Shown here: piece by piece, positions 1 through 30,329 of the stretch
Layout of the letters: the number at the start of each line of letters is the position of its first letter
How positions within the stretch are numbered: the stretch's first letter is position 1
Virus record (IMG/VR): IMGVR_UViG_2778261591_000021
Strand: one strand, 5' to 3'
Length of the DNA: 30,329 bases
From: a virus
Lineage: Duplodnaviria; Heunggongvirae; Uroviricota; Caudoviricetes
Program-made: the position numbers and the translations under genes
Notes under the pieces: model-generated
What the model saw: the letters and a program-made list of their open reading frames with translations, nothing else
The model's database searches: none
What the model was told of the DNA's origin: nothing

Positions 1-651
1 AGAGTGGCCAGATGCACTGTGGCACGTCTCATGGCAGTTATGGGACTTGCCGGTGTTCTCCGGGGTAAAAAGGTCCGCACTACCGTCAGCCGGAAAGCCG
101 TTGCCGCATGCGACCGCGTAAACCGTCAGTTCGTGGCAGAACGTCCAGACCAGTTGTGGGTGGCTGATTTTACCTGGGTAAGCACATGGCAGGGCTTCGT
201 TTATGTGGCGTTCATCATTGATGTGTTCGCCGGATACATCGTGGGATGGCAGGTCTCATCATCCATGGAAACAACATTCGTGCTGGATGCACTGGAGCAG
301 GCGTTGTGGGCCCGTCGGCCGTCCGGCACAATCCATCACAGTGATAAAGGTTCTCAGTATGTATCGCTGGCCTACACGCAGCGGCTTAAGGAAGCCGGAT
401 TACTGGCATCAACAGGGAGTACTGGCGACTCGTATGACAACGCGATGGCTGAGAGCATCAATGGTCTTTACAAAGCGGAGGTAATACACCGTAAGAGCTG
501 GAAAAACCGGACAGAAGTGGAACTGGCCACACTAACGTGGGTGGACTGGTATAACAATCGACGATTGCTGGAAAGGCTGGGCCATATTCCTCCGGCAGAA
601 GCAGAAAAAGCTTATTATGCTTCCATCGGAAATAATGATCTGGCAGCCTGA
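1..651 (+). CDS. IS3-family transposase OrfB (DDE integrase core), 5' partial
   Basis: Frame is open from base 1. Carries the DDE-type signature blocks DQLWVADFTWV, HHSDKGSQYVS and YDNAMAESINGLYKAE, and ends with the IPPAEAEKAYY tail typical of IS3-family OrfB. Confidence 0.8.
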   Translation, partial: RVARCTVARLMAVMGLAGVLRGKKVRTTVSRKAVAACDRVNRQFVAERPDQLWVADFTWVSTWQGFVYVAFIIDVFAGYIVGWQVSSSMETTFVLDALEQALWARRPSGTIHHSDKGSQYVSLAYTQRLKEAGLLASTGSTGDSYDNAMAESINGLYKAEVIHRKSWKNRTEVELATLTWVDWYNNRRLLERLGHIPPAEAEKAYYASIGNNDLAA

Positions 652-690
652 GTTCACAGATAAAATACTCTCCAGGAAACCCGGGGCGGT
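1..690 (+). mobile_element. IS3-family insertion sequence, right-hand part (left part lies outside the window)
   Basis: Transposase OrfB reading frame runs in from the window start and ends at 651; about 40 bp of presumptive terminal sequence follows before the first phage gene stop at 691. The element boundary is inferred; the terminal inverted repeat was not identified. Confidence 0.55.
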
Positions 691-2298
691 TCAGTCCTCA
701 ATTAATTGCAGACGCTCAGTCATAGTTCGTTTGCCAAATGTTCTCGTCAACTCAATTTCTGCTGCCGCTTCACGGATATGACGTTGCAGCACGTAATTCA
801 CATCACTTTCAAGATAATCCCTGATAAGACTATCAGAAACATTTAATGTTCTTTCTTTCGTACTACCTGCGGCTTTTACAGAAAATACGCTGACAAAATC
901 CTGTGGAACCTTAGCACCAGTAATTTTATTAATTACGATATCCGCTGCAATTTCAGCATCCTCAGGATCCAGTGTTTTATTTCCTCTCGACCACCAGTCA
1001 ACCAAAATACGTCGAAATTTATCGCGTTCACTGATTATTTTTCCAACTTTATATATGCGTGGGAAATAGCTTGCCTGGCCTAATGCTTTCAGTTCTTCAT
1101 CTGGCGGCAATAAACCAAGCTTTTGCATTTCAACTTTCACCCGATTTAATACAGTTCGCATCGCCTGCGCCGTTTCCTGAACAACAGGATTAGCATGCAC
1201 ATCACCGCTTCGCATAGCATTCCCAACCTGCTGACGAAATGAATCAAAACTCATGTCACCACCATCAGCTTTATACTTTGCGTATGCCTGTTTATTTCCG
1301 ACAACAACAGCAGCTTCTTCACGCTGCCATCCACGTGTACGGGTTTCTACAGCTACCGGTGTTTCAATCCCCCTTTCATTTCCTTTAAGGGTGAAATTAT
1401 TTTCGGCTAACTCCAGCGCTGTTTTTCGCACCGTCTTGGACGGAGACTCCATTAACCTTGTCAAAGGAGTAAGATAGCTCCCTGCTTTCCATGCAGCCTT
1501 TCCAACCCACCCACCGGAAACAGGGGTTAAATCATCCAGAGCCGCTGTATCAATTTTCATAGCACCAACACTACCACCATCGGAAAGCGAAGCGGCAGCC
1601 CTGTCAGTCGCTGATGTAATGCTCATATTATCAAGAGCATCAGCAACCTCACGTGTGGCTGCAGCCCGGACGGATGGCGAAAGCGCAACACCAGCACTGG
1701 CAAACACGCCGCTCATCATCGCACCCGCTGCAACGTGAGCGGCACTTTCACCCCATGAGCGTGTTATTTGCTGATTATTCAGTACAACCTCGCTTAATGC
1801 TGTACCGGCAGCACCAATCGCAATCTGTGAGCCAATACGCGCCAGTGCCCCTCCTTGAGCACCGGGAATAAACATTGACGCAACAGTAACCGGATCCATT
1901 CCCGCAGCAATACTGGCAAGGGTTCCAACTACGCCAGCATCAGACAATAAACGTCTGTCTTCATTTTCATCATCTATCTGCTGCTTAATCCACGCCGTTT
2001 CCTCTGGCGATCGGGAATCTGCAAATTTCGCCCCCCAGTATTCATAACCGTGCAACTCATTTTTATCAGCATATGGGTTATAACCCTCGACCGGTTCAAA
2101 CTGTCTGGCTGGGCGGAAAAAACCAGACAGAATATTGTTCTGTCGCATTGCAGCCCCCCATACGGAAGGCTCAGGTGGCAATGGCTCAGGATTAGCCCCT
2201 TCCGGAAGGGCAACATCAAACCCAGTTTGTTCCGGCAAAACGTTACCTGACGGGATCAGTCCGTTATTAAGATCTTCAGCTTGTGCATAAACTGGCAT
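691..2298 (-). CDS. virion protein, 535 aa (internal virion/ejection protein or tail-associated)
   Basis: Last gene of the translationally coupled structural operon; its start overlaps the stop of the upstream 905-aa gene. Ala/Gly-rich. Function is assigned from position only. Confidence 0.4.
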   Translation of the reverse strand: MPVYAQAEDLNNGLIPSGNVLPEQTGFDVALPEGANPEPLPPEPSVWGAAMRQNNILSGFFRPARQFEPVEGYNPYADKNELHGYEYWGAKFADSRSPEETAWIKQQIDDENEDRRLLSDAGVVGTLASIAAGMDPVTVASMFIPGAQGGALARIGSQIAIGAAGTALSEVVLNNQQITRSWGESAAHVAAGAMMSGVFASAGVALSPSVRAAATREVADALDNMSITSATDRAAASLSDGGSVGAMKIDTAALDDLTPVSGGWVGKAAWKAGSYLTPLTRLMESPSKTVRKTALELAENNFTLKGNERGIETPVAVETRTRGWQREEAAVVVGNKQAYAKYKADGGDMSFDSFRQQVGNAMRSGDVHANPVVQETAQAMRTVLNRVKVEMQKLGLLPPDEELKALGQASYFPRIYKVGKIISERDKFRRILVDWWSRGNKTLDPEDAEIAADIVINKITGAKVPQDFVSVFSVKAAGSTKERTLNVSDSLIRDYLESDVNYVLQRHIREAAAEIELTRTFGKRTMTERLQLIED

Positions 2299-5015
2299 TA
2301 TTTAGATCCCCACGAAAAGTAATCTTTAAATTTGTCCATACGTTCGTTATGCAGGCGCTGATACTGCTCATCCAGAGCGCGATGCTTGTCTTTGAAGTTT
2401 CGTATAGCCTGTCCACGCATAATTTCTTCCTGCTCGTACTGCTCCCGTTCCTGCTGCATTTTCTTATAGGGTTCCCAATCTTCTAGTGATGGTTCCCAAC
2501 GCATAGGACGCCCATGTTTGTTATAAAACGGCTGGACCCGATCGATGCCATTTTCATCCTTAGTTCTTACCATAATGGCGTAATCACCATTACGGGGTGT
2601 TAACACGTCAGGGGTTATGAATAATTCTCCATTAATACGACTCTCAGGGGTTTTTGTCTCAACTACAGGAGCATTACCTGACGTGATCCCAAGCAACGTC
2701 GGGCTGGTTGTTATAATCTCTTTGCGCTCACCGTACATCAGCCGTTCTTTTTCAGCTTTCCACTGCGCCGCCTGCCAGCCTGACGGCCCATATTGATAAA
2801 GCGCCTCCGGTGCATATTTCATAAACTGCGCTTCTCCGTTAACCTCGCTGATACTCCAGGTGCGGGCTATCTGCTGGTTGGTCATTTGCTTCGCTACGTC
2901 AGCGTTACCACCAGCAACGCGGTAGTTAATGTCATACAGCGTCTGATAGTCATTACGGAATCTAGCTGCTTCCGGCGTCTGGTCATCCGCAGACGGATCC
3001 CAACGGAACCACTGCGCCATATTGCTGACAGCAGAATTCATCGCCTTGCTGCGATCATTTTTGTACTCTTTTGAACTCTGCGTTGATGCCAATTGAGCTT
3101 TAAGAGCATCGGTCTGGTTGTACGTAAGGTTCTGCGCCTGCTCGATAGCCGCATCAGCAGACATGCCAGAATCAGTTAGTTGCTTAACAGTCAGATAAAA
3201 ACCCTGCATATCCTTCGGCATATTTCCAATAGATGCATTGTCTGTTTCATATAACCGACTAAACAGTTCCGCCGCATTTTTAACCACTTCCTGATTGCTG
3301 GATCGGGATACTGCTGAAAGCTGCGTGATGATCTGCGAAGGCATTATGCCAGTCTGAGCCACAAGCCGAACAACCCCATCATGAGTGGAGGCATCATTAA
3401 TACGAAAGTTCTGCGCCATTTCTGTGTAATCAGCAGCTTTCTGCATTGACTTGTTGCTTGGGTCTAATTTTTCACCTATTGTCAGCGCCTCATTGAATCT
3501 GCGTGAATCCCGTTGCGCCTGAATTGCTTCATTTGATCTCTGAAGCAATGCAGACAATTTTCCGTAAGCATCGAGTTTTAACGCATAGTGAGGATCGTTA
3601 ACCTCAGGCTTCACTTTCTGCATTTCTTCTTGCTGCTGAGAAGGAGGCAAATACTGAATTGCCTGGAATATTCTCGCGTTATCAATCGCTATATCCAGTT
3701 GATTGATTATTTTATCTGCGTTTTTTCCATACCCCCTGATGATGGTCTCCTGAGCCGGTATATAATCTGGAACCTCACCGTTATATAGCTGGGCCATGGT
3801 GTTATTAATAGCTGGCTCAAGCTGTTCTAATATTAACTTCCTTTGCTTTTCTATCTGACTATTAGCAAGGTTATCTATTTGATAAATAGTCAGCGGATCC
3901 ATTCCAGTTTTATTTTTTCTATATCGGGAAAGCCACCCTTGTGTTTCTGATGGAAGATTTCGGATAAATTCTTCTTCTGATATTTCACCTTTACGTGGAT
4001 CACCGACTTTGGCGATCAGTTTATCCACGTTACCCATCCCCCAGTTATATGCTGCTCCGGTCAATATTTCGGAACCGTACTTACCATACAGTTGATTTAC
4101 ATAGTCACTGGCGAGCATTTCATGCTGTTGTTCGTCCGTAGGGTTGTATTCAACGCCACGCTTGGCCGCCAGTTCTTTTCCTGTGCCCGGCATTAACTGG
4201 TATTTCCCCTGGGCTCTCTCTCCAGAAGATGTTATCGGTCCCTCAAGAAGACTACCATCAGGATTAAAATGTCGATCACCTGATTCAACAAGGCGTATGG
4301 CACGCATGTCCATGCCTCCAGAATCATTTTTCTGAAACAGACCATTTAGCCATCCTTCTGGATTGGCAGCGGCATAATTCTTCGCCCGCATTTCTGTGGC
4401 ACTGCGATCATCACTTTCTATTTCTTCCAGAATGCGTTCTTGTGACCATCCCCTGGCAGCTCCATATCTGGCAATGGCTACCATTCTGGAATTTCTGGCT
4501 AAAGTGGCAGTTTGCGGGTCATTCCAGGCATCCGCTTCATTTTGTATCCATAATTTTCTCGTTGCCTGATATTGCTCATCTTCATAGGCATTTGTCTGCC
4601 CTATCTCATGTCTGAGAACTCCAGTACTGAACTGAATTTTCTGTGTTCTGGCTTGTTGCAAAAACATATTTCTTGCAGCTTCATCAGTCAATGAAGCAGC
4701 TATTTCTTCCACATCCTGATCAAATCCAGATATGTACTCTTGCCCCTTACCAATCGCATTTTTGCCTTGTTGTGCATAAAAACCGGTTTGAGGGTTATAA
4801 AGACGTTCATTGCTGCGCTGATTAAGCTGAAGGATGGCATCCTGAGACAATGCAACATTCGCTTTCTGCCTGGCTTCACCATATGCCACCGCATACTGAT
4901 CTGCGACATTCGCCAGCACCTGACCTGCTTGAGGAACATCGAAGGTCTGAAAACCACCGGTTTGCACACCACGACTTTGCACCTGACGTCCGGATACTGT
5001 TGGTACGACTGGCAT
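2298..5015 (-). CDS. internal virion protein with lytic transglycosylase (SLT) domain, 905 aa
   Basis: Contains SLT-like motifs (ES...GKYQLMPGTGKE...AAYNWGMGNV). Start re-assigned to the ATG at 5015, which has a GGAGG Shine-Dalgarno 7 nt upstream and overlaps the upstream stop as TAATG; the track ORF extends to 5090. Confidence 0.7.
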   Translation of the reverse strand: MPVVPTVSGRQVQSRGVQTGGFQTFDVPQAGQVLANVADQYAVAYGEARQKANVALSQDAILQLNQRSNERLYNPQTGFYAQQGKNAIGKGQEYISGFDQDVEEIAASLTDEAARNMFLQQARTQKIQFSTGVLRHEIGQTNAYEDEQYQATRKLWIQNEADAWNDPQTATLARNSRMVAIARYGAARGWSQERILEEIESDDRSATEMRAKNYAAANPEGWLNGLFQKNDSGGMDMRAIRLVESGDRHFNPDGSLLEGPITSSGERAQGKYQLMPGTGKELAAKRGVEYNPTDEQQHEMLASDYVNQLYGKYGSEILTGAAYNWGMGNVDKLIAKVGDPRKGEISEEEFIRNLPSETQGWLSRYRKNKTGMDPLTIYQIDNLANSQIEKQRKLILEQLEPAINNTMAQLYNGEVPDYIPAQETIIRGYGKNADKIINQLDIAIDNARIFQAIQYLPPSQQQEEMQKVKPEVNDPHYALKLDAYGKLSALLQRSNEAIQAQRDSRRFNEALTIGEKLDPSNKSMQKAADYTEMAQNFRINDASTHDGVVRLVAQTGIMPSQIITQLSAVSRSSNQEVVKNAAELFSRLYETDNASIGNMPKDMQGFYLTVKQLTDSGMSADAAIEQAQNLTYNQTDALKAQLASTQSSKEYKNDRSKAMNSAVSNMAQWFRWDPSADDQTPEAARFRNDYQTLYDINYRVAGGNADVAKQMTNQQIARTWSISEVNGEAQFMKYAPEALYQYGPSGWQAAQWKAEKERLMYGERKEIITTSPTLLGITSGNAPVVETKTPESRINGELFITPDVLTPRNGDYAIMVRTKDENGIDRVQPFYNKHGRPMRWEPSLEDWEPYKKMQQEREQYEQEEIMRGQAIRNFKDKHRALDEQYQRLHNERMDKFKDYFSWGSK

Positions 5016-5563
5016 TATAATCCTCCGGGTAATCTGGTTCCTGCTGCTGCCCCGATTGGCGCAGGGGTGCTTTGAGTAAACGGACTCCACGTCCCACCAA
5101 ACATCTGGTATGCACCGTATGCTTTTAGTGGTGCCGTTAACAAAGTGCTGGTCATCGATGATTTAGCAGCCGACTGAGCAGCAGCCCCCTGTGCCTGAGC
5201 ATTCATTCCCTGAACCTGATACCCATATGCCTCACGCTGAGCATTATTCACTGTCGTTAACGCATCAAGAGCGCCGAACTGAGCATTATCCGCAAAAACG
5301 TCAAGAGCTGTTCCGCTACTTAATTCCGCACCGGTAGCCCCCATAGTGGCCGCCGCAGTGCCTGAGCGTTGACGCATTTCACGACGACGCTGATCCGCTT
5401 CAATATTCCCACGATTGATTGAATCCTGTGCCTGAGCTTCAGCAATTTCAGCATTCCGATCAGCTATGGCTGACTGGTATTTTGCCTGCTTGCTCTGGCT
5501 GTACATTGACGCGGCTGTGGATGCCACTGTGACGGCAACCAAAGCGATGGCTGGGTTACACAT
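5015..5563 (-). CDS. internal virion protein, 182 aa, hydrophobic N-terminus
   Basis: N-terminal hydrophobic segment (AIALVAVTVASTAA) followed by an Ala/Gln-rich region. Size and position match a T7 gp14-like core protein. Confidence 0.4.
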   Translation of the reverse strand: MCNPAIALVAVTVASTAASMYSQSKQAKYQSAIADRNAEIAEAQAQDSINRGNIEADQRRREMRQRSGTAAATMGATGAELSSGTALDVFADNAQFGALDALTTVNNAQREAYGYQVQGMNAQAQGAAAQSAAKSSMTSTLLTAPLKAYGAYQMFGGTWSPFTQSTPAPIGAAAGTRLPGGL

Positions 5564-6027
5564 TATTTTCTCTCCATGTGAAATCTGTGGAAATTAAGAC
5601 CAAGAGCACCATAAGGCGCGGCTTCTTCAAGCCTGAATCCAAGCCAGTGCAGCCATGCCTTGGCAACATGGTTTCGCTCGTCGACGTAGTTTTCCAGGCG
5701 CGGATAAACTGCCAGCATCTGCTGCAATACAGGTCGGCAGTGGCGAAGAAATGTCTTCTGATATTTTTCAATACGGCTGGTTCCGACCAGCCAGGGTGTA
5801 CCATTGCCACCGATCATTGACGCCGGAGATACACCAAACATGGTTACCAGTACTCCGTTCGCGAACCCTGACCAGGCCATAGTCGCAGTGCGAAGACCAA
5901 CACGCAGCGCATCTTCGGTAGTCATCAGCGATACCGCATACAGTTCGTCAATATCAGCCTGACGAACATCCGGCAAAATCATCTGAAGATGCTCTTCGGT
6001 GGCGGGAATAATTTGAACATCGATCAT
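5563..6027 (-). CDS. virion-associated protein, 154 aa
   Basis: Lies within the coupled structural operon between the large tail protein and the core proteins (T7 gp13-like position). Confidence 0.35.
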   Translation of the reverse strand: MIDVQIIPATEEHLQMILPDVRQADIDELYAVSLMTTEDALRVGLRTATMAWSGFANGVLVTMFGVSPASMIGGNGTPWLVGTSRIEKYQKTFLRHCRPVLQQMLAVYPRLENYVDERNHVAKAWLHWLGFRLEEAAPYGALGLNFHRFHMERK

Positions 6028-8498
6028 CAGAATCCCCCAACAGTAAGGCGAGGAATAACGGCAAGAACAGACAGCGGCAACGGGTCAAGCTGACGGATTT
6101 TTACACGTCCGTTTTTGCCCCAGTTACTGTCCAGTTTCACTTCTACTTTTCCGGTAGCATCATCAACAGGATCATCGTAGAACTCGAATTCACGCTGTGG
6201 ATATTCGTACCATTTGCCGCCGGGCGTAGTCGCCCAGATGCCGCGACTGGCATTCACAACCAGAGTAACGGACGGGATCACCTGTTTTTTGTCCAGCAGC
6301 GTTTCCTGTCCGTTAATGTTGATATCCAGCGTTTCGAATTCAGCAGTTATTGGCAGGCCGATGTGCACTACAGCCCCCGGTGATTCCAGCGTGACGGCAC
6401 CTCCGGAAACCACTTTCTGTGGTTCCACGTTGGCATCAGAGAGAATATTTACGGTCTGGCCTTCAAGATGAGACAGGCCTCCAAATGTCCTGCGCGCCAT
6501 CTGCCAGTTCGTGGTGGACACATTCCTGAGGGATGGCGGGACGTTCCTGTTAGCACGAACCACTACTGCGGTATTACTGGTTACAGAAATAATGTCGCAA
6601 CGTAATTCTTTTGACACTTCATCGCCAGTATCAGGAACAGTTCCGGCATAAGGGAACTGTAGTTGCGCGCCGACATCACTACTGGTGAAGTACGCACCAC
6701 CAGAAACACTGATTGTATATTCCGCGCGATAATCCCATTCGCCAGAGCCACCAGTGATGGTCATCGTTCTGTCAGACGTATTTCTTCCATCATAGCTAAG
6801 GCCAGAATCAACAAAGAAAGCATCTTCATCGCTGGTAAATAAACGGCTGGACAGCCGCTCGATGTATCTCACTGTTTGCCCGTTAACGGTTCGGTTAACG
6901 ACGAAATACACCGCATCTTCATTGCCTTCGCTGATACTGCATGTGCTTTCATATTTTCCGGTACTGGATTGTGGTGCCCATGCAAAAACCTGCTGATCAC
7001 GCAAATAGGTCATCACCAGTAATTTACCGTCATCACGAATGCAGAAGGCGCTGGAGTAAGGGACAATAGAGAAGCACCAGTCAACAATGCTGTGCTTCTG
7101 AAAAAGATGATTGGCAAGGATGGTCAGGTCGTTCCCCTGATAGCCGTCAACATCGAATGAGTAGGCCAGATCACGGACAACACTGCCTTTCTCCTGGACG
7201 AACAGAGCAATATTCGCTACGGCAATTGGTGGGACGTTGCTTGAGCCATTTGATCCCTGAGAGCTGAATGCAAATGATGATGGGGTTAACACTTTGTTCT
7301 GGTCGCCGGTGATGACGTACTCACCTCCGGAAGTCAGCGCCACCAGAGAACCAACATCAATCAGGTGGCGGATCTCATTAACCTGACGCCCGGCATAGGT
7401 GTAGATAATTCTGTCGTCATCCTGCGTAGGATTGCTTTTGCCAAAATCCTTATAATCCCCGGTACGGCTGGCCCAGATAGTCTGAGGGAACGCAGTCGAT
7501 GCGGCGAAGTAAAGACGTTGTTGATAATAAACAACAGTGCCAGGATAACCATTAACACTGTTCCAGGCATATTTAGCCCATTTATAGCTGGCATTATCCT
7601 CGCCAACTACCTGCGAAGGGATATAGGAAATCACCTCGGCAGTTGCAGTAGTTCCATTTGCAGCAGTGATACGGGCAATGCCAAAACCACTGTGCAGATA
7701 TTCCCACTCAATGCCGGTATCATCATCACCGGATCCGCCCCAGCCATCCCATGATGTGCCTTCTGTATGCGAAGGGCGCAAAGTACCTGTTTTGCCTGCT
7801 GTAACGGCGCGATAGTAGTTACTGTCTGCACGGCGAATATCGCCAATCGACGTACTCTTACTGGTTTCCCATACCGGCACTGAATCAACTGCAGGCTGTT
7901 CCAGATAGAACAATTTGCCTACCTGCTCCGCGCCAAAAATAGAGGCGCTTGCCGTTAACGTAATTGTCCCGGTGCTGGCGCTGGCATAAACCGTCACTGA
8001 CTCGTCAATATTGATATCTTCAAATGGTCCGTTCTTCGTTACCACATCAACCAGTTGCCAGTTGTCATGCGCATAGCGACGCAACTCTTTCGGCGGGTAT
8101 GCCGGATGAACAAGCGTAAGCACGTCTGCGCTTTGCGTGAATTTAATTCGGAACAGATCGGCTTCAGTATATGGCGTGGCAATTTCATAAATAACATTGC
8201 TGCTGTTCAGCACCAACGCACCATCTTTGATAACGCGCATGTACTGGTGTCCGAACTCCAGAGCATAAGTCTGAACCGTCGAGAACTGGAACGGTATCAG
8301 GCGGCATTTCCGATTTGGGTATTTGGCGGCACCGACAAAACGCGTACCAGGTCGATTCTCAACGCCGCCATACTGCCGCACGATAAAGTTATCGCACTTG
8401 CGCAATGCTACCTGGTACTTCGCCATGTCGATACGCCCGTACAACGACGGTCCAATCTCACCACCGGCAAAGCTGGGCTGGATCCAACTGATAGCCAT
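6027..8498 (-). CDS. large tail protein, 823 aa (podovirus tail tube/hub-like)
   Basis: Beta-rich, Gly/Ser/Thr-rich sequence. Position after a 202-aa protein and before the core proteins mirrors T7 gp11/gp12 order and sizes. Confidence 0.45.
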   Translation of the reverse strand: MAISWIQPSFAGGEIGPSLYGRIDMAKYQVALRKCDNFIVRQYGGVENRPGTRFVGAAKYPNRKCRLIPFQFSTVQTYALEFGHQYMRVIKDGALVLNSSNVIYEIATPYTEADLFRIKFTQSADVLTLVHPAYPPKELRRYAHDNWQLVDVVTKNGPFEDINIDESVTVYASASTGTITLTASASIFGAEQVGKLFYLEQPAVDSVPVWETSKSTSIGDIRRADSNYYRAVTAGKTGTLRPSHTEGTSWDGWGGSGDDDTGIEWEYLHSGFGIARITAANGTTATAEVISYIPSQVVGEDNASYKWAKYAWNSVNGYPGTVVYYQQRLYFAASTAFPQTIWASRTGDYKDFGKSNPTQDDDRIIYTYAGRQVNEIRHLIDVGSLVALTSGGEYVITGDQNKVLTPSSFAFSSQGSNGSSNVPPIAVANIALFVQEKGSVVRDLAYSFDVDGYQGNDLTILANHLFQKHSIVDWCFSIVPYSSAFCIRDDGKLLVMTYLRDQQVFAWAPQSSTGKYESTCSISEGNEDAVYFVVNRTVNGQTVRYIERLSSRLFTSDEDAFFVDSGLSYDGRNTSDRTMTITGGSGEWDYRAEYTISVSGGAYFTSSDVGAQLQFPYAGTVPDTGDEVSKELRCDIISVTSNTAVVVRANRNVPPSLRNVSTTNWQMARRTFGGLSHLEGQTVNILSDANVEPQKVVSGGAVTLESPGAVVHIGLPITAEFETLDININGQETLLDKKQVIPSVTLVVNASRGIWATTPGGKWYEYPQREFEFYDDPVDDATGKVEVKLDSNWGKNGRVKIRQLDPLPLSVLAVIPRLTVGGF

Positions 8499-9106
8499 CA
8501 GGACAACCTCGCAATGGTAAACTCGTCAACCGGTGGCTGTGGTTCCTGTGATTCATTCTGGCTATGCGAACCAGCACTAAGAATCACGCGATTGTACATA
8601 TTGAGAGCAAATGTACCGAGATCCGCATTCCCAGTCAGCGCCATGTTAATGGCTGCCGCAAGACGCCAGGCCAGCGCCTCCATAAAAATGGCATCAAACA
8701 TGTTCACATCTGAAACGCGAGAGACATACTTGAGCCATGCCTGCGGCTGGTCTGTATAGATCAATTTTCCTGTTCCGTTGGTGTCTGCACCAACTTCGTA
8801 CTGAACGCGCATTGCTGCTGTTGGATTGCGTACACCAGGAAGCATAATTTCAGTAATGCGCAGACAATCGGACGGGTACTGGTACGCATATTCCCAGTCA
8901 GGCGGTGGATTGCTCGTATCTGCAAGCGCCACGCGTTTGGTAGCAAAGTTCCAGTCAAAATCAGAAAGCACAGCATCACGGCAGGCCTCAAAGTGCAGCG
9001 AACATTCCCCCGCTTCCTTGCTGGCTTCCGTCAGGCTGTTAATGCTGCGGCTATTGCCAATATTGGACAGCGCACGATTACAGATCTCTACTACAGAGGC
9101 CATCAC
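8498..9106 (-). CDS. tail adaptor / tail tubular protein A-like, 202 aa
   Basis: Gene order and size; start overlaps the stop of the upstream gene. Confidence 0.4.
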   Translation of the reverse strand: MMASVVEICNRALSNIGNSRSINSLTEASKEAGECSLHFEACRDAVLSDFDWNFATKRVALADTSNPPPDWEYAYQYPSDCLRITEIMLPGVRNPTAAMRVQYEVGADTNGTGKLIYTDQPQAWLKYVSRVSDVNMFDAIFMEALAWRLAAAINMALTGNADLGTFALNMYNRVILSAGSHSQNESQEPQPPVDEFTIARLS

Positions 9107-9426
9107 TCACCTCCGTTACCGTACAGAGTTTCAGCCGCTGATTTTTCTACATCCCCGGAAACAGGAGCGATCGCCATATCAGTGATCTGCAGATCGGCGC
9201 TGCGATTAACACCATCGTCAGTTTCTCTGGCAGACAGGCCTCGAATAACAGCCTTTGCAGTTATCATCACTTCTGTTCCGACGCCCTGAGGTTGCGCCTT
9301 CAGCTTATTCAATGTGTCGTTATTAAGAGTGATGCACAGCCCCCACGGGTATTCATCGCGAGTTCTGGTTTCTCCGCTCTCATCCTGGTAGCTGTCAGTG
9401 CCGGTTTTGAGGTTTACGAGTTCCAT
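9103..9426 (-). CDS. small virion protein (head-tail connector or decoration candidate)
   Basis: Track ORF starts with GTG at 9432. The ATG at 9426 has an AGGAG Shine-Dalgarno 8 nt upstream and is preferred. Confidence 0.4.
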   Translation of the reverse strand: MELVNLKTGTDSYQDESGETRTRDEYPWGLCITLNNDTLNKLKAQPQGVGTEVMITAKAVIRGLSARETDDGVNRSADLQITDMAIAPVSGDVEKSAAETLYGNGGE

Positions 9427-9435
9427 ATACACTCC

Positions 9436-9460
9436 TGCAATAAAGGGGCCGAAGCCCCTT
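9436..9460 (-). terminator. rho-independent terminator inside the structural operon
   Basis: On the minus strand: 7-bp GC-rich stem (AAGGGGC/GCCCCTT) with a 4-nt loop, followed by TTTATT, placed directly before the RBS of the next gene. Confidence 0.5.
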
Positions 9461-9476
9461 GTCGGATTCGCGAGGC

Positions 9477-9821
9477 TTACACGCCCAGTTCTTTACGCTT
9501 ATCTGCGATCTTCTCGCGGAGCGTTTCGGCTTTAGCGTTATGGTGTGGCTTCTCGTTAAAGAGCAATTCGTACTCTTCACGGAGCTTATCCAGTTCACCA
9601 TCATCTGACACATCGTTGATGATTTTGGTGCTGGTTGCTGCCATAGACACCTTTCCTGCTACCTTTGCTTTTGCCTGTCTGGCTGCATCGTTAACAGGTT
9701 CCAGTGCGCTACCAGGCTCACCTTCGTATTCGATTTCTGCCCCCTCCGGCCACAGTGTGTTATGGATATGAGAGAGGCGCAGAACGCGGTATCTTGGTTT
9801 CTCACCTGACATCGATATCAC
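9477..9821 (-). CDS. hypothetical virion-module protein, 114 aa
   Basis: ORF in operon context; charged, coiled-coil-like C-terminus. Confidence 0.4.
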   Translation of the reverse strand: MISMSGEKPRYRVLRLSHIHNTLWPEGAEIEYEGEPGSALEPVNDAARQAKAKVAGKVSMAATSTKIINDVSDDGELDKLREEYELLFNEKPHHNAKAETLREKIADKRKELGV

Positions 9822-9822
9822 C

Positions 9823-10260
9823 TTAACCAGTTACTTTTGAGCGGATCGGGTACGGCGTATTGGCATCAACATCCAGACTGATACCCGCAGTGAATTTGCC
9901 GGCCGTTAGTGGGCCAGTTGCGACGGAGTAGTTAACACGCAGATATCGCTGAACACCGGCAGGCACCTTTGCAGAAACAACTCGTTTACCTGCTGTCAGG
10001 GTAGCCTTTGCCAGTGCGCCACTATCATAAATAGTGGACCATGAGCTGTTATTCTCACTCGTCTGCAACTGGATGTTTACAGTTGCCTCACCACTTGCCG
10101 TGGCGGCTTCGTTAACCAGCACCCAAAACTCAAGCGGGTAACCCACACCGATATCGCGACGGTTTCCGTCAATTGGACCGAGATCGATTACGTCAGTAGA
10201 AGCCGCGGTATCAGTTACCGCCTGTGCTTCGGAGAACATCAACAGTTTGTCGGTGATCAT
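9823..10260 (-). CDS. putative capsid decoration / beta-sandwich structural protein, 145 aa
   Basis: Immediately downstream of the major capsid gene with a GGAG RBS; Thr/Ser/Ala-rich. Confidence 0.4.
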   Translation of the reverse strand: MITDKLLMFSEAQAVTDTAASTDVIDLGPIDGNRRDIGVGYPLEFWVLVNEAATASGEATVNIQLQTSENNSSWSTIYDSGALAKATLTAGKRVVSAKVPAGVQRYLRVNYSVATGPLTAGKFTAGISLDVDANTPYPIRSKVTG

Positions 10261-10275
10261 CTTCTTTCTCCATTA

Positions 10276-10295
10276 GTGGGCCTGTTGCGGCCCAC
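10276..10295 (-). other. 7-bp GC stem-loop between major capsid stop and next RBS
   Basis: GTGGGCC-tgttgc-GGCCCAC with no T-run after it; likely an mRNA stabiliser or attenuator rather than a full terminator. Confidence 0.35.
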
Positions 10296-10311
10296 AGGTT
10301 AATAACAGGCG

Positions 10312-11304
10312 TTACACCACGCGGGCTTCTGTTTCCAGAAGTGCGTCAATTTCGCGAATCGGCACACCACGAAGTGCTGTCCACCATTCGCCTTCTGTCT
10401 CTTTCACGCTGATCGCCAGAGAACTCTTCTCCAGAGATTGCAGGTCAAGCACTTCGTTAATGGTTCTGTTCATGTAGAAAACAGGACGTCCCATCCCACG
10501 ATTTGGGATTCGATGAAGGGCACGAATCATCAGTTTTGCGATATTCGCGGCAGTAGAAGGAGCGTCAAGATTACTGACATCAATGTTTGCGATACGAACT
10601 ACATAGCGCCAGTCACGTAATGTCAGCCCGTTGTCCCACTTATAATGGGTACGATAACCTTCGTACTTGCCGCCATTAGCATCTTCCAGTGTCACCTGGC
10701 CTTTATCTTCCATCTGAATGCCAGCCTTCTGTCCTTTCGGGAAGATGCCATGCACGGTGTTTTCGCCCCACACCACTAACCAGATTGAAGTGTTATCTGT
10801 ACCCGTGCCACCAGCATCAATGATGTTCTGAGCATTACCCGCAGACAGGCTGGAATATCGGGAGGACAGTCCCATAAACTGCTGAGGGTTAACGCTGGAA
10901 TCACCGTAAAACAGTGTCTGCGCCATCGCCTGATTCATCGCTTCAATAAATGCTCGGTCTTCAGACAGACGGAATTCGGCAGTATTACCGTTCAGATCAG
11001 CCAGAGACTTATCGACTTCAGCATAGGTTTCCAGCATGCCAATGGAATCGGTGACCTGCACTGTGGTTGATTTGCTTGGCTGTACGCCATAGTTCAGCAA
11101 ACGCCAGGTAGCGGAAGGTAAACCAGAACGAATGGTGGTTCGGTGTCCGGTAGGAAGGTTTCCTTCAACAAAAGGCATATCCTGAAGAATTGGGTTAGTT
11201 TGACTGAGAAGCTCGATAATCTTATCGACTTTCCCGTTTGGATCGACGCGCTTACCCCAGTCAGCCAGCGTTAGCGCAGTTAAGCCTTTAACAGCCATTG
11301 TCAT
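10312..11304 (-). CDS. major capsid protein, 330 aa
   Basis: Position directly after the scaffold gene, size, and composition typical of HK97-fold capsid proteins; strong operon context. Confidence 0.7.
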   Translation of the reverse strand: MTMAVKGLTALTLADWGKRVDPNGKVDKIIELLSQTNPILQDMPFVEGNLPTGHRTTIRSGLPSATWRLLNYGVQPSKSTTVQVTDSIGMLETYAEVDKSLADLNGNTAEFRLSEDRAFIEAMNQAMAQTLFYGDSSVNPQQFMGLSSRYSSLSAGNAQNIIDAGGTGTDNTSIWLVVWGENTVHGIFPKGQKAGIQMEDKGQVTLEDANGGKYEGYRTHYKWDNGLTLRDWRYVVRIANIDVSNLDAPSTAANIAKLMIRALHRIPNRGMGRPVFYMNRTINEVLDLQSLEKSSLAISVKETEGEWWTALRGVPIREIDALLETEARVV

Positions 11305-11312
11305 TTCCTCTC

Positions 11313-12014
11313 TTATTTGCCATAGAGCACTTCGGCCGCACTACGCTGGCCTTCATTACCACCGGTGACCATGCCATCTTCAGACATCGCCTTTCCGATT
11401 TTCACGAACGTTTTGACCAGATCAGGGTGATTACCCAGCCCGGTGGTGTTCAGATATTCTTTGAGTTCAGGTGTCCCGAACTGGTCAAGCGCACGCTGTG
11501 CGGCGCTAAGGTTAGAAATCAACTTGTCGCCACCGATTTCTTTGTCGGCTTTTACATCCGCAGCCCACTGCTCGGTTGTTTTCTGCCAGGCTTCTGCCTG
11601 GCGCTGCTGAACACCTGCCAGAATCTTCGGATAAGCATCAACCAGCTTTTGCGCTTGCTCGTTGGTCAGGTTTAGTTCTCGCGCCACCGGCTCGAATTCC
11701 TTCAACGCTTCTGTATCCAGCTCTACGCCTTCGGCAGCCTGAAACTCGTACTTTTCAGGCGCACCCTCTGGTTTATCGCCGTCCTTTTTTTCATCCTGCT
11801 TATCGTTTTCAGGCTTTTTGTCATCAGCAGGTTTATCGCCATCAGCAACAGGTTGTGGCTTATCACCTTCCTGTTGTGATGGATCACCAACTGGAGCAGG
11901 GTTATCACCTGCAGGCGCTGACGGTTCTGACGCAGCCGGAGCTGCTCCACCATCGACTGGTTGCTCATTGCAAAGACGGCGATACAGCAAACGCTCAAAT
12001 AAATTCATGATCAC
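11313..12014 (-). CDS. scaffolding protein
   Basis: Highly acidic, Pro/Asp/Lys-rich low-complexity centre with a helical C-terminus, located between portal and capsid genes. The true start may be the ATG two codons downstream. Confidence 0.55.
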   Translation of the reverse strand: MIMNLFERLLYRRLCNEQPVDGGAAPAASEPSAPAGDNPAPVGDPSQQEGDKPQPVADGDKPADDKKPENDKQDEKKDGDKPEGAPEKYEFQAAEGVELDTEALKEFEPVARELNLTNEQAQKLVDAYPKILAGVQQRQAEAWQKTTEQWAADVKADKEIGGDKLISNLSAAQRALDQFGTPELKEYLNTTGLGNHPDLVKTFVKIGKAMSEDGMVTGGNEGQRSAAEVLYGK

Positions 12015-12307
12015 TCCTGTTCACTGGCCTCTTTGGCCATCTTCAAATACTGTTCAGGGCAATGCGCCATAACGCGCTGAAACAGTTCCAGCGCCAGATT
12101 GCGTTGCCCCTCATTAAATGCCATTGCCATAGCGTCCATCGGTGAGATAGCGGAAAACACACGGCCTTTCTCCAGCACCGACCAGACAACGCGACGCCCC
12201 TGTTCACTGCTCATGACAAAGCGAATGTCATCAATTTCACGCTGCGCCATGTCACGTTGCTTACGGGCGTTTTCTTCTTTCAGTTGATCGTCTTCGTAAT
12301 CTGTCAT
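12011..12307 (-). CDS. hypothetical protein, 98 aa
   Basis: Coupled ORF between portal and scaffold genes. Confidence 0.4.
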   Translation of the reverse strand: MTDYEDDQLKEENARKQRDMAQREIDDIRFVMSSEQGRRVVWSVLEKGRVFSAISPMDAMAMAFNEGQRNLALELFQRVMAHCPEQYLKMAKEASEQE

Positions 12308-13983
12308 TGTGATTGCCCACCCTGACCACTAACTGCATTCGCCATAGCTGACAAAACACTCGGATCCGAAGTTTTAGCTTCGCTTAGTGTCTTGGCACCC
12401 TGTGCCGCCGCCATCCCCATCGCCATCATTTGTTGCTGCTGTTGCTGCTGTGCCCGTTGCTGGCGAGCCTGCTCAACCTGTTCCTGCGGAACAATGACGG
12501 TTGGAGACACTCCGGACATATCAGCGAATGCATCGATCGCCTGATCAACGTTGAGTTTGTCGAGAGCTTCTGGTTTCGCTTGCGCAAGTTGACCAATGAA
12601 GTTAACCGTGGACGCCAGACTGGACAGGCCGATAGACTTCTGCGCCTGAGCCATGACGGAAATGTATTCGACCTTCAGGGGCATACCTTCCATCGCGTCA
12701 GGCGGTGGCGGCAGCATGTTTTTACGCACCATCATCGAGAAAGCGCGGTCAATGAGAGGGTTAAGACATTCGTCGTTCAGACGCTCCAGAACCGGCCCCA
12801 ACATCAGAAGCTTTTCTTCTTTCATTTCGATCACTGCTTCAACAGGCATCGAGCGGGTATTGATGTTCTGCAACATCATGAACAGATCGACAAAGTAGGC
12901 GCTGTTAATGATTTGGCGGGTGTCCTGAATGTCTGCTACCAGATCTGCTGTACTGGGGTTAACCAGATAAGCAGGCCTGAAACCATCCTGACCAGTAATC
13001 TGATCGATATACGTGATGTCGCCAGGAAGAAGAGAGGCGCGCTGATTCTTGAGGGAAGTCGGAGCAACCATCGGCGGATTGGTGGCTTTATCAATCAACT
13101 GCGACTTGCGCTTCTGGAGAAGCTGCAATGCCTTAACAGGTCCAAGCGCCAGCATACCCGGGCATGATGATCCATAAACATCTTCGCCGTTAACTTCCCA
13201 GCGCGGAGCCATAATTGGAAACTCATCGAATCCGGACTCACGCAACAACTTGTCGTTATCGCCACCAACCTCGTAATAAACCGATTTGAATGGCTTGTTC
13301 TTGCTATCCAGCTTCGATGTATCGCGGTCAATGTTCGGGTAAACCGAATGCATCACTTCAATCCACTTCTCGTAGGTGCCGCTTTCCCACATGCTTTTTA
13401 CGGATTCGCTGACGTTATTTAGTCCGAACTCCTGAACAAGCTGACGAACAGTCATAGAGAACTTGCGAAAACAGGTGTCCACACTGCCACGAGGTGAGTT
13501 AGCCAGGTAGTAACTTCCTATCGGGAATGGCATTGTACGAATGATGTCCTCGTCATCCTCCAGCACCGCCATTGCGCCAGTGCTGTATGTGCCGAGGCTT
13601 CCGTATAACTGCGGCAGCGACTGATAGAGATTCGACTTATTGAACATATCGTTCATGCGGTTCTGAACTGCCTCAAGCCACAACTTAACAGGGCCATAAT
13701 CCATCATTTCAGGATCTGGCGTAGCCAGGCGAAACCACGGACGCGCGGGGCTTGTGATGCCTGACATCATGCCGCTGGCGAGAGTGCGCGCCGCCATAGT
13801 CCCGGTCGAATCAATAATGCGTGTATTGCGCCGATCGTTACGGTTGGCCTCAGAAGTCAGAAAGCGGGAACCACGCGGGTTGATGTAATCACTCAACTCG
13901 CGCCAGTGCGGCTCGAACGACTGACGCTCGCTTTCAAGTTGTGCGAACTGTTTGTTCAATCGCTCTTTAGTTGTTTCCGCCAT
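12304..13983 (-). CDS. portal (head-tail connector) protein, 559 aa
   Basis: Size and position between terminase and scaffold; podovirus-type portal. Confidence 0.7.
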   Translation of the reverse strand: MAETTKERLNKQFAQLESERQSFEPHWRELSDYINPRGSRFLTSEANRNDRRNTRIIDSTGTMAARTLASGMMSGITSPARPWFRLATPDPEMMDYGPVKLWLEAVQNRMNDMFNKSNLYQSLPQLYGSLGTYSTGAMAVLEDDEDIIRTMPFPIGSYYLANSPRGSVDTCFRKFSMTVRQLVQEFGLNNVSESVKSMWESGTYEKWIEVMHSVYPNIDRDTSKLDSKNKPFKSVYYEVGGDNDKLLRESGFDEFPIMAPRWEVNGEDVYGSSCPGMLALGPVKALQLLQKRKSQLIDKATNPPMVAPTSLKNQRASLLPGDITYIDQITGQDGFRPAYLVNPSTADLVADIQDTRQIINSAYFVDLFMMLQNINTRSMPVEAVIEMKEEKLLMLGPVLERLNDECLNPLIDRAFSMMVRKNMLPPPPDAMEGMPLKVEYISVMAQAQKSIGLSSLASTVNFIGQLAQAKPEALDKLNVDQAIDAFADMSGVSPTVIVPQEQVEQARQQRAQQQQQQQMMAMGMAAAQGAKTLSEAKTSDPSVLSAMANAVSGQGGQSQ

Positions 13984-13997
13984 TTCAATGACTCCGG

Positions 13998-14204
13998 TTA
14001 CTGACCAAGCAGCGTTTTACCGCTGGTATTAGCGGTTGATGTGTCGCCCTGAGAACCGGTAAGCAGCGTAGAACTACGACCAGCAGCAGCGCGACGGCGA
14101 CGAGTTTCTTCGTCGCGGGCATCAACAACGGCGGCATCCTGCTCCTGTGGTGCTGCCTGAACTTCTGGTGTTGCAGGCACTGATGGTGAGCTACCCATGC
14201 ACAT
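13998..14204 (-). CDS. small hypothetical protein, 68 aa
   Basis: ATG with GGAG 10 nt upstream; first gene of the structural operon after the accessory island. Low-complexity sequence. Confidence 0.3.
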   Translation of the reverse strand: MCMGSSPSVPATPEVQAAPQEQDAAVVDARDEETRRRRAAAGRSSTLLTGSQGDTSTANTSGKTLLGQ

Positions 14205-14272
14205 ATCAATGACTCCGTACGCAATTAAATTATTACCAATTTAACCACATATGATTTATTTATCGTAGATAG

Positions 14273-14309
14273 TTGACATTTAACGCACAAATTATTACCT
14301 TTCAGGTAA
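14273..14309 (+). promoter_or_regulatory. promoter-like TTGACA followed by a TTACC-N5-GGTAA operator-like palindrome
   Basis: TTGACA at 14273-14278; TTACCTTTCAGGTAA at 14295-14309. Same layout as the early promoter at 25090-25132. Points toward the structured region and tRNA. Confidence 0.45.
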
Positions 14310-14329
14310 CCAAAGAGTTCATTCCGGTT

Positions 14330-14631
14330 ACTAACCTGACTGGCTTGTCGTTAAATTGAACAGGTGGAGTGAGCTTTTATTTTGAGCAGTACGGCGTATG
14401 GCACATGCGCCGATAGCGGTCTGGATACGTTTAAGGGGCACCCTCCCTTGCTCGGGCAAACGAACCAGGTAGCCGGAATGTGCAAGTCGAGCGGTTTTAT
14501 TCCGCGCACGGGGATTCACCATCCCGGCGATTCGGTGTGACGCCTCGGAAGAGACGAGGGTACAACGATGAGAGCATTTATGGAGCCGCGACAAAGTGTG
14601 GCGCCTTAACAGGCTAAGTGCTCTCAGCGTT
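14330..14631 (+). other. GC-rich, hairpin-dense non-coding region upstream of the tRNA (candidate structured RNA or tRNA leader)
   Basis: No convincing ORF on either strand. Multiple perfect local hairpins, for example CCTCG-gaagaga-CGAGG and CGGAAT...ATTCCG. Lies between a promoter and the tRNA. Confidence 0.25.
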
Positions 14632-14708
14632 GTGGCATTAGCTCAGTTGGACAGAGCAACCGCCTTCTAAGCGGTTGGTCGCAGGTTCGAATCCTGCATG
14701 CCACGCCA
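14632..14708 (+). tRNA. tRNA-Arg (anticodon TCT, reads AGA)
   Basis: Full cloverleaf: 7-bp acceptor stem GTGGCAT/ATGCCAC, D-arm GCTC/GAGC, anticodon stem ACCGC/GCGGT with loop CTTCTAA, T-arm GCAGG-TTCGAAT-CCTGC, discriminator G and encoded CCA. Resembles but is not identical to an enterobacterial argU-type tRNA as recalled from memory. Confidence 0.85.
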
Positions 14709-14751
14709 GAATCACGCCTAAGGACCGTGATGCCAGAAGTTCCAGGGGCTT

Positions 14752-14795
14752 GGCGGTGATGGTTTCCCTTGAAGGACTATCACCGCCCTTTTTAC
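14752..14795 (+). terminator. rho-independent terminator downstream of the tRNA
   Basis: GGCGGTGAT...ATCACCGCC stem followed by CTTTTTA. Confidence 0.55.
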
Positions 14796-14870
14796 AGCAG
14801 GACGCCATTGCGATGACTTCATGCTGTAAACCAGTACAGCCACGGAAGGCATAACTCATTGCTTCCAGTT

Positions 14871-14896
14871 CGCCCGGTTCGCCGGGCATTTTTTTG
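14871..14896 (+). terminator. rho-independent terminator
   Basis: GCCCGG-ttcg-CCGGGC stem followed by ATTTTTTT. Confidence 0.65.
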
Positions 14897-14900
14897 ATTG

Positions 14901-14929
14901 ATGACCGCAAATTACCTTAAAGGTATAAT
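14901..14929 (+). promoter_or_regulatory. promoter-like element with a perfect -10 TATAAT (14924-14929) overlapped by an operator-like palindrome
   Basis: Palindrome TTACCTTAAAGGTAT at 14912-14926; a possible -35 ATGACC lies 17 bp upstream of the -10. Sits immediately before the moron ORF. Confidence 0.4.
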
Positions 14930-14930
14930 C

Positions 14931-15749
14931 ATGAAAAACTTCAAGGTAATTAGCATGTTTGAATCGTTCAAAGAGCTGTTTTTATCTACTGCCAATACTG
15001 CCGTGAATCGAGCCAAAAACCCTGTGCTTGGTGCTTTTGTTATGTCCTGGTGCGCCTTCAACTGGAAATCAATTCTTTATCTATTTTTTAGCAAATCAAA
15101 CATAATAGATAAAATTTCATATATCTCAGATAACAGCACATGGAAAACTGTTATGTTTTATCCATGCTTATCTGTAATTGCTATCTGCTGCCTATTACCA
15201 TGGGTAAACAATATCATTAACGTATGGCAAGCAAAGCCTCTTGATAATAATGACTCAATCGAAAATCACCTGAAGGCAAGAAAAATCCAGCGTGAAACAA
15301 GACTGCAGAGGTTATTGGCTAAAAAAGATGTTACATACGACAAAGTTAAGACTGGCGCGGAAAAAGACATCCAAGAGATGAAAGAAGAGATTATTCGATC
15401 AAAGAATAGTATGGGGGAATTGACTGCCGAGTTGAAAGCTAAAGATGACGAATTGAGATCCGCCAGTGCACAGTTAGCAGCTCTAAATCATTCATTAAAA
15501 GAGATATCGGAAACTCTTGGAAGAATGAATGAGGCATATAAGACCCTCCAAAATGATTTCGACGAATACAAACTCAAATACCCTGAAAAATCTCAAATAA
15601 AAAGCCTTGCACTTGGCAACGGCCAAACAATTAGCAACGTTTTGGAGCAACACAACTTATCCGGATTAAAATCTGGTAAGCCAAACGTTTTTAATAACTT
15701 TGGTGTTCTATCTGGATTATCAGGTTTCGAGGATAAAAATAAAGACTAA
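14931..15749 (+). CDS. AT-rich accessory (moron) protein, 272 aa: two predicted TM helices plus a long coiled-coil domain; function unknown
   Basis: Opposite strand to all flanking structural genes and visibly AT-rich relative to them. ATG at 14931 has AAAGG upstream; the track ORF starts at TTG 14898. Hydrophobic segments are VLGAFVMSWCAFNWKSILYLFF and VMFYPCLSVIAICCLLPWV; heptad-like charged region from about residue 100 to 220. Confidence 0.6.
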   Translation: MKNFKVISMFESFKELFLSTANTAVNRAKNPVLGAFVMSWCAFNWKSILYLFFSKSNIIDKISYISDNSTWKTVMFYPCLSVIAICCLLPWVNNIINVWQAKPLDNNDSIENHLKARKIQRETRLQRLLAKKDVTYDKVKTGAEKDIQEMKEEIIRSKNSMGELTAELKAKDDELRSASAQLAALNHSLKEISETLGRMNEAYKTLQNDFDEYKLKYPEKSQIKSLALGNGQTISNVLEQHNLSGLKSGKPNVFNNFGVLSGLSGFEDKNKD

Positions 15750-17221
15750 GCATATGGATCGTACTCGGTAAGCGCCTTGCCTTGCTGGTTCTGCTGCCCG
15801 GGAAGTCGCAGGCGCTTTGACACCGGGAAAGCAAACGTCAGCAGTAGCGCATCGCCTTTACCAGGCGAACGCCCAAGTCGTTCTTTGATATCTTCCTTCG
15901 GTTCGATAACGATTTTACCGTCCACGCGAACTTTGTACTCTGCCGCCGACAGATCGTCCGCTGTTTCCTGGTCATCCAGCATCCCGCCCAACCTCAGCCA
16001 TGTCTTGCATGAGTTGAACATCTCCCCGCGCTTGTTAAGCATCTGCGGGTCAGTGGACGCACCGCCGAACGGAACAAGTTGCCATGTACGCCCCCAGCCA
16101 TCACCGATTGACTTCAAACCGGTTCCGTAACCGAAGTCGATGAACACCGCGTCAGCCTGATACTGGTCTTCAAAGTCAGCGATACGCTTCGCCATAATCA
16201 GATCGTCGGTAGTCTTGTTGCCAGTCCATAGCACCTTACTATGCAACCCCTGCCGCAGGTATATCACCGCGTCATCAACGCCTGAATATGCCGGGTCAAC
16301 ACCGATTATCACCGGAGCATGTGCCACCTGCGCAGCGGTTACCACCCGTTTCATTGCCTCATCAGTAAGACCGGTAGGGATAAACTGCAATTCAGATGCA
16401 TCAGGGAATATGCCGCGCACACGGATTTTAACGAAGTCGCTGTCTTCCCCGTAGTCATCAACCCATTTCTGCAACTGCTGTTTGTTAGTACCTTCCACCG
16501 TCCGGCTGTCAATCTGCGCAGTTTTCCAGCGGTGTTTGTATTTGCGGAAACATTCGCGAAAACGCCCGGTATTACGTGTAGGGTTTCCGAACGCCACCCA
16601 GATAATCTCAGTGTCTTCGTCCGTAAGCGCACCCTCAGCAACTTCCCACACCAGATCCGCAATGTTCGACGCTTCATCGAATACCACGATGATGCGTTTG
16701 CGCTCGTTGTGTAGTCCGGCGAATGCCTCAGTGTTGTGCTCAGACCAGGGGATTGCGTCAGCTCGCCACCGCTTGTCGTGCCCAGGATCATTGCTGTACA
16801 TCGCAGTAGCGGTACAGGTAAACCAGTCTTTCGTGATAGCAAGGTTCGACCACTTGATAATTTCCGGCCAGGTCTTCGTTCGTAGCTGGTTGTCGGTGTT
16901 GGCGGTCACCACGACCTTACAATCCTCGCAAGTGGACATGCCCCAGTTGATCAGCATTGAGATGAATGCGGATTTACCAATACCATGACCAGAAGCGCGT
17001 GCCAGCATAAGCGGCTGATAGCGCGTCTCTGGATTCTGCAGGTGATCACGTATCTCTCGGAACGCATCAGCCTGCCACTGACGTGGGCCGGTAGCATGTG
17101 CCAGTTCAGTCCCCTCTTCCCCCCACGGGAACGCATATAGGGCATAGCCAAGCGGATCGTGAGTGAACCCTGCAATATCCTCGATCAACTGCTCTTCAGG
17201 AGATAACGCTGTATCTGTCAC
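15746..17221 (-). CDS. terminase large subunit, 491 aa
   Basis: Walker A-like GHGIGKS, ATPase and nuclease acidic blocks (VVFDEAS, GVDPAYSG), and position after the small subunit with overlapping stop/start. Confidence 0.9.
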   Translation of the reverse strand: MTDTALSPEEQLIEDIAGFTHDPLGYALYAFPWGEEGTELAHATGPRQWQADAFREIRDHLQNPETRYQPLMLARASGHGIGKSAFISMLINWGMSTCEDCKVVVTANTDNQLRTKTWPEIIKWSNLAITKDWFTCTATAMYSNDPGHDKRWRADAIPWSEHNTEAFAGLHNERKRIIVVFDEASNIADLVWEVAEGALTDEDTEIIWVAFGNPTRNTGRFRECFRKYKHRWKTAQIDSRTVEGTNKQQLQKWVDDYGEDSDFVKIRVRGIFPDASELQFIPTGLTDEAMKRVVTAAQVAHAPVIIGVDPAYSGVDDAVIYLRQGLHSKVLWTGNKTTDDLIMAKRIADFEDQYQADAVFIDFGYGTGLKSIGDGWGRTWQLVPFGGASTDPQMLNKRGEMFNSCKTWLRLGGMLDDQETADDLSAAEYKVRVDGKIVIEPKEDIKERLGRSPGKGDALLLTFAFPVSKRLRLPGQQNQQGKALTEYDPYA

Positions 17222-17814
17222 TGATTACCATCCTGACGTTCTTTGAGTCGCTTCCTGGCTGCTGCTATGCGATCAGCAATTGTCACATTCACATTAACAT
17301 CCAGACGTTCTTTGAACGCGTTGACATCAACATGCTTACCAATCAGCTCAAGGTTCTTCACCTTGTCAGGCCATTTAATTTTTTTGAGGATTGTCTCTAT
17401 CGAATCCTCGTTCATGTTCATGATGGTCGATGACAGATCAAAGCCACTAAGCGTAGTGCGCCAGATTTTCGGCCACTCACGGATTGGTTTAAGGCTCCCA
17501 TCGTCGTTGAGGATGTCGATCACGTCCATCTGGTCGATCTCCACCAGGCGCATGAGAACGTAATCAGCACTGACGCGCATTCGTTTGTTGCGCTCCTCCA
17601 TCAACTCGGCAATCCGTTTTTGAATGCGTTCATCGCGCATCATGACACTGGCTTTAACTGCCGCTGTATTTGGGGAGAATCCTGCGTTAATCGCTGCCTG
17701 AGTCTGGTTTTCAGGCGTTTTGATGTATGACTGGCAATAAGCCTCCTGCATTGCTGTTAGTGGCTTAAATTGCGTTGATTTGCGTTTATAGGTTTTAGGT
17801 TCAGCAGGCATCAT
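17218..17814 (-). CDS. terminase small subunit
   Basis: Terminase small-subunit-like sequence with a basic helical C-terminus. Start re-assigned to the ATG at 17814, because the track's TTG-initiated extension to 17892 contains a terminator hairpin. Confidence 0.75.
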   Translation of the reverse strand: MMPAEPKTYKRKSTQFKPLTAMQEAYCQSYIKTPENQTQAAINAGFSPNTAAVKASVMMRDERIQKRIAELMEERNKRMRVSADYVLMRLVEIDQMDVIDILNDDGSLKPIREWPKIWRTTLSGFDLSSTIMNMNEDSIETILKKIKWPDKVKNLELIGKHVDVNAFKERLDVNVNVTIADRIAAARKRLKERQDGNQ

Positions 17815-17821
17815 AACCACC

Positions 17822-17853
17822 GTGGTAATAGTTACCGTTGTGGTAATAGTACC
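17822..17853. repeat. two direct repeats GTGGTAATAGT(T)ACC just upstream of the terminase small-subunit start
   Basis: Copies at 17822-17836 and 17840-17853. Each contains everted GGTAA/TTACC half-sites related to the operator palindrome. Confidence 0.5.
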
Positions 17854-17856
17854 ATG

Positions 17857-17883
17857 CAAAATAAAGCCGCCATAGTTGGCGGC
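17857..17883 (-). terminator. rho-independent terminator immediately upstream of the packaging/late operon
   Basis: Minus strand: GCCGCC-aactat-GGCGGC stem followed by TTTATTTT. Confidence 0.55.
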
Positions 17884-17924
17884 AGTATTCAAAACCCATC
17901 AAATTTATCATGCATAATCTACTC

Positions 17925-17936
17925 GTGACATGTCAC
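17925..17936. repeat. perfect 12-bp palindrome GTGACATGTCAC overlapping the stop of the 115-aa gene
   Basis: Read directly from the sequence; candidate protein-binding site. Confidence 0.5.
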
Positions 17937-18280
17937 ACTATTAATTTCGTTTCATGCCAGCCTTTAGTCACCCAGCATTGCGAGTCACCATTACACGGGC
18001 ATGAATTAACTGGAACTCTCTCGCCGCACTTACCGCAACATTTTCTGCTGATCGATTTTATACGCCCGCGCACGCGTGCATCATCCTGGCGGATCAGTAA
18101 CGCTATATACTCACCAAATTCGTAAGGCGCACGCCCGGGGCGACGCGTGGCACAGTTCCGCGCTAGCATTTCCTGCTCCTGCTTATCCAGCACCAGTTCA
18201 ATTTTGCGCTCACCGGCGGCGGACTGCCGAGCGCGCTGCGCGGCTTTGCGTTCTGCGGGGGATTTAGCCACGAATCGCAC
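17933..18280 (-). CDS. basic protein with C-terminal Cys cluster (CCGKCGERVPVNSCPCNGDSQC), 115 aa; function unknown
   Basis: GTG start in the track with a weak RBS; the true start is uncertain (next ATG is codon 38). Arg/Lys-rich N-terminus and a zinc-ribbon-like C-terminus. Last gene before the terminase genes. Confidence 0.4.
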   Translation of the reverse strand: MRFVAKSPAERKAAQRARQSAAGERKIELVLDKQEQEMLARNCATRRPGRAPYEFGEYIALLIRQDDARVRGRIKSISRKCCGKCGERVPVNSCPCNGDSQCWVTKGWHETKLIV

Positions 18281-18386
18281 TCCACGCCAGATTGATTAAT
18301 GACTCCCAGGTAATATAAACCCGGATACCAGCAGCCAGGCCGAAACCAATCACCATGGCATAAAGCAGAGCGTTGCACTTGTTCAT
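18264..18386 (-). CDS. 40-aa single-pass membrane peptide (MNKCNALLYAMVIGFGLAAGIRVYITWESLINLAWSAIRG)
   Basis: Not in the ORF track (under 60 aa). ATG overlaps the upstream TGA stop as TGATGA, with AGGGGG 7 nt upstream. Hydrophobic core typical of a TM helix. Confidence 0.35.
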   Translation of the reverse strand: MNKCNALLYAMVIGFGLAAGIRVYITWESLINLAWSAIRG

Positions 18387-18949
18387 CACTTCACCCCCTG
18401 CGGCGGTTCCGGTAGCGGCATCCAGTGGGTTACACCGCCAATTGGTTCATCGTCGTCGTACTCCAATGCGGATATATAGAACCCGTCACGACGAGAATAA
18501 GAAATCCCGGACATTACAATGCCATCCGAAACAACAATAATGTCACCCGTTTCTTCCGGCATTCGCTCACTACAGCTTATCCAACTATCCGGAGTTACCG
18601 GATAGTTGCGCATTGCGACCTTTAATGCCTCATAGAAGCAACCTTTCAGATTGTTGAACTGACGCCCATTTAGCGGGACGTGTTCAGTCAGCATGTTGTG
18701 TAATTTCCATGCCGCGTCGTTTACTTCGCTGGATGACAGGGGAGGCAACTTGTAAGTTTGGCTTACAGGTTCGGCACCATGAAGCATGGCGGCGCGGAGT
18801 TTCTGTATCTCCCGTGCCATTATTGCGTCCTGACGAGGAGTGAACATATCACCTGCAATAATTCTGTTTAGTTCCTCGTCAGTGAACTCATAATCATCAG
18901 GAACATTGTGAACCTCAGCATAAAGAGGCTTTTTGGTAGAAATGGTCAT
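18386..18949 (-). CDS. DUF551-type phage protein, 187 aa
   Basis: C-terminal region (ISCSERMPEE...DGFYIS...HWMPLPEPP) matches my recollection of DUF551 as found in lambdoid accessory genes. Confidence 0.5.
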   Translation of the reverse strand: MTISTKKPLYAEVHNVPDDYEFTDEELNRIIAGDMFTPRQDAIMAREIQKLRAAMLHGAEPVSQTYKLPPLSSSEVNDAAWKLHNMLTEHVPLNGRQFNNLKGCFYEALKVAMRNYPVTPDSWISCSERMPEETGDIIVVSDGIVMSGISYSRRDGFYISALEYDDDEPIGGVTHWMPLPEPPQGVK

Positions 18950-19569
18950 CGTAAAACATCCTCCGCACTTACCAGTGCGTTTCGCAAAAGATAATCCATC
19001 GCCCTATCTGGTAATTTGCAATCAGGTTTTGCTTTTTTCAGTTGGCTGACCAATTGTTTAACCAGCACTGTTAATTCGATAACTTGGTAGCGCGGCAATG
19101 GTGAATTATCAGATTTGCCCTGACTGTCTGCGCTGCATGAATGCCCTTCCAGCCATGCCAATGCTTGTCGCATGAAATACGCAATATGTTTGCCGTGGTA
19201 ATCGTCTTCATCGATGTGAAAAGCGATACTGCGGATGTATTCTATTGCATTTTCAATGGCCTCCAACGCTATCGGCGCTGGCGGTGCGGTATAAAACTTC
19301 GTCCCCAGCGGAAACAACTTCATCGCTTTTTCTCCCTTAATGATGCGATAAGTTGATTCTCCGCCAAGGTCTACCGTTCCATCCATAATAAGGCCGTATC
19401 GCTTCTCTGAAACTTCACCAATAGGATCTGCTTCCAGTGATGCCAGTGCAATTTTAAATGCGGTAAGCATGTTGCTTTGATCTTCATTGAGTCCGAACGG
19501 TATTTCATCCCGTGCTGACTCAATGCTGGTAATCGTTTTCTGTAGCCATTCTTTGGTAATAGTGGTCAT
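18946..19569 (-). CDS. hypothetical phage protein, 207 aa (Ead/Ea22-region type)
   Basis: Operon context with overlapping stop/start; acidic protein. Confidence 0.45.
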   Translation of the reverse strand: MTTITKEWLQKTITSIESARDEIPFGLNEDQSNMLTAFKIALASLEADPIGEVSEKRYGLIMDGTVDLGGESTYRIIKGEKAMKLFPLGTKFYTAPPAPIALEAIENAIEYIRSIAFHIDEDDYHGKHIAYFMRQALAWLEGHSCSADSQGKSDNSPLPRYQVIELTVLVKQLVSQLKKAKPDCKLPDRAMDYLLRNALVSAEDVLR

Positions 19570-19571
19570 AG

Positions 19572-19763
19572 CTATTTCACCTTAATCTCAACATTTCGCA
19601 GCTTTAGCTCTACTGGCAGGTCTGACTTTCCGGTTAATGCTAATGCGAGATTTTCTGGAGTAATGAGAGCAGTTATTGTTCTACCCATCGCCAGACGAAT
19701 AATCATTCGTATCTCGCAATCGTCACATGCTCCCGGTCGAACAATTGATATTTGTCCATTCAT
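19572..19763 (-). CDS. small hypothetical protein, 63 aa, with Cys pair (CDDC)
   Basis: ATG at 19763 lies directly after the upstream stop at 19765; the track ORF extends further upstream into the preceding gene. Confidence 0.35.
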   Translation of the reverse strand: MNGQISIVRPGACDDCEIRMIIRLAMGRTITALITPENLALALTGKSDLPVELKLRNVEIKVK

Positions 19764-19764
19764 C

Positions 19765-20481
19765 TCACACTCCTTTGATGCGAATGCCAGCGGCGCGGAT
19801 TGCATCGATGACTTCAGAAACTTTGTATGCCATTACCGTTTGGTAATCATCGTGAAAATCTGTTCGATGAAGCATGCTGCTACGTTCCGGGAGCAGTATT
19901 TCCCGATCCTCCAGTTCTGCTATGCGCTTCTCTGCTGATTCCAGCTTCTCGCGCATATCGTCAACGTACTCGACCAGAGAACCGCCAGCAGGAATTTCGC
20001 ACTCCTCGACCAGTTGGAAGTAGATATCAGCTGCGGCCCGTGTGTTGCTATGCCTAGCGTCGCCCATCTCACCTTCACGAAGAGCATCGCGTTCGGCGGT
20101 AAGATTGGCTATTTTGCTGTCTTTGCCTTCCAGCTCAACACGCAGCTTCCCTACCGTTAGCGCAATATCCTCGTTCTCCTGGTCGCGGCGTTTGATGTAT
20201 TGCTGGTTTCTTTCCCGTTCATCCAGTAGTGCCAAGACGGTAGCGGGATTGGCTGCGGCGATGAATTCAGCATTGGCCTGCTGTTCCATTTGGAAATCTT
20301 CATCGAAACCGCTTTCAGGATGCGCTCCTTCAATTCTGCAAATAGGAATATATCCAGCAACTTCACGATGAATTAGCGCATCATCACCATCAAATCGGCT
20401 CTCTCCATATTCGAGCGACCACTCACCACACGTTGCTTTTTCTGCCGCTTCACGCAGTGCCTGATAGTCAATCTTGCTCAC
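19765..20481 (-). CDS. Ea22-like protein, 238 aa
   Basis: Contains the block EFIAAANPATVLALLDERE recalled as characteristic of lambdoid Ea22-family proteins; central coiled coil. Confidence 0.5.
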   Translation of the reverse strand: MSKIDYQALREAAEKATCGEWSLEYGESRFDGDDALIHREVAGYIPICRIEGAHPESGFDEDFQMEQQANAEFIAAANPATVLALLDERERNQQYIKRRDQENEDIALTVGKLRVELEGKDSKIANLTAERDALREGEMGDARHSNTRAAADIYFQLVEECEIPAGGSLVEYVDDMREKLESAEKRIAELEDREILLPERSSMLHRTDFHDDYQTVMAYKVSEVIDAIRAAGIRIKGV

Positions 20482-20927
20482 TGGTTGCCTCCTTTGCGAA
20501 GCTGGGCAGCAAAGTCACGGATAGTGTCATCAAGGTCTGGGCACAACAGATGGTCAGCAAACATCTCCACGCCCTGCGCCCGTACTTCAGCCAGGAAAGC
20601 GTCGGTGGCTGGGGTGTCTGATTGCAGAGACTTTGCGCGATAGTCATTCCACCCTCTTGCATACATGGGATTAACTTGCACTCCATCTTTTACGCAATAT
20701 GCCTGCCCTCCACGGTTGATAAACTTGATTTCGTCCATAGCGCCAGACTTCAGCCCCGCATTCTCCGCTGCCAGCGCATTAGCACGCACCAGTTGCACTT
20801 CCAGTTGCGTTGCCAAATCGCTGATCAGCTTTGCCACACTGCGCATATCAACGGCACCACATTCTGCTTTCAGTTCCGAAGCCATCTCATGCCCGGCGGC
20901 AACTAACCCTTTGATATTACTTTCCAT
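20478..20927 (-). CDS. hypothetical protein, 149 aa
   Basis: ATG with GAGGG RBS, in operon. Confidence 0.45.
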   Translation of the reverse strand: MESNIKGLVAAGHEMASELKAECGAVDMRSVAKLISDLATQLEVQLVRANALAAENAGLKSGAMDEIKFINRGGQAYCVKDGVQVNPMYARGWNDYRAKSLQSDTPATDAFLAEVRAQGVEMFADHLLCPDLDDTIRDFAAQLRKGGNQ

Positions 20928-20972
20928 CTTTACCCTCGCTTATCCACATAACTTATTGATTACATTGATAAC

Positions 20973-21006
20973 TAAAAAGATCGTCGATTCATGCCGATCT
21001 ATTTTT
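20973..21006. terminator. hairpin AGATCG...CGATCT flanked by T-runs on both strands (bidirectional terminator-like)
   Basis: 6-bp stem with 11-nt loop overlapping the HNH gene stop; TTTTTA follows on the minus strand and ATTTTTCAT on the plus strand. Confidence 0.35.
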
Positions 21007-21597
21007 CATCAGTGATTCATAAAACTTTTGCCACTTATGCCGACCGAAATTAGCCTTCGAGTTACAGCTCGAACAAAGGCAAATAAGGTTCTCCTGACGA
21101 CAGTCTTGCTTGTCGTAATTGATGTGATGAGTTGTTAGCCTTTTGTCTGTTCCATCACAACCTGGGTTCTGACAAGTAAAACCATCTCGCTCAATAACCC
21201 TCTTGCTCGTTTCTCGGAAATCCCACGGATACGGCAATCTCGATAATCCACCAGACCAGTTTGGATTTCCTTCCCCCTTCATCAGAGAAGAACGCATTAT
21301 GTTGGAACACTGTTTCGAGCAGCATTTATGACGCTTCTCATGACTCAAGAAAACGGAGAACGAAGATCCGCATACGCAGCATATTTTTAATACTCGCTTT
21401 AGTTCCCGATTTACCGTCTTGCCTCGCTGTGAAATTCCTACACACTGAAGTGAGCAGAACCTTGAAGATGAGTTGGCTCGCTTAACCTGATATTGCCTGC
21501 CACATACGGAGCAAACCTTTTCGATTTTCCCACCCTTCCAATTCGGGTTTTTATCACCGGATACAATCAATCCCGCAGCATTGGGCTTCTCGCTCAT
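20989..21597 (-). CDS. HNH endonuclease with N-terminal zinc-ribbon repeats, 202 aa
   Basis: Repeated NPNWKGG/NPNWSGG motifs and CxxC pairs; C-terminal HNH core (CQNPGC...THHINYDK...NLICLCSSCNSK). Confidence 0.7.
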   Translation of the reverse strand: MSEKPNAAGLIVSGDKNPNWKGGKIEKVCSVCGRQYQVKRANSSSRFCSLQCVGISQRGKTVNRELKRVLKICCVCGSSFSVFLSHEKRHKCCSKQCSNIMRSSLMKGEGNPNWSGGLSRLPYPWDFRETSKRVIERDGFTCQNPGCDGTDKRLTTHHINYDKQDCRQENLICLCSSCNSKANFGRHKWQKFYESLMKNRSA

Positions 21598-21947
21598 AGT
21601 TCCTCAACCTCCCATCCACCACCGAGCTTTTTAGGTTTTGGATAAGCAACCTGAAAGACAAACGGATAGCTGTCTGCCGCAACCTTCATCTTGACTCTCG
21701 CATCGTCAGTAAAGACTGACTTACTTCCCTTAACGTCCACCATCACCAACTGCCCGTCAGCCAACATCACGGCAAAATCTACAGTCAGGAAGCAGTTGTC
21801 AGCTAACCGCAGCTTGAGACCATCGAATCGATACCAGGCGATTTCCCCTGCACGTTTACGCTGCTCAAGGTGCTGGCAATACGCAGATTCTGTTTTGTTC
21901 ATCTGACCTGTTTTGAGTCGACCAAGAGCCTGTATCTGTTTTCTCAT
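21594..21947 (-). CDS. DUF1064-like (PD-(D/E)xK nuclease-fold) phage protein, 117 aa
   Basis: Pattern E...Y...L...DF.V...DG...DVKG typical of a small phage nuclease-fold family. AGGGG RBS. First gene after an operator-flanked promoter. Confidence 0.45.
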   Translation of the reverse strand: MRKQIQALGRLKTGQMNKTESAYCQHLEQRKRAGEIAWYRFDGLKLRLADNCFLTVDFAVMLADGQLVMVDVKGSKSVFTDDARVKMKVAADSYPFVFQVAYPKPKKLGGGWEVEEL

Positions 21948-21950
21948 GAT

Positions 21951-22027
21951 TTACCCCTGAGGTAATTAAAAACCACATAAGACACGAAATCAATAGATTT
22001 TAGTATATTTTATTACCCGCCAGGTAA
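21951..22027 (-). promoter_or_regulatory. internal promoter (TTGATT-N17-TTTAAT on the minus strand) flanked by two TTACC-N5-GGTAA operator-like palindromes
   Basis: Sites at 21951-21965 (overlaps the start region and RBS of the DUF1064 gene) and 22013-22027 (upstream of the -35). Confidence 0.45.
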
Positions 22028-22037
22028 TCATTTAGGA

Positions 22038-22059
22038 GTAAAAAAATGCGCTATCGCGC
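22038..22059 (-). terminator. weak terminator-like element after the P-like gene
   Basis: 4-bp GC stem (GCGC-gata-GCGC) followed by ATTTTTTT on the minus strand; the stem is short. Confidence 0.3.
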
Positions 22060-22064
22060 TGGTA

Positions 22065-22865
22065 TTACTTGATAAATCCTGCCGCCTTTCCCCGCCTGTA
22101 TTCCTCCATCAGCCACTGTGCCGGTGTTATTCCACCCAGGGTGGCGGCGTTAGGCATGCACCCGAAACTTCGCCCTGGTGGATGGTAAACGTCTCTCCCT
22201 GTGTCCGGAGGTGTACTCATGGGTTCTGGCTTTGCCTGTATGCTGATCACCGGATCGGGTATCTGCTGTCCGGAAGCCACCTTTTTCGCCCAATCATCGA
22301 GCAACCTGCGCGCGTGTTTCTCAACCTCAATCTCGCTAAGCTGGCGCTGATACATTGCACGGCGGGTATCACATACGACCCAGTACATAACCGGATGTCG
22401 CCACGGGAATCTTTCTGGACCACCAGGATATAAACTTTTTTCCTTGCTGTACCGGTGAAACTCCGCCATCACATCGTCAATGGTGACGCCAAGAACCATC
22501 TTGCTGTCTTTGCACCACTTGATGAATTGCCCAGGCGACGGCCAGAACGGAGATTCACTGGCGCGGGCGTGGCGCATACCAGCAGAAACCTGTTCACGGG
22601 TTCGGATCCCACCTTCGGCAAACGCAGCAATCCACTGCTGTTTTGCAGCAACTTCCTGCTCTGGCGTCTTCAGGTTGGTTACCACTGCCGCCGGAAACAG
22701 CTGTTTCAGCTGTTTGAAAAGGGCATCAACAAGCCTCTCTGCTGACATGTTCACCACATTGTCATTGTTGACGTACTGATGCTCATAACCTGACATGCGA
22801 GAAAGGGCTTCTCCGTCATGGTTTTGTATCGCGGTAAAAACGTTGTTCACAAGAAATCCTCCCAT
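22065..22865 (-). CDS. replication protein P-like (replicative helicase loader), 266 aa
   Basis: Recalled similarity to lambda P blocks (SPGQF.xWC, YP..FPW....YW.V, RRLLDDW...G..IP.PV) and position directly after the O-like gene. The first 19 nt overlap the O-like gene. Confidence 0.7.
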   Translation of the reverse strand: MGGFLVNNVFTAIQNHDGEALSRMSGYEHQYVNNDNVVNMSAERLVDALFKQLKQLFPAAVVTNLKTPEQEVAAKQQWIAAFAEGGIRTREQVSAGMRHARASESPFWPSPGQFIKWCKDSKMVLGVTIDDVMAEFHRYSKEKSLYPGGPERFPWRHPVMYWVVCDTRRAMYQRQLSEIEVEKHARRLLDDWAKKVASGQQIPDPVISIQAKPEPMSTPPDTGRDVYHPPGRSFGCMPNAATLGGITPAQWLMEEYRRGKAAGFIK

Positions 22866-23662
22866 GCTTCAGGGCTGTTCCAGTGCGGAACGTTGTTATC
22901 AGGTAATGTTGATTGCTTCTGTCTGCTAATCTGCAGCCGCCTTGCCAGCTTCTGCTCCCACTGTGCCTGATGGTATGCCTTACCCTCAGCCATCCAGTAA
23001 ATTCTGAACTCTGCAAGTTCCTGTGCCGTTGGCAGACTGTCCAGGTAGATCCCCTGCAATGAGCTTTTCCGAAGAAAGTCATCTGATGGCTGCCATTGTT
23101 CATGCATGACAAATTTGCCTAATTGCCCTGGCCCACCAGGAGGAACAAAGTTATTCATCACGGCGTTGTTTGCGCCGGGGTCATGATGCACAGAATCCCC
23201 GTTTTTTGTCCTGCTCTCCCTCTCTTGGTTAAATGACTGGTTATATGACTGGTTCTGGATCCCGTTTTTGGGATCATTCAACATCCCGTTTTTGGGATCA
23301 TTCAACATCCCGTTTTTGGGTATATTCCCGTTTTCGGGTATATTCCCGTTTTCGGGTTCATTGCCCCCCTCCCGGTTGCCTTTAATGTTCCCGTTTTTGG
23401 TTATATTAAGAGAGAAAACCCGCACTCTTTTTGTCGCTCCCTTTCTATCTCCGGTATCTGAAATAAGCCCCATTTTCATGAGCGATATAAGCCCGGCCTG
23501 CACGGTTTTTTTATTCAGGCAAGTGTCTTTAACGAGGCGTTCTATGCTGGGGTAGCAGAGGTTATATTCATCGGCTCTGTCAGCCATCGAGAGCAGTATG
23601 AGCTTTAATGATGAGCTACCTGGATCTGTCTCCCAGGCCCAATCTGTTGCATGTCTGCTCAT
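22847..23662 (-). CDS. replication initiator O-like protein with internal iteron array, 271 aa
   Basis: N-terminal HTH-type initiator region; central PENGNI/PKNGMLND peptide repeats are encoded by the DNA iterons; position before the P-like gene. Confidence 0.65.
   Translation of the reverse strand: MSRHATDWAWETDPGSSSLKLILLSMADRADEYNLCYPSIERLVKDTCLNKKTVQAGLISLMKMGLISDTGDRKGATKRVRVFSLNITKNGNIKGNREGGNEPENGNIPENGNIPKNGMLNDPKNGMLNDPKNGIQNQSYNQSFNQERESRTKNGDSVHHDPGANNAVMNNFVPPGGPGQLGKFVMHEQWQPSDDFLRKSSLQGIYLDSLPTAQELAEFRIYWMAEGKAYHQAQWEQKLARRLQISRQKQSTLPDNNVPHWNSPEAWEDFL
23259..23407. repeat. origin-like iteron array: six copies of core CCCGTTTT(T/C)GG, including two perfect 24-bp tandem units
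   Basis: Units ATCCCGTTTTTGGGATCATTCAAC at 23259-23282 and 23283-23306, with further copies near 23309, 23327, 23345 and 23390; a direct repeat ATGACTGGTT x2 is adjacent. Confidence 0.7.
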
Positions 23663-23677
23663 GATTAATCTCCGCTA

Positions 23678-23878
23678 TCAGCTTGAGTGTTGTGGGGAGG
23701 AATTAATCATGATCTGCTTAATCTCTGCCCTGATGCGACGGTTTGATTCCATGGTGCACTCAACACAGTGTCCGTTGTAAACCCAGCGTTCACTGTCATG
23801 TCCGTGCTTACATGGTTTTCCGGTGTAATAGCGTTTAAGTCCGCGCTTTGCGGCATCAATACGTGTAATGATTTCCAT
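23678..23878 (-). CDS. small Zn-finger-like protein (CKHGH...HCVEC), about 66 aa, at the cII position
   Basis: Internal ATG at 23878 preferred over the hydrophobic N-terminal extension in the track. Cys/His cluster. Located between the cro-like and O-like genes. Confidence 0.35.
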   Translation of the reverse strand: MEIITRIDAAKRGLKRYYTGKPCKHGHDSERWVYNGHCVECTMESNRRIRAEIKQIMINSSPQHSS

Positions 23879-23958
23879 GGTAAGCCCTGTTATTAGTATT
23901 GGGATTACGGTTATTTTGTGCTGACACAAAAAAAAGATCAACCATATTTGGTTTTTTA

Positions 23959-23973
23959 TTACCTTTGAGGTAC
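23959..23973. promoter_or_regulatory. operator-like palindrome TTACCTTTGAGGTAC
   Basis: Lies between the cro-like gene terminator and the Zn-finger gene. Confidence 0.4.
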
Positions 23974-23982
23974 GAATAGATA

Positions 23983-24007
23983 TGAAAAGACCGCCGGATG
24001 GCGGTCT
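23983..24007 (-). terminator. rho-independent terminator downstream of the cro-like gene (tR1-like position)
   Basis: Minus strand: 8-bp stem AGACCGCC-atcc-GGCGGTCT followed by TTTTC. Confidence 0.6.
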
Positions 24008-24028
24008 ACAGAGGGTTGTGGCTGGATA

Positions 24029-24259
24029 TCATGAGTAGAAGAAGTATGCCAATTCTGCTTTTGAGCGCAGCCATTGTCTTGTTTTACAGGCTTTAAAAAG
24101 CCCATTCATCAATACCTTACCTGGCATTTTGCGCTTACCTGTTAAGTGAGTCTGGATATAGTGACTCGTCGTTCCGGCTTCCTGTGCGAAGGCTTCACGC
24201 TCATCCGGAGTAAGTGCAAGCCAGTGCTTTTTGAAATCGAAATGTCCGTTATCGCTCAT
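24029..24259 (-). CDS. Cro-like HTH DNA-binding protein, 76 aa
   Basis: Divergent from the repressor-like gene across an operator-containing intergenic region; HTH-like segment EREAFAQEAGTTSHYIQTHLTGKR. Confidence 0.5.
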   Translation of the reverse strand: MSDNGHFDFKKHWLALTPDEREAFAQEAGTTSHYIQTHLTGKRKMPGKVLMNGLFKACKTRQWLRSKAELAYFFYS

Positions 24260-24295
24260 AGCTATTGCCTGATATTTATTTCAGATAATAAATAT

Positions 24296-24358
24296 TCACC
24301 CATAAGGTAACAAAAATCAAGGATAGTTACCTGTGGGGTGCATTTACCTGTTGGGTAA
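24296..24358. promoter_or_regulatory. immunity-region operator cluster: three TTACC-N5-GGTAA-type sites between the divergent cro-like and repressor-like genes
   Basis: TCACCCATAAGGTAA at 24296-24310, TTACCTGTGGGGTGC at 24327-24341, TTACCTGTTGGGTAA at 24344-24358. Confidence 0.55.
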
Positions 24359-24413
24359 TATTGCTTTAAATTGAATCATCTACTGATTCATATATGAGGC
24401 GATTTTCCAGAAA

Positions 24414-24998
24414 ATGAAAAGTATCCAGGACGTCCGCAGGCAAAATCTCAACGACTTGATCGACCGTGAATTCAATGGTGTTCAGACGCGGATGGCAGAA
24501 AAACTTGGAACTCAGGCAAATCTGGTAAACCGCTGGGCTCTTGGCAAGAAGGTTATCGGCGACCAGGTTGCGCGAAAAATTGAAGCTGCCGCCAATAAAC
24601 CCCGTAACTGGCTTGATATCGATCGCTCGCTTTCTCAGGAAGGTTTTCAGCCTGTCGGCCCAAGCGACATTGGTCAGCTGGCGGCTCACAACCTGGAACG
24701 CTGGATGAGCGAAAGCCGCGACCTTTCAACGCAGGGAAAACTTCACCGCGCATCCGGCGTCGCCCAGGTGACAATCAGTCGCCTGTTAAACAATGAGGTC
24801 AGCGTTTCCATTTCCACCCTGGAGAATGTTGCATCCGCATTCGGGCGTCACGGATATGAACTACTGATTCACCCGCACGACCCTGCGACTATCAACTATG
24901 ACCGCTCACGCTACGCATTGTTACCCGAAACCGAGAAAGCAAAGATCGAAAGTTACATTGAATTTGTCATCAACCAGAACGAAAAAAGCAAACAATAA
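24414..24998 (+). CDS. repressor-like protein with two tandem XRE-type HTH domains and no LexA/S24 peptidase domain, 194 aa
   Basis: HTH 1: TRMAEKLGTQANLVNRWALGKK. HTH 2: KLHRASGVAQVTISRLLNNEVSVSISTLENVASAFG. Occupies the cI position and is followed by its own terminator. Confidence 0.6.
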   Translation: MKSIQDVRRQNLNDLIDREFNGVQTRMAEKLGTQANLVNRWALGKKVIGDQVARKIEAAANKPRNWLDIDRSLSQEGFQPVGPSDIGQLAAHNLERWMSESRDLSTQGKLHRASGVAQVTISRLLNNEVSVSISTLENVASAFGRHGYELLIHPHDPATINYDRSRYALLPETEKAKIESYIEFVINQNEKSKQ

Positions 24999-25018
24999 AA
25001 CTATATTTTTCAGTAAGT

Positions 25019-25043
25019 AAGCCGCCTCATGGCGGCTTTTTTA
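25019..25043 (+). terminator. rho-independent terminator after the repressor-like gene
   Basis: AAGCCGCC-tcat-GGCGGCTT stem followed by TTTTATT. Confidence 0.65.
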
Positions 25044-25055
25044 TTGCCAGATAGA

Positions 25056-25132
25056 TTACCTTACGGGTAATTTTTTTAACTCATATCTATTGACACCAAA
25101 CCAAATAAGCATAATTATTACCTCAACGGTAA
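25056..25132 (+). promoter_or_regulatory. early-left-type promoter (TTGACA at 25090-25095) bracketed by two operator palindromes
   Basis: TTACCTTACGGGTAA at 25056-25070 and TTACCTCAACGGTAA at 25118-25132; the downstream site overlaps the -10 and transcription start region. Confidence 0.55.
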
Positions 25133-25151
25133 CAGACCGAGGTAACAAGTT

Positions 25152-25304
25152 ATGCAGTGGAAAATCATCAACGGTTGGTACTGCGTTACTGCATGCGGAT
25201 TCATGAGCTGGAAGTTCCGCACCTTACAGGAAGGCATTAAGTGGGCTTTCGTCAGCAAAGAAGCTCGCGATGTAGCCAACGATAACGAGATATGGGAGGG
25301 CTGA
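25152..25304 (+). CDS. small protein, 50 aa (MQWKIINGWYCVTACGF...)
   Basis: Not in the ORF track; ATG with GAGGT 9 nt upstream; first ORF of the early operon. Confidence 0.3.
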   Translation: MQWKIINGWYCVTACGFMSWKFRTLQEGIKWAFVSKEARDVANDNEIWEG

Positions 25305-25306
25305 TA

Positions 25307-25606
25307 ATGAACGTTAATCAGCAGAAAAATCTTCAAAAAATCATGCTGGCATTCGACAAGGACTACCGCCTGTCAGAACAGCTATATGACCGACAAGTTG
25401 AACTGATTGAGAGCATCCGACTTCATCAACTGTCCTCAACTTTCGACGTTGTAACAGGCAAAGGCGTTCGTCATGAAGTGCTGGAGGCTGCTAAAGACAG
25501 CCCTGAGTTCGAAGAACTGATGGATGCCTACCGGCGCGAGGCAATGGCAATTATAGCGCGCTGGGATCTGGCGGATCAGCTTGATGGGCAGAGGGACGCG
25601 GCATGA
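25307..25606 (+). CDS. hypothetical early protein, 99 aa
   Basis: ATG at 25307 with GGGAGGG RBS; the track ORF starts 15 nt earlier inside the preceding small ORF. Confidence 0.45.
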   Translation: MNVNQQKNLQKIMLAFDKDYRLSEQLYDRQVELIESIRLHQLSSTFDVVTGKGVRHEVLEAAKDSPEFEELMDAYRREAMAIIARWDLADQLDGQRDAA

Positions 25607-26502
25607 TGCGGAACGCTGGAATCATGGATAGAACAAAATACATCGGAGGAAGCGATGTTGCAGGGATTCTTGGAATTAGCCCATGGCGCACCCCGCTTGA
25701 GGTTTATCTGGATAAGGTCCAGCCACGTGTCAAACCAGTAGACCCAAGCAAGCAGAAAGTTTTCACGCGTGGCCAGCGTATGGAGCCATACGTAATAGAC
25801 CTGCTTTCTGAGGAAACAGGGATGGAAATCGTTCATCGCGGAAACCGCTATATCCACCGTGATTACGATTTTATTGCAGCTGAGATCGATGCAGAAGCAG
25901 CGTCAGGCGAGAACATTGAGATCAAAACAGTTAGTCCGTTCAAAGCCAAAGAATGGGGAGAAATCCAGACAGATGCAATTCCTGTGCATTACACGGCCCA
26001 GGCCATGCACGGGTTGATGGTTACAAACAAACAGGTATGCGTTTTCGGTGTGCTTATCGGTGGCGACGACTTCCGAATCTATCGGGTTGAGCGTGATGAA
26101 GAAACTATCCAGGCGATCTTAGAAAAAGAAATCGCTTTCTGGGACCGAGTGAAAAATCTTAACCCGCCGGAAGCTGCCAGCGTAAGCGATGTATCGCTGA
26201 TGTTTGAGAAAGATGCCGGGACAAGTATCGAGGCTGACGGAAAGGCACTCGCACTATTCAACGATCTACGAGACATGAAATCACGCAGAAAATCACTGGA
26301 AGAAGAAATAGCTATATCAGAAGAGAAGCTGAAGATGTACATGCAAGAGCACTCAGTCCTGACCCTGGACGGAAAGCCGCTCTGCACATGGAAATCTCAG
26401 ATCAGCAACAGATTCGACCAGAAGCTATTCCAGTCAGTACACCCTGAGTTATTCGAAAAATTCAAAACAACAACGACACAACGCGTCTTCAGAATGAAGT
26501 AA
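25603..26502 (+). CDS. YqaJ-type viral recombinase exonuclease, 299 aa
   Basis: N-terminal YIGGSDVAGILGISPWRTPLEVY motif; paired with the downstream RecT gene; GAGGGA RBS. Confidence 0.75.
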   Translation: MMRNAGIMDRTKYIGGSDVAGILGISPWRTPLEVYLDKVQPRVKPVDPSKQKVFTRGQRMEPYVIDLLSEETGMEIVHRGNRYIHRDYDFIAAEIDAEAASGENIEIKTVSPFKAKEWGEIQTDAIPVHYTAQAMHGLMVTNKQVCVFGVLIGGDDFRIYRVERDEETIQAILEKEIAFWDRVKNLNPPEAASVSDVSLMFEKDAGTSIEADGKALALFNDLRDMKSRRKSLEEEIAISEEKLKMYMQEHSVLTLDGKPLCTWKSQISNRFDQKLFQSVHPELFEKFKTTTTQRVFRMK

Positions 26503-26511
26503 GGAGAAAAA

Positions 26512-27534
26512 ATGTCTATCAATGCACTTAAGGCAGCGGCTACCGGTAACCAAGTTGCACATCATAATGAGAAACCAACAACTCTGGCCGGACTTCTGGC
26601 AGACCCAAAAATTAAAGCTCAGATGGCTTTGGCACTTCCAAAGCACATGACAGCAGACCGTCTGGCGCGCATAGCAACCACAGAGATCCGAAAGGTTCCA
26701 AAACTTGCATCATGCGACCAAGCCAGCTTCCTGGGGGCAATTATGCAATGTGCCCAATTGGGTCTTGAACCAGGCGGAGCTCTTGGACACGCTTACCTGA
26801 TACCGTTCGACAAACGCCAGAAAGTAAATGGAAGATGGGAAACCGTATCTACAGAAGCACAGCTGATTATCGGCTATCGCGGAATGATTGACCTTGCCCG
26901 CCGCTCTGGGCAGATCCTGAGTATCTCGGCTCGTACCGTACATACAAACGACAAATTCAGCTACTCATACGGCCTGGAAGAAACGCTCGAGCATTTACCT
27001 TGCGAAACAGGTGACCGCGGAGAATTAACGCACGTTTACGCCGTTGCACGACTGAAAGATGGCGGAGTCCAATTTGAAGTTATGAGCCGGGCAGACATTG
27101 AGAAAGTTCGTGCACTGAGCAAAGCCGGTAGCAGTGGCCCATGGGTTGATCACTTCGATGAGATGGCTAAAAAAACAGTAATTCGCCGACTATTCAAATA
27201 TCTTCCTGTTTCTATTGAAATGCAGAAGGCTGTTGTTATGGATGAGCGCGCTGAAGCTGGACTTAGCCAAGATAACGCAGCTGTTATCACTGGTGAATAT
27301 TCCGTAGTTGACGATGAGCGTCAACACCTGTCGCCAATTTCAGATTCAGAACGAGAAGAAGCTCGAGAATATATCATCGCGATACTTAATAGCCTGGATC
27401 CATCTGCTGAAGATGCAAAAACGATGTTCAAGCGCGCTGAAAATGAGATTAACACCATGGCTGAAAAGCTCGGTGATGAATATCACCAAAAATTCATGAT
27501 GACGCTTAACGATATGCGTCAAGAATTCGAGTAA
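26512..27534 (+). CDS. recT: RecT-family single-strand annealing protein, 340 aa
   Basis: RecT-like core (ASCDQASFLGAIMQCAQLGLEPGG...AYLIPF); AAGGAG RBS; follows the YqaJ exonuclease gene. Confidence 0.8.
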   Translation: MSINALKAAATGNQVAHHNEKPTTLAGLLADPKIKAQMALALPKHMTADRLARIATTEIRKVPKLASCDQASFLGAIMQCAQLGLEPGGALGHAYLIPFDKRQKVNGRWETVSTEAQLIIGYRGMIDLARRSGQILSISARTVHTNDKFSYSYGLEETLEHLPCETGDRGELTHVYAVARLKDGGVQFEVMSRADIEKVRALSKAGSSGPWVDHFDEMAKKTVIRRLFKYLPVSIEMQKAVVMDERAEAGLSQDNAAVITGEYSVVDDERQHLSPISDSEREEAREYIIAILNSLDPSAEDAKTMFKRAENEINTMAEKLGDEYHQKFMMTLNDMRQEFE

Positions 27535-27583
27535 CCACCACCGCGGCGCCACACGCGCCGCACTGCAACCAAGAGAGGTATTT

Positions 27584-27832
27584 ATGAAAGGTGCATTAGG
27601 TAAGAAGGAACTCCTGGCGGTGGTTCCACTGTCATGGAGCACTATCGACCGTATGGAGCGCGCAGGGGAATTTCCTAAACGCTGGTATATCACCGATAAA
27701 CGCTGCGCATGGAACCGTGATGAAGTTGAGCGTTGGCTTGATGAACGTCAGGCAGCAAGCCCGGCAGAGTTCCAGGGTAAAAAACCTCCTGTTCAGCAAC
27801 GTGTATATCGTCCTGTGAGCAACGCTGCATGA
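27584..27832 (+). CDS. AlpA-family phage regulatory / excisionase-like protein, 82 aa
   Basis: Small HTH protein (LLAVVPLSWSTIDRMERAGEFPKRWYI...RCAWNRDEVERWLDER) matching the AlpA/Xis pattern from memory. Confidence 0.55.
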   Translation: MKGALGKKELLAVVPLSWSTIDRMERAGEFPKRWYITDKRCAWNRDEVERWLDERQAASPAEFQGKKPPVQQRVYRPVSNAA

Positions 27833-27974
27833 GTGCGCTGCTAAGGCACTGGAGCAAATGGTCAGGATGGTACTTATTCCTGGCCTCTGTTTCAGCATGG
27901 CTTTATCTGCTGGCATTAATTTTCAGAGAGGGTTGGATTAAGTGAGAAAGTTAAGCCGACTTGAAAAATATCAC

Positions 27975-28241
27975 ATGAACAAGGTTTCAATGCGCAGCCC
28001 TTCAAAGGTTGTTGCCGTTACTCCTGCGGCGATAGAGATCGAAAAACGCGCGATTGAAAGAGAGAAAAAAGGGCAGTTCCGCATTGCCGCCCACCTTTGG
28101 CTTCAGTGTATGGATGTTGCTTCTGGTGATGTTGAGCGTGCAAGGATCGCGGTTCGCAGGGACCAATGTATCACAAAAGGTAACGGCCTTCGCCGTGGCG
28201 ACTATAGCGGCATAGGATGTTGTGGGGTGGTTTATGACTAA
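27975..28241 (+). CDS. PerC/Pch-family-like small transcriptional regulator (tentative), about 88 aa
   Basis: Core EREKKGQFRIAAHLWLQCMDVA resembles the PerC-family signature as I recall it. ATG at 27975 preferred over the GTG at 27942. Confidence 0.35.
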   Translation: MNKVSMRSPSKVVAVTPAAIEIEKRAIEREKKGQFRIAAHLWLQCMDVASGDVERARIAVRRDQCITKGNGLRRGDYSGIGCCGVVYD

Positions 28242-28884
28242 GAAATACACACTAATCTATGCAGATCCACCTTGGGTATACCGGGACAAAGCCGCAGATG
28301 GTAATCGCGGTGCCGGTTTTAAATATCCGGTTATGAGTGTGCTGGATATCTGCCGCCTTCCTGTGTGGGATTTGGCCGATGAAAACTGTCTGTTGGCCAT
28401 GTGGTGGGTGCCAACACAACCACTCGAAGCACTAAAAGTTGTTGAAGCCTGGGGATTTCGTCTGATGACGATGAAGGGCTTCACGTGGATAAAATGTGGT
28501 AGTCGACAACCAGATAAACTGGTTATGGGTATGGGGCACATGACTCGCGCCAATAGTGAAGATTGCCTGTTTGCGGTAAAGGGAAAACTACCTACGCGCA
28601 TTAATGCAGGGATCGTTCAGTCATTTACCGCACCGCGGCTTGAGCATTCAAGAAAACCAGATATCGTTCGTGAAAAACTTGTGCAATTGTTAGGCGATGT
28701 TTCTCGCATTGAACTGTTCGCCCGCCAGTCGTCTCATGGCTTCGATGTTTGGGGTAATCAGTGCGAAGACCCGGCAGTGCAACTACACCCTGGATACGCG
28801 TTGGATATTGGCGGATTAACAAATGCATTCAGCAATGCTCCGCTGTCACCAACAGACAACCAGGGGCGGGAGCGTGCAGCATGA
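28234..28884 (+). CDS. MT-A70-family N6-adenine DNA methyltransferase, 216 aa
   Basis: Catalytic DPPW motif (LIYADPPWVY); ATG at 28234 with GGGGTGG RBS; the track uses a GTG at 28222. Confidence 0.7.
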   Translation: MTKKYTLIYADPPWVYRDKAADGNRGAGFKYPVMSVLDICRLPVWDLADENCLLAMWWVPTQPLEALKVVEAWGFRLMTMKGFTWIKCGSRQPDKLVMGMGHMTRANSEDCLFAVKGKLPTRINAGIVQSFTAPRLEHSRKPDIVREKLVQLLGDVSRIELFARQSSHGFDVWGNQCEDPAVQLHPGYALDIGGLTNAFSNAPLSPTDNQGRERAA

Positions 28885-29075
28885 ACCGGGCATCACCAGC
28901 AGATTTAAGGAAATGCCTTGAAACTGCAAACATGCTTGCACACAGCGGGATCAGGTTTGTTCCCATTCCCGCTGTCACTGATGCTGAATTTGCAACGCTG
29001 TCAGCAATATTCGAAAACAAAATTGAATCACTGGCAGCAGAAGCAAAGATGGAAGAAAATCAGCAGAACTATTAA
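28881..29075 (+). CDS. hypothetical protein, 64 aa
   Basis: ATG overlaps the methyltransferase stop as ATGA; last gene before the convergent integrase. Confidence 0.4.
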   Translation: MNRASPADLRKCLETANMLAHSGIRFVPIPAVTDAEFATLSAIFENKIESLAAEAKMEENQQNY

Positions 29076-29078
29076 ACG

Positions 29079-30329
29079 TTATTCCCCCGCCATCCACTTC
29101 TCAAACTTCGACGGGGAGAACGGAATCAGATCCGTATGCTCCCCGTTAATCCAGGAATCAATCATATCGGCCCACTGCTGCAACATGTAGGCGCGCTGTC
29201 TGGCGTATTCCGCTTTGTTATATACGGCGCGCACACCTTTCTGCTCATGTGCCAGAGCCTTTTCAATCCAGTCTGAAGGATAACCAGCCTCATGCAACAA
29301 CGTACTGGCTGTACGGCGCATATCGTGTACGGTGAAGCCCTGAATATGCTCACCATCTTCATTTATTATTTTCACCGTTCTGTCGATCAGAGAGTTCAGC
29401 GCGGCATTAGATAATGGCTTCCGGAAATTGTAACGACCAGGAACCAGATATTCACTTCCACCAGCGCACATCTGCAACCCAACCAATATATCCTGTGCCT
29501 GTTTAGGCAGGTAAATAACGTGCGCCCGGCTTCCCTTCATGCGGTCTGAAGGAATTGTCCATGTCCATTTTTTAAAATCTATTTCATCCCACGTTGCATT
29601 GGTGAATTCGCCTTTACGAACCATAGTGATAAGCACCAGCTTTAAAGCCATTTTCATAGTGCCCATAGCACCAATGGCATCCAGCGTGCGGAAGAACAGG
29701 CCAATTTCTTCTGGTGTCAGTGTTCGCTCTCGTGGTTTAAATATGGCGATAGACGAAGGTTTAATGTCAGCCGCAGGATTAAACAAACCATGACCACGGT
29801 CATTGGCGTGACGGTATACGCTGCTGATGATCTCCCTGGCCTGTACTGCTGTTGCCCGACCACCGCGTTCGACAATCCGGTCACACAAATCACGAACCAT
29901 CGATGTGGTAATTTCAGCCATCATTTTGTTGCCAAGAACCGGAAGTATGTCACGGTCGATCACCGCCTGCTTCATTGCGCGGGTACTGTCAGCCAAGATG
30001 ACGTGTTTCATATAACTGTCGGTATGTACCGCAAACGTCTCGGCACCACGAATCTTTTTGATACCGTCACGTTTAGCCGCAGCCGGCGACTGGCCTGCTT
30101 TAAGCAGCTTCTTTGCAGCAATCAGTTCTTCTCGCGCTTCTGCCAGGCTGATACCGTCACGCCCATACTGCCCGATTACCAGTGTTTCGCGGCGACCGTT
30201 GATACGGTAGTCATAGCGAAACGAGACCGTGCCTGACGTAAGCACAGCTACATACAGCCCGTCACGATCGGAGACCTTGTACAGTTTGTCCTGCGGCTTG
30301 AGGTTTTTTAATTTTGTATCGGTAAGCAC
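29079..30329 (-). CDS. int: P4-type tyrosine integrase, N-terminus cut by the window end
   Basis: N-terminal LTDTKLKNLKPQDKLYKVSDRDGLYV arm-binding-type region, C-terminal catalytic region (HDMRRTASTLLHEAGYPSDWIE...VYNKAEY). The frame is open at the window edge. Confidence 0.85.
   Translation of the reverse strand: MLTDTKLKNLKPQDKLYKVSDRDGLYVAVLTSGTVSFRYDYRINGRRETLVIGQYGRDGISLAEAREELIAAKKLLKAGQSPAAAKRDGIKKIRGAETFAVHTDSYMKHVILADSTRAMKQAVIDRDILPVLGNKMMAEITTSMVRDLCDRIVERGGRATAVQAREIISSVYRHANDRGHGLFNPAADIKPSSIAIFKPRERTLTPEEIGLFFRTLDAIGAMGTMKMALKLVLITMVRKGEFTNATWDEIDFKKWTWTIPSDRMKGSRAHVIYLPKQAQDILVGLQMCAGGSEYLVPGRYNFRKPLSNAALNSLIDRTVKIINEDGEHIQGFTVHDMRRTASTLLHEAGYPSDWIEKALAHEQKGVRAVYNKAEYARQRAYMLQQWADMIDSWINGEHTDLIPFSPSKFEKWMAGE

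Follow-up and report, generated by a model that had tools for sequence, protein, structure and literature searches.

The window analysed here is a stretch of 30,329 nucleotides, and PHROGs and Pfam scans of its main open reading frames (ORFs) showed the genes of a prophage. Read from right to left, the genes encode an integrase, an excisionase-like regulator, a methyltransferase, and a RecE/RecT-like pair; next leftward are repressor and Cro-like regulators, replication O/P-like proteins, a resolvase, an HNH endonuclease, and the small and large terminase subunits; and further leftward are a tRNA-Arg, the portal, protease, and major capsid proteins, the Bbp16 cement and gp10 staple proteins, the tail tube/nozzle proteins, and the internal virion proteins. 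The tyrosine integrase (29079 to 30329, − strand; phrog_1) is 99% identical to the integrase that lies beside guaA in TUM9803. Toward the opposite end, the tail tube/nozzle proteins of 823 and 202 amino acids (aa) are encoded at positions 6027 to 9106 (− strand; phrog_376 and phrog_394/9239). They are followed by two small internal virion proteins of 182 aa (T7 gp14 family) and 154 aa (5015 to 6027, − strand; PF24072; phrog_418 and phrog_308), both intact, and by an intact 905-aa internal virion protein with an SLT domain (2298 to 5015, − strand; Pfam SLT, phrog_1044), which has the same length as gp37 of phage TL-2011b. One further virion gene, described below, is split by an insertion sequence (IS) at the left end of the window. 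All the other structural genes are full length, with lengths equal to those of TL-2011b, and the IS is the sole lesion visible in the window. TL-2011b (NC_019445, from Escherichia coli O103:H25) was the nearest named phage, with 97.7% identity over 92% of window positions 694 to 17892. The two genomes match in collinear blocks and share their gene order from the terminase to gp38, and the host prophage appears from these matches to be a TL-2011b-like short-tailed temperate phage (podovirus).

Some smaller features were also seen in the prophage. The tRNA-Arg (anticodon TCT; 14632 to 14708, + strand) lies between the terminase and the portal genes, and a tRNA-Arg is annotated at the same position in the F11 and TUM9803 prophages and in several phiV10-type phages. 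Between this tRNA and the large terminase gene, on the opposite strand, is a 283-aa ORF (14898 to 15749, + strand) that matched phrog_4780, a family of unknown function. It has no Pfam domain and gave weak coiled-coil-type matches to DndD and LmuB models. The ORF is present in TUM9803, other small genes take its place in TL-2011b, and it resembles a moron. At the nucleotide level, the RecE-like and RecT-like genes (25607 to 27530, + strand) did not match TUM9803 or TL-2011b, although their flanks did; this region is a swapped recombination module. A defence-system scan of the unknown ORFs of the window found nothing past the generic HNH endonuclease and methyltransferase.

The IS3-family element at the left end occupies window positions 1 to 693 (+ strand), which correspond to element positions 618 to 1310 of 1,310 bp, i.e., the right-hand 53% of the element. 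The ORF at positions 1 to 651 (+ strand) represents the C-terminal 216 codons of the orfB transposase, including the DDE/rve catalytic domain, and its stop codon is at 649 to 651. This ORF matched Pfam rve (5.9e-27; 94.3 bits versus a cut-off of 32.6), as well as rve_3 and rve_2, and it matched the NCBIfam equivalog transpos_IS3 with 240 bits (cut-off, 160) over profile positions 166 to 369 of 369. Over its whole length, the segment from 1 to 693 shows 100% identity with IS copies of many O157:H7 genomes; in individual genomes of O157:H7 and related E. coli, this element was found at anywhere from 13 to at least 40 sites. A complete copy in O157:H7 PV15-279 was used as the reference. It is 1,310 bp long, has TG...CA ends, and is flanked by a 3-bp duplication, TGC; for its transposase, the record annotates a programmed frameshift with a pseudoknot at about element positions 336 to 452. 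This frameshift region lies upstream of element position 618, at which the window starts, and orfA and the left end of the element lie outside the window.

The right terminal inverted repeat of the element is at positions 652 to 693 (+ strand) and ends in ...CCCGGGGCGGTTCA. The reverse complement of the right end at 693 (...GGGGCGGTTCA) is the same as the 13 terminal bases, TGAACCGCCCCGG, at the left end of the PV15-279 copy, and the termini of the PV15-279 copy itself match each other, both being TGAACCGCCCCGG. The TG...CA form of the terminal inverted repeat was found at the right end of the IS, which is the visible end, and the boundary of the element is base 693 (...GGTTCA) rather than base 690. 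The next three bases, GTC at 694 to 696, are the predicted 3-bp target site, as judged from the TGC duplication around the PV15-279 copy; one of the two flanks is visible here. Taken together, the element is probably an IS629-type member of the IS3 family, a name that we take from its identity to the multicopy element of O157:H7 and from its length and ends.

On the other side of this boundary is a 535-aa ORF (691 to 2298, − strand) that represents the N-terminal 53% of a protein of 1,004 to 1,007 aa; the C-terminal 469 codons (47%) are absent. The phage part of the ORF, at positions 694 to 2298 (− strand), comprises the first 535 codons of the gene for a 1,004-aa internal virion (ejection) protein, T7 gp16-like and homologous to TL-2011b gp38. 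Its TGA stop codon at 691 to 693 (− strand) is the reverse complement of the last three IS bases. When window positions 1 to 2400 were compared by megablast with 5,426 complete E. coli genomes, many matches of 98.5 to 99.6% identity were found, all starting at about base 690. The F11 counterpart is 3,015 bp long (1,004 aa) and runs 1,407 bp beyond the position at which IS sequence takes over in the window. Base-by-base alignment with this intact F11 gene showed that the homology breaks at window position 693/694, which is codon 535 of 1,004, and the last residues of the stub before the IS are ...TERLQLIED. In 46 complete E. coli genomes, a 1,001-bp stretch across the insertion site runs on without interruption, and the IS-gene junction of the window was found by megablast in none of the 5,426 complete genomes. 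The only matches covering the full length of positions 1 to 2400 were those of UTME-14 and UTME-10, at 93.8% identity. The 535-aa product is listed as WP_249544776.1, from a single NCBI contig, and the exact product is recorded from two contigs when NCBI and Logan sources are combined. Its 90%-identity cluster has 621 members, of which the representative is 1,006 aa long and the 13 other listed members are 1,004 to 1,007 aa long. From these data, the IS almost certainly interrupts the ejection-protein gene. As the IS contributes an in-frame TGA right at its end, what is left is a 535-aa stub that resembles a normal gene.

A few substitutions are particular to the stub. Residues A253, A294, and S488 differ from those of all five close full-length relatives compared (T, T, and P, respectively), and relative to the F11 gene there are four nonsynonymous changes and one synonymous change. 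These private substitutions could reflect relaxed constraint after the truncation, with numbers too small to say.

The identity of the split gene was assessed from its full-length relatives. The full-length F11 homologue matched phrog_342, "internal virion protein with endolysin domain" (E = 1.7e-209), with residues 24 to 1002 aligned to positions 203 to 1225 of 1,235, and in tblastn the full-length homologue also showed weak similarity to proteins annotated as internal virion proteins in other podoviruses. The split gene is the last one in the internal virion run, after the genes for the 154-aa (phrog_308), 182-aa (T7 gp14 family), and 905-aa SLT proteins, and this run itself comes after the tail tube/nozzle genes (202 and 823 aa). 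Given the family match and the position at the end of the internal virion run, the product is therefore assigned as a T7 gp16-like ejection protein. Domain scans of the 535-aa stub gave no Pfam or NCBIfam match, the 1,004-aa form had no NCBIfam match, and sequence search gave no solved structure matching the full-length protein.

The first base of the window coincides with base 1 of NJUJ01000012.1, a 113,473-bp contig from the E. coli draft assembly GCA_002459835.1. The reverse complement of the contig locus is exactly window positions 1 to 12298, and the locus terminates at contig base 1. Short-read assemblies usually break inside multicopy repeats such as IS elements. Among the main ORFs across the window, PHROGs and Pfam scans found no tailspike, tail fibre, holin, lysis endolysin, or spanin gene, in agreement with the first-pass annotation, which had recognised none of them, and the complete TL-2011b-like set of tailspike, holins, endolysin, and spanin was not found within the window. 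The 823-aa and 202-aa proteins were ruled out as tailspikes, being "tail protein" and "tail tubular protein" in PHROGs. The SLT protein carries an "endolysin" label in PHROGs and in the TL-2011b RefSeq record but was rejected as the lysis endolysin and taken as a virion enzyme, since it lies in the internal virion block and the lysis enzyme of this phage family is a GH19 protein encoded beside the holins. The tailspike and lysis genes are out of view because the draft contig stops inside the IS. Their absence from the window is a contig-end effect and is no evidence of loss.

What normally lies beyond this point can be seen in the relatives. In TL-2011b, gp38 is intact (3,015 bp; 1,004 aa), is 99.4% identical to the F11 protein, and differs from the stub at 5 of 535 residues. 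After gp38 come gp39 to gp47, which include an Arc-like repressor, an antirepressor, a YafO-type toxin, and Bro, and onward are the gp48 tailspike, an O-acetyltransferase, the unnamed gp50, the gp51 holin, the gp52 endolysin, and the gp53 Rz-like spanin. The gp50 counterparts in F11 and TUM9803 are annotated as putative holins. The F11 and TUM9803 prophages have the same order as TL-2011b and end at host yfgI, and their integrase end adjoins guaA. Measured in the relatives from the insertion point, the near end of the tailspike gene is about 5.9 to 7.3 kb away and the far end of the lysis cassette about 10.7 to 12.7 kb away. The first-pass annotation suggested that the tailspike and lysis genes might be found past the IS, and this agrees with how the genes are arranged in TL-2011b, F11, and TUM9803; however, they would not follow immediately, as ∼1.4 kb of the split gene and then the 4- to 6-kb Arc/antirepressor/Bro block come before the tailspike in these relatives. 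The tailspike type itself varies, being an endosialidase in F11 and GH28-related in TUM9803. Such differences between relatives are expected for a receptor-binding protein.

Searches for the other half of the gene gave no product assignable to this strain. A C-terminal fragment from this strain was not recovered either in a protein search with the missing 468 aa or in the cluster listings, which contained many contig-end fragments of the ejection protein from other assemblies. The best match, P0001, was rejected as the other gene half, as it is a fusion of another kind, with the joint near residue 617. This 441-aa protein comes from Logan run assemblies (a cluster of 82) and consists of a 53-residue hydrophobic N terminus and ejection-protein residues ∼617 to 1004; it is a separate rearrangement of the same ejection gene in other genomes. 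A second candidate, P0060, was rejected as a product of the IS junction, as it starts nine residues ahead of the junction with native sequence. A one-genome-per-species collection, in which the source assembly is not included, gave only homologues of 26 to 79% identity from other genera (Enterobacter, Raoultella, Trabulsiella, and others). The variant of the C-terminal half differs in every known relative.

A close precedent was found in E. coli UTME-14 (NZ_CP157090.1), where a 1,310-bp IS3-family element lies in the same ejection gene. That element is 95.8% identical to the IS in the window and is inserted at about codon 685, versus codon 535 here, and both halves of the ejection gene are kept, together with the lysis cassette. 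The UTME-14 locus at 7902 to 12693 and 16580 to 17808 contains two 1,310-bp IS3-family copies, an IS2, and several broken genes; in the same region, a tail protein gene is truncated and other genes survive as remnants. UTME-14 shows a more advanced state of IS-driven decay of the same prophage type.

The following sequence of events is proposed. An IS629-type element would have transposed into codon 535/536 of the T7 gp16-like ejection gene of a prophage that presumably lies between guaA and yfgI, as in its relatives. The element being multicopy, the short-read assembly would then have broken inside it, 693 bp in. By synteny, the off-contig part should amount to about 11 to 13 kb and should hold the remaining 469 codons, the Arc/antirepressor/Bro block, the tailspike, two holins, the GH19 endolysin, and the Rz-like spanin. 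We regard this explanation as a whole, i.e., an IS insertion that splits the ejection gene, a contig break in the IS, distal genes located elsewhere, and a defective prophage, as very probable. Its more specific part, a simple insertion with the distal genes kept on another contig, we regard as likely; it is favoured because no other decay is present in the window and because UTME-14 retains both gene halves and the lysis cassette.

The most serious alternative is that the IS marks the endpoint of a deletion or rearrangement in which the C-terminal half, the antirepressor block, the tailspike, and the lysis cassette were lost or moved. If so, the remnant would keep the integrase, recombination, replication, packaging, and head genes, which we judge a rather unlikely state of affairs, as is the deletion itself. 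IS629 has been linked to genomic deletions (PMC9943667), and the related UTME-14 prophage has several IS copies, a truncated tail gene, and remnants in this region; in addition, the window shows only one flank of the IS and nothing past the element. However, there is no direct sign of a deletion, and with the comparable insertion in UTME-14 neither gene half nor the lysis cassette has been lost. Elsewhere the window is undecayed, which suggests a recent single event. A contig break in a multicopy IS is also the normal outcome of short-read assembly and is silent on what lies beyond. On balance, these observations argue for the simple insertion.

Two other readings concern the junction itself. 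The first-pass annotation had correctly seen an IS3-family element, as the rve domains, the 240 bits to transpos_IS3, and the 100% identity to O157:H7 copies found here confirm, but had placed it directly after a complete 535-aa gene, as if this were the last structural gene and the IS were intergenic. The ORF does have a start, a stop, and an ordinary accession number (WP_249544776.1). Nevertheless, 14 of the 14 other listed cluster members are 1,004 to 1,007 aa long, intact homologues continue for 469 codons past base 694, the stop codon lies inside the IS terminus, and the PHROG match of the full-length form extends to the end of the profile. The F11 alignment, with its homology break at 694, and the cluster lengths refuted the complete-gene reading, to which we attach next to no credence: the ORF is truncated, and its stop comes from the IS. 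That annotation had also supposed that the IS might have disrupted tailspike or lysis genes; the IS does disrupt something, but what was cut in half is the last virion gene. It could instead be argued that the IS was misjoined to the phage gene during assembly and that the gene is intact in the real genome, as the junction is <700 bp from the end of a draft contig and the IS is multicopy. This is very improbable, since the break coincides precisely with the canonical end of the IS (...GGTTCA), as in a real insertion, and the exact 535-aa product occurs on two contigs (NCBI and Logan).

The likely consequence of the insertion can be gauged from T7, whose morphogenesis and genome translocation both require gp14, gp15, and gp16 (PMC8954989). 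Loss of infectivity is predicted because 47% of the T7 gp16-like protein is gone and the T7 core proteins are essential, and the split ejection-protein gene alone is thus predicted to render the prophage non-infective. Intact tailspike and lysis genes and a clean target-site duplication beyond the IS would not rescue the prophage, as the ejection-protein gene would still be split. Another thought is that the insertion acts as a reversible off-switch of the prophage through excision promoted by the IS-excision enhancer (IEE). In IEE strains, IS629 is excised at high frequency (PMC9943667, PMC9397093), and IEE-promoted excision restored a disrupted lacZ in O121:H19 STEC (PMC9397093). If the same applied here, precise excision would restore the 1,004-aa gene and could revive the prophage, for which the distal 11 to 13 kb and IEE in the strain would be needed. 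We consider such a switch improbable. For annotation, the case means that a seemingly complete 535-aa protein with an NCBI accession number is an IS-made stub and that prophage-completeness calls on contig-end windows will be wrong in both directions.

Compared with known systems, the features of this locus are familiar. The ejection protein resembles T7 gp16 in the near full-length match to the PHROG family and in the preceding T7 gp14-family gene. It differs in having no match to the first ∼200 profile positions, the assumed place of the endolysin domain for which the family is named. An N-terminal lytic transglycosylase domain was not found in the same polypeptide; the SLT domain is in the preceding 905-aa protein. 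Among phages, the phiV10/epsilon15-like temperate podoviruses are named as related to TL-2011b. phiV10, HEMP4, the O157 typing phages, and similar phages match the window only from about position 4270, whereas TL-2011b and F11 match it from 694. This pattern would place a mosaic boundary at ∼4270 to 5026, inside the SLT gene, with the distal ejection-gene module apparently swapped between near-identical phages. As for the element, no IS3-family member is more abundant in O157 than IS629, which is also known to inactivate genes and to cause deletions (PMC9943667). The element in the window agrees with IS629 in its 100% identity (693 bp) to the O157:H7 copies, and the complete copy supplies the 1,310-bp length, the TG...CA ends, and the 3-bp duplication; the window holds the right 53%, with the left end, orfA, the frameshift site, and the duplication out of the window. 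IS629-type elements, TL-2011b-like prophages, and the inactivation of E. coli prophage genes by IS elements are all already known. The insertion site alone is peculiar to this assembly, and what happened here is ordinary prophage decay, one further private case of IS629-type elements disabling prophages, which is well documented in IS-rich E. coli.

Follow-up and report, generated by a model that had tools for sequence, protein, structure and literature searches.

A plus-strand unit between the portal and terminase genes

The window, the 30,329-nt stretch of DNA that we analysed, comes from a phiV10-like phage (Uetakevirus) whose morphogenesis genes lie on the minus strand. These include the portal gene (12304-13983; Pfam Head-tail_con, E 9e-188), a small-protein gene (13998-14204), TerL (15746-17221) and TerS (17218-17892). 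Set between the portal-side genes and TerL is a unit on the plus strand, in the order promoter with operator, structured RNA, tRNA-Arg(UCU), two intrinsic terminators, a second promoter with operator, and an AT-rich gene. A first-pass annotation had described this counter-oriented unit with a TTGACA promoter and operator-like palindrome, a GC-rich structured non-coding stretch, a tRNA, two strong terminators, a second promoter-like element and a gene for a membrane/coiled-coil protein abutting the terminase gene. We recovered the unit at or near the same place with each of these elements; the one correction concerns the gene, whose base composition and end are as described and whose start we moved.

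The tRNA-Arg gene (14632-14708, plus strand; anticodon UCU, CCA encoded) was called by ARAGORN and scores 73.3 bits with the Rfam tRNA model RF00005 (gathering score 29). Terminator T1 (14752-14795) consists of a hairpin with a 14-bp stem (14752-14787) followed by CUUUUU, and T2 (14872-14896) of the hairpin GCCCGG-UUCG-CCGGGC (14872-14887) followed by U7; both are on the plus strand.

The gene after the terminators encodes a 264-aa protein (14955-15749, plus strand; phrog_4780, E 8e-137). Its start is most likely ATG 14955, as in most homologues, and not 14898 or 14931. The GC content proposed as a check is indeed atypical, at 0.37 compared to 0.52-0.54 in the portal and TerL genes. The stop overlaps that of TerL and no terminator follows. 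Hydropathy indicates an N-terminal hydrophobic helical domain with a clear transmembrane segment at about residues 63-90, after which a single long helix spans residues 100-208 and the tail is disordered; the AlphaFold model has a pLDDT of 68 and a pTM of 0.24. We found at least 200 homologues at E ≤ 0.001, and those with an organism name are from Enterobacteriaceae. Searches of Pfam, PADLOC and PHROGs returned no informative match, the PADLOC matches being weak ones to coiled-coil regions (E 3e-4 or worse, at most 18 bits).

Relatives carry different genes in the same place. The slot holds an Sf6 gp66-like gene in phiV10, a DUF2829 gene in a Klebsiella phage, three small genes in Tyrion and merely an 8-codon ORF in phiv142-3, and the whole island including the phrog_4780 cargo is found in 37 of 5426 E. 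coli genomes. Judged by these contents, the last 0.8 kb of the island is a variable, AT-rich cargo slot occupied by an exchangeable cassette.

The remaining part, running from promoter and operator through a ~240-nt structured RNA and tRNA-Arg(UCU) to the two intrinsic terminators, is kept in Uetakeviruses of E. coli, Klebsiella, Enterobacter and Salmonella. The first-pass annotation had taken the whole island for a horizontally acquired moron module and suggested comparing relatives: slot contents do differ among them, but the rest is conserved across these four host genera. Cargo slot aside, the pattern indicates that the island is not recently acquired. It is probably a conserved module joined to a swappable slot, forming an early transcription unit under the phage repressor.

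A conserved structured RNA precedes the tRNA

The GC-rich stretch at 14391-14631 not only folds well (z = -2.5) but is also a member of a structured RNA family of about 240 nt, counting its 3' domain. The conserved core (14391-14561, plus strand; model R1, 140.7 bits, E 1.8e-44) is 150-175 nt long in the family. It contains helix P1 (14392-14412), helix P2 (14420-14424 with 14464-14468), P3, a variable hairpin recognised by eye, the invariant 19-mer GGTAGCCGGAATGTGCAAG (14468-14486), helix P4 (14511-14515 with 14521-14525), an H-type pseudoknot (14517-14520 with 14534-14537) and helix P5 (14543-14559). Beyond the core, the 3' domain P6 (14563-14632) is a long hairpin of the form CAAC-GAU-GAGAGCA...UGCUCUC-AGC-GUUG with a variable tip, and its final pair takes G1 of the tRNA; among 120 unique loci we found this hairpin in 88, and its stem comes in many compensatory variants. 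A 5' leader hairpin, P0 (14313-14378 in the minimum-free-energy fold), is restricted to the Uetakevirus version of the RNA, and its stem changes compensatorily in Tyrion and PAT1 (AAAGCGCGC...GCGCGCTTT).

Helices P1, P2, P4, P5 and P6 each show compensatory changes, and the junctions between helices are invariant. Over 74 distinct sequences, the proposed structure pairs 95% of cells, compared to 29-48% when the partners are slid. Compensatory changes fall at 15 of 27 pairs, a level reached by none of 500 shuffles, and G-U pairs assign the RNA to the plus strand. RNAalifold also proposes a long-range GCACAU/AUGUGC pairing that competes with an extension of helix P1; all bases concerned are invariant. 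We considered and rejected a coding reading of 14331-14617: the ORFs are short with non-ATG starts, and conservation tracks helices, with compensatory and G-U changes, and no reading frame.

Gathering and permissive searches of Rfam 15 over 14225-14631 found no family at the gathering threshold, tRNA alone passing; the best non-tRNA matches had E > 1 and lay far under threshold. Looking in the literature by topic and by invariant sequence strings, we found no description of the RNA. The covariation argues that this is a real, structured and undescribed RNA family, a conclusion well supported whatever its function. The first-pass annotation had expected an undescribed accessory function in the island; of its features, the RNA and not the protein is the likeliest novelty.

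The family is common. It is present in 1064 of 5426 complete E. coli genomes (~20%), unannotated under the matches listed, and in several records apparently spurious protein genes are drawn over it; genome annotation has overlooked this new structured RNA. Its carriers are lambdoid phages, with Shiga-toxin phages among them, Uetakevirus podoviruses and P1-like phage-plasmids. E. coli genomes hold a median of one RNA place each and a maximum of three.

In 33 of 133 loci the RNA is followed by tRNA-Arg(UCU). More than 25 other unique loci have a pseudo-tRNA at this position, in which acceptor-like and T-arm-like helices are kept and a central insert measures 80 to 190 nt. Its tRNA-likeness was judged by helix geometry; Rfam gave the pseudo-tRNA a single weak match, to the tmRNA model. 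The tRNA would provide AGA decoding, and tRNA and pseudo-tRNA alike probably also offer an RNase P cleavage site that sets the 3' end of the RNA.

Operators suggest that the island is a repressor-controlled early unit

Promoter P1, read from the sequence together with its overlapping operator (14273-14309, plus strand), has a -35 TTGACA at 14273-14278, a 17-nt spacer and a -10 TACCTT at 14296-14301. The operator is the perfect palindrome TTACCTTTCAGGTAA at 14295-14309. Five Uetakeviruses from four host genera agree fully in the -35 hexamer and the operator and have either TACCTT or TACCCT as the -10. The second promoter, P2 (14901-14929, plus strand; ATGACC-17-TATAAT), contains an operator of the same kind, TTACCTTAAAGGTAT (14912-14926), inside its spacer, and the promoter region of a homologous cargo cassette in another locus, L054, also has TACC-N5-GGTA.

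The pattern TTACC-N5-GGTAA occurs 11 times in the window (0.5 expected), mostly around the gene for a probable phage repressor, an HTH protein of 194 aa (24414-24998, plus strand) that matches PHROG transcriptional regulator and repressor families. Operators near this gene lie at 24135, 24296, 24344, 25056 and 25118, and a cro-like ORF (24029-24259) is divergent from it. Because the island promoters share the palindrome that clusters at the repressor and cro-like genes, both are probably repressor-controlled early promoters. The island looks like a repressed early lytic unit that includes a slot for cargo, rather than the moron expressed in the lysogen that had been proposed, which changes how it is to be interpreted.

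Repressor control recurs where the RNA is found elsewhere. The P7 copy belongs to the tRNA-ban operon, which C1 controls, and lies upstream of ban itself, and in lambdoid loci the RNA comes after an operator-bearing leftward promoter. About 70 of 133 loci have an S24-type cI repressor gene immediately upstream on the same strand; genes downstream of the RNA are mainly on its strand and those farther upstream mainly on the opposite one. In mEp460 and the lambdoid locus L017, the order read from the sequence is cI stop, cI terminator, operators and promoter, RNA, with the RNA beginning 47-60 nt past the predicted transcription start. C4 RNA is present elsewhere in mEp460-type loci.

This location, just past pL of a lambdoid phage in which no N was found, is shared by mEp460, Stx2a_WGPS2, BUCT709, L017 and the ~70 of 133 loci. 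No N gene is annotated in mEp460, and the three commonest first-gene clusters, when tested, all proved unlike N, in a search whose positive control, lambda N, matches phrog_271.

Terminators follow the RNA in lambdoid phages and Uetakeviruses

The lambdoid and Uetakevirus loci that we inspected share one arrangement: RNA, tRNA or pseudo-tRNA, strong terminators, then genes, which are promoterless except in the window and L054. T1-like stems are visible by eye in Klebsiella phage ST512 and lambdoid L017 (GGCGGTG... or GGTGGCAG...ACCGCC, followed by a T-run), and in mEp460 the first gene is separated from the RNA by two U-run hairpins (-19 and -37 kcal/mol). A strict terminator scan found same-strand enrichment at +250 to +500 (0.19 per locus) and +750 to +1000 (0.15 per locus), the other bins being mostly at or below 0.04 apart from a peak at -250 to 0 (0.24) and one bin at 0.05. 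We discarded a relaxed scan, in which densities after the RNA were similar to those in control regions, and take the strict scan and the individually inspected loci as the terminator evidence.

In phiV10 and ST512, the ribosome-binding site and ATG start of the cargo gene lie about 12-17 nt past the U-run of T2. No promoter fits between T2 and the gene, and cargo expression in these phages therefore needs read-through.

A possible RNA-only antiterminator

We give nearly even chances to the reading that the RNA acts in cis as an antiterminator of a new, put-like kind. The nascent RNA would fold and remain on its own RNA polymerase, as HK022 put does, and that polymerase would then resist the terminators right downstream. 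Downstream genes would be reached solely by transcripts begun at the repressor-controlled early promoter. The layout of lambdoid loci favours this, since the RNA there stands between pL and the terminators and early-left genes. Several observations point the other way. Model R1 finds no homology to put, and there is no copy for the rightward operon, unlike in HK022 with its putR. The cargo genes of the window and L054 have their own promoter, and read-through is unneeded there. Furthermore, read-through in the Uetakevirus slot would continue antisense into TerL, phiv142-3 retains the RNA with almost nothing downstream, P7 has no terminator separating the RNA from ban, and a tRNA-like handle that releases the RNA suits a trans-acting product at least equally well.

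A trans-acting product is indeed the main alternative, although we consider it unlikely: a stand-alone stable RNA made early in the lytic cycle and freed by an RNase P cut at the 5' end of the tRNA or pseudo-tRNA, with T1 and T2 merely ending the unit and the RNA binding some factor of the host or of a rival phage, to serve takeover or anti-defence. The P1/P7 C4 and P4 CI RNAs, which are matured by RNase P, provide a precedent. Many loci, including some that have seemingly lost tRNA function, have a tRNA or tRNA-shaped module directly next to P6, and RNA, tRNA or tRNA-like element and T1 travel as a unit in unrelated phages. This reading also accommodates the module kept without cargo in phiv142-3 and the separate promoter of the window's cargo gene. 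It fits poorly with mEp460 and L017, the two lambdoid loci that we read base by base, where the module stands between the sole operator-controlled early-left promoter and the early-left genes; because of that position, a terminated unit would silence the early-left operon. The cargo genes of phiV10 and ST512, promoterless after T2, likewise argue against it, and we identified no target or complementary sequence for the RNA.

It is improbable that the whole island is an acquired moron, expressed from the prophage for exclusion, defence or host modification. The cargo gene has several traits of one, being AT-rich, patchy among relatives, different even between close ones and served by its own promoter, and its product is a membrane and coiled-coil protein whose function PHROG leaves unassigned. 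Yet the spacer of that promoter holds a repressor-type operator, and such operators over both island promoters predict silence in the lysogen. In addition, no terminator follows the gene, the RNA, tRNA and terminators are conserved genus-wide, and matches to defence families are no better than coiled-coil noise.

Conditional regulation, riboswitch-like or protein-dependent, is a shade more doubtful. Here a ligand, a tRNA or the state of the host would set termination or read-through at T1 and T2 and so gate the early lytic genes. The complexity of the RNA is typical of aptamers (a pseudoknot, long invariant single-stranded junctions and the 19-nt invariant block), and the succession of promoter, RNA, terminators and genes suits such a switch. 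Against this, a tRNA or pseudo-tRNA of 77-190 nt parts the RNA from the terminators and so leaves no overlapping expression platform, no metabolic theme unites the downstream genes, and no known riboswitch family in Rfam matches. Finally, the stretch might have no function as RNA and be selfish or decaying DNA, for instance a miniature transposable element or what is left of a tRNA gene. Its occurrence in unrelated phages and plasmids would suit this, but the reading is very unlikely and already strongly disfavoured by five helices and a pseudoknot preserved through compensatory changes, strand-specific G-U pairs, a low copy number (one per locus in 80 loci and few places per genome) and a fixed position and orientation relative to early promoters.

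Returning to antitermination, we put forward somewhat more tentatively a broader claim: that the RNA represents a new class of protein-independent, polymerase-modifying RNA, larger and more elaborate than put and joined to a tRNA-shaped handle for processing, and moves as a portable antiterminator/tRNA/terminator cassette across lambdoid, Uetakevirus and P1-like phages, replacing N in many lambdoids. A bolder version would have the RNA sense a signal and gate the early lytic programme.

Comparison with known systems

Classical morons such as lambda bor and lom resemble the cargo gene in being AT-rich, variable and equipped with their own promoter. The cargo gene differs from them in that no terminator comes after it and in that its promoter, which carries the phage operator, is expected to be silent in the lysogen.

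Among small phage RNAs, the P1/P7 C4 and P4 CI immunity RNAs are 70-90 nt long, act as antisense regulators and are unrelated to this RNA in sequence and structure. GOLLD and ROOL are large, complex structured RNAs adjoining phage tRNA genes; the RNA reported here has a far smaller size and a fixed site proximal to an early promoter, and the GOLLD and ROOL Rfam models gave no match to it at E up to 10. The EAR RNA of the Bacillus eps operon is a pseudoknotted structured RNA that promotes terminator read-through inside its operon. The P7 copy of our RNA might likewise act from inside an operon, although EAR has no Rfam match to it and differs in sequence and host range.

Lambda N with nutL occupies the same genomic position, and the RNA would equally mark early-promoter transcripts as terminator-resistant. 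Lambda relies on the N protein, whereas no N-like protein was found in the mEp460 annotation or among the first-gene clusters tested, and the proposed mechanism is RNA-only.

The closest parallel is HK022 put, together with the HK639 putL-like element. Like the RNA, these are encoded in cis just past a repressor-controlled pL, ahead of terminators, in lambdoid phages without N, with no dedicated protein partner identified. In some members the base of helix P1 matches the base of put stem I (A-CGGCG...AUG-CGUCG). Beyond this the two diverge. The RNA measures 170-240 nt compared to ~70 nt for put (126 nt annotated in HK639) and has at least six helices and a pseudoknot where put has two stems. 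Model R1, with filters on or off, gave no match at HK022 putL or HK639 putL-like, and blastn of the RNA against put found 7-mers only, the shared strings being short (ACGGCG...AUGCGUCG). HK022 has a second copy, putR, while the RNA is single: we found no putR-like copy for the rightward operon in the complete mEp460 genome, which has one RNA, or in the 80 loci. Unlike put, the RNA comes with an attached tRNA or pseudo-tRNA and occurs in Uetakevirus podoviruses and P1-like phage-plasmids as well. Put binds the beta-prime zinc-binding domain and suppresses termination in cis; for the RNA, such an action is predicted from genomic layout.

To our knowledge, HK022 put is essentially the sole well-studied phage example of RNA-only processive antitermination. 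If the RNA is an antiterminator, this strategy would prove common, expression of the early-left operon in many lambdoid phages that have no N would be accounted for, and the family would provide a second natural scaffold, beside put, for studying the reprogramming of polymerase by RNA.

A structured RNA family in phage early operons

The island lies in a phiV10-like temperate podovirus of the genus Uetakevirus, and the segment 13900-16000 is 98% identical across alignable parts to phiV10, the O157 typing phages 9 and 10, TL-2011b and others. Gene calls bear out a plus-strand organisation of 14225-15749 amid minus-strand genes for the portal (12304-13983; Pfam Head-tail_con, E 9e-188), a small conserved protein (13998-14204) and the large (TerL, 15746-17221) and small (17218-17892) terminase subunits. 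Every feature listed in the first-pass annotation was found on the plus strand: a first promoter (-35 TTGACA at 14273-14278, 17-nt spacer, TACCTT at 14296-14301) overlapped by the perfect palindrome TTACCTTTCAGGTAA, a GC-rich structured stretch (14391-14631), tRNA-Arg(UCU) (14632-14708), terminator hairpins with T-runs, T1 and T2 (14752-14787 and 14872-14887), a second promoter (14901-14929; ATGACC-17-TATAAT), and an AT-rich "cargo" gene (14955-15749) with a GC content of 0.37 versus 0.52-0.54 in its neighbours. The observation is thus confirmed, and its interpretation is partly supported. Our main result is that 14391-14631 belongs to a family of structured RNAs that stands at the head of early operons in phages; the family is well supported, widespread and without annotation.

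The GC-rich non-coding stretch proved to be an RNA with covarying helices. We propose helices P1, P2, P4 and P5 and a pseudoknot pairing the P4 loop with a downstream GGUG. When 74 distinct sequences are aligned to the model, pairing holds in 95.0% of cells; sliding the partners by 1-3 columns lowers this to 29-48%. Compensatory changes occur in 15 of 27 pairs (170 cells); no shuffle reached the observed values, and an independent MAFFT alignment gave similar numbers. G-U pairs, which read as C-A from the complementary strand, assign the RNA to the plus strand. Of 120 unique loci, 88 also carry a sixth helix, P6, a long hairpin whose tip varies and whose stems compensate mutually in many versions (e.g. 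GAGAGCA/UGCUCUC, AAGCGCA/UGCGCUU, GAUGGCU/AGUCAUC), and Uetakeviruses have an additional 5' hairpin, P0. SPN1S and Stx2a_WGPS2 share a ~60-nt insertion in the P6 tip with T-arm-like strings GGTTCAATTCC and CCGTTCGATTCGG. No Rfam 15 family matches the RNA, even at E up to 10, and a search of the literature, by subject and with sequence strings, turned up no description; this is a new family, not previously catalogued.

A blastn search with 14300-14631 revealed that 14391-14631 is ~82% identical in unrelated phages, including the lambdoid phages cdtI, mEp460, 2H10 and Ayreon, Stx2c and Stx2a phages, P7 and other P1-like phages, phages of Klebsiella, Salmonella and Enterobacter, and one deposited as infecting Stenotrophomonas; most matches carry no annotation. 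An invariant 19-mer, GGTAGCCGGAATGTGCAAG, occurs in at least 120 IMG/VR loci (111 unique cores, 42 clusters at 80% identity) and in 24 contigs of species-representative genomes, 22 of them named Enterobacterales and the other two short, assembled from metagenomes and labelled Bacillota and Lachnospiraceae. Among 5426 complete E. coli genomes, 1064 contain the RNA itself, which occupies 1241 places in all (276 on plasmids), with no annotation beneath it among the matches listed; the complete island with its cargo family occurs in 37. Several phage records annotate a hypothetical protein across the RNA on the opposite strand. Protein genes opposite the RNA or tRNA, such as PhiV10p04 (L001:3239-3490, in our stored-locus numbering), mEp460 gp37 (L004:2443-2811) and one in BUCT709 (L007:2323-2613), are probably false predictions that arise because the RNA is unannotated.

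tRNA and tRNA-shaped modules

In 33 of 133 loci, tRNA-Arg(UCU) starts at the last base of P6. AGA codons occur at 7.0 per 1000 in window genes, with 14 in the 930-aa ORF at 2298-5090, four in the cargo gene (half of its eight arginines) and none in the portal or TerL genes, making a codon-supply role plausible. In more than 25 other unique loci a tRNA-shaped module directly follows the RNA instead. It is closed by a GUGGUGA/YCACCAC helix and contains a D-arm-like GCGC hairpin, an insert of variable length (80-190 nt) and the hairpin CCGG-AGAUCAGCA-CCGG. The mEp460 type (L004:2741-2870) runs GUGGUGA, D-arm-like hairpin, insert, CCGGAGAUCAGCACCGG, YCACCAC-AAC. Neither ARAGORN nor the Rfam tRNA model calls the module. 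One subtype (L054, minus strand, ~8201-8331), in which a long insertion accompanies an acceptor-like helix and a canonical T arm GCCGGUUCGAUUCCGGC, matches the tmRNA model weakly (15.7 bits, E 0.029). Modules that have lost the anticodon arm still keep a tRNA shape, which suggests that the tRNA also serves RNase P as a cleavage site defining the RNA 3' end.

Repressor control and genomic contexts

Scanning the window for TTACC-N5-GGTAA with up to two mismatches yielded 11 copies (14295, 14912, 17832, 21951, 22013, 23959, 24135, 24296, 24344, 25056 and 25118), against 0.5 expected, and none of 100 shuffles reached 11. Two copies lie in the island promoters and five others flank a gene (24414-24998) for a 194-aa HTH protein that matches PHROG repressor and regulator families. 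With a divergent cro-like gene (24029-24259), these operators form the usual OR/OL arrangement, and the palindrome is probably the operator of the phage repressor. The -35 hexamer and operator of the first promoter are invariant across Uetakeviruses of Escherichia, Klebsiella, Enterobacter and Salmonella, with a -10 of TACCTT or TACCCT. The eleven palindromes presumably mark all repressor-controlled promoters of the phage, including sites upstream of the genes at 21594-21947 and 23678-23941. From operator placement, we infer that both island promoters would be off in the lysogen and fire early upon induction or infection, which counts against the proposal of a lysogen-expressed moron.

Annotation or operator placement links the RNA to a phage repressor in each of its three independent contexts. 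One is the Uetakevirus arrangement of the window. In lambdoid phages the RNA occupies the nutL or putL position: a cI gene of the S24 type immediately precedes it on its own strand in ~70 of 133 loci, genes farther upstream (a cro-like HTH gene, a CII-family gene) are on the opposite strand, and downstream genes are co-oriented with the RNA. In mEp460 the cI stop codon is followed by the cI terminator, a promoter with two TTGC...GCAA operators and, ~60 nt past the predicted start, the RNA; a locus of another immunity type (L017) has an identical layout with GGTAAC-type operators. No N gene is annotated in mEp460, and no N-likeness was detected in the three commonest first-gene clusters and several other common downstream clusters, while control lambda N matched phrog_271. 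In P7, the RNA lies between tRNA-Ile(CAU) and ban, within a C1-controlled operon. In the antirepressor region of mEp460 (L004:206-407, minus strand; also L006 and L011), Rfam matches to C4 antisense RNA, its a1/b1 targets and isrK mark a P1-like secondary immunity system in mEp460-type phages.

A variable cargo slot

Horizontal acquisition, claimed for the whole island, holds for 14897-15749, where slot content varies among relatives, and is not supported for the part from promoter through second terminator, which related phages share. Beyond T2, phiV10 and the typing phages hold a 123-aa Sf6 gp66-like gene (annotated 372-nt CDS; Pfam Phage_gp49_66), Klebsiella phage ST512-KPC3phi13.3 a DUF2829 gene, Tyrion three small genes, and SPN1S and PAT1 yet others. 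In phiv142-3, T2 is followed only by an 8-codon ORF, MKYEFDGF (L003:3510-3536), which looks like an emptied slot, and then a bidirectional terminator. Between two Tyrion cargo genes (L008:2708-2772) is an Rfam int-alpA RNA match of 44 bits, above the gathering score.

The cargo gene of the window most likely starts at ATG 14955 (264 aa), since homologues begin MLESLKE... and the -10 hexamer of the second promoter ends two bases before ATG 14931. It belongs to phrog_4780, a family without assigned function, and has at least 200 homologues at E ≤ 0.001, all those with an organism name from Enterobacteriaceae; homologues in RNA-bearing loci with readable flanks all occupy the same Uetakevirus slot. 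The protein has no real Pfam or PADLOC match and is predicted to be all-helical, with a hydrophobic N-terminal domain, a clear transmembrane segment (~ residues 63-90), a long helix (100-208) and a disordered tail, although the structure model is poor (pLDDT 68, pTM 0.24). The convergent cargo and TerL genes have overlapping stop codons (15746-15749); the bidirectional terminator found between them in phiV10 is missing in the window.

Candidate function and relation to put

Unrelated phages share a recurrent layout of operator-controlled early promoter, complex RNA, strong terminators and promoterless genes. Before its first gene mEp460 has a 39-nt hairpin (-19 kcal/mol, then UCUUUUU) and a 77-nt hairpin (-37 kcal/mol, then UUUUG), L017 has a T1-like hairpin with U7, and a strict scan found same-strand terminators enriched downstream of the RNA. 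In phiV10 and ST512, the cargo ribosome-binding site and ATG lie ~12-17 nt beyond the T2 U-run, so the gene can be transcribed only via both terminators. T1 and T2, read from the window sequence, lack a U-run on the opposite strand, so late transcription can continue from the terminase genes through to the portal gene. This layout matches that of HK022, whose put RNA renders polymerase resistant to terminators with no help from a phage protein, and HK639 carries a putL-like RNA, annotated as such, in the corresponding position. We therefore propose that the RNA may be a put-like, cis-acting processive antiterminator. Judged from structure, position and layout, RNA-mediated antitermination is tentatively the most probable function, at slightly below an even chance.

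The main rival is a stand-alone, early-expressed trans-acting RNA freed by RNase P; T1 and T2 would then be ordinary terminators. The adjoining tRNA handle, the retention of the module without cargo in phiv142-3 and the separate promoter of the window's cargo gene would all fit this reading, whereas cargo genes without a promoter and placement of the module between pL and the early-left genes argue against it. A conditional, riboswitch-like gate is possible, but an overlapping expression platform is absent. A whole-island moron fits only the cargo gene. Covariation, fixed orientation and the small number of copies (one in each locus and no more than three places in a genome) exclude a selfish DNA repeat.

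The RNA does not belong to the put family: it exceeds put two- to threefold in size, folds with a pseudoknot and six helices, has no second copy for the rightward operon, and its model matches neither HK022 nor HK639, even unfiltered. ACGGCG...AUGCGUCG, common to the base of P1 and put stem I, is only a weak lead.

What the first reader, a model, noticed from the sequence alone, without database searches (positions are those of the whole stretch)
14295..25132. A 15-bp palindrome TTACC-N5-GGTAA recurs at ten intergenic sites, linking immunity, replication, accessory and moron promoters
Sites were read at 14295, 14912, 21951, 22013, 23959, 24296, 24327, 24344, 25056 and 25118 (each 15 bp). Three lie between the divergent repressor-like and cro-like genes and two bracket the early-left promoter, which is the classic operator arrangement. 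The same palindrome also overlaps promoter-like elements in front of the DUF1064/HNH cluster, in front of the structured-RNA/tRNA unit, and directly over the -10 of the moron gene. This implies one DNA-binding protein, most likely the tandem-HTH repressor, controls far more than the immunity region. Two directly repeated copies of an everted half-site arrangement (GGTAA-N3-TTACC) also sit just upstream of the terminase small-subunit gene.
Basis: seen in the sequence. Interest (0 to 1): 0.75.

Follow-up and report, generated by a model that had tools for sequence, protein, structure and literature searches.

The report
Repressor operators scattered across a prophage
The repeated palindrome TTACC-N5-GGTAA is real and is the operator of the repressor of an epsilon15/phiV10-type prophage, sitting on almost every promoter of the phage; the same scattered sites are already annotated as repressor-binding sites in phage epsilon15, so this is a good rediscovery, not a new system.

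Summary
The motif is real. The window has 7 exact copies (0.01 expected), 4 with one mismatch, and one two-mismatch copy whose counterpart is perfect in relatives. All 12 lie in the 6.4% of the window that is non-coding. Its "everted repeat" before the small terminase gene is two ordinary palindromes 18 bp apart.

The window is a Uetakevirus prophage, 97.6% identical to phiV10 in the immunity/replication region. Its 194-aa repressor is a full-length homologue of SPC32H Rep (PDB 5D50, E=3.5e-42). Epsilon15, SPC32H, Tyrion and a Klebsiella relative carry the motif at the same positions. Half-sites are 97% identical across them, spacers 54%. The epsilon15 GenBank record already labels seven such sites "repressor; lysogeny", including sites before terminase and portal genes.

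The sites overlap the -10/+1 or the spacer of PR, PL, a DUF1064-operon promoter, a tRNA-Arg promoter, an accessory-gene promoter and a likely late promoter. At PL and the DUF1064 promoter, two operators flank the promoter 62 bp apart in every lineage (63 at one Klebsiella site). That fits one Rep tetramer holding both, which is my inference.

Binding was not tested here. Verdict: new member of a known kind, modest interest.

The parts
24414..24998 (+). Rep, the prophage repressor (194 aa). It has an N-terminal DNA-binding HTH domain and a second HTH-like domain plus a C-terminal oligomerisation region.
   Evidence: Full-length match to SPC32H Rep, PDB 5D50, E=3.5e-42. Pfam finds HTH_3 at residues 106-147 and a weak HTH at 21-61, with no peptidase S24 domain. 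It is 99.5% identical to the phiV10 and ZX5 repressors. The helix NLVNRW (residues 36-41) is invariant across four clades.
24029..24259 (-). Cro-like small regulator (76 aa), transcribed divergently from rep.
   Evidence: phrog_35 'transcriptional repressor', E=5.6e-13. It is 58-84% identical across clades, with the stretch AGTTSHYIQ.HLT nearly invariant (one T/V change in the Klebsiella phage).
24296..24310 (.). OR1 (TCACCCATAAGGTAA, one mismatch). It lies in the spacer and -10 of the candidate rightward promoter PR (minus strand: TTGATT 24320-24315, GAATAT 24297-24292).
   Evidence: The -35 TTGATT is invariant in six phages. The promoter scan offers an alternative, TTGTTA-17-TATTAT at 24313-24285.
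24327..24341 (.). OR2 (TTACCTGTGGGGTGC, two mismatches).
   Evidence: Its counterpart is a perfect TTACC-N5-GGTAA in epsilon15, SPC32H and the Klebsiella phage. On its own it is weak (matrix score 3.6).
24344..24358 (.). OR3 (exact), 17 bp from OR2. It covers the candidate rep promoter TTTACC (24343-24348)-17-TTAAAT (24366-24371).
   Evidence: The promoter assignment is my inference from invariant columns.
25056..25070 (.). Distal OL operator (exact), 18 nt after the rep terminator (25019-25038) and upstream of the PL -35.
25090..25118 (+). PL, the early-left promoter: TTGACA-17-AATTAT.
   Evidence: Promoter scan, 10 of 12 matches. The block CTATTGAC is invariant in six phages.
25118..25132 (.). 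Proximal OL operator (exact). It starts at the last base of the PL -10 and is 62 bp from the distal site.
23959..23973 (.). Weak operator (one mismatch). It lies after the cro terminator (24007-23988) and about 60 bp upstream of a conserved promoter-like element on the minus strand (TTGATC 23941-23936, CAAAAT 23918-23913). That element precedes the small gene 23678-23878 and the replication genes.
   Evidence: The right half GGTAAT is invariant in five phages; the left half is degenerate (nnACC). The promoter is my inference.
22013..22027 (.). Distal operator (exact) of the DUF1064-operon promoter, just after the terminator of the replication genes (about 22040-22059).
   Evidence: The terminator is annotated at the equivalent place in phiV10.
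21951..21965 (.). Proximal operator (exact) of the same promoter (minus strand: TTGATT 21992-21987, 16-nt spacer, TTTAAT 21970-21965). It is 62 bp from the distal site and ends 3 nt before the DUF1064 start codon (21947).
17832..17846 (.). First late-region operator (exact). It lies directly after a conserved extended -10-like element on the minus strand (TGGTACTAT, 17854-17846) and after a terminator (17883-17866).
   Evidence: The epsilon15 counterpart (12-27) is annotated 'repressor'. The promoter is my inference.
17814..17828 (.). Second late-region operator (one mismatch), 18 bp from the first. It abuts the start codon of the small terminase gene (ATG at 17814 or 17811, minus strand).
   Evidence: Small terminase: Pfam Terminase_2, E=1e-29.
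14295..14309 (.). Operator (exact) between the gp3/portal genes (minus strand) and the leader-RNA/tRNA-Arg unit (plus strand). Its left half supplies the -10 (TACCTT, 14296-14301) of the promoter TTGACA (14273-14278)-17-TACCTT.
   Evidence: The epsilon15 counterpart (2931-2947) is annotated 'repressor'.
14233..14237 (.). Lone half-site TTACC, exactly 62 bp from the 14295 operator, inside a sequence block that is invariant in five phages. On the minus strand it reads TGGTAATAAT, a possible extended -10 for gp3/portal.
   Evidence: The function is my inference, with low confidence.
14632..14708 (+). tRNA-Arg (anticodon UCU). It is preceded by a roughly 330-nt leader and lies downstream of the operator-covered promoter.
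14912..14926 (.). Operator (one mismatch, GGTAT) in the spacer of the accessory-gene promoter ATGACC (14901)-17-TATAAT (14924-14929). Its right half overlaps the -10.
   Evidence: It is kept in a 92%-identical variant and, as CTACCATAACGGTAT-ACT, in the same register before the Klebsiella homologue.
14955..15749 (+). Accessory gene of unknown function (phrog_4780). It sits in a variable cargo slot between the tRNA unit and the large terminase gene.
   Evidence: phrog_4780, E=1e-136, with the profile starting at ATG 14955. Found in 56 of 5426 E. coli genomes; in the listed hits it lies beside the terminase gene.

Best explanation
The palindromes are the operators of the prophage repressor Rep (24414-24998), a homologue of the tetrameric, antirepressor-controlled Rep of Salmonella phage SPC32H and of epsilon15 gp38. 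Each 15-bp site would take two N-terminal HTH domains, one per TTACC half-site.

The phage genome is cut into separate transcription units by rho-independent terminators. Nearly every unit restarts at a sigma-70-type promoter that carries its own operator. The operator lies over the -10/+1, inside the -35/-10 spacer, or both proximally and 62 bp upstream. In the lysogen Rep would therefore shut off each of the following directly, by keeping RNA polymerase off the promoter:
- PR and PL;
- the replication and DUF1064 operons;
- the tRNA-Arg unit;
- an accessory gene;
- probably the packaging/late genes.

OR3 over the rep promoter would give negative autoregulation.

Shown here: the motif's enrichment, its restriction to intergenic DNA, its overlap with promoter-like elements, its positional and half-site conservation across six phages, and the homology of Rep.

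Inferred: that Rep is the binder, that the Cro-like protein uses the same sites during lytic growth, and that the 62-bp and 17-18-bp pairs are each held by one Rep tetramer.
For: 1. Enrichment. There are 7 exact sites against 0.01 expected. It is the most frequent 5-Nk-5 palindrome found de novo in the window, SPC32H and Tyrion. The weight-matrix scores show a clear gap between 11.4 and 6.5.

2. Location. All 12 sites are intergenic, in a window that is 6.4% intergenic. Host DNA is at background level.

3. Family context. The immunity/replication region is 97.6% identical to phiV10, genus Uetakevirus. The epsilon15 GenBank record labels seven TTACC-N5-GGTAA sites 'protein_bind: repressor; lysogeny'. 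These include sites before the small terminase gene, before gp3/portal, between ant and the tailspike gene, at OL, and before the resolvase operon.

4. Conservation. Counterpart sites occur in phiV10, Tyrion, Klebsiella BUCT711, epsilon15 and SPC32H. Pairwise identity is 0.97 in half-sites and 0.54 in spacers, against an overall 0.46-0.67 for those intergenic alignments.

5. The protein.
- Rep aligns over its full length with SPC32H Rep 5D50, E=3.5e-42.
- It has no S24 peptidase domain.
- The putative recognition helix NLVNRW is invariant although overall identity falls to 43%.
- The N-terminal domain is more conserved than the C-terminal part: 53-90% against 39-74%.
- Overexpressing the 99.5%-identical ZX5 repressor abolished free phage and cut holin and endolysin mRNA by more than 99.9% (PMC9782041).

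6. Promoter overlap.
- At PL, TTGACA-17-AATTAT ends on the first base of the proximal operator.
- At the accessory promoter, the TATAAT overlaps the operator.
- The same register is seen at the DUF1064 and small-terminase sites.

7. Tetramer model.
- SPC32H Rep binds DNA as a tetramer, and the domain pairs that read a palindrome come from different dimers (PMC9638917).
- It has a p53-like tetramerisation domain built on Phe187/Phe190, with two domain pairs about 100 Å apart (PMC9986798).
- The window protein has Tyr181/Phe184 at those positions.
- Operator pairs 62 bp apart at PL and the DUF1064 promoter recur in the window, phiV10, strain 1436, Tyrion, epsilon15 and SPC32H. In Klebsiella they are 62 and 63 bp apart.
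Against: - No binding, footprint or expression data exist for this prophage.
- I could not read the primary papers on epsilon15 and SPC32H. How much of the operator assignment in those phages is experimental rather than predicted rests on my memory and on the GenBank annotation.
- Most promoter assignments are consensus matches, and the promoter scan as a whole is not enriched over shuffles: 13 found against 16.2 expected.
- The Cro-like protein is equally conserved, so sequence covariation cannot say which protein reads the scattered sites.
- A 62-bp bridge by one tetramer needs a sharp DNA bend. The constant spacing could instead reflect a conserved promoter with its upstream A/T tract.
- The site at 23959 does not follow the 62-bp rule. 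Its spacing to a degenerate half-site is 59-60 bp.
Confidence: 0.85

Rival explanations
1. The scattered sites are read mainly by the Cro-like protein (24029-24259), not by Rep. They would serve to turn early and accessory promoters down during lytic growth, while Rep acts only at OR and OL.
For: The Cro-like protein is a predicted HTH repressor (phrog_35). It is more conserved than Rep (58-84% against 43-78% identity) and keeps the stretch AGTTSHYIQ.HLT nearly invariant in every clade that keeps the TTACC half-site. In lambda-type switches, Cro and CI share operators (established knowledge).
Against: The epsilon15 record assigns the scattered sites to the repressor. Overexpressing Rep alone silences late lysis genes in ZX5. 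Paired sites fit a tetramer with four DNA-binding domains better than a 76-aa Cro. The two readings are not exclusive, and shared use of the sites is the most likely outcome.
Confidence: 0.1
2. The sites downstream of terminators, especially the tandem pair before the small terminase gene and the site after the cro terminator, do not occlude promoters. They act as roadblocks: bound repressor stops polymerases that read through the terminator. This is how mycobacteriophage L5 stoperators work.
For: Five sites lie 12-25 nt after a rho-independent terminator. The pair at 17814/17832 has no strong -35 nearby, and the scan finds no canonical promoter there.
Against: The sites are symmetric, with no orientation bias. 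A conserved TGnTACTAT extended -10-like element directly precedes the terminase-proximal pair in the window, epsilon15, SPC32H and Tyrion. The other post-terminator sites are the distal partners of operators that overlap clear promoters.
Confidence: 0.15
3. The recurrence is not a protein-binding signal. It would be a by-product of duplicated promoter cassettes, or chance.
For: Several modules share extra sequence such as CTATTGA and ATTATTACC, so some duplication of promoter cassettes is plausible.
Against: Chance is excluded. Duplication alone does not explain why half-sites stay 97% identical while the 5-bp spacers and flanks diverge in six lineages. It also does not explain why the palindrome occurs in three different registers relative to promoters.
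Confidence: 0.02

Closest known systems
Predicted repressor-binding sites of Salmonella phage epsilon15 (GenBank AY150271.2; Kropinski et al. 2007, Virology 369:234, not readable here)
   Same: Same genus, same TTACC-N5-GGTAA palindrome, and the same positions: before the small terminase gene, before gp3/portal, at OL, and before the resolvase/DUF1064 operon. The tripartite OR has the same 17 and 30-31 bp spacings.
   Different: The window's repressor is only 43% identical to epsilon15 gp38. The epsilon15 record labels 7 of its 15 sites and none of the three OR sites. The accessory-gene operator (14912) has no epsilon15 counterpart, and the post-cro site is much weaker in epsilon15.
SPC32H Rep/Ant switch (Kim & Ryu 2013, J Virol; Kim et al. 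2016, PNAS; PDB 5D50 and 5D4Z)
   Same: Full-length homologous repressor with no autocleavage domain. The SPC32H genome carries the same motif at the same places. It binds palindromic sites as a tetramer (PMC9638917).
   Different: The antirepressor gene and its LexA-controlled promoter lie outside this window, so that half of the system could not be examined. The C-terminal, Ant-binding part is only about 39% identical.
Lambda CI/Cro with OR1-3 and OL1-3
   Same: Divergent repressor and cro genes with three operators between them, operators at the early-left promoter, and an operator over the repressor's own promoter.
   Different: Operators are not confined to the immunity region. The repressor has no RecA-dependent cleavage domain. 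Operator pairs flank promoters at 62 bp instead of lying side by side.
Mycobacteriophage L5 gp71 'stoperators'
   Same: One repressor with many sites scattered through the genome, including the late region.
   Different: L5 sites are asymmetric 13-mers that act in one orientation inside transcribed DNA to stop elongation (established knowledge). Here the sites are palindromes that overlap promoter elements.
Looping repressors with a p53-like tetramerisation domain (Rco of plasmid pLS20; PMC9986798)
   Same: The same domain order as SPC32H Rep: a DNA-binding domain plus a C-terminal tetramerisation domain, proposed to bridge separated sites. The conserved 62-bp operator pairs here would suit such bridging.
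   Different: Looping or bridging has not been shown for any Uetakevirus Rep. The paper itself says the repression mechanism of SPC32H Rep 'has not been extensively characterized'.

Membership tests
Epsilon15/SPC32H-type Rep operator set (Uetakevirus) | Operator is the hyphenated palindrome TTACC-N5-GGTAA, often extended to ATTACC...GGTAAT. | tested here: met
   7 exact and 4 one-mismatch sites in the window. The same motif is enriched in epsilon15 (15 sites), SPC32H, Tyrion and Klebsiella BUCT711 (13 sites).
Epsilon15/SPC32H-type Rep operator set (Uetakevirus) | Sites occupy the same intergenic positions as in epsilon15 and SPC32H. | tested here: met
   Alignments A1-A5 and A8. Half-site identity 0.97 against spacer identity 0.54.
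Epsilon15/SPC32H-type Rep operator set (Uetakevirus) | The phage encodes a Rep homologue of about 195 aa with two HTH-type domains and no S24 autocleavage domain. | tested here: met
   PDB 5D50, E=3.5e-42, residues 1-190 aligned to 2-197. Pfam finds HTH families only.
Epsilon15/SPC32H-type Rep operator set (Uetakevirus) | Rep forms a tetramer through C-terminal aromatic residues (Phe187/Phe190 in SPC32H). | tested here: inconclusive
   The aligned residues are Tyr181 and Phe184, and Phe184 is invariant (residue roles from PMC9986798). The oligomeric state was not modelled or measured.
Epsilon15/SPC32H-type Rep operator set (Uetakevirus) | Induction works through a small antirepressor (Ant) whose promoter is controlled by LexA. 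| not testable with these tools
   The ant/tailspike region lies outside the 30-kb window. Relatives carry an operator in that region.
Epsilon15/SPC32H-type Rep operator set (Uetakevirus) | Rep physically binds these sites and represses the adjacent promoters. | not testable with these tools
   There is only indirect support. Overexpressing the 99.5%-identical ZX5 repressor blocks phage production and late transcripts.
Lambda-type CI/Cro immunity switch | Divergent repressor and cro genes separated by three operators, with further operators at PL. | tested here: met
   OR sites at 24296, 24327 and 24344; OL sites at 25056 and 25118.
Lambda-type CI/Cro immunity switch | The repressor carries a RecA-stimulated self-cleaving S24 peptidase domain. 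| tested here: not met
   No Peptidase_S24 hit. The homologue SPC32H Rep is inactivated by an antirepressor.
Lambda-type CI/Cro immunity switch | Operators are confined to the immunity region, and later genes are controlled by antitermination. | tested here: not met
   Seven of the 12 sites lie outside the immunity region, at 14295, 14912, 17814, 17832, 21951, 22013 and 23959. Antiterminators were not searched for.
Mycobacteriophage L5-type stoperators | Asymmetric sites in one orientation inside transcribed regions that block elongation. | tested here: not met
   The sites are palindromic and overlap -10, spacer or +1 positions of promoter-like elements.

The most novel reading that the evidence does not exclude
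Uetakevirus phages may run on a flat, one-tier circuit. Every transcription unit is insulated by a terminator and gated directly by the same repressor, with no antitermination cascade. In this window the units are PR, PL, replication, the DUF1064 operon, the tRNA unit, cargo genes and packaging/late genes; relatives add ant/tailspike, lysis and attP. A strictly conserved 62-bp operator pair would let one p53-like Rep tetramer clamp a promoter from both sides. The operator and both recognition helices are frozen across phages of E. coli, Salmonella, Enterobacter and Klebsiella, while the Ant-binding part of Rep diverges. Immunity specificity in this genus would then lie in the Rep-Ant pairing rather than in operator recognition.
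Probability: 0.35. Interest if true: 0.45.

Novelty: new member of a known kind. Interest (0 to 1): 0.25.

Why it matters
The result gives a complete, testable operator and promoter map for the phiV10-type prophages, whose DNA was found in 565 of the 5426 complete E. coli genomes searched. The phiV10 GenBank record annotates no operators. The one open paper I found on this lineage, on phage ZX5, defines none either.

The map predicts that the phage tRNA-Arg(UCU) and a cargo gene are silent in the lysogen and switched on together with the lytic genes.

It also points to the conserved 62-bp operator pair as a simple handle for testing how the tetrameric SPC32H-type repressor works on DNA. A recent structural paper describes that mechanism as poorly characterised.

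The concept itself is not new. Scattered repressor sites are already annotated in epsilon15.

Tried and rejected
1. The three key papers could not be read. They are epsilon15 (DOI and PMC2698709) and SPC32H (PMC3807360, PMC4983836); none is held. Statements about what they show are from memory, from citing papers or from the GenBank record.

2. Covariation could not separate Rep from Cro. Both proteins keep their putative recognition helices in all four clades and the half-site never changes.

3. I tried to extend the 62-bp promoter module to the site at 23959. This failed: its spacing to a putative proximal half-site is 59-60 bp, and that half-site is degenerate outside epsilon15 and SPC32H.

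4. It is the junction of two normal palindromes.

5. I asked whether the accessory-gene site (14912) is a chance one-mismatch hit inside an imported cassette. It is not: homology to phiV10 ends at 14895, but the site is kept in a 92% variant and in register in a Klebsiella homologue. A different cargo gene in strain 1436 has neither its own promoter nor an operator.

6. A second palindrome, GTGACATGTCAC, was tested for recurrence. It occurs once in the window, which is not enriched.

7. Rfam gives no family for the tRNA leader.

8. No complete E. coli genome in the collection covers at least 80% of 13900-25400 in one piece, so the exact source genome was not identified.

9. Loci L002 and L005 never appeared in the scripting area. 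Their sites were taken from the search and alignment tools instead.

Full report
**1. The observation**

A search for TTACC-N5-GGTAA finds seven exact copies in the 30,329-base window, at 14295, 17832, 21951, 22013, 24344, 25056 and 25118. Dinucleotide-preserving shuffles give a mean of 0.01 and never reach seven. Allowing one mismatch adds 14912, 17814, 23959 and 24296.

Two further copies were read as something else. The 'everted GGTAA-N3-TTACC repeat' before the small terminase gene is the junction between two ordinary palindromes, 17814 and 17832, placed 18 bp apart.

Several independent checks agree.
- A count of all 5-Nk-5 palindromes puts TTACC-N5-GGTAA first in the window, in SPC32H and in Tyrion.
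- A weight matrix trained only on SPC32H and Tyrion sites scores eleven window positions at 11.4-23.8 and the next best at 6.5. Eight of the eleven beat the best score in every one of 200 shuffles.
- With my gene calls, 6.4% of the window is intergenic, and none of the twelve sites overlaps a gene.
- A 50-kb stretch of E. coli chromosome has no exact copy and three one-mismatch copies, against 1.0 expected.

**2. What the element is**

The immunity/replication region (21500-25400) is 97.6% identical to Escherichia phage phiV10, genus Uetakevirus, the epsilon15-like podoviruses. Similar DNA is present in 565 of 5426 complete E. coli genomes.

The 194-aa product of 24414-24998 aligns over its whole length with the repressor of Salmonella phage SPC32H (PDB 5D50, E=3.5e-42). 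Pfam finds only HTH-type families and no S24 self-cleavage domain. The product of 24029-24259 is a small Cro-like HTH protein (phrog_35).

Phage ZX5 has a repressor 99.5% identical to this one. Overexpressing it abolished free phage and reduced holin and endolysin transcripts by more than 99.9% (PMC9782041). That paper defines no operators, and the phiV10 GenBank record annotates only terminators.

**3. The motif is already annotated in the genus**

The GenBank record of epsilon15 (AY150271.2) carries seven features 'protein_bind: repressor; lysogeny'. They lie:
- before the small terminase gene (12-27);
- before gp3/portal (2931-2947);
- between gp19 (the counterpart of SPC32H ant) and the tailspike gene (19895-19911);
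- at the early-left region (32479-32494, 32554-32570, 32616-32632);
- before the resolvase operon (35906-35922).

Every one is TTACC-N5-GGTAA. Epsilon15 has 11 exact and 4 one-mismatch copies in all. SPC32H, Tyrion, the Klebsiella phage BUCT711 and a prophage in E. coli strain 1436 show the same enrichment.

I could not open the epsilon15 genome paper or the two SPC32H papers. How far binding has been shown experimentally rests on my memory of them and on papers that cite them. Those say Rep binds palindromic sites as a tetramer and is disassembled by the antirepressor Ant.

**4. Comparative evidence for function**

I aligned the regulatory regions of the window with phiV10, Tyrion, BUCT711, epsilon15 and SPC32H. 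The repressors of these phages are 43-99.5% identical to the window's.

The operators sit at the same positions throughout. Their ten half-site bases have a mean pairwise identity of 0.97, the five spacer bases 0.54, and the alignments overall 0.46-0.67. This is the pattern expected of a dimeric HTH site under selection.

- The weak 24327 site is a perfect palindrome in epsilon15, SPC32H and BUCT711.
- The post-cro site 23959 keeps an invariant right half (GGTAAT) and a degenerate left half in all five phages aligned there.

In Rep the helix NLVNRW (residues 36-41) is invariant. The N-terminal domain is better conserved than the C-terminal part: 53-90% against 39-74%. The Cro-like protein also keeps the stretch AGTTSHYIQ.HLT nearly invariant. 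Covariation therefore cannot say which of the two proteins reads the scattered sites. By analogy with lambda, both probably do.

**5. Anatomy: a genome of separately gated units**

Each site lies at a promoter-like element. Five lie just downstream of a rho-independent terminator that closes the preceding unit. All promoter assignments below are consensus matches supported by conservation; none has been mapped experimentally.

- **OR.** Three operators lie between cro and rep, spaced 31 and 17 bp. OR1 occupies the spacer and -10 of the invariant TTGATT promoter for cro. OR3 covers an invariant TTTACC-17-TTAAAT that may be the rep promoter.
- **PL.** TTGACA-17-AATTAT scores 10 of 12 in the scan. 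The last base of its -10 is the first base of the proximal operator (25118). A distal operator (25056) lies 62 bp upstream, right after the rep terminator.
- **DUF1064-operon promoter.** It has the same layout on the minus strand: terminator, distal operator 22013, TTGATT-16-TTTAAT, then proximal operator 21951, again 62 bp apart.
- **Small terminase (late) region.** After a terminator (17883-17866) comes a conserved TGnTACTAT, which is extended -10-like. It is followed in the same register by two operators 18 bp apart that run up to the start codon. I read this as a Rep-controlled late promoter. A roadblock function is the alternative.
- **tRNA/gp3 region.** TTGACA-17-TACCTT uses the left half of operator 14295 as its -10. 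It points into a 330-nt leader and tRNA-Arg(UCU). Exactly 62 bp away, in a block invariant in five phages, is a lone TTACC half-site. On the other strand it reads TGGTAATAAT, possibly an extended -10 for gp3/portal. This last point has low confidence.
- **Accessory gene.** In ATGACC-17-TATAAT the operator fills the spacer and overlaps the -10. Homology to phiV10 stops at 14895, so this promoter belongs to the cargo cassette. The operator is nevertheless kept in a 92% variant and, in the same register, before the Klebsiella homologue. The gene most likely starts at ATG 14955.
- **Post-cro site.** Site 23959 lies about 60 bp upstream of a conserved TTGATC-17-CAAAAT. It does not obey the 62-bp rule.

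**6. Mechanism**

The best-supported reading is steric repression. Rep on a proximal or spacer operator keeps RNA polymerase from forming an open complex.

The start-to-start distance of the operator pairs at PL and at the DUF1064 promoter is 62 bp in the window, phiV10, strain 1436, Tyrion, epsilon15 and SPC32H. In BUCT711 it is 62 and 63 bp. The sequence between the operators diverges. Sixty-two base pairs is close to six helical turns, so both sites face the same side of the DNA.

SPC32H Rep is a tetramer with four DNA-binding domains, and the pair that reads one palindrome comes from different dimers (PMC9638917). It has a p53-like tetramerisation domain built on Phe187/Phe190, with two domain pairs about 100 Å apart (PMC9986798). 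The window protein has Tyr181/Phe184 at those positions.

One tetramer holding two palindromes is therefore plausible, either adjacent (17-18 bp) or flanking a promoter (62 bp, which needs a bent intervening segment). It has not been shown. The constant spacing could also reflect a conserved promoter with its upstream A/T tract.

**7. Comparison and novelty**

As a system this works like a lambda-type switch at OR and OL. It differs in three ways: the operators extend far beyond the immunity region, the repressor has no RecA-cleavable domain, and operator pairs flank promoters.

It resembles the many-site L5 repressor system only in being scattered. L5 sites are asymmetric and act on elongation.

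It is a member of the epsilon15/SPC32H Rep operator family on every feature I could test: motif, positions, and repressor homology and architecture. Two defining features could not be tested here, physical binding and the Ant/LexA induction arm; the latter lies outside the window.

The scattered distribution, including sites at late genes, is already annotated in epsilon15. I therefore rate this a new member of a known kind. New elements are modest:
- a full operator and promoter map for the phiV10 lineage;
- the cargo-gene operator;
- the conserved 62-bp pair;
- the observation that operator and recognition helices are frozen across four host genera while the Ant-binding part of Rep diverges.

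**8. Verdict**

Interest is 0.25.

Noticed in passing
window 23226-23357: Three adjoining tandem-repeat arrays lie inside the DnaT-like replication gene (22847-23662): 12 bp x 2.4 copies, 24 bp x 2.6 copies at 100% identity, and 18 bp x 2.8 copies. Each 24-bp unit contains a small hairpin. They look like iterons of a replication origin embedded in the initiator gene, as in the lambda O gene.
   Followed up: partly
window 17925-17936; L003 (SPC32H) 2145, 19634, 26696, 38629: A perfect 12-bp palindrome, GTGACATGTCAC, sits directly after the stop codon of the gp49-like gene (phrog_536, 'transcriptional regulator') and before the terminator that precedes the small terminase gene. SPC32H has three exact copies and one near-exact copy, all at the 3' ends of operons. 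It may be a second regulatory or termination-linked site.
   Followed up: partly
window 14303-14631: A leader of about 330 nt lies between the operator-covered promoter and tRNA-Arg(UCU). It folds somewhat better than shuffles (z = -2.69) and matches no Rfam family. It is at least 98% conserved in phiV10-type phages. The epsilon15 record marks an RNase III processing site in the equivalent region.
   Followed up: partly
window 14225-14270: A block of about 45 bp (TTAAATTATTACCAATTTAACCACATATGATTTATTTA..CGTAG) is almost invariant in phages of E. coli, Salmonella, Enterobacter and Klebsiella. It is more conserved than the surrounding genes' regulatory DNA. The lone TTACC half-site alone does not explain this. 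Candidates are a late promoter for gp3/portal or a binding site for another factor.
   Followed up: no
window 14896-15749; L008 14217-14588: The slot between the tRNA unit and the large terminase gene holds different cargo in different prophages. Here it is a phrog_4780 gene with its own operator-bearing promoter, found in 56 of 5426 E. coli genomes. In strain 1436 it is a 'Gp49 family' gene with no promoter of its own. The likely start of the window gene is ATG 14955, not the first in-frame ATG at 14931.
   Followed up: partly
Rep 24414-24998 and Cro-like 24029-24259, compared with L002-L005: The operator half-sites and both putative recognition helices are nearly unchanged (one conservative substitution) across four Rep clades that are only 43-78% identical overall. 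The C-terminal part of Rep, which binds Ant in SPC32H, falls to about 39%. These phages may therefore cross-repress, and their immunity specificity may lie in the Rep-Ant pairing.
   Followed up: no
L002 (epsilon15) 33341, 33358, 33388, 35969, 30, 24704, 26882: The epsilon15 GenBank record labels only 7 of its 15 TTACC-N5-GGTAA sites as repressor-binding. It omits all three sites between the repressor gene and gp39, the proximal site before the resolvase gene, the second site before the small terminase gene, and sites before the lysis genes and near attP.
   Followed up: yes

Follow-up and report, generated by a model that had tools for sequence, protein, structure and literature searches.

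A conserved pseudoknotted RNA domain beside a phage tRNA belongs to an unannotated modular cassette of temperate enterobacterial phages

A non-coding element between a putative promoter and a tRNA

The window, a 30,329-nt stretch of a virus assigned to the Caudoviricetes (IMG/VR record IMGVR_UViG_2778261591_000021), carries a conserved non-coding RNA region at positions 14391 to 14632 of its plus strand, the strand on which all features below are given. This region is part of a series of modules whose order is conserved among related loci and runs from a putative early promoter through the 5' domain, the long hairpin P6 and a cargo of either a tRNA or a pseudo-tRNA with variable inserts to the trailer hairpin E and the terminator F, with tandem P5-P6 repeats, with or without cargo, at some loci. 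The cargo in the window is a tRNA-Arg(UCU) at 14632-14708 (ARAGORN; 73.3 bits with the Rfam tRNA model), followed by the conserved hairpin E (AUCACG-CCUAAGGAC-CGUGAU, 14711-14731) and by terminator F (14752-14794), a long-stem intrinsic terminator found by a terminator scan, with a GGCGGU...ACCGCC stem, a loop containing YCCYUU, and a final CUUUUU. An earlier, sequence-only reading of this DNA had placed a promoter upstream. A TTGACA -35 (14273-14278) is indeed present and, like the operator-like palindrome TTACC-tttca-GGTAA (14295-14309) that overlaps the promoter, is conserved in SPN1S and a Klebsiella phage, but the -10 that follows a 17-nt spacer is poor (TACCTT, 14296-14301) and a consensus scan made no call, so we treat the promoter (14273-14309) as putative. 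This weakness also counts against the stable-RNA reading given below.

The same reading had let the element start at 14330, which is too early. Conserved RNA begins at 14391, and the preceding positions (14310-14390) are a lineage-specific leader, kept within Uetakeviruses only and missing from lambdoid and P1-type copies, that aligns as a degenerate copy of a P6-type hairpin module still intact in Klebsiella and Tyrion relatives (CACAACAUGAAAGCGCA...GGAGUGCGCUUCCAGGUGUG). The four short inverted repeats that had been pointed out are all found in the letters: TTGC-tcgg-GCAA (14448-14459), GGGA-ttcacca-TCCC (14511-14525), CCTCG-gaagaga-CGAGG (14543-14559), and CGGAAT (14474-14479) with ATTCCG (14499-14504), the last of which is present in the window but does not keep its pairing among homologues. 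The description of the stretch as GC-rich holds relative to its immediate neighbors (0.53-0.57 versus 0.43 just upstream and 0.34-0.40 downstream), but not relative to the flanking structural genes, which are similar. The plus strand folds at -102.5 kcal/mol (z = -2.74 against dinucleotide shuffles), a value that taken alone is only moderately unusual, and the weight of the case rests on comparative evidence.

Open reading frames over the element start only with TTG or GTG in the window, and no single frame stays open in the majority of homologues, in agreement with the earlier view that the stretch is non-coding. Spacing between conserved blocks varies among homologues without regard to modulo 3 and indels ignore the triplet frame, so that the homologue comparison found neither the conserved open frame nor the triplet-respecting indels of a small protein. 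Hypothetical proteins have been annotated over the element in several GenBank records; these ORFs are spurious. Such annotations, and the position of the element between terL and portal in Uetakeviruses, are what could be cited for a small-protein gene or for a site acting at the DNA level (attachment, packaging, or ssDNA initiation). Against either stand the evidence against coding just given, an element strand that agrees with local transcription in every context, a genomic position that is wholly different between phage types, and the tolerance of G-U pairs in the helices, which fits RNA and not duplex DNA; we consider this explanation very improbable indeed.

Scans with Rfam 15 of the window (gathering thresholds), of 14100-15000 (E <= 10), and of 12 related loci found only tRNA, C4, isrK, and int-alpA, none of them at the element; the sole tRNA call in the window is the one at 14632-14708. 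The Rfam ribozyme models give no match up to E <= 10, which leaves the suggested ribozyme without support, and positions 14330-14631 are empty with both ARAGORN and the Rfam tRNA model, again even at E <= 10, against the idea of a degenerate second tRNA. C4 (RF01695), representing the RNase P-processed immunity RNAs of the C4/P4 CI type, is absent from the window and matches in mEp460 at 706-793 of the extracted locus (L002), away from the element. The RNA is covered by no annotation pipeline and no Rfam family. Neither sequence-string nor keyword searches of the literature turned up an account of it, and it may stand anonymously in a catalogue that lists about 10,000 phage RNA candidates (PMC10690425).

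Helices and pseudoknots of the 5' domain

The 5' domain consists of P1 to P5 with at least one pseudoknot, followed by a P6 stalk. In an alignment of 53 sequences, 98.4% of cells pair on the proposed structure, compared to 26-46% when the 3' partners are slid, and double-sided changes affect 11 pairs in 108 cells, a level reached by 0 of 500 shuffles. Mutual information recovers the same pairs together with pseudoknot PK2. Covariation shows that helices P1, P2, P4, P5, and P6 and pseudoknot PK2 are maintained by compensatory changes, and the structured non-coding RNA that had been one of several earlier suggestions is borne out, pseudoknot included. An alternative proposed by RNAalifold, with long-range pairing of the P1 3' strand, is contradicted by the P1 covariation.

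Hairpin P1 (14392-14397 with 14407-14412) closes the invariant loop UAUGGCACAUG; its columns 6-18 are G-C in 26 and A-U in 25 sequences, and columns 4-20 include a C-G swap. Within that loop, GCACAU (14401-14406) is complementary to an invariant AUGUGC (14478-14483), and the two may form a further pseudoknot, PK1, at columns that never vary in the alignment. P2 is a hairpin of variable length spanning 14416-14473 (14416-14417 and 14420-14423 with 14466-14469 and 14472-14473), in which columns 32-86 are C-G in 40 and U-A in 13 sequences and the inner pair 39-80 covaries; its apical region holds a conserved YCCYUU motif and, in the lineage of the window, also the UUGC-ucgg-GCAA sub-hairpin. The invariant segment GGUAGCCGGAAUGUGCAAG (14468-14486), single-stranded or in tertiary contact, was identical in 10 of 10 phage copies aligned before it served as a search anchor; the later alignment was selected with this 19-mer. 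An exact match to it is present in 24 species genomes and in at least 120 contigs of IMG/VR.

Downstream of this segment, P3 (14487-14510) is a variable local hairpin predicted from single sequences only, in the window as GCGG-uuuuauu-CCGC (14491-14505); its sequence and length differ in each lineage and RNAalifold gives no consensus there. P4 (GGGA 14511-14514 with UCCC 14522-14525), with double-sided changes in three of its four pairs, is the hairpin previously taken for a T-arm-like element. It is not a tRNA arm: the first two loop positions vary (UUCACCA, CUCACCA, CUAACCA), so that a T-loop (UUCRANY) closing a 5-bp T stem is not found, and the loop CACC (14517-14520) pairs with a downstream GGUG (14534-14537) to form PK2, whose columns 147-167 are C-G in 48 and A-U in 5 sequences with zero exceptions. 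P5 (CCUCG-GAAGAGA-CGAGG, 14543-14559) has double changes in three pairs (CCUCG/CGAGG, CCUGG/CCAGG, GCCGG/CCGGC). P6, also detected as an inverted repeat, pairs CAAC+GAUGAGAGCA (14563-14576) with UGCUCUCAGC+GUUG (14619-14632) around a variable loop of 42 nt. Its arms covary across 53 loci, and cognate arms pair at -15.0 kcal/mol versus -10.7 kcal/mol for non-cognate arms, of which 13% do better. G14632 is both the final base of P6 and base 1 of the tRNA.

The earlier proposal of a processed leader co-transcribed with the tRNA is plausible in that 37 of 128 distinct contexts have a same-strand tRNA directly next to the element, in register each time. Yet the element is not just a tRNA leader: 91 of the 128 contexts have no tRNA, and in P1/P7 the element sits downstream of one. 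Those adjacent tRNAs, together with T-arm-like hairpins (GGUUCGAUUCC) and pseudo-tRNAs scattered along the cassette, could be taken for a functionless remnant, either a passive leader or a decayed array of phage tRNAs. Decay would not leave a 19-nt block invariant and five helices plus a pseudoknot compensated on three unrelated backbones, and the core is far better conserved than the cargo 3' of it. This reading is already disfavored, and we regard it as improbable.

One cassette on unrelated backbones and the case for a possible cis-acting role

Positions 14391-14632 are the conserved 5' domain of a modular accessory cassette, made of RNA only and previously unannotated, that is carried by temperate enterobacterial phages. 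Its carriers are phiV10-like, lambdoid/Stx, and P1-like phages, with the window element 82-84% identical to copies in lambdoid phages (cdtI, mEp460, 2H10, and Stx2c phages) and 77-81% identical to those in P1/P7-like phages, and diverged copies are present in Salmonella and Klebsiella phages and in one phage deposited as a Stenotrophomonas phage. By sequence comparison, this distribution shows that the cassette moves between unrelated phage backbones. We found 129 distinct cores. Of 5426 complete E. coli genomes, 1836 carry the element, which sits at 1913 places on chromosomes and 554 on plasmids and is unannotated at every one of them. It is absent from CPS-53 of E. coli K-12 (yfdP/Q/R region), so K-12 data cannot help. 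Each phage record has the element at one place, and the covariance model gives one match in the window and one in the mEp460 genome, with no second copy, including downstream of PR. SfV has its cI/PL region and early-left genes in common with cdtI, yet no cassette, which removed it as a literature-anchored N-less carrier; this, and four Uetakevirus loci with no same-strand downstream gene, support a cassette that is self-contained and accessory.

Hairpin E occurs in 51 of 128 contexts in 14 distinct variants, 3' of tRNA and pseudo-tRNA cargo alike, and terminators of the GGCGGU/ACCGCC type, the inner arms of which covary, in 52 of 128. With an energy-based scan (simple promoter and perfect-stem counts were dropped as too crude), a terminator lies between the element and the first same-strand downstream gene in 75 of 98 loci. 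That conserved 3' terminator, a complex pseudoknotted fold with invariant joining regions, and a YCCYUU motif common to the P2 loop and the terminator loop would all suit a long-range attenuator or riboswitch-like sensor in which the 5' domain senses a signal and controls terminator F. An aptamer with an adjoining, overlapping expression platform is not what we found: P6 is followed by a tRNA and not a U-tract, with the terminator at least 120 nt further on, and across loci the terminator is 190-900 nt off, with a tRNA or other folded cargo between. For the terminator arms, no covarying alternative pairing was detected, no Rfam riboswitch model matches, and the terminator is missing in the P1/P7 copies, all of which makes a sensor quite improbable. 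Loop-loop pairing of the YCCYUU loops of P2 and the terminator with the E loop or the invariant GCAAG was also considered and rejected, as inspection gave no consistent complementarity or covariation.

The main rival to the stable-RNA reading is a cis-acting, put-like (or rrn/nut-like) RNA that would modify RNA polymerase so that it resists Rho and intrinsic terminators across the long and untranslated cassette, its terminator, and the early genes downstream. The lambdoid layout is that of a nutL/putL site, with cI, a terminator, a strong operator-bearing promoter (TTGACA-16-CATAAT in cdtI), the element, a strong terminator, and the early-left operon, and with no further promoter detected; BUCT708, a Klebsiella-like phage deposited as Stenotrophomonas, is arranged in the same way. 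Every lambdoid cassette precedes the early-left operon in the same orientation, a position that a cis role explains more directly than a stable RNA does. Annotated N is missing from these lambdoid phages, SfV-type phages reportedly have no N, cII, or cIII (PMC3851460), and the mEp phages, mEp460 and mEp390 included, were isolated as Nus-dependent (PMC11893012). The first gene past terminator F is on the strand of the element in 73 of 78 loci, and invariant single-stranded segments are expected of a ligand of a host machine. P1/P7 retain the P1-P5 core alone, fused to the ban 5' UTR in the C1-controlled ban operon and without P6, cargo, or terminator, so the role of the core needs no defined 3' end, which again speaks against the stable-RNA reading. 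Given that put RNA is active even once separated from the transcript (PMC9378689), RNase P cleavage would not be fatal to a put-like role.

The HK022 put RNA binds the zinc-binding domain of RNAP beta' and suppresses termination. Compared to HK022 put itself, the element shares a lambdoid site just 3' of a PL-type promoter in phages without N, high RNA conservation, an expected contact with the host machine, and an ACCA-containing loop. In contrast, put is about 70 nt long, comprises two stem-loops, and occurs twice per genome, as putL and putR, with putL beginning at the transcription start (PMC9378689), whereas the element is pseudoknotted and single-copy, has 170-240 nt (two to three times the size of put), and lies 46-80 nt or more from the putative start. 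HK022 putL, located via a published primer, bears no resemblance to the element, the covariance model of which has no match in HK022, and homology to put was rejected. The SfV comparison weakens a put-like reading further, since this phage type evidently does not require the element, and at the four Uetakevirus loci the first gene past the terminator is a minus-strand ORF of about 490 aa (terL in annotated relatives), so that read-through would run antisense into this convergent terL counterpart.

Resemblance to lambda nut sites and rrn leaders lies in the order of a purine-loop hairpin (GAAGAGA in P5, GAAGA in lambda boxB), a UGCUCUUU-like word, and a GU-rich GUUGUGG, and in host phages drawn from a Nus-dependent collection. 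The P6 3' arm frequently has the sequence UGCUCUUU, which resembles boxA (YGCUCUUUA), and one variant (locus L116) has a 22-nt match to the rrn-spacer boxA where P6 would be. The word is base-paired in P6, however, covaries with its pairing partner, and is lost in several lineages, with UGCUCUCA in the window; boxA is therefore probably not a conserved feature of the P6 3' arm. The N protein is absent. The rrnH locus (leader and 16S-23S spacer) has no significant blastn similarity to the window. On balance, we judge a cis-acting antiterminator to be possible but unlikely.

A processed stable RNA as the preferred reading

Our preferred reading, tentatively held at a probability of about 45%, is that the element is a processed, stable, structured phage RNA, GOLLD/ROOL-like in kind but not homologous to either. 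RNase P cuts at base 1 of a tRNA. As the tRNA begins on the last base of P6, the enzyme must cut between U14631 and G14632, freeing an upstream RNA that ends in the P6 stem. We propose that the cassette would be transcribed from a repressor-controlled early promoter, with the tRNA-like modules serving as processing punctuation and a released pseudoknotted RNA of 240-320 nt as the functional product, which may remain associated with the 3' hairpin/terminator piece. Such a stable RNA could bind a conserved host component or self-assemble, in the manner of the tRNA-linked GOLLD and ROOL; for self-assembly, the quasi-palindromic CCUNAGG loop of hairpin E may be a hint.

Formation of 3' ends by tRNA punctuation, as in MALAT1-mascRNA, and stable RNAs co-transcribed with the phage T4 tRNA cluster are known precedents. 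Here too a tRNA or tRNA-like module stands immediately next to a structured RNA, so that RNase P would define the 3' end and the terminal stem P6 would protect it. The pseudo-tRNA modules that replace the tRNA at other loci differ from these precedents in having neither an anticodon arm nor a canonical T-loop; their D-like and T-like loops are mutually complementary (GCUGAU/AUCAGC). Likeness to RNase P RNA was tried by blastn and rejected, the only matches being a 29-nt 16S-like stretch in locus L127 and the boxA 22-mer of L116.

GOLLD and ROOL are large, ornate RNAs of phages and prophages found near tRNA islands, and tRNAs sometimes sit in the linker of GOLLD, which is flanked by one conserved and one less conserved domain (PMC12286853). 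The window RNA is likewise borne by phages and prophages beside or containing tRNAs, and its conserved domain, variable tRNA-bearing middle, and conserved 3' hairpin/terminator recall their arrangement, as do a fold with pseudoknots, of which GOLLD and ROOL have several, and the absence of an associated protein gene. It differs from both in having no sequence or structure homology (the Rfam models fail on the window and the 12 related loci, in the region around the element even at E <= 10), in a smaller conserved core of about 170-240 nt, and in its hosts, which are Enterobacterales as opposed to Lactobacillales, rumen, or marine bacteria.

This RNA is common: a third of complete E. coli genomes have it, and it is found in P1-like phage-plasmids, in Stx2- and cdt-converting phages, and in O157 typing phages. 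Its recognition would correct mis-annotated ORFs across many phage genomes. A stable RNA would supply enterobacterial genetics with a tractable counterpart of the tRNA-linked GOLLD and ROOL, and a cis-acting one would add a second mechanism of RNA-only antitermination. Both outcomes bear on early-gene expression in N-less lambdoid phages, on the reason why phages retain tRNAs, and on whether pseudo-tRNA modules are processing signals or decoys.

We rate this phage RNA family as a new RNA class. A more specific formulation, which we hold to be doubtful, describes a new class of large phage RNA in which a conserved pseudoknotted 5' domain and a 3' hairpin/terminator surround tRNA-shaped scaffolds with a real tRNA or swappable inserts. 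It would be either a natural tRNA-scaffold platform, freed by RNase P, through which decoy or regulatory RNAs flood the cell at an early stage of infection, or an RNA-only processive antiterminator of a second class with an unrelated structure. One swappable insert, as put in this formulation, mimics 16S rRNA nt ~254-282.

A covarying, pseudoknotted RNA domain

The element that begins at position 14391 of the window is a conserved, pseudoknotted, noncoding RNA domain that is horizontally mobile within an RNA-only cassette. To infer its structure, we aligned 53 diverse copies (A3) and examined mutual information and explicit pair counts. One pair of hairpin P1 (14392-14397 with 14407-14412) alternates between G-C (26 sequences) and A-U (25), one pair of P2, the base of a hairpin of variable length (14416-14473), is C-G in 40 and U-A in 13, and in P4 (14511-14514 with 14522-14525) both sides change in three of the four pairs. 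P5 (14543-14547 with 14555-14559) occurs as CCUCG/CGAGG, CCUGG/CCAGG and GCCGG/CCGGC, and P3 is merely a variable hairpin. The P4-loop CACC (14517-14520) pairs with GGUG (14534-14537) to form a pseudoknot, PK2, in which one base pair is C-G in 48 copies and A-U in the remaining 5, without exception. On the proposed structure 98.4% of alignment cells are paired, compared with 26-46% in slid controls; double changes occur in 11 pairs, and none of 500 shuffles reached the observed covariation. We regard a role as a DNA site as unlikely. A second pseudoknot, PK1, is possible from complementarity, as the P1-loop GCACAU perfectly matches AUGUGC at 14478-14483, and both are invariant. The stalk P6 (14563-14576 with 14619-14632, inverted repeat I1) has 10-11 inner pairs that covary between loci and a base, CAAC...GUUG, that is all but constant, with UAAC and GUUA as variants; its cognate arms pair at a mean of -15.0 kcal/mol versus -10.7 for noncognate arms.

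These results, including the covariation at homologous loci that had been suggested as a check, bear out the proposal of a structured noncoding RNA made in an earlier, sequence-only reading of 14330-14631, whose observation is confirmed and whose interpretation was partly right. The four hairpins it quoted all lie where it placed them, but among its perfect inverted repeats the CGGAAT/ATTCCG pairing is restricted to the lineage of the window, and what it took for a T-arm-like element is really P4, with its loop engaged in PK2. The GC content of the region it called GC-rich (0.53-0.57) exceeds that of the downstream gene (0.34-0.40) and of the AT-rich promoter region (0.43), but not that of the flanking structural genes. 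The fold of 14385-14640 has a free energy of -102.5 kcal/mol on the plus strand (z = -2.74; minus strand, z = -2.14). Only TTG or GTG starts open reading frames here, no frame stays open across the 53 homologues, and the spacing of conserved blocks falls into each residue class modulo 3 about equally often. We conclude that the region is noncoding, as had been supposed, and that a small-protein gene is unlikely. GenBank records of ZX5, TL-2011b, phiV10, mEp460, mEp390, Ayreon, Tyrion and JL22 place "hypothetical protein" genes over the element on either strand, which are probably spurious because no conserved frame exists.

Distribution among phages and Escherichia coli genomes

The block at 14391-14635 was found again in unrelated phages. 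Lambdoid copies are 82-84% identical (cdtI, mEp460, 2H10, Ayreon, and Stx2c and Stx2k phages), phages P1, P7, D6, SJ46 and RCS47 carry the first 163-188 nt at 77-81% identity, and more diverged copies occur in Salmonella phage SPN1S, Klebsiella phages, Enterobacter phage Tyrion, SopranoGao and a phage deposited as a Stenotrophomonas phage. Exact queries with the invariant 19-mer GGTAGCCGGAATGTGCAAG (14468-14486) returned 24 loci in a one-genome-per-species collection and at least 120 IMG/VR contigs, combined into 129 distinct cores. Named Enterobacteriaceae genera and Erwinia account for all but three of the 24; of these three, an Oscillospiraceae contig has no similarity beyond the 19-mer. 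Of 5426 complete E. coli genomes, 1836 (a third) carry the element, in 1913 chromosomal and 554 plasmid places, with no annotated feature beneath it among the matches listed; it is absent from E. coli K-12. The scan for a known family returned no match in Rfam 15, even at E<=10, and a full-text literature search by sequence and likely descriptions found nothing. To the extent that the literature is searchable, this RNA class is undescribed; its carriers include P1 and Stx phages, which are among the best studied, and those E. coli genomes.

A modular cassette with tRNA or tRNA-like cargo

Comparison of the sequence after the core in 67 distinct loci revealed a fixed order: core (P1-P5), P6, GUUGUGG, cargo, hairpin and terminator. 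The P6 loop varies from 40 to 300 nt and often holds canonical T-arm hairpins, whereas the GUUGUGG junction is invariant. Some loci have tandem repeats of P5-P6(-cargo) units, and Uetakeviruses have an extra P6-type module before the core, degenerate in the window (14330-14390). After the cargo come conserved hairpin E (14711-14731, AUCACG-CCUNAGGAC-CGUGAU) and the conserved long-stem terminator F (14752-14794, GGCGGU...ACCGCC plus a U-tract), whose inner arms covary and whose loop shares a YCCYUU motif with that of P2. The hairpin E loop (14717-14725 and homologues), CCUNAGG, is self-complementary bar its center base and too short to pair within itself; by its sequence, it could drive a kissing dimer of two RNA molecules. 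A second intrinsic terminator (14872-14895, GCCCGGTTCGCCGGGC plus T7), 80 nt past the conserved one, is also kept in many Uetakevirus loci.

The cargo is a real tRNA-Arg (in the window, SPN1S and a Klebsiella phage) or a tRNA-shaped RNA that starts with GUGGUGAAUGCGCAGGCUGAUGCGC, ends with GCCGGAGAUCAGCACCGGCCACCACAAC, and has a highly variable middle and mutually complementary D-like and T-like loops. ARAGORN and Rfam agree on a single tRNA in the window, tRNA-Arg(UCU) at 14632-14708, so the suggested degenerate second tRNA falls away; a passive leader or decayed tRNA array is likewise unlikely, although a same-strand tRNA abuts the element in 37 of 128 contexts, beginning at the final nucleotide of P6 or ending 14 nt before hairpin P1. 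The pseudo-tRNA modules 3' of P6 (L002, L007, L018, L085, L100 and other loci), which neither ARAGORN nor Rfam calls as tRNA, have a 7-10-bp acceptor-like stem, GUUGUGGUG...CACCACAAC, and a D-like loop GGCUGAU that can in principle pair with the T-like loop AUCAGC; one lineage alters both (GCUGAC/GUUCAGC). In L100, L127 and L131 the insert resembles 16S rRNA nt ~254-282 (L127 cassette 399-427 versus rrsH, 89.7% over 29 nt), with changes that by eye preserve the helix (UAGGUG..CACCUA to AUGGUG..CACCAU), and may be an rRNA-helix mimic shown on a tRNA-like scaffold. In the window, the inverted repeat UUGUGGCAU/AUGCCAGAA (14630-14638/14730-14738) surrounds the tRNA and hairpin E and recalls the helix, GUUGUGG...CCACAAC, that closes pseudo-tRNA cargo; the repeat is not preserved in SPN1S.

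Genomic settings and proposed function

Three settings recur. Lambdoid carriers have the order cro (opposite strand), cI, terminator, strong operator-bearing promoter, cassette and yfdP/Q/R-like early-left genes; P1-like phages have tRNA-Ile(CAU), 14 nt, core and ban, with phages P1 and P7 retaining hairpins P1-P5 only and a relative, L070, also P6 and a pseudo-tRNA. Uetakeviruses have portal (opposite strand), cassette with tRNA or pseudo-tRNA, variable small gene and terL (opposite strand). The window is a phiV10/TL-2011b-like Uetakevirus (epsilon15-like podovirus), 98-99.6% identical over 521 nt around the element to ZX5, TL-2011b, phiV10 and O157 typing phages 9 and 10. Its element is inserted on the plus strand between minus-strand structural genes, a 68-aa ORF and portal (12304-14204) and terL (15746-17221).

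We propose, with a probability of about 0.45, that the cassette is a self-contained accessory gene for a putative stable, structured phage RNA. It is favored because SfV, with the cI/PL region and early-left genes of cdtI, lacks the cassette, and because, in some Uetakeviruses, nothing that it could regulate lies downstream of the cassette: in four such loci the element's strand carries no gene further on, and the terminator is followed first by a ~490-aa minus-strand ORF, the counterpart of terL in annotated relatives. tRNA maturation is expected to involve an RNase P cut at 14631/14632, and therefore to free the upstream RNA with P6 as its 3'-terminal stem. The suggested cotranscription with the tRNA is plausible, and the RNA is not merely a tRNA leader. 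The functional product would be this freed RNA, 240 nt (core) or ~320 nt from the putative start, which may work jointly with the 3' hairpin/terminator fragment and might bind a conserved host component or self-assemble. In kind, this RNA comes closest to GOLLD and ROOL, phage-borne, multipseudoknotted RNAs found near tRNA islands, with tRNAs sometimes within the GOLLD linker (PMC12286853); Rfam scans, including at E<=10, found no homology to either.

The main rival, credible though rather improbable in our view, is that the element acts in cis, as put does, to modify RNA polymerase. The lambdoid cassette occupies the position of nutL or putL in phages with no annotated N gene (SfV-like relatives reportedly lack N, cII and cIII; PMC3851460), and a strong terminator separates the only detectable early-left promoter from the first gene. 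In 73 of 78 loci the genes downstream run in the same direction as the element, its bare core is kept inside the ban operon of phage P1, and mEp phages were isolated as Nus dependent (PMC11893012), which fits such a role. Many P6 arms also carry boxA-like words, but these are lost through covariation in several lineages, and there is neither similarity to put nor a second copy; the absence from SfV and the stand-alone Uetakevirus cassettes also count against it. One lambdoid variant, L116, has in place of P6, ~130-150 nt past the 19-mer, an insertion in which a 22-nt stretch containing UGCUCUUUAACAA matches (95%) the E. coli rrn 16S-23S spacer. We take that motif to be the rrn boxA, which would favor a put-like role. 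Riboswitch-like control of a terminator is unlikely, although 75 of 98 loci have one that separates the element from the next same-strand gene downstream.

Rfam C4 antisense RNA and isrK matches in mEp460 (locus L002, 706-894, minus strand), by a Rha/antirepressor gene, are unrelated to the element. In the window, an operator-like palindrome, TTACC-N5-GGTAA (14295-14309), overlaps the -10 of the element's putative promoter, and another, TTACC-N5-GGTAT (14914-14928), that of a promoter-like site (14901-14929) before a low-GC (0.34-0.40) plus-strand ORF (14898-15749; 283 aa, or 272 aa from the ATG at 14932); the half-site ATTATTACC recurs at 14230-14238. These two units, divergent or adjacent, may share one repressor. 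Other Uetakeviruses fill the slot of this ORF with unrelated small genes (DUF2829 and hypothetical proteins of 123-292 aa), so that the slot beside the RNA cassette looks like a moron hotspot.

Follow-up and report, generated by a model that had tools for sequence, protein, structure and literature searches.

A phage tRNA-Arg(UCU) gene behind a conserved structured RNA in a putative repressor-controlled unit

The DNA analyzed here (the window, 30,329 nt in full) is that of a phiV10/epsilon15-type phage (Uetakevirus). Our main finding is that its one tRNA gene probably (we put the chance at about 60%) encodes a functional tRNA-Arg(UCU) that reads AGA and forms the 3' part of a repressor-controlled, early non-coding unit lying antisense in the gap between the terminase and portal genes. 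As read from the sequence, the unit would comprise, in order, a promoter (TTGACA-17-TACCTT) whose −10 element lies inside an operator copy, a leader of 85 nt, a structured RNA of 244 nt, the tRNA and two intrinsic terminators. It would be silent in the lysogen and become active early, upon infection or induction. Cleavage by RNase P at G14632 is predicted to part the upstream RNA from the tRNA, which would supplement the scarce host tRNA-Arg(UCU) for phage AGA codons, probably an accessory benefit that the phage can do without. The conserved, mobile core of the module would be the upstream RNA, and the tRNA-Arg one of several RNA 'cargoes' placed behind it.

The tRNA-Arg(UCU) gene and its locus

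ARAGORN found a single tRNA in the window, a tRNA-Arg of 77 nt with the anticodon TCT at 14632-14708 (+). The Rfam tRNA model (RF00005) matched the same interval over its entire length with 73.3 bits (gathering score 29; E value 1.9e-14), and the 3' CCA is present in the DNA, so that the complete, canonical tRNA of the original prediction stands. The anticodon UCU is located in the 7-nt loop CUUCUAA. The identity elements of E. coli ArgRS are A20, C35, U36 and the discriminator G/A73. The phage tRNA appears to possess them: C35, U36 and G73 are all found (A73 in some variants), and the D loop AGUUGGACA retains a putative A20, the position being given by our own numbering. Copies with at least 95% identity occur in about 500 E. 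coli records, and the gene is also found in phiV10, TL-2011b, typing phages 9 and 10, SPN1S-type phages and Klebsiella phages; it is already annotated in relatives of the window phage. Changes among the variants are confined to G-U wobbles or the discriminator. Between E. coli and Salmonella phages the tRNA is 96% identical and the upstream RNA 71%; this better conservation, together with the retained Arg-tRNA sequence features, indicates that the gene is selected as a tRNA. The tRNA-Arg gene is thus confirmed to be real and is ordinary for this phage family.

The gene is flanked by those of the large terminase (15746-17221, −) and the portal protein (12304-13983, −; Pfam Head-tail_con), both on the opposite strand. 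The prediction that it sits midway through the late region is therefore correct by position but not by strand. A study of tRNA-dependent lysogeny reportedly describes integration that disrupts a host tRNA gene. We set this mechanism aside as not relevant: phages of this type integrate at the 3' end of guaA (PMC9782041).

The tRNA had also been credited with its own promoter. A sigma-70 consensus scan gave no match beside the tRNA, the sole match (14901-14929) belonging to the downstream open reading frame, but a likely promoter can be read from the sequence about 330 nt upstream, at 14273-14301 (+). It consists of a −35 element TTGACA (14273-14278), a 17-nt spacer and a −10-like TACCTT (14296-14301), and was missed by the generic scan because its −10 element is weak. 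The latter is overlapped by an operator palindrome, ATTACCTTTCAGGTAA (14294-14309). TTGACA precedes the palindrome by exactly 23 nt in 22 of 30 distinct Uetakevirus loci, with a variable distance to the RNA. The sequence TACCTnnnAGGTA, allowing at most one mismatch, occurs eight times in the window (at 14296, 14913, 21952, 22014, 23960, 24345, 25057 and 25119) compared with 0.27 expected occurrences; the last group of sites flanks an open reading frame for an HTH_3 regulator (24414-24998), and operator palindromes also cover both promoters of the tRNA island. The homologous palindrome of epsilon15 (2931-2947) is annotated as a repressor site. This arrangement points to a promoter under the operator of the phage repressor, and such control would indicate early rather than late expression. 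The untranslated leader that follows (14310-14390, +) is found in the phiV10 type only; its segment 14320-14331 is complementary to the invariant motif 14469-14480 of the upstream RNA (inverted repeat I6), and the complement is not conserved in epsilon15.

Two terminator-like hairpins with T runs lie downstream of the tRNA, as the original prediction had it. The first (14752-14796, +; hairpin 14752-14787) has a 14-bp stem formed by GGCGGTGATGGTTT and AGGACTATCACCGCC and is followed by CTTTTT; a similar hairpin, GGCGGT...ACCGCYCTTTTT, occurs after the upstream RNA in Klebsiella and lambdoid members. The second (14872-14895, +; hairpin 14872-14887) has the sequence GCCCGG-TTCG-CCGGGC followed by ATTTTTTT. 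The segment between them (14797-14871, +) is retained in epsilon15 despite the loss of both the upstream RNA and the tRNA, neither of which can therefore be essential. It may be a small RNA in its own right or a 3' extension: folding of 14709-14900 gave a z score of −2.9, and an Rfam search of 14797-14871 yielded sub-threshold matches only, driven by the terminator. Homology to phiV10 stops at the second terminator. Beyond it lie a second promoter, ATGACC-17-TATAAT (14901-14929, +; the match of the sigma-70 scan), overlapped by a second operator copy (14911-14925), and a variable cargo open reading frame (14931-15749, +; 272 amino acids, GC content 0.37) whose product is hydrophobic at its N-terminus and contains a coiled coil. 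This frame has no assigned family and is unlike the genes at the same position in phiV10, SPN9TCW and BUCT554.

A conserved pseudoknotted RNA upstream of the tRNA

The 244 nt at 14391-14634 (+) constitute a conserved, pseudoknotted RNA that has no Rfam family and does not code for protein. Its helices are P1 (14392-14399 with 14405-14412, +), P2 (14420-14424 with 14465-14469, +), P4 (14511-14514 with 14522-14525, +) and P5 (14543-14547 with 14555-14559, +), a pseudoknot (14517-14520 with 14534-14537, +) and P6 (14561-14578 with 14617-14634, +), a closing helix that holds a variable insert. The invariant sequence GGUAGCCGGAAUGUGCAAG at 14468-14486 (+) is followed by a variable hairpin at about 14487-14509 (+). 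The first three bases of the tRNA can extend P6, and in all of the approximately 29 tRNA-bearing loci the tRNA starts 6-8 nt past the inner closing helix, whatever the length of the insert. We scored 48 base pairs in an alignment (A2) of 76 distinct sequences: 90.0% of the pair cells were paired, compared with 31-46% when the partners were slid, and 21 of the 48 pairs changed on both sides in a compensatory manner. At the pseudoknot pair, 52 of the sequences have C-G and the other 24 have A-U, without a single unpaired cell. A mutual-information analysis independently gave the same pairs, and near-invariant U-G and G-U pairs assign the RNA to the plus strand.

The same region is annotated in phiV10, TL-2011b and mEp460 as a small protein encoded on the minus strand, a reading that we regard as extremely improbable. 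An open reading frame does exist at 14331-14594 (−), 'hypothetical protein' coding sequences stand here in GenBank records, and 65 of 117 distinct sequences are free of stops on the minus strand across the RNA. The spacing of the conserved blocks, however, takes every residue modulo 3, and there is no excess of third-position changes (variability 0.595, 0.638 and 0.541 over the three codon positions), and on these grounds we reject the coding interpretation; moreover, a plus-strand RNA accounts for the covariation and the near-invariant G-U pairs, and cdtI, P1 and P7 carry no annotation here.

No match to Rfam 15 was obtained over 14391-14631 up to E = 10, nor over the RNA in five other members; elsewhere in the window and these five members, searches at gathering and permissive thresholds returned only tRNA, C4, isrK and a sub-threshold RprA. 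The invariant 19-mer was absent from the literature full texts searched, and literature on the phiV10 tRNA, P1 ban RNA-seq, the mEp phages and the 19-mer held nothing on the upstream RNA. Two further structural readings were rejected. A T-box-like relationship, with the loop UGGC of helix P1 able to pair with the tRNA's GCCA end and an AGA in the P5 loop, was judged weak because the UGGC loop varies (UAGC, UGGU, UGGA), the P5 loop is different in one subfamily and a tRNA is absent from most members. A hammerhead-like interpretation of CGAUGAG in P6 was ruled out, as this strand covaries as a helix.

Distribution and possible roles of the upstream RNA

The upstream RNA occurs much more widely than the tRNA: it was detected in 1840 of 5426 complete E. 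coli genomes, about a third, as against the roughly 500 records of the tRNA. Carriers include P1, P7, podoviruses and lambdoid prophages, among them Stx2-converting ones. Among 134 loci inspected for context, 63 lie after a CI-like repressor gene, 36 in the Uetakevirus gap and 12 before ban in P1-like elements. In cdtI, the cI stop (2882) is followed by a terminator, a promoter TTGACA-16-CATAAT (2921-2948) with a palindrome and, about 50 nt on, the RNA (from 3002); a terminator-like hairpin separates the RNA from the first gene. In P1-type elements a tRNA-Ile(CAU) ends about 17 nt before the RNA, and in P1 itself the RNA lacks helix P6, stands at the end of the leader rather than at its start, and runs directly into the ban ribosome-binding site with no terminators evident nearby. 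The slot behind the RNA holds tRNA-Arg, a cloverleaf-like domain or an RprA-like sRNA; only a minority of family members have a tRNA next to the RNA, before or after it. A genome-wide 17-mer scan of 596 Gb, in which about 70 chance matches are expected, gave 54 matches; 31 of them, from Bacteroidales and further non-enteric genomes, came without the flanking motifs, and the 23 real ones were all from Enterobacterales with the exception of one 1.7-kb contig binned as Bacillota. A universal terminator after the RNA was rejected, since a strict terminator scan found terminators in Uetakeviruses only; a lax scan found them at most lambdoid loci too, but is given little weight because its antisense control was also high.

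We see an even chance that 14391-14634 defines a new class of phage RNA, pseudoknotted and about 190-245 nt long, that is common to lambdoid phages, P1/P7 and epsilon15-like podoviruses and always stands in repressor-controlled early transcripts. Such an RNA would be a portable leader for untranslated RNA cargo; it might modify or protect the polymerase (RNA-only antitermination or anti-Rho activity) or, once processed, act in trans on a conserved host factor. Our best guess, drawn from position only, is a cis-acting early leader that would help RNA polymerase to complete or read through the untranslated cargo and the terminators.

A specific form of this role, for which we see a real but minority chance, is that of a put-like, processive antiterminator or anti-Rho leader that would read through both terminators into the cargo gene and, in lambdoid phages, into the early-left operon. 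HK022 put consists of two stem-loops within about 70 nt, and HK022 putL measures about 74 nt. That 63 of 134 loci have the RNA just downstream of a CI-like repressor gene speaks for such a function. The RNA of cdtI stands where lambda has nutL and where HK022 and HK639 have putL; there is no evident N-like gene downstream, and the conserved unpaired sequence would fit binding to a conserved host machine. In lambdoid members the RNA, like HK022 put and the putL-like RNA of HK639, follows the promoter after the repressor gene and precedes the early-left genes; it occurs in one copy per phage, as in HK639. The copy in the window, in contrast, occupies the podovirus gap, where read-through would send the polymerase antisense into the terminase gene. 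Unlike put, the RNA also has six helices and a pseudoknot in about 190-245 nt, three times the size of put, and occurs in podoviruses and P1 as well. No similarity in sequence or architecture was detectable: the putL-like RNA of HK639, annotated as a 126-nt feature, gave only short-word BLAST matches, nhmmer found no match in HK639 or in HK022 24-31 kb, and the motifs of the upstream RNA are absent from HK022. P1 lacks evident terminators near the RNA, and the terminator statistics, with a high-scoring antisense control, are weak.

Somewhat more doubtful is the possibility that the unit chiefly yields the upstream RNA, as a stable RNA acting in trans, with the tRNA serving mainly as an RNase P signal that would define its 3' end and the tRNA-Ile of P1 doing likewise on the 5' side. 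The fixed tRNA junction, the close approach of the P1-type tRNA-Ile(CAU), the greater abundance of the RNA and the closure of the Uetakevirus unit by a terminator, in the fashion of a small-RNA gene, are all consistent with this view. There are also precedents: the P1/P7 C4 RNA and species 1 and 2 of the T4 tRNA cluster are stable RNAs known for RNase P processing. With these, and with GOLLD and ROOL, the upstream RNA shares the character of a structured phage non-coding RNA beside tRNA genes, and, as in the stable RNAs of T4 and P1, RNase P cleavage of the neighboring tRNA would here set one end of the RNA. No Rfam family matches it, however, C4, GOLLD and ROOL included; both GOLLD and ROOL far exceed it in size, and most of its members have no adjacent tRNA, which also argues against a trans-acting product matured in this way. 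The stronger conservation of the tRNA, with its Arg-tRNA features kept, and the P1 copy, which has no P6 and abuts the ban ribosome-binding site, likewise weigh against it.

Codon usage, host argU and implications

The suggestion that the tRNA supplies rare-codon capacity received a mixed answer. AGA is used 6.44 times per 1000 codons in the window and 2.31 times in K-12 core genes, a difference of about 2.8-fold, and AGG 5.28 and 1.51 times, respectively (the host sample being one 50-kb K-12 stretch from which the waa cluster was removed); the AGA/AGG enrichment proposed as a check is thus present. Relatives without the tRNA, however, use AGA to a similar extent (Tyrion 7.5, PAT1 7.1, BUCT554 4.5 and epsilon15 4.4 per 1000, compared with two values of 6.2-6.4 in tRNA-bearing phages), so that among Uetakevirus relatives, two with the tRNA and four without, its presence is not associated with higher AGA use. 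In addition, the capsid, portal and terminase genes of the window contain almost no AGA, and the codon is avoided by the late genes that are most highly expressed. Codon supply by the tRNA is therefore plausible but not specifically supported, as tRNA-less relatives match in AGA use. Among the rare-codon tRNAs of temperate coliphages are those of the P1 ban operon and, in 933W-type phages, ileZ-argN-argO, which lie upstream of stx. The window tRNA resembles these in belonging to a temperate phage, reading a rare host codon, lying in a longer regulated transcript and having its cognate codon enriched. It differs from them in its antisense location within the packaging/head block, in being associated with an immunity operator rather than a late antiterminator, and in a presence that does not follow AGA content among relatives.

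E. coli argU, which adjoins fimZ and the DLP12 integrase gene, has in common with the phage gene the anticodon, anticodon loop, D stem, T arm, length of 77 nt, G73 and encoded CCA. Unlike argU, the latter is phage-borne, stands behind a 244-nt structured leader and lies under a phage operator. The predicted divergence from argU at several stem positions was borne out by direct comparison, which revealed 13 differences in 77 positions: three pairs of the acceptor stem, two of the anticodon stem, one position in the D loop and two in the variable loop. The stem differences are paired swaps that preserve the stems. The alignment to chromosomal argU spans only nt 7-77 of the tRNA, with 85.9% identity, so the gene is neither identical to this host gene nor a copy of it.

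The original prediction held further that this divergence might confer resistance to a tRNA-targeting nuclease. We consider it unlikely that the tRNA is a replacement resisting a host anticodon nuclease (for example a colicin D-type, retron or toxin tRNase) that would deplete host tRNA-Arg(UCU) during infection, and we know of no defence nuclease specific for this tRNA. Phage tRNAs do rescue infection from tRNA-cleaving defences (PMC11555353, PMC10264068), and retron Eco2 cleaves host tRNA-Arg among others (PMC12916289). The two divergent anticodon-stem pairs, the divergent acceptor stem and an early, operator-controlled expression would suit such a counter-defence. The published escape hypothesis, however, depends on mutations in the anticodon loop (PMC10264068); by this measure only stem pairs differ from the host isoacceptor, and nuclease escape has no sequence support because the 7-nt loop is identical to that of argU. 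Many close relatives, moreover, do not carry this tRNA. That the phage captured an inert piece of host DNA in the recent past, the flanking conservation of the gene reflecting only recent common descent, is hardly credible: the D and T arms match argU, but the 13 differences with their stem-preserving swaps contradict this origin, and the gene has been kept in E. coli, Salmonella and Klebsiella phages that diverge by about 30% in the adjacent RNA.

Taken alone, the tRNA adds little, being another rare-codon tRNA of a temperate phage that is annotated in relatives, although the comparison of relatives with and without it provides a clean negative data point on codon compensation by phage tRNAs. 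It is the context that matters: the tRNA would be under immunity control and is joined to a conserved structured RNA outside the databases, which genome annotators have repeatedly mislabelled as a 'hypothetical protein'. Should this RNA prove to be an RNA-only device for transcription elongation, it would represent a second, unrelated solution to the problem solved by HK022 put; should it act in trans as an early RNA, a new player would be added to host takeover or counter-defence. Either role could easily be tested in genetically tractable phages.

The tRNA-Arg gene and its possible benefits

The window contains a single tRNA gene, a tRNA-Arg with anticodon TCT, which ARAGORN places on the plus strand at 14632-14708, exactly where the original prediction had put it. 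The Rfam tRNA model matches this interval over its full length with 73.3 bits (gathering score 29), and the 3' CCA is encoded in the DNA. A match to the tRNA was obtained in 5426 of 5426 complete E. coli genomes; in most of them the best match is the chromosomal argU, aligned only over nt 7-77 at 85.9% identity. Copies at least 95% identical occur in about 500 E. coli records, and presumably represent prophages of the phiV10/epsilon15 type. Direct comparison with argU of K-12 W3110 revealed 13 differences over the 77 positions. Five stem pairs, three in the acceptor stem and two in the anticodon stem, are altered in both partners, and the remaining substitutions affect a single base of the D loop and two of the variable loop. 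This bears out the predicted stem divergence from the host gene. No substitution falls in the anticodon loop, the D stem or the T arm, and phage variants at other loci carry changes that create G-U wobble pairs or affect the discriminator only. Judged from its sequence, the tRNA is diverged and under purifying selection rather than recently captured from the host. It belongs to the tRNA-Arg(UCU) family and, considered by itself, is already known and similar to other rare-codon tRNAs of temperate coliphages; a single tRNA is also mentioned for phage ZX5 (PMC9782041). The predicted tRNA is thus correct, though ordinary.

Two benefits had been proposed for the gene. For the first, supply of rare-codon capacity, codons were counted with one simple ORF caller for all genomes, the host sample being one 50-kb K-12 stretch with the waa cluster removed. 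AGA occurs 6.44 times per 1000 codons in the window versus 2.31 in the K-12 stretch, and AGG 5.28 versus 1.51 times. AGA codons cluster in the tail genes (691-5090), in a number of early genes (20989-23662) and in the cargo ORF that follows the tRNA unit; in the capsid, portal and terminase genes AGA is nearly absent. However, the tRNA-bearing relative SPN9TCW (6.15 AGA per 1000 codons) is matched by the tRNA-less relatives Tyrion (7.47), PAT1 (7.08), BUCT554 (4.51) and epsilon15 (4.36). Because AGA is equally common in relatives that lack the tRNA, its enrichment is a family trait independent of the tRNA. The supply idea is weakly supported: the tRNA can assist AGA decoding yet is dispensable, and supplementing it would be an accessory benefit. 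The second proposal, escape from an anticodon nuclease, is unsupported. The published hypothesis on tRNase-escaping phage tRNAs rests on anticodon-loop mutations (PMC10264068), and no anticodon-loop change relative to argU was found. The two altered anticodon-stem pairs leave room for nuclease resistance, for which the sequence offers no argument.

Genomic setting and putative repressor control

The region 14300-14895 is 99.5% identical to Escherichia phages phiV10 and TL-2011b and to O157 typing phages 9 and 10, all of them Uetakevirus (epsilon15-like podoviruses), and several of these records already annotate the tRNA. The gap that contains the gene is bounded on one side by the large terminase gene (15746-17221) and on the other by a small gene (13998-14204) beside the portal gene (12304-13983; Pfam Head-tail_con); all three are on the minus strand, opposite to the tRNA. 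Homology to phiV10 ends at 14895. There follows the cargo ORF on the plus strand (14931-15749; 272 aa, GC 0.37), whose product has a hydrophobic N-terminus and a coiled coil and matches no Pfam or PADLOC family. The ORF takes the place of the DUF2829 or gp49-like genes of relatives and could be a moron or serve in exclusion.

The tRNA had been predicted to possess its own promoter and terminators. Two terminator-like hairpins with T runs indeed lie 3' of it on the plus strand (14752-14787 and 14872-14887). No consensus promoter was found adjoining the tRNA; a candidate is located ~330 nt upstream, with TTGACA (14273), a 17-nt spacer and TACCTT, this -10-like element falling within the palindrome ATTACCTTTCAGGTAA. 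The 13-bp palindrome TACCTnnnAGGTA (at most one mismatch) is present in eight copies in the window versus 0.27 expected. One covers the tRNA-unit promoter (14296), another overlaps the TATAAT of the cargo ORF's own promoter (14913), and six (21952, 22014, 23960, 24345, 25057 and 25119, extending to 25131) surround a Cro/C1-type regulator gene (24414-24998) recognized by its HTH_3 domain. In the curated epsilon15 record, the homologous palindrome in the same gap is labelled as a 'repressor' binding site, with further copies beside the repressor gene. All 30 distinct Uetakevirus loci contain the palindrome, preceded by TTGACA at exactly 23 nt in 22 of 30; the distance from these elements to the conserved RNA upstream of the tRNA varies from ~20 to 215 nt. 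The palindrome is probably the immunity operator, and the unit would, as read from sequence, be repressed in the lysogen and expressed early, the upstream RNA and tRNA being co-transcribed under repressor control and then freed from one another by RNase P cleavage at 14631/14632.

Two further observations concern this unit. The ~100 nt between the terminators (14797-14895, plus strand) fold as two hairpins and a terminator, are conserved in epsilon15 despite deletion of RNA and tRNA there, and may constitute a separate small RNA. The leader segment CATTCCGGTTAC (14320-14331) and the invariant motif GTAGCCGGAATG (14469-14480) are complementary over 11 of 12 nt, and alternative pairing between them could mask the motif; the leader stretch is not conserved in epsilon15.

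A conserved pseudoknotted RNA upstream of the tRNA

Using the flanks as BLAST query, we found that ~14391-14638 is 83% identical to unannotated DNA of the lambdoid phages cdtI, mEp460 and 2H10, and partially matches P1 and P7. A first alignment comprised 14 phages; 76 distinct sequences were then collected via the invariant 19-mer GGTAGCCGGAATGTGCAAG (alignment A2). Both alignments support an RNA (14391-14634, plus strand) that starts with hairpin P1 and helix P2, which encloses a variable arm. The 19-mer is followed by a variable hairpin and then by hairpin P4. A pseudoknot forms between the P4 loop, (C/A)ACC, and GGU(G/U) 14 nt downstream. Next come hairpin P5 (loop GAAGAGA) and the long helix P6, which closes the structure and surrounds a variable-length insert. 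The same pairs were recovered by a mutual-information scan without prior assumptions. In A2, 90.0% of cells are paired versus 31-46% with partners slid, both sides change in 21 of 48 pairs, and the covariation score is 0.234 versus 0.04-0.08 in the slid controls. The covarying pseudoknot pair is C-G in 52 sequences and A-U in 24, with no unpaired cell. Near-invariant U-G and G-U pairs identify the plus strand as the folded one. Comparative evidence thus shows that a conserved pseudoknotted plus-strand RNA directly upstream of tRNA-Arg(UCU) is real. In some members the P6 insert contains T-arm-like GGTTCGAWTCC hairpins (L109 and L007 among the phage records compared; A2 columns ~240-340), which suggests tRNA-derived or tRNA-like insertions.

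A protein-coding reading of the region was rejected, since conserved-block spacings take every value modulo 3 and no excess of third-position variability was found. The 'hypothetical protein' CDSs overlying the RNA in phiV10 (DQ126339, 2666-3261, covering the tRNA too), TL-2011b and mEp460 (mEp460_037; L004 2943-3311) are therefore probably spurious. Rfam 15 yielded no match over the upstream RNA even at E = 10, for the window and five other members, and the 19-mer is absent from the searchable literature.

The RNA is present in 1840 of 5426 complete E. coli genomes, annotated in none, and in more than 120 IMG/VR contigs. Species-representative genomes gave 23 real matches, all in Enterobacterales except one 1.7-kb contig binned as Bacillota; 31 further 17-mer matches lacked the flanking motifs, fitted chance expectation in number and were discarded. 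Of the 134 loci, 63 have a CI-like repressor gene immediately upstream in the same orientation, 36 are located in the Uetakevirus gap and 12 in P1-like contexts. P1 and P7 retain only the core P1-P5, within the C1-controlled ban operon, beginning ~17 nt after tRNA-Ile(CAU) and continuing into the ban ribosome-binding site. In epsilon15 (L196 2675-2724) the RNA is reduced to its initial ~50 nt, comprising P1 and the beginning of P2; the deletion that eliminated the remainder, together with the tRNA, joins this remnant to the region after terminator 1. The curated epsilon15 record labels an RNase III site near the remnant (2720-2819). L032 carries two tandem copies behind a cI-like gene, at oriented coordinates 0-180 and 800-960, separated by a minus-strand membrane-protein gene; the second copy is decayed and has mutations in the 19-mer and P4.

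Exchangeable cargo and possible roles of the RNA

In all ~29 loci that carry it, tRNA-Arg(UCU) begins 6-8 nt downstream of the inner closing helix, however long the insert, and the outer P6 pairs (UAC 14561-14563 with GUG 14632-14634) use its first three bases. Members without the tRNA retain CGUUGUGG, and other elements occupy the slot. In the cdtI-type lambdoid slot (L002 3229-3352), a ~125-nt four-way, cloverleaf-like domain closed by GUUGUGGU/ACCACAAC precedes a terminator; ARAGORN calls no tRNA in this domain, and its folding z-score is not significant. Stenotrophomonas phage BUCT708 (L009 2131-2250) carries an RprA-like sRNA directly behind the upstream RNA (50.2 bits, below the gathering score of 70; local E 1.6e-5) that has AAUUGCUGUGUGUAGUCUU and a terminator in common with RprA, an arrangement repeated in L047, L061, L102, L104 and L125. 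A similar terminator, GGCGGT...ACCGCYCTTTTT, ends the module in E. coli, Klebsiella and lambdoid members. The retained RNA, changing slot contents and common terminator indicate that the upstream RNA is the constant part of a mobile module, of which tRNA-Arg is one cargo.

In cdtI, the cI stop is followed by a terminator, a TTGACA-16-CATAAT promoter with a palindrome, ~50 nt and the upstream RNA, which places the RNA where lambda has nutL and HK639 its annotated putL-like RNA. Elsewhere in this phage (L002 777-965), C4 antisense RNA (68.4 bits) and isrK (60 bits) upstream of an antirepressor gene form an ordinary immI-type module unrelated to the tRNA unit. Position is what argues for the reading we tentatively favour (probability roughly 0.3-0.45), in which the upstream RNA would be a cis-acting early leader aiding polymerase through the untranslated cargo and the terminators. 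Against it stands the RNA's lack of similarity to the put RNAs of HK639 (putL-like) and HK022; the RNA annotated in HK639 (work of King et al.) is unrelated. A processed, trans-acting RNA comes next, as a doubtful but serious candidate. A riboswitch or other role accounts for the remainder.

Within Rfam 15 and the searchable literature, King et al. excepted, no description was found of the composite, an immunity-controlled unit in which a widespread, unannotated structured RNA is fused to a tRNA. Its interest lies in the neighbourhood of the tRNA rather than in the tRNA itself, and would be greater still if the upstream RNA represents a new functional class.

Follow-up and report, generated by a model that had tools for sequence, protein, structure and literature searches.

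What does a lone, AT-rich gene encode that stands on the opposite strand to the late genes of a temperate phage, comes and goes between otherwise near-identical relatives, and carries an operator-like palindrome over its own promoter? The gene lies in a stretch of 30,329 nucleotides (the window), which is a φV10/ε15-like (Uetakevirus) prophage of E. coli; a near-identical region adjoins guaA in strain TCM3e1, where integrase, repressor, replication, terminase, portal, capsid and tail genes are annotated. The cargo gene itself is on record as a "hypothetical protein" (WP_000787773.1), and a search of the literature for this accession or for its family, phrog_4780, found no paper. An initial annotation had proposed that it encodes a superinfection-exclusion or abortive-infection (Abi) effector. 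It is located on the plus strand, between tRNA-Arg(UCU) and the minus-strand gene for the large terminase (TerL), in a slot bounded as follows.

14632–14708, plus strand: tRNA-Arg(UCU), marking the left side of the variable slot
14872–14894, plus strand: GC hairpin and T-run resembling an intrinsic terminator, at the left edge of the cargo position
14955–15749, plus strand: most likely coding sequence of the cargo gene (264 aa plus stop), a phrog_4780 member, from homologue starts at M9 and purifying selection
15746–17221, minus strand: TerL, the right landmark of the slot

The stop codons of the cargo gene and TerL are convergent and overlap by 4 nt; no terminator was found between the two genes, the nearest weak one lying inside TerL (15867–15883). 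The flanks of the slot are 96–99% identical to those of φV10, ZX5, TL-2011b and other phages, in which the cargo gene is missing or replaced (in φV10, by a gene of the gp49/66 family). Slot contents were resolved in 57 IMG/VR contigs that have a TerL identity of 99% or more, and the interval from TerL to the tRNA gene holds at least eight alternative contents among them, including the following.

gp49/66 family: 22 of 57 contigs
139-aa protein (phrog_4846): 12 of 57 contigs
the cargo gene of the window: 10 of 57 contigs
empty: 4 of 57 contigs
110-aa protein (phrog_27507): 4 of 57 contigs
61-aa protein: 2 of 57 contigs
Tad2-like anti-Thoeris protein (PF11195, E 3e-24): 2 contigs and one fusion

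Among 5426 complete genomes of E. coli strains of varied origin, the tRNA region was found in 503 and the allele of the window in 37–56. The gene shows presence/absence between near-identical phages, its own predicted promoter and deviant GC content, as expected of a moron; a downstream terminator of its own, a further mark of morons, was looked for, and none follows the gene directly. The initial annotation had taken it for a mobile accessory gene, a view that its deviant composition, its own conserved promoter and its horizontal mobility uphold. Deviant, AT-rich composition had been noted as well and is readily confirmed: the GC content of the open reading frame is 0.369, vs. 0.49 for the window and 0.54 for TerL, GC at third codon positions is 0.37 vs. 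0.59 for TerL, and the frame is the lowest-GC 795-bp stretch within the 30 kb window. The commonest residues of the protein are L (11%), K (10.6%), S (9.1%) and N (8.7%).

The open reading frame ends at 15749 and would encode 272 aa if begun at the ATG at 14931, as originally described. The frame is real, but its start is probably the ATG at 14955. All 26 aligned homologues (26/26) begin at the residue equivalent to M9, which is encoded by that codon; a Shine-Dalgarno sequence, AAGGT (14943–14947, plus strand), stands 8 nt before it and has counterparts in other alleles (AAAGG/AAGAG). The ATG at 14931 is present only in the allele lineage of the window, other alleles reading AATCAGAAAAAA at this position, and it lies 1 nt past the −10 element, therefore outside any mRNA that starts from the TATAAT promoter. 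Because homologues start at M9 and the upstream ATG is lineage-specific and abuts the −10 element, the likely product is a protein of 264 aa rather than 272 aa; residue numbers of domains below refer to the 264-aa form.

The protein matches the profile of phrog_4780 with an E-value of 9.2e-137 (residues 9–272 of the 272-aa form on profile positions 1–267 of 275) and those of two related families, phrog_13369 and phrog_35327, at E 1e-19 to 1e-21; phrog_4780 is a PHROG family whose function is listed as unknown. Close homologues number 177, all of them unnamed proteins of Enterobacteriaceae, and a search of 1.8 billion cluster representatives returned 288 clusters (50% identity) at E ≤ 1e-10, whose representatives all contain the N-terminal module, beginning at residue 1. 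This large family is borne on mobile genetic elements: it ranges over phages, phage-plasmids and plasmids of Enterobacteriaceae, with distant relatives on metagenomic contigs of unknown taxonomy. Its members are 220–514 aa long, and the length of the stalk described below varies widely.

Searches of databases of characterized proteins and domains returned coiled-coil matches and little else. In Pfam, 24 families matched at E ≤ 1, all coiled-coil and far below the cut-offs, with no Sie, Abi, Rex, Imm or holin family among them; Sie-annotated PHROG and Pfam families were likewise absent from the matches at E ≤ 1. PADLOC-DB v2.0.0 gave no significant match, the best being DndD (E 3.5e-4, 17.7 bits), with all matches in SMC-like coiled-coil segments. 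NCBIfam yielded sub-threshold coiled-coil matches only, no match in a profile search of PDB sequences had an E-value below 0.024, and BFVD gave no relative beyond generic helices. Similarity to adhesins, transporters and division proteins did not exceed coiled-coil noise; no enzymatic or recognizable sensor domain was found in the cargo protein, and a scan of genome contigs for relatives confirmed none. Clear homology to a structural, lysis or housekeeping protein, which the initial annotation had named as the finding that would speak against its proposal, was also sought, and none was found.

The architecture of the protein was predicted with AlphaFold on a deeper alignment (pLDDT 84), a run that replaced one on a shallow alignment (pLDDT 65). 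The model consists of an N-terminal helix (residues 2–20), a kinked hydrophobic helix (23–35 and 37–45), a short loop helix (50–60) and one unbroken helix of about 146 residues (63–208), in which the second transmembrane segment (TM2) runs into a stalk, followed by a disordered tail. Together with hydropathy and conservation, it divides the coding sequence as follows.

15021–15089, plus strand: first hydrophobic segment, residues 23–45, kinked and marginal (hydropathy, model, conservation)
15147–15227, plus strand: TM2, residues 65–91, strongly hydrophobic and continuous with the stalk helix (hydropathy, model)
15228–15434, plus strand: conserved proximal stalk, residues 92–160 (79% mean identity, 70 homologues)
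15435–15746, plus strand: hypervariable distal coiled coil, residues 161–208, and Gly/Ser/Asn-rich tail, residues 209–264 (identity, model)

As a prediction from hydropathy and the model, the membrane-anchored coiled coil put forward earlier is borne out, with changes of detail. Two transmembrane helices had been described; the second is strong (Kyte-Doolittle 2.15), but the first is marginal (1.23) and contains an invariant Lys. A heptad region of roughly 120 residues had been described as well; the long helix is there but spans about 146 residues, and clean heptads are strongest at about 141–196. The Gly/Ser/Asn-rich tail was correctly recognized and is predicted to be disordered (pLDDT < 50). 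The first hydrophobic segment holds the most conserved residues of the family (P23, W32, N36, W37, and K38), and R19, P23, W32, N36, W37, P70, and P82, in or around both hydrophobic helices, are near-invariant across 132 diverse members.

The cargo protein is predicted to reside in the inner membrane with its N-terminus in the cytoplasm. The loop between the hydrophobic helices is poorer in Lys and Arg than the N-terminal segment and the segment after TM2; and a Pfam scan of 10 long relatives and 132 family members, which found no other informative domain, detected a LuxR-type helix-turn-helix (HTH; GerE, E 4e-10) at the end of one member, P0204, which therefore would have a cytoplasmic C-terminus. 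Because of this charge distribution and the C-terminal HTH, the stalk and tip are most likely cytoplasmic. A stalk that spans the periplasm was considered and judged less likely in view of the DNA-binding domain at the C-terminus of this relative, the charge distribution and the variable length of the stalk. Since the first hydrophobic helix is marginal, the topology stays a prediction.

Conservation falls steeply along the protein. Identity to the window protein, taken over 70 homologues, is 60–79% over residues 1–160, 31% over residues 161–208 and 23% over the tail (209–264). Over the first 160 codons, dN is 0.15–0.3 and dS is saturated, dN/dS being 0.07 where it can be computed. The membrane module and proximal stalk, by these estimates, are under strong purifying selection, so the gene must encode a protein, and the tip is free, or driven, to change. 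Anciently diverged alleles occupy the same slot in phages whose terminases are 92–99% identical; this coexistence indicates that alleles have been replaced by recombination in the slot.

Upstream of the coding sequence, the cargo has a short block that contains the predicted promoter.

14901–14929, plus strand: predicted σ70-type promoter, with −35 ATGACC (14901–14906), a 17-bp spacer and −10 TATAAT (14924–14929); 10/12 consensus matches
14912–14926, no strand assigned: palindromic operator TTACCTTAAAGGTAT, core TACC-N5-GGTA, from a motif match; overlaps the spacer and the −10 element

The promoter is the best promoter-like site within 14200–16000, and transcription is predicted to start near 14936. 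A perfect TATAAT overlapped by an operator-like palindrome had already been pointed out, and both are present: the palindrome TACCTTAAAGGTA overlaps TATAAT, its arms (TACCTT-A-AAGGTA, 14913–14925) sharing 2 nt with the −10 element. Other cargos of the slot start right after the hairpin and T-run (…GGGCATTTTTTTAAGGTGAGATTATG) and are promoter-less; only cargo of the phrog_4780 type brings a promoter. In order, the block comprises a −35 element (rTGACy) and, after five variable bases, the palindrome, TAnAAT, a start region rich in A and the Shine-Dalgarno sequence. It is almost unchanged between alleles that are 47–72% identical at third codon positions, and it accompanies the family gene in all contexts but the most distant ones. 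A 16-nt inverted repeat (14907–14922/14939–14954) that could sequester the Shine-Dalgarno sequence was also observed in the window; it is specific to the allele lineage and was set aside as a regulatory feature because it is not conserved beyond it.

The palindrome at the cargo promoter is of the phage's own operator type and is centered near −17. The core TACC-N5-GGTA occurs at nine perfect sites in the window, vs. 0.2 expected, a count reached by no shuffle. The other sites located by motif search, and the candidate repressor, are listed here.

14295–14309, no strand assigned: operator between portal-side genes and tRNA-Arg, syntenic in all Uetakevirus loci examined
17814–17846, no strand assigned: two adjacent operators just upstream of the small-terminase (TerS) start, syntenic in other Uetakeviruses
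21951–22027, no strand assigned: second operator pair, 62 bp apart, at a minus-strand middle promoter upstream of a 117-aa gene
23960: one operator site
24296–24358, no strand assigned: cro/cI intergenic operators, one perfect TTACC-N5-GGTAA (24344–24358) and two imperfect
24414–24998, plus strand: prophage repressor, a 194-aa HTH protein, 99.5% identical to the ZX5 repressor (ORF21)
25056–25132, no strand assigned: two operators, 62 bp apart, on either side of a TTGACA promoter downstream of the repressor gene

The motif also stands at syntenic promoters in E. coli, Klebsiella and more distant Uetakeviruses, in one of which the repressor is only 46% identical. This distribution of motif matches shows what is apparently a single operator motif, used by Uetakeviruses at many promoters across the genome, and the 194-aa repressor is the protein likely to bind it. 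Overexpression of its ZX5 counterpart cut endolysin and holin transcription by about 99.9% (PMC9782041). To judge by the position of the palindrome, a protein bound there should block RNA polymerase, and the cargo gene may be kept silent in the lysogen and come on when the phage infects or is induced. Because the palindrome matches the prophage's own operators, expression is probably tied to the lysis-lysogeny (repressor/Cro) switch and not simply constitutive. In most alleles, one flanking base of the operator is off the TTACC/GGTAA consensus (GGTAT, GGTAG or GGTAC in place of GGTAA), and repression may therefore be partial.

The palindrome is also kept in prophages whose immunity region lacks the operator motif and in which the hairpin inherited from the Uetakevirus slot has decayed. 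Its retention there suggests a second binder or, alternatively, a recent constraint. A resemblance to an MqsA-type site, ACCT-N3-AGGT, was noted and not relied on; Klebsiella alleles (ACCA...CGGT) do not fit it. The published transcriptome of LF82 prophages was uninformative; Gally is P22/HK620-like, not a Uetakevirus.

The genomic contexts of the family extend well beyond the Uetakevirus slot. Lone, opposite-strand members are found in lambdoid nin-type regions (KO-TP1 and a Klebsiella prophage), and others on an SSU5-like phage-plasmid and on a metagenomic phage contig; one, P0194, lies between gpA and gpQ of a P2-like prophage of Pantoea, a position known in P2 as a defense hotspot whose cargo includes old, tin and others (Rousset et al., PMC9122126). 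On Klebsiella plasmids, a member directly follows a DUF1778/GNAT toxin-antitoxin pair, and on plasmid pM186-2 a member adjoins a CBASS operon. In the phage and prophage contexts examined, the family gene is on the strand opposite its phage neighbors. These contexts, sampled as "guilt by association" and not put to a statistical test, lend support to an involvement in conflicts of mobile elements with hosts and are compatible with either side.

The reading we favor, tentatively and at somewhat less than even probability, is that the cargo protein has an exclusion or abortive-infection-type role as a single-protein conflict factor, as judged from context and evolutionary pattern. The gene would be a self-contained promoter-gene cassette, a mobile moron-like element of the phrog_4780 family. 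In its product, the kinked first hydrophobic helix and the strong TM2 would form a membrane module, and TM2 would be prolonged as a rigid helix, with about 117 cytoplasmic residues building a coiled-coil stalk that ends in the fast-evolving tip and disordered tail. Anchoring and effector action would fall to the conserved membrane module with the proximal stalk, as the working part, and specificity to the variable cytoplasmic tip, which would engage a component of an incoming or competing phage; genome entry or establishment would then be blocked at the inner membrane, or infection aborted via membrane damage. Counting against such a role is the lack of similarity to known Sie, Abi and defense families in Pfam, PADLOC and NCBIfam. 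Moreover, the operator over the −10 element speaks for a gene that is silent in the lysogen, as would be unusual for a prophage-borne defense gene, and this regulatory evidence makes a simple defense expressed by the lysogen less certain. The exclusion or Abi guess of the initial annotation was therefore reasonable, and it is plausible though unproven.

The same regulation bears on a serious rival, to us somewhat less likely than the favored reading, in which the cargo is a lytic-phase accessory gene, repressed in the lysogen and switched on at infection or induction, and serves in secondary exclusion, envelope takeover or counter-defense. It would account for a palindrome over the −10 element that is a genus-wide operator (found also at cro/cI, at the early-left and middle promoters and upstream of TerS), for a flanking tRNA-Arg unit downstream of another operator and for the Tad2-like gene in the same slot of some sibling phages; and because the gene converges on TerL without a terminator, late transcription could shut it off. 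Yet distant relatives sit beside CBASS and a toxin-antitoxin pair on conjugative or non-phage plasmids, which have no lytic cycle; the palindrome-bearing promoter block is kept in prophages without an immunity-region operator; and the off-consensus base in most alleles points to repression that may be partial. To our knowledge, membrane proteins are rare among known anti-defense factors, which we also count against this alternative. With a Tad2-like gene in the slot of a sibling phage, the conflict role may be one of defense, exclusion or counter-defense.

Readings outside phage conflict fare worse. A lysogenic-conversion factor that acts on the envelope, stress, colonization or division and membrane organization through a tethered coiled coil would suit an AT-rich, horizontally acquired gene with its own promoter, a predicted membrane location and an allele spread over E. 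coli genomes from varied sources; but the hypervariable tip and the ancient alleles coexisting in one slot form an arms-race pattern, the contexts are defense and anti-defense hotspots, and the proteins expected for such functions (adhesins, transporters, division proteins) were not recovered above noise, so that we hold this explanation improbable. Lysogeny by ZX5, whose cargo differs, left all tested host phenotypes unchanged (PMC9782041), an observation that is uninformative for the gene of the window. Least probable by far is a structural, lysis or housekeeping protein (a holin, spanin, scaffold or tape-measure-like protein) or a non-coding artefact. The two-TM topology superficially resembles that of class II holins, and weak PHROG matches to tape-measure and head proteins (E 0.005–0.4) fall in the helical region; against this, most phages that are otherwise near-identical lack the gene, which is therefore not essential, the gene stands on the strand opposite the late operon, no lysis or structural family is matched significantly, and strong purifying selection on the reading frame is at odds with an artefact. 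The presence/absence polymorphism effectively refutes a structural or lysis role, which is essentially excluded.

A more specific form of the exclusion reading can be drawn, which we offer as a speculation with a low chance of being right. The protein would be an enzyme-free, single-protein immunity or exclusion module, a membrane "warhead" on a rigid stalk steered by an exchangeable tip, with ancient alleles held under balancing selection. Gated by the operator, it would fire when the repressor is lost or titrated, whether through the antirepressor of an invader or on induction, and so act as a dead-man switch or in lytic-phase exclusion; the palindrome in unrelated prophages would then point to a further regulator.

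By analogy, the nearest functional counterparts of the cargo protein would be P22 SieA and SNIPE/PD-λ-1; it was compared with both and falls in neither. P22 SieA blocks the DNA-delivery conduit and, like the cargo, is encoded by one small gene that has a promoter of its own and lies within the late region of a temperate podovirus (PMC10883804). Both lack an enzymatic domain, SieA is an integral inner-membrane protein as is predicted for the cargo, and in each case several highly divergent sequence types coexist. In contrast, SieA has 162–164 aa, three predicted TMs and no long stalk, shows no sequence or profile similarity to the cargo protein and is expressed from the prophage, whereas the cargo promoter bears a repressor-type operator. 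SNIPE, a membrane-bound nuclease with DUF4041 and GIY-YIG domains (bioRxiv 10.1101/2025.11.03.685801; Vassallo 2022, PMC9519451), is membrane-anchored, with an elongated cytoplasmic body, and meets injection proteins at the membrane (bioRxiv 10.1101/2025.11.03.685801). The cargo shares with it the single-gene organization, the N-terminal inner-membrane anchor, an elongated helical cytoplasmic body and diversified regions, which in SNIPE are thought to bind phage injection proteins. However, the cargo protein has no Pfam match to DUF4041 or the GIY-YIG nuclease, and the PADLOC match to PD-Lambda-1 reaches only E 0.0013 (15.6 bits), within the helix; SNIPE has one TM with the N-terminus outside, whereas for the cargo family two hydrophobic helices, an N-terminus on the inside and a strongly conserved membrane module are predicted.

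Three other systems resemble the cargo in part. With the gpA-gpQ cargos of P2, the family shares an exact position, that of P0194, and the logic of a swappable single locus (PMC9122126); it differs in having no homology to old, tin or any PADLOC HEC/Rst system, and the copy in the window occupies a different phage type and slot. Transmembrane Abi effectors (λ RexB; those of CBASS and Pycsar) are likewise small membrane proteins borne on mobile elements, and the conserved membrane module of the cargo could, by analogy, oligomerize and depolarize the membrane; such effectors act with a separate sensor or signal, whereas the cargo is a lone gene with no partner and no homology to them. The immI region of P22 (ant/arc/mnt) is a repressor-controlled accessory unit inside the late region. 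It is a counter-oriented unit among late genes under operator control, as is predicted for the cargo; but immI has dedicated repressors, whereas the cargo operator is the main immunity-region motif, and its product is an antirepressor, whereas that of the cargo is a predicted membrane protein.

The cargo gene thus belongs to an uncharacterized, widespread family, distinctive in its architecture and with an operator in its promoter; it is a good candidate for experiment and not a demonstrated new system. If the family proves to be an exclusion, Abi or counter-defense factor, it would represent a further single-gene system, widespread but missed by current defense-finder models, with an unusual and easily worked architecture of conserved membrane module, stalk and exchangeable tip. 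The junction between tRNA-Arg and the terminase genes of these phages is a cargo hotspot that holds anti-defense genes, and it is useful for mining conflict genes.

The junction between the tRNA-Arg gene and the large terminase gene TerL (14709-15745 in the window; L093-L172 among the compared loci) is a cargo hotspot, for which at least eight alternative contents were found among near-identical phages, including those listed here.

Alternative contents of the tRNA-Arg/TerL slot
Tad2-like anti-Thoeris gene (PF11195)
gp49/66 family gene (PF13876)
small uncharacterised protein (phrog_4846)
small uncharacterised protein (phrog_27507)
small uncharacterised protein (61-aa ORF)

Two terminator-like hairpins (14752-14787 and 14872-14894) lie 3′ of the tRNA-Arg gene, and the cargos of sibling phages, which have no promoter, begin with a Shine-Dalgarno sequence and ATG immediately past the T-run of the second; these cargos seem to depend on upstream read-through or antitermination. 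A candidate plus-strand promoter at 14273-14301 (perfect TTGACA, 17-bp spacer, TACCTT), whose spacing is not kept in the distant locus L015, a divergent Uetakevirus, is overlapped by an operator at 14295-14309; this promoter could serve the tRNA-Arg unit and be controlled by the prophage repressor. Of the eight Arg codons in the cargo gene itself (14955-15749), five are AGA or AGG, and the AGA codons are decoded by the neighbouring phage tRNA-Arg(UCU). At the other end of the slot, the cargo gene and TerL converge so closely that their stop codons overlap at 15746-15749, and no terminator separates the two genes in the window; a cargo transcript would extend, in antisense orientation, into the 3′ part of TerL.

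TTACC-N5-GGTAA operators are spread genome-wide, with 9 perfect cores in the window vs. 0.2 expected, and occupy the cro/cI region as well as early, middle, and terminase-proximal promoters.

Operator-motif sites in the window, by motif match
14295-14309
17814-17846
21951-22027
23959-23973
24296-24358
25056-25132

The window has two pairs in which the operators lie exactly 62 bp apart. The sites keep syntenic positions in the Uetakeviruses of E. coli and Klebsiella and in more distant ones; a published map of these Uetakevirus operators was not found in the literature. At the family member's promoter in L015 (8949-8965), an AACC-N9-GGTT palindrome replaces TACC-N5-GGTA, the usual operator being present elsewhere in that genome. 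In a Pantoea P2-like prophage (L013), six tandem copies of CTCTTGA, which amount to a repeated −35-like TTGAC, lie 5′ of the family member (8840-8885); this prophage also has a NACHT NTPase adjoining its CI repressor gene and a RelA/SpoT-domain gene after gpS.

Among other carriers, pHL15EC-2 (NZ_CP079771.1; 41 kb), which its record describes as an E. coli "plasmid" of non-mobilizable type, bears the family gene (WP_000787772.1) and looks like a circular Uetakevirus genome. The distant metagenomic member P0204 (238 aa) has a LuxR-type HTH (GerE) where the variable tip would be, which points to a membrane-tethered DNA-binding variant. Truncated copies of the family gene were found repeatedly: a 163-aa E. 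coli allele (P0026) comprises 29 member sequences, and an IS1-interrupted N-terminal fragment of ~100 aa (L086, 6001-6309) is also carried on many large Klebsiella plasmids (about 20; H58-H73). This recurring truncation may hint at a cost of the intact gene.

Follow-up and report, generated by a model that had tools for sequence, protein, structure and literature searches.

The stretch of DNA analysed here (30,329 nucleotides, hereafter the window) is an epsilon15/phiV10-type (Uetakevirus) prophage. The region of interest is the junction between its early-right operon and its packaging operon, the first of the late operons. The first-pass annotation had placed four elements in front of the terminase small-subunit gene, namely an open reading frame, a palindrome, a terminator and direct repeats. 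All four are present on the minus strand, in that order and at those coordinates. The features that the text refers to are the following.

18264..18389, minus strand: 41-aa membrane ORF, phrog_5525
17933..18271, minus strand: gene of a basic protein, probably of 112 aa, with a predicted ribbon-helix-helix (RHH) fold and a Cys cluster, phrog_536; the mechanical ORF is 17933..18280 (115 aa)
17925..17936, unstranded: perfect 12-bp palindrome GTGACATGTCAC, spanning the TGA stop of the RHH gene; consensus GTGAC-N2-GTCAC
17857..17883, minus strand: intrinsic terminator closing the early (right) operon, with a 7-bp GC-rich stem, a 4-nt loop and a U tract
17846..17854, minus strand: TGgTACTAT, a candidate promoter (extended -10 type) for the packaging operon
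17832..17846, unstranded: operator O1, TTACCACAACGGTAA, a perfect and conserved TTACC-N5-GGTAA
17814..17828, unstranded: operator O2, TTACCACGGTGGTTA, with 1 mismatch; overlies the Shine-Dalgarno of terS (GGTGG) and adjoins the first ATG
17218..17811, minus strand: terS (terminase small subunit, Terminase_2; Pfam PF03592, E 1.1e-29; phrog_51), which opens the packaging operon
15746-17221: terL, directly after terS in the packaging operon
24414..24998, plus strand: prophage repressor of the SPC32H Rep type, with two HTH domains (Pfam HTH_3; phrog_8)

The start of terS agrees with the TL-2011b annotation. In epsilon15-type phages, the phrog_536 gene is the last early gene and lies directly before terS. 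It had also been noticed that neither a Q-like gene nor a lysis cassette is recognisable at this position. This absence is real, and it follows from the gene order that is normal for epsilon15-type phages. The GenBank record of epsilon15 has the lysis genes further on, past those for tailspike and O antigen, and annotates no Q gene. As for RNA families, tRNA was the sole match in an Rfam scan of the window.

The terminator was correctly recognised. Its sequence (17883-17857) is GCCGCCAACTATGGCGGC then TTTATTTTG, and the hairpin has 7 pairs (6 of them GC) and a loop of 4, followed by UUUAUUUU. The hairpin is present in the centroid fold, its stem is unchanged in 8 relatives, and the epsilon15 record annotates the equivalent hairpin as a rho-independent terminator. 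A second extended -10-like sequence, TGaTAAATT at around 17907-17915, which would give a short RNA up to the terminator, was discarded, as the relatives have TGATGAATT there.

Repressor operators and a candidate packaging promoter

The direct repeats are two exact 11-nt copies of ACTATTACCAC on the minus strand, 18 bp apart (17822-17832 and 17840-17850). The GGTAA/TTACC half-sites described in them are present, but they are not novel. They represent the palindromic immunity operator of the prophage repressor, TTACC-N5-GGTAA, in two tandem copies; this motif is found in 11 copies in the window vs 0.39 expected. The epsilon15 site 12-27, equivalent to O1, is annotated as protein_bind “repressor”. 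The repressor sites in that GenBank record, which are predictions, are found before terS, gp3 and gp20 and around the repressor gene.

The window repressor matches SPC32H Rep (PDB 5d50) over residues 1-190 with an E-value of 3.5e-42. SPC32H Rep is a tetramer that binds palindromic operators (PMC9638917). As in an SPC32H-type system, an over-represented palindrome lies on both sides of the repressor gene (operator pairs at 24296/24344 and 25056/25118) and is found again at other promoters; such pairs border the repressor and cro-like genes. The repressor is a clear homologue, and its operators are positioned as the sites annotated in epsilon15, including the one before terS. This part of the locus is a member of the described SPC32H/epsilon15 system (Rep repressor, dispersed operators and antirepressor), from which nothing essential differs, and the window repressor is expected to occupy O1 and O2.

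The candidate promoter is a consensus match only, with no -35 element, and the last T of its hexamer is the first base of O1. In 8 relatives, epsilon15-like loci among them, the motif TGnTA(C/G)TAT, both operators and the ATG show no change, whereas the adjoining DNA varies. The same layout, with a -10 hexamer running into TACC, recurs in the window at the leftward promoter (AATTAT|TACC) and at 21965 (TTTAAT|TACC). From this arrangement, we infer that the promoter is active. A control region ahead of the packaging operon, as the first-pass annotation had it, holds up, in the form of a terminator followed by a repressor-guarded candidate promoter.

In terms of distribution, epsilon15-type loci have 9-13 operator copies per 20 kb, with a pair before terS in each. 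We looked for covariation between the sites before terS and the immunity type; the 11 epsilon15-type loci (terS 66-89%) share one operator type, hence they offer no contrast. Two more distant loci from Providencia and Morganella (L035 and L040, terS 44-49%) are organised differently, with no TTACC/GGTAA before terS. Since the operators before terS appear to be those of the repressor, the packaging operon is most likely switched mainly through a local promoter under direct repression.

The phrog_536 protein

The first-pass annotation proposed a basic protein of 115 aa with a Cys cluster. The ORF, its basic character (pI 9.63, K+R = 23) and the Cys cluster (7 Cys) are all there, but the length is probably 112 aa, with the start at a GTG at 18271. 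This start is preferred because homologues are mostly 112 aa. The GTG overlaps the stop of the 41-aa ORF (GTGGCTAA) and has GGAG 8 nt upstream; the overlap suggests translational coupling between the two.

A homology search places the protein in PHROG 536, with a full-length profile match (E 8.6e-54, residues 5-114 of 115). It has the length of about 112 aa and the conserved CxxC...C...C pattern of this family. C79, C82 and C99 are invariant or nearly so across the family alignment, and in most of the sequences shown there a Cys recurs in or close to the C91 column. Homologues that are 35-95% identical include epsilon15 gp49, phiV10 gp55, N15 gp46, phiKO2 gp45 and ZF40 gp22, for which neither a function nor a binding site has been described. 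PHROG 536 homologues carry the label “transcriptional regulator”, which is an automatic or remote-homology name. Scans of the window protein against Pfam and NCBIfam and a PDB sequence search gave no match, and no defence system was matched by PADLOC. The gene is not mentioned in the ZX5 and epsilon15 cryo-EM literature.

In terms of structure, the protein is an RHH DNA-binding fold with a C-terminal Cys cluster, according to an AF2 monomer model with a pLDDT of 92. This model was built from a diverse alignment, which we used instead of close homologues alone (pLDDT 64). It has the beta-alpha-alpha fold of the RHH superfamily (CopG/Arc/MetJ). Sequence profiles do not assign the window protein to this superfamily, and among 57 family members only 1-2 have marginal matches to RHH_5, RHH_1 and RepB (E 0.013-0.07). 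A Foldseek comparison with the PDB found nothing significant, the best hit being TTHA0139 (E 0.85). The phrog_536 protein differs from RHH repressors (P22 Arc/Mnt, CopG, MetJ, ParD/MazE) in having an additional basic N-terminal helix and the Cys cluster. Its presumed site is also placed differently, at the gene's 3' end and where operons finish instead of at the promoter of its own gene. The N-terminal helix is conserved (R8, R13). The residues of the beta-strand are not conserved in the family, although the arms of the palindrome are invariant. As these strand residues normally read the bases, this counts against recognition of the palindrome by the protein, which would have to rely on the N-terminal helix with R8 and R13.

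The C-terminal Cys module probably binds zinc. This half of the protein is weakly similar to the zinc fingers of TraR/DksA, which are factors of the RNA-polymerase secondary channel (HMMER E 0.04; hhalign 47-65%). The order of helix, CxxCGxx(I/L)P...C motif and helix of the TraR/DksA family (PF01258) aligns along nearly all of TraR, with C37, C40 and C58 of TraR facing C79, C82 and C99. The counterpart of TraR C61 is not a Cys, with C91 being a possible substitute ligand, and the window protein has no DksA/TraR zinc site of the form CxxC-N17-19-CxxC.

The proposal of the Cys-rich protein as a candidate late regulator survives in part. A DNA-binding regulator is credible, but protein and palindrome are not specific to late-operon junctions. 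For annotation purposes, phrog_536 could now be entered as a family of predicted RHH DNA-binding proteins that has a defined motif.

The palindrome and its distribution

The window contains 5 perfect 12-bp palindromes vs 7.4 expected. The palindrome has no significance from its count alone; its significance rests on conservation. It is invariant among the relatives of the window (alignment A4). In homologous loci, we found 65 copies of GTGAC-N2-GTCAC in 895 kb, against about 0.85 expected, with constant arms and a variable central 2 bp. In 32 of 48 genome loci the palindrome is at or just past the stop of the homologous gene, whatever follows downstream. The same is seen for ZF40 gp22 and phiKO2 gp45 and in a Yersinia P2-like phage, with no more than 35-65% identity between the proteins. 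In IMG/VR, 42 of the 120 occurrences of the 14-mer abut a phrog_536 gene. Gene and palindrome are co-inherited in epsilon15-like, lambdoid, P2-like, N15-like and Vibrio phages, which agrees with the earlier reading of the palindrome as a real cis element. The string itself had no match in the literature searched.

The majority of sites are at the 3' ends of ORFs. A terminator-like hairpin is found within 60 nt of 24 out of 68 sites, compared to 7.7% of random positions, with a distance between palindrome and terminator of 0 to 41 nt; only about one third of the sites thus adjoin a recognisable terminator. Sites within genes were also seen, in the 3' part of a cII-like gene and in ZF40 gp08. 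Genes that end in extra palindromes are annotated mostly as families without an assigned function.

The number of copies is low. The window has 1, and in many genomes a single copy is present within 20 kb. Epsilon15 has exactly 3, each at the end of a transcription unit.

Epsilon15 site 1: over the gp49 stop, then a terminator
Epsilon15 site 2: past terL, beside a bidirectional hairpin
Epsilon15 site 3: over the gp18 stop, with a terminator abutting

Several sites, including epsilon15 sites 2 and 3 and those of P2-like prophages, lie in intervals between convergent units. ZF40 also has 3 copies, all in the early region and 9-19 kb from the terminase. As for context, in P2-type phages gene and site end the early operon and face the portal gene. 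The pair is also found upstream of NinB-Q, in phages with their own Q-like gene, and beside integrase genes.

Because gene and site are co-inherited, we infer that the palindrome is the binding site of the phrog_536 protein; co-inheritance could instead reflect linkage to another function. The spacing of 7 bp between half-sites is tighter than in usual RHH operators. A sigma70-like sequence over the palindrome (GTGACA-18-CATGAT) was rejected as a promoter, being a match at chance level whose spacing to the palindrome is not conserved.

Function of the protein and the palindrome

Two independent devices would account for these observations, a reading to which we give a probability of about 0.6. 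The first is a sigma70 extended -10 promoter positioned past the early-operon terminator, with two tandem operators covering the start region of the promoter and the ribosome-binding site of terS. In the lysogen, direct binding of the SPC32H-type repressor would keep the packaging operon off, and inactivation of the repressor would free it together with the early promoters. The second is a boundary element. The last early gene would make the RHH protein, whose cognate site would be the palindrome at its own 3' end, with more copies at other operon ends. Bound beside intrinsic terminators, the protein would most likely tune the transcription that crosses from one unit to the next. For this effect on read-through, we tentatively prefer blocking or insulation, that is, a reinforced and orientation-independent termination, with antitermination as the alternative. 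The sites that have no recognisable terminator nearby, those within genes and the single copy in the window speak against this second device.

What is new here is the co-inheritance of protein and palindrome, as the repressor sites and the terminator are ordinary and already annotated in epsilon15. An invariant 12-bp site travels with one small family through podo-, myo- and siphovirus-type prophages and through P2-like and N15-like elements. Since one site is kept across such varied phages, the pair probably has a general function, for instance in insulating or gating transcription units. Its site is simple to find and to mutate. With a candidate promoter carrying two operators on the one hand and a separate protein/site pair on the other, late-gene timing in Q-less epsilon15-type phages becomes testable.

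Among the alternatives, and in line with the late-gene switch of the first-pass annotation, we consider it unlikely that the protein is a substitute for Q, which binds the palindrome and lets RNA polymerase read through into terS-terL and other late units. Gene, site and terminator do lie just before the next temporal class, this being terS in epsilon15-type phages and NinB-HNH-Q in lambdoid/ZF40-type phages. The arrangement is analogous in position to lambda Q/qut/tR' and tR2, where a regulator gene ends the early operon and a terminator gates the next class. At many loci, and at sites 1 and 3 of epsilon15, transcription meets the palindrome before the terminator. Further points in favour are the lack of an annotated Q in epsilon15 and the weak TraR/DksA likeness of the C-terminal half. 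However, read-through would be unneeded, as the late units carry putative promoters of their own that are guarded by the repressor. In P2-like prophages, gene, site and terminator point towards a convergent portal/terminase operon, and read-through into it would do harm. Epsilon15 site 2 comes after its hairpin in the late direction, and other sites are inside genes. Unlike at a Q site, the palindrome is not at a promoter (the promoter-like match over it is at chance level), and phrog_536 has no Q homology, with no match to a Q-type antiterminator in Pfam, Q families included, or in NCBIfam. No dsDNA-bound factor is known to act on polymerase in the middle of an operon. Finally, the pair also occurs in phages with their own Q-like gene, which often lies downstream, in P2-type phages and next to integrase genes. 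A Q substitute is thus not supported as a general reading and would be limited to epsilon15-type phages.

A bolder version of the boundary element is that phrog_536 and its palindromes form a previously unrecognised regulatory system in many temperate Enterobacterales and Vibrio phages. In it, a DNA-tethered RHH protein with a TraR/DksA-like polymerase-binding zinc module would decide at each terminator between stopping and continuing. This we regard as unlikely. If true, it would be a site-specific control of transcription-unit boundaries, unlike N, Q, RfaH and Rho-type mechanisms.

Homology to Ogr, which with P4 Delta represents the zinc-finger late activators of the P2/P4 type, was rejected: hhalign gave 0.3% against Ogr. 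The sites of these activators are TGT-N12-ACA at -55 of late promoters, whereas the site here is TGT-N8-ACA, with a variable distance between palindrome and promoter (about 91 bp here and about 74 bp in epsilon15).

It is quite improbable that the protein has an architectural role, bridging 2-3 palindromes by looping or condensation in the manner of MatP/matS, or that the palindromes mark module boundaries at which recombination takes place. MatP-matS of Enterobacteria has in common with our pair an RHH protein, GTGAC/GTCAC half-sites (identical in both) and sites that are few and dispersed, in the phages at module junctions. However, matS is a 13-bp GTGAC[AG]N[TC]GTCAC (PMC3603311), with the required spacer of 3 bp, while each of the 65 sites here has 12 bp, with 2 bp in the centre. 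The 895 kb contain no more than two N3 forms (L035 GTGACTTTGTCAC and L045 GTGACAAAGTCAC); they lie some 10 kb away from the gene, and RNY fits neither of them. The domain architecture differs, as the phrog_536 protein has neither the four-helix bundle nor the coiled coil of MatP. Homology to MatP was rejected, with an hhalign value of 0.3% and no MatP among the PDB profile matches. Moreover, bridging is hard to reconcile with the many genomes that have one copy only within 20 kb.

The suggestion of a packaging-initiation region fared worse. We consider it highly improbable that the terminase uses the palindrome, or the region as a whole, as a pac/cos site, with the small protein as a packaging accessory factor. 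The palindrome immediately precedes terS here and precedes it by 19 nt in Vibrio phage K308, it lies near the early-operon end adjoining the portal gene in P2-like prophages, and the GenBank record of phiV10 opens within it. On the other hand, two of the three epsilon15 copies are far from terS, with one lying 17 kb deep in the structural genes, and the three of ZF40 are all distant from the terminase. The pair also accompanies unrelated terminases and adjoins Q or integrase genes. The opening differs between the two records, following the terminator in epsilon15 and the stop codon in phiV10, so these are conventions and not mapped ends.

Lastly, an action on RNA, with the basic zinc protein binding the transcribed palindrome 5' of the hairpin and altering hairpin formation, mRNA stability or translation termination, is scarcely credible: RNA binding is known for small zinc proteins such as Com of phage Mu, the palindrome is often over a stop codon or 0-4 nt from the terminator hairpin, and it reads identically in RNA from either direction, but the predicted fold is a DNA-binding one, the arms are invariant and do not covary, the RNA stem would have just 4 bp, and the distance to the terminator is far from fixed.

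The identity of the palindrome half-sites with those of matS is a curiosity. Prophages otherwise avoid matS (PMC3603311).

Gene order at the packaging junction

Relatives of the region 17700-18500 found by megablast are phiv142-3, EC.W1-9, TL-2011b, ZX5 and phiV10 (90-96% identity), all epsilon15/phiV10-type phages (Uetakevirus). The four elements reported in the first-pass annotation, namely the 115-aa ORF, the palindrome, the terminator and the direct repeats, are all found in the window. The features, in minus-strand order, are:

18386-18949, minus strand: DUF551 protein gene
between the DUF551 gene and the 115-aa ORF, minus strand: 41-aa membrane ORF
17933-18280, minus strand: 115-aa ORF (family phrog_536), before terS
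17925-17936: 12-bp palindrome GTGAC-N2-GTCAC, containing the TGA stop of the 115-aa ORF
next: terminator hairpin GCCGCC-AACU-AUGGCGGC, then UUUAUUUU
directly 3' of the terminator: candidate extended -10, TGgTACTAT, its final T doubling as the first base of O1
17832-17846: O1, TTACCACAACGGTAA, from the inverted-repeat reading of the repeat region
17814-17828: O2, TTACCACGGTGGTTA, from the same reading
17218-17811, minus strand: terS (Terminase_2)
15746-17221, minus strand: terL

The epsilon15 homologue of the 115-aa ORF is gp49, the final gene ahead of gene 1 (terS). The epsilon15 record places the lysis cassette far off, beyond the tailspike and O-antigen genes, and lists no Q gene. The absence of Q and lysis genes at this place, remarked on earlier, does hold; since epsilon15 is arranged likewise, it is the normal gene order of the phage type. 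Overall, the region is an ordinary epsilon15-type junction, and the epsilon15 and RefSeq annotation already lists its operators, terminator and gene label as predictions. The terminator is unchanged across relatives, while the 25-45 bp separating it from the palindrome vary, with indels. The layout of terminator, operator and next gene is found again behind both the cro-like gene and the repressor gene.

Three other features of the prophage were recorded. A tRNA-Arg gene (anticodon TCT; 14632-14708, plus strand), oriented against the late genes, separates the terL-side moron from the portal operon; terminator-like hairpins follow at 14752-14787 and 14872-14887. TGGGATCATTCAACATCCCGTTTTTGGG occurs twice in tandem (23269-23312, plus strand) within the O-like replication initiator gene (22847-23662), and the two copies look like iterons of the phage origin. 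Lastly, a 202-aa Cys-rich HNH-endonuclease-like ORF (20989-21597, minus strand) belongs to the early-right operon. This ORF also has matches to HNH models of ZorE type from the Zorya defence system, probably due only to the common HNH domain.

Operators and a candidate late promoter

The two 11-nt direct repeats are exact and 18 bp apart. They had been noted for their GGTAA/TTACC half-sites; they are better read as predicted operators of the prophage repressor, TTACC-N5-GGTAA, annotated at the equivalent place in epsilon15. Allowing at most one mismatch, this motif has 11 copies in the window against 0.39 expected, a number reached in 0 of 100 shuffles. Operator pairs flank both sides of the gene at 24414-24998, setting it apart from the cro-like gene and the leftward operon; further copies stand in front of the RusA-like gene, the portal operon and a plus-strand moron. 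The product of 24414-24998 is a repressor with two HTH domains and homology to SPC32H Rep (5d50, E 3.5e-42). SPC32H Rep is a tetramer that binds palindromic sites and is dismantled by an antirepressor (PMC9638917). The epsilon15 GenBank record has "protein_bind: repressor" at places equivalent to the window operators, among them 12-27 (ATTACCAAAACGGTAA), directly ahead of terS, and sites ahead of gp3 and the tailspike gene. Furthermore, 3-13 motif copies were counted in each of 11 genome loci of epsilon15 type whose terS is close, with at least one before terS in 11/11 and a pair in most.

The extended -10 is kept as TGnTA(C/G)TAT in 8 relatives that differ elsewhere, the epsilon15 version being TGtTACTAT. 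The same junction of -10 hexamer and TACC is found at the predicted leftward promoter (TTGACA-17-AATTAT, then TACC) and at the promoter before the RusA-like gene (TTGATT-17-TTTAAT, then TACC). The terS Shine-Dalgarno, GGTGG, falls within O2. Most simply, the packaging operon would be served by a predicted promoter of its own, directly blocked by the prophage repressor; we infer the promoter's activity from these features.

A 13-nt near-repeat on the minus strand, ATTTTGCATGGTA and ATTATGCATGATA (17850-17862 and 17906-17918), lies ahead of both extended -10-like elements. The upstream element, TGaTAAATT, is found in the window alone, and relatives carry TGATGAATT. Providencia and Morganella prophages (10987-11022 in locus L035; 10791-10826 in L040) have a distant Rep (33% identity). 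Their terS start sits in another inverted repeat, TGGTCATAAT...ATTATGACCA, and the word enriched near their repressor gene is GATAAACAA; the same terminase type thus has another control layout there.

The phrog_536 protein and the palindrome linked to its gene

The most likely start of the 115-aa ORF is the GTG at 18271. This start overlaps the upstream ORF's stop (GTGGCTAA) and gives 112 aa, the length of most of 722 homologues. The 115-aa ORF product has a pI of 9.63 and 7 Cys. Pfam and NCBIfam scans gave no match; PHROG 536, labelled "transcriptional regulator", matches it end to end. An exhaustive profile search delimits a compact family of 183 representatives. C79 and C82 never vary among 57 diverse members, and C99, R8 and R13 (both in an N-terminal basic helix), E54, L59 and P87 are nearly invariant; a Cys at or near position 91 recurs in most family sequences shown. 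With these 57 sequences as alignment, AlphaFold2 (pLDDT 92) predicts a helix at 5-18, an extended segment, helices at 30-42 and 52-74, the Cys cluster and a helix at 100-108. The C-terminal half (residues 49-110) has borderline matches to YbiI and TraR (E 0.04; hhalign 46.6% and 65%), sharing the CxxCGxx(I/L)P...G..C signature but missing the fourth canonical Cys. Homology to MatP and to Ogr was rejected (hhalign 0.3% for each).

Perfect 12-bp palindromes are unremarkable as such in the window (5 vs 7.4 expected). As for GTGAC-N2-GTCAC, we compared 48 genome loci encoding a homologue (51-84% identity, many Enterobacterales genera), with an epsilon15-type terminase downstream in just 13. The palindrome is at, or at most 14 nt after, the gene's stop codon in 30/48; in two others it is 81 and 205 nt past the match end. 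It stays at the gene end regardless of which genes come next; where the stop codon is outside it, it follows a few bases downstream. Its arms are invariant, with variable central bases (AT, CT, AC, GT, AG, GC, TG). Distant homologues also have it at the gene end (ZF40 gp22; phiKO2 gp45, of the N15 gp46 family; a Yersinia P2-like phage), and Vibrio phage K308 carries it twice, once at 19 nt before terS. Based on ten fixed bases, about 0.85 copies are expected in the 895 kb of homologue loci, and 65 were found. In reverse, when IMG/VR was scanned for the 14-mer TGTGACATGTCACG, 46 of the first 120 stretches carry the gene, and the 14-mer adjoins its 3' end in 42. From this joint occurrence of palindrome and gene, we infer that the palindrome is the binding site of the phrog_536 protein.

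We found no description of the palindrome, whose sequence string is absent from the papers searched, of its linkage to phrog_536, or of the phrog_536 fold. The new part is a predicted pair of ribbon-helix-helix (RHH) regulator and cognate palindrome, oddly placed and widely distributed. The half-sites are identical to those of matS, a striking likeness, but the spacer differs by 1 bp, the protein has no detectable homology to MatP, and none of the 65 copies fits the 13-bp matS pattern.

Several epsilon15-type prophages (L010, L011, L016, L018) carry a small inserted gene about 60-110 nt past the GTGAC-N2-GTCAC palindrome and ahead of the terS terminator and operators; in front of the inserted gene is a LexA-box-like palindrome, TACTGT-N8-ACAGTA. 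The GTGAC-N2-GTCAC palindrome remains with the upstream gene. The inserted gene may be an SOS-controlled moron or antirepressor.

Placement of the palindrome and possible roles

Epsilon15 has exactly three copies, listed below.

Palindrome copies in epsilon15
Copy 1: over the gp49 stop, 22 nt ahead of the terminator
Copy 2: just past terL, with a bidirectional hairpin on one side and the 3' end of gp50, a reverse gene, on the other
Copy 3: over the stop of gp18, the last structural-operon gene, adjoining the operon's terminator

Most sites are at the 3' ends of ORFs that share the strand of the phrog_536 gene. In 24/68 a hairpin with T tract lies no more than 60 nt away, which is true of 7.7% of random positions. 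Some are intragenic, in the 3' part of a cII-like gene (several prophages) and in ZF40 gp08. Depending on phage type, gene, site and terminator are followed by terS, by NinB-HNH-Q-like genes, by a convergent P2-like portal/terminase operon or by an integrase.

This distribution probably reflects a protein acting at transcription-unit boundaries, where its binding may block or insulate between units or may cause antitermination. We tentatively prefer blocking or insulation: the predicted fold is of a DNA-binding repressor type, the site is symmetric, and in many cases it is flanked by convergent units, for which read-through would be harmful. Antitermination, suggested earlier, is possible given the position directly ahead of the next temporal gene class and the weakly TraR-like C-terminal half. 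A promoter-proximal activator does not fit, with promoters about 91 bp away here, about 74 bp in epsilon15 and hundreds of bp at other sites. A packaging signal is unlikely: several copies are far from terminase genes, and the points at which the GenBank records begin, inside the palindrome for phiV10 and after the terminator for epsilon15, are conventional rather than mapped ends. The phiV10 record (L009 1-12, L001 end) opens right after the TGA stop, and its copy differs by one base (GTGA, then CATGTTAC).

The second copy, after terL, is present in epsilon15-type genome loci. It is missing from the window because a plus-strand moron overlaps the terL end. This 272-283-aa ORF (14898/14931-15749, plus strand; phrog_4780, unknown function) is convergent with terL, with a 4-nt stop overlap, and stands where L014 and like relatives have another reverse gene together with their second GTGACATGTCAC copy. 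It has just weak coiled-coil-type matches to DndD and LmuB, and an operator copy at 14912 overlaps its promoter-like site, ATGACC-17-TATAAT (14901-14929).

Follow-up and report, generated by a model that had tools for sequence, protein, structure and literature searches.

A Rep-family immunity repressor, probably antirepressor-controlled, in an IS629-interrupted prophage of the phiV10/epsilon15 type

The immunity locus and its relatives

Analysis of a 30,329-nucleotide stretch of tailed-phage DNA (IMG/VR record IMGVR_UViG_2778261591_000021, hereafter the window) placed a gene for a predicted 194-amino-acid repressor, here named rep, next to a divergently oriented gene for a small early regulator.

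24414..24998, plus strand: rep, predicted 194-aa immunity repressor, with exact coordinates from the ORF listing; ortholog of phiV10 gp40, epsilon15 gp38 and SPC32H Rep
24029..24259, minus strand: gene for a cro-like early regulator of 76 aa, oriented divergently to rep; matches phrog_35 'transcriptional repressor' (E=5.6e-13) and is the ortholog of phiV10 gp41

To the left of rep, on the opposite strand, the cro-like gene is followed by O-like and P-like replication genes, and to the right lie a small gene and the exonuclease and RecT genes of one operon, with an integrase gene at the end of the window. Lying between the divergent cro-like gene and the exo/RecT operon, rep takes the place that cI has in a lambdoid-style gene order. 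The DNA from 24000 to 25300 is 97-98.5% identical to phiV10, TL-2011b, vB_EcoP_ZX5, HEMP4 and other Escherichia coli phages, and those relatives for which the taxonomy was looked up belong to the genus Uetakevirus. The element is a Uetakevirus-like prophage of the phiV10/TL-2011b/epsilon15 type.

Two neighbouring modules deserve separate mention. The O-like replication protein (22847-23662, minus strand) contains tandem peptide repeats, NGNIPE/NGNIPK followed by NGMLNDPK twice, which correspond to direct DNA repeats within the gene and possibly represent origin iterons as in lambda O. The genes for the exonuclease (299 aa) and RecT (340 aa), located at 25607-27530, have no nucleotide similarity to phiV10, for which a single RecE-RecT fusion is annotated, and their product sizes match those of epsilon15 exo and RecT, which suggests that the recombination module was replaced in mosaic fashion.

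At the protein level, Rep is 99-100% identical to the repressors of the phiV10 group, including phiV10 gp40 (99.5%), ZX5 ORF21 (99.5%) and TL-2011b gp10. Identity amounts to 75-78% for the repressors of two Enterobacter phages and to 43-45% for those of Klebsiella phages and of the Salmonella phages epsilon15, SPN1S and SPC32H, with the SPC32H protein aligning at 43% identity over 99% of the query (tblastn). A phmmer search aligned Rep residues 1-190 end to end with residues 2-197 of the repressor chain in PDB 5D50, the SPC32H Rep-Ant complex (E=3.5e-42), and PDB 5D4Z, which comprises SPC32H Rep residues 92-198, was matched as well (E=3.6e-20). Domain by domain, 53% of the N-terminal, 34% of the middle and 44% of the C-terminal residues are identical to those of SPC32H Rep. 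The public records point the same way: the RefSeq note on phiV10 gp40 reads 'two helix-turn-helix motifs (PF01381); similar to putative repressor epsilon15p38', and in the epsilon15 GenBank record gp38 is noted to match 5D50 by HHpred. When ZX5 ORF21 was overexpressed, free phage disappeared and the transcripts for endolysin and holin fell by more than 99.9% (PMC9782041). On the basis of this homology, we assign the 194-aa protein to the SPC32H Rep family and regard it as the repressor responsible for lysogeny (immunity) in this prophage of the phiV10/epsilon15 type.

Domain architecture of Rep

In the whole protein, Pfam HTH_3 matches in two stretches. When the parts were scanned separately, residues 1-77 stayed below threshold (HTH_3 16 bits, E=0.012, against a cut-off of 23 bits; YdaS E=3.7e-4, likewise sub-threshold), whereas residues 82-154 exceeded it for both HTH_3 (27 bits, cut-off 23) and HTH_26 (26 bits, cut-off 22); the last 49 residues had no Pfam match in this piecewise scan. 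Despite its sub-threshold HTH_3 score, the N-terminal module matched several repressor PHROGs as well as the DNA-binding domain (DBD) of 5D50. Alignment to the two SPC32H structures divides the protein into three parts.

24414..24629, plus strand: N-terminal HTH DNA-binding domain, Rep residues 1-72 (matched to 5D50 residues 2-74, E=1.5e-18)
24678..24872, plus strand: middle HTH-like module, Rep residues 89-153, corresponding to the Rep-family dimerisation domain (MDD; matched to 5D4Z residues 4-67, E=3.9e-9)
24873..24995, plus strand: C-terminal domain corresponding to the tetramerisation and Ant-binding domain (CAD/TetDloop), Rep residues 154-194 (aligned with 5D50/5D4Z through residue 190)

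Literature citing the original SPC32H work describes Rep of this phage as an N-terminal DBD and a C-terminal p53-like tetramerisation domain (CAD/TetDloop) with the MDD between them, and states that the CAD also binds Ant and that F187 and F190 form the tetramer interface (PMC9986798). With its modules matched separately to 5D50 and 5D4Z, Rep shows the same order of HTH DBD, dimerisation domain and tetramerisation/Ant-binding domain. In the protein studied here, Y181 and F184 stand at the positions of F187 and F190, and F184 is invariant in 40 homologs. An AlphaFold2 model built from the 40 homologs (pLDDT 76.6) retrieved 5D50 and 5D4Z as the top Foldseek matches in the PDB, with a TM score of 0.75 on 5D4Z, followed by other HTH-type regulators.

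The two HTH-like modules differ considerably from each other. In the N-terminal domain, the NLVNRW helix is conserved with SPC32H Rep, and N36, R40 and W41 are invariant in the alignment of 40 homologs. Within the phiV10-like subfamily the middle module carries near-invariant Q107 and Q118 and an invariant R123; Q107 and Q118 are replaced by E and P in SPC32H Rep, with the operator half-site unchanged. The net charge is +5 for the N-terminal module and 0 for the middle one. A recent tandem duplication inside Rep was considered as the origin of the two modules and rejected, since the N-terminal and C-terminal halves gave no BLASTP alignment; the family profiles of both modules align weakly and over the HTH motif only (residues 23-47 against 106-130, hhalign local E=0.0013).

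Absence of a self-cleavage module

The self-cleavage module of LexA/CI-type repressors is absent from Rep. No Peptidase_S24 match was obtained with Pfam at E<=1, the protein contains neither an Ala-Gly nor a Cys-Gly dipeptide, the AlphaFold2 model is entirely helical, and no S24 peptidase appears among the 50 listed Foldseek PDB matches of the model. A prior sequence-only reading of the locus had described an immunity repressor candidate at the cI position with two HTH modules and no Ala-Gly/Ser-Lys peptidase module, and had named a cryptic S24 fold in the C-terminal half as an observation that would speak against it. These points hold: homology to the phiV10-group repressors and SPC32H Rep identifies the protein as an immunity repressor, HTH_3 finds two stretches (taken alone, the middle one above and the N-terminal one below the cut-off), and the C-terminal region aligns with 5D50/5D4Z, with no S24 fold detected.

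Operators, promoters and terminators

The motif TTACC-N5-GGTAA occurs in 7 perfect copies in the window against 0.01 expected, and with up to two mismatches in 26 copies against 8.5 expected. All seven perfect palindromes are intergenic, at OR, at OL and at operon boundaries. Around rep, the following elements were located.

24296-24310, 24327-24341 and 24344-24358, no strand assigned: OR, three operator palindromes in the rep/cro intergenic region, spaced 31 and 17 bp from centre to centre
24285..24313, minus strand: putative PR-like promoter of the cro-like gene, TTGTTA-17-TATTAT, predicted by consensus scan
25019..25038, plus strand: intrinsic terminator 3' of rep, annotated at the same place in phiV10
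25056-25070 and 25118-25132, plus strand: OL/PL operators, 62 bp apart, flanking a predicted promoter TTGACA-17-AATTAT (25090-25118)
23988-24007, minus strand: strong intrinsic terminator immediately 3' of the cro-like gene, which it separates from the next early gene and from the replication genes
23959..23973, no strand assigned: operator-like palindrome with one mismatch, beyond the terminator of the cro-like gene; phiV10 equivalent at 33112

Palindromic operators of the family type, ATTACC-N5-GGTAAT, are thus present at both OR and OL. The operator at 24296-24310 falls inside the spacer of the predicted PR-like promoter and overlaps its -35 element, and the downstream OL operator begins at the last -10 base of the predicted PL. 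SPC32H uses the same half-sites, spaced 30 and 17 bp at OR and 62 bp at OL; the equivalent of the OL/PL region carries annotated repressor binding sites in the epsilon15 GenBank record. The terminator at 23988-24007 followed by an operator-like site suggests that the replication operon is transcribed either through antitermination or from a promoter of its own under Rep control.

Further copies of the motif are scattered over the window.

21951-21965 and 22013-22027, minus strand: second operator pair, 62 bp apart, before the operon downstream of the replication genes
17814-17828 (one mismatch) and 17832-17846 (perfect), no strand assigned: adjacent operator-like palindromes just upstream of the small terminase gene
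14295..14309, no strand assigned: perfect, intergenic operator palindrome upstream of the head-gene block
14912..14926, plus strand: operator-like palindrome with one mismatch, inside a promoter-like ATGACC-17-TATAAT (14901-14929) of the accessory gene at 14931-15749

The pair at 21951/22013 has a PL-like geometry, with the promoter read by eye, and pairs of this type, also 62 bp apart, occupy equivalent positions in phiV10, TL-2011b and SPC32H; in the epsilon15 record, one annotated site after the replication gene is comparable. The sites upstream of the small terminase gene have equivalents in phiV10 and TL-2011b and one annotated counterpart in epsilon15, and the site at 14295 corresponds to phiV10 3252, TL-2011b 14819 and the annotated epsilon15 site at 2931-2947. 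The scattered pattern as such is conserved in phiV10, TL-2011b and SPC32H. We also note a spacing of 62 bp for two of the site pairs and of 17-18 bp for two others, and that the Rep-type sites beyond OR and OL, near-perfect ones included, are intergenic and lie at or near operon boundaries.

We considered whether these genome-wide operators constitute a new finding and rejected this, since the epsilon15 GenBank record already labels such sites as 'repressor' binding sites: its annotated 17-bp sites lie at OL, ahead of both terS and gp3, between ant and the tailspike gene, and behind the replication gene.

The accessory gene next to the 14912 site (14931-15749, plus strand) encodes 272 aa of phrog_4780, a group of unknown function, on the strand opposite to the virion genes, and window positions 14896-15743 have no nucleotide match in phiV10. 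It is likely an accessory gene (moron) and possibly under Rep control.

State of the prophage and the antirepressor gene

The first 690 positions of the window are the end of an IS629 copy (IS3 family), 100% identical to the copy in phage BP-4795. The insertion truncates the ortholog of TL-2011b gp38 (691-2298, minus strand), the gene of a 1004-aa virion protein, after codon 535, and the source draft contig (GCA_002459835.1, NJUJ01000012.1) begins at IS629. A search of complete E. coli genomes did not recover this IS629 junction. Given the truncation of this virion gene, the prophage is probably defective for virion production.

A search of the window for the antirepressor gene ant with SPC32H Ant (tblastn) gave nothing better than E=2, and no antirepressor PHROG was matched by any of 10 accessory ORFs scanned. 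For the LexA box, CTGT-N8-ACAG has two matches in the window (10282 and 14824) against 0.49 expected, which is not significant, and at least the one at 14824 lies inside an ORF. That ant is missing from the window follows from its location in the relatives, where it lies past the virion genes and thus beyond IS629 and the contig end at window position 1. In SPC32H, ant (SPC32H_020, 86 aa, 18754-19014) is found between the tailspike gene and virion-protein genes; phiV10 gp24 (20543-20800) is an Ant ortholog about 88% identical to SPC32H Ant (tblastn); and in TL-2011b ant lies about 7 kb beyond the point equivalent to the IS629 interruption. Directly upstream of phiV10 ant is a near-consensus LexA box, TACTGTGTATTTATACAGTT, with a Rep-type operator about 60 bp further upstream, and the SPC32H and TL-2011b genes show the same arrangement with a near-consensus LexA box (TACTGT-N8-ACAGT) directly upstream. 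Among phage records, Ant homologs were found in 35, compared with 36 that contain a full-length Rep homolog. In this strain, Ant may be absent or displaced.

Ant is far more conserved than its target: comparison of E. coli with Salmonella phages gives about 88% identity and comparison with Klebsiella phages 60-65%, against 43-45% for Rep across these phages. The relatives also contain further antirepressor-like genes near ant (TL-2011b 31060-32244 and 33420-34115; phiV10 19646-20230): TL-2011b has an Arc-like repressor and a P22-type Ant, and Bro-N proteins occur in both TL-2011b and phiV10. The ZX5 publication names the Bro-N protein ORF4, not the small SPC32H-type Ant, as antirepressor (PMC9782041).

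Proposed mechanism and alternative readings

For SPC32H, publications citing the primary work state that Ant is made after SOS-induced LexA cleavage (PMC7380047), that Rep binds DNA as a tetramer whose paired DNA-binding domains come from different dimers (PMC9638917), and that tetrameric Ant binds two Rep dimers and breaks the DNA-binding tetramer (PMC9638917). We consider it highly probable that the repressor described here is a Rep-family protein that works in the same way, as a tetramer on palindromic sites and with induction through a LexA-controlled Ant instead of self-cleavage. Direct support comes from the homology, the way the domains are arranged, the lack of an S24 module, the statistics and placement of the operator motif and the finding that the closest complete relatives have ant together with a LexA box. 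That Rep binds as a tetramer, that its middle domain dimerises and that Ant acts as described is carried over from secondary descriptions of the homolog.

According to this model, the N-terminal HTH domain would recognise the TTACC half-site, the middle HTH-like domain would make Rep dimers, and the C-terminal strand-plus-helix domain would join two dimers into a tetramer. Pairs of N-terminal domains of the tetramer would then occupy the 15-17 bp palindromes, three over PR at OR, two flanking PL at OL and further ones at intergenic sites, and this occupancy would keep the lytic transcription units silent. Upon DNA damage, cleavage of LexA would derepress the small ant gene (~85 aa) with its LexA box, and an Ant tetramer would bind the C-terminal domains of two Rep dimers and capture the N-terminal domains, so that Rep would leave the DNA.

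The competing view of the protein takes the name of its domains literally, so that both HTH modules of one chain contact DNA and the protein, as monomer or dimer, would use them in tandem on a spaced palindromic or composite operator. This is what the sequence-only reading had proposed, and it can draw on the middle module exceeding the HTH_3 and HTH_26 thresholds and scoring better than the N-terminal one, on the hallmark residues retained in the phiV10-like subfamily (Q107 and Q118 nearly invariant, R123 invariant) and on the ZX5 publication, which assumes that the C-terminal HTH is the DNA-binding part (PMC9782041). However, the corresponding module of the solved homolog is described as a dimerisation domain (PMC9986798). 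Identical half-sites one helical turn apart lead us to expect a symmetric pair of one HTH type; two identical 5-bp half-sites need two copies of one HTH, and the two modules of Rep lack pairwise similarity. As judged from the sequences, the shared half-site fits the conserved NLVNRW helix of the N-terminal domain. The middle module is moreover electrically neutral, against +5 on the N-terminal module, and SPC32H Rep has E and P in place of Q107 and Q118 and nonetheless uses the same half-site. We thus regard a tandem-HTH mode of binding as highly improbable, and about equally slim is the chance that in the phiV10-like subfamily the middle module, given its above-threshold HTH scores and its near-invariant residues, might still contact DNA besides dimerising, either non-specifically or at a second kind of site. 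If it did, the extra contacts of the tetramer would help to bridge the scattered operator pairs, which would differ from the published SPC32H model. The sequence-only reading therefore stands in its observations and, as regards interpretation, in part: its proposal that induction requires an antirepressor or another signal, with no obvious antirepressor gene in the window, agrees with the published account of the homologous SPC32H Rep/Ant system (PMC7380047, PMC9638917) and with the tblastn and PHROG searches, whereas its match between a tandem-HTH protein and a spaced palindromic operator does not hold up against the MDD of the homolog, the symmetric half-sites and the dissimilar, differently charged modules.

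Two other possibilities bear on induction. Rep could harbour a cryptic self-cleavage activity and be induced directly by RecA*, as lambda CI is, which is scarcely conceivable in view of the missing S24 match, the missing cleavage dipeptides and the all-helical model: all of Rep beyond the DBD aligns with the helical MDD and CAD of 5D4Z, and the homolog is described as antirepressor-controlled (PMC7380047, PMC9638917). Alternatively, the Rep/Ant switch may be broken in this strain, if an IS629-associated rearrangement removed or separated ant and left Rep to act solely for stable immunity in a prophage that is defective and non-inducible. The IS629 end at 100% identity, the virion gene cut after codon 535, the assembly contig stopping at IS629 and the lack of ant within the window are all in line with such an event. 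But a contig break at an IS copy is normal in draft assemblies and fits equally well with a simple insertion that the rest of the prophage follows, and viable phages share 97-98% identity with the immunity region, which is intact here. We consider a broken switch unlikely, though less so than the other alternatives; it would concern the state of the prophage and not the mechanism of the repressor.

Comparison with known systems

Returning to the Rep/Ant model, SPC32H provides a close precedent: its repressor is a full-length homolog of the same length, with the same three-domain order, a conserved recognition helix and the same genome position, the operators share half-sites and spacings at OR and OL (31/17 bp at OR here, 30/17 in SPC32H), and the closest relatives of this prophage carry an ant ortholog about 88% identical to that of SPC32H and preceded by a LexA box. 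The two differ in that Rep is 43% identical overall and that OL has two sites here but three in SPC32H. For the gene itself there is essentially no difference to phiV10 gp40, ZX5 ORF21 and TL-2011b gp10; unlike in those phages, the prophage studied here is interrupted by IS629 and has a different recombination module and different accessory genes. The epsilon15 major repressor gp38 is 43% identical and is accompanied by the same scattered operator pattern, although its host is different and its sequence has diverged.

Beyond these relatives, coliphage 186 CI/Tum and the Gifsy repressor/antirepressor pairs follow the same logic, in which a small antirepressor encoded by a LexA-repressed gene switches off a repressor that is not cleavable. 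We cite them as an analogy, with no claim of sequence relationship; 186 CI has a different C-terminal oligomerisation domain. Lambda CI and LexA (S24) represent the opposite solution: CI shares the genome position, the N-terminal HTH and the multiple cooperative operators at OR and OL, whereas Rep is without an S24 domain or cleavage site and is expected to oligomerise via an HTH-like dimer domain and a p53-like tetramer domain. Another TetDloop repressor, Rco of plasmid pLS20, combines an N-terminal HTH DBD with a C-terminal p53-like tetramerisation domain and is antagonised by a protein partner (PMC9986798). Unlike Rep, Rco is without the middle dimerisation domain, and no sequence similarity of the tetramer domains is claimed.

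Implications

The feature analysed here is already known, given the crystal structure of the homolog, the phiV10 note on two HTH motifs and the annotated operators in the sister phage epsilon15. What matters in practice for the strain is whether ant survives in the IS629-interrupted prophage and allows SOS induction. For the gene, the correct label is that of a Rep-family, antirepressor-controlled immunity repressor, and not of a generic HTH protein or a 'VapI antidote'; beyond annotation, this has little significance. More generally, 'two HTH domains' obtained from a domain search can mislead, because one of the HTH-like folds of Rep-family proteins has become a module for dimerisation.
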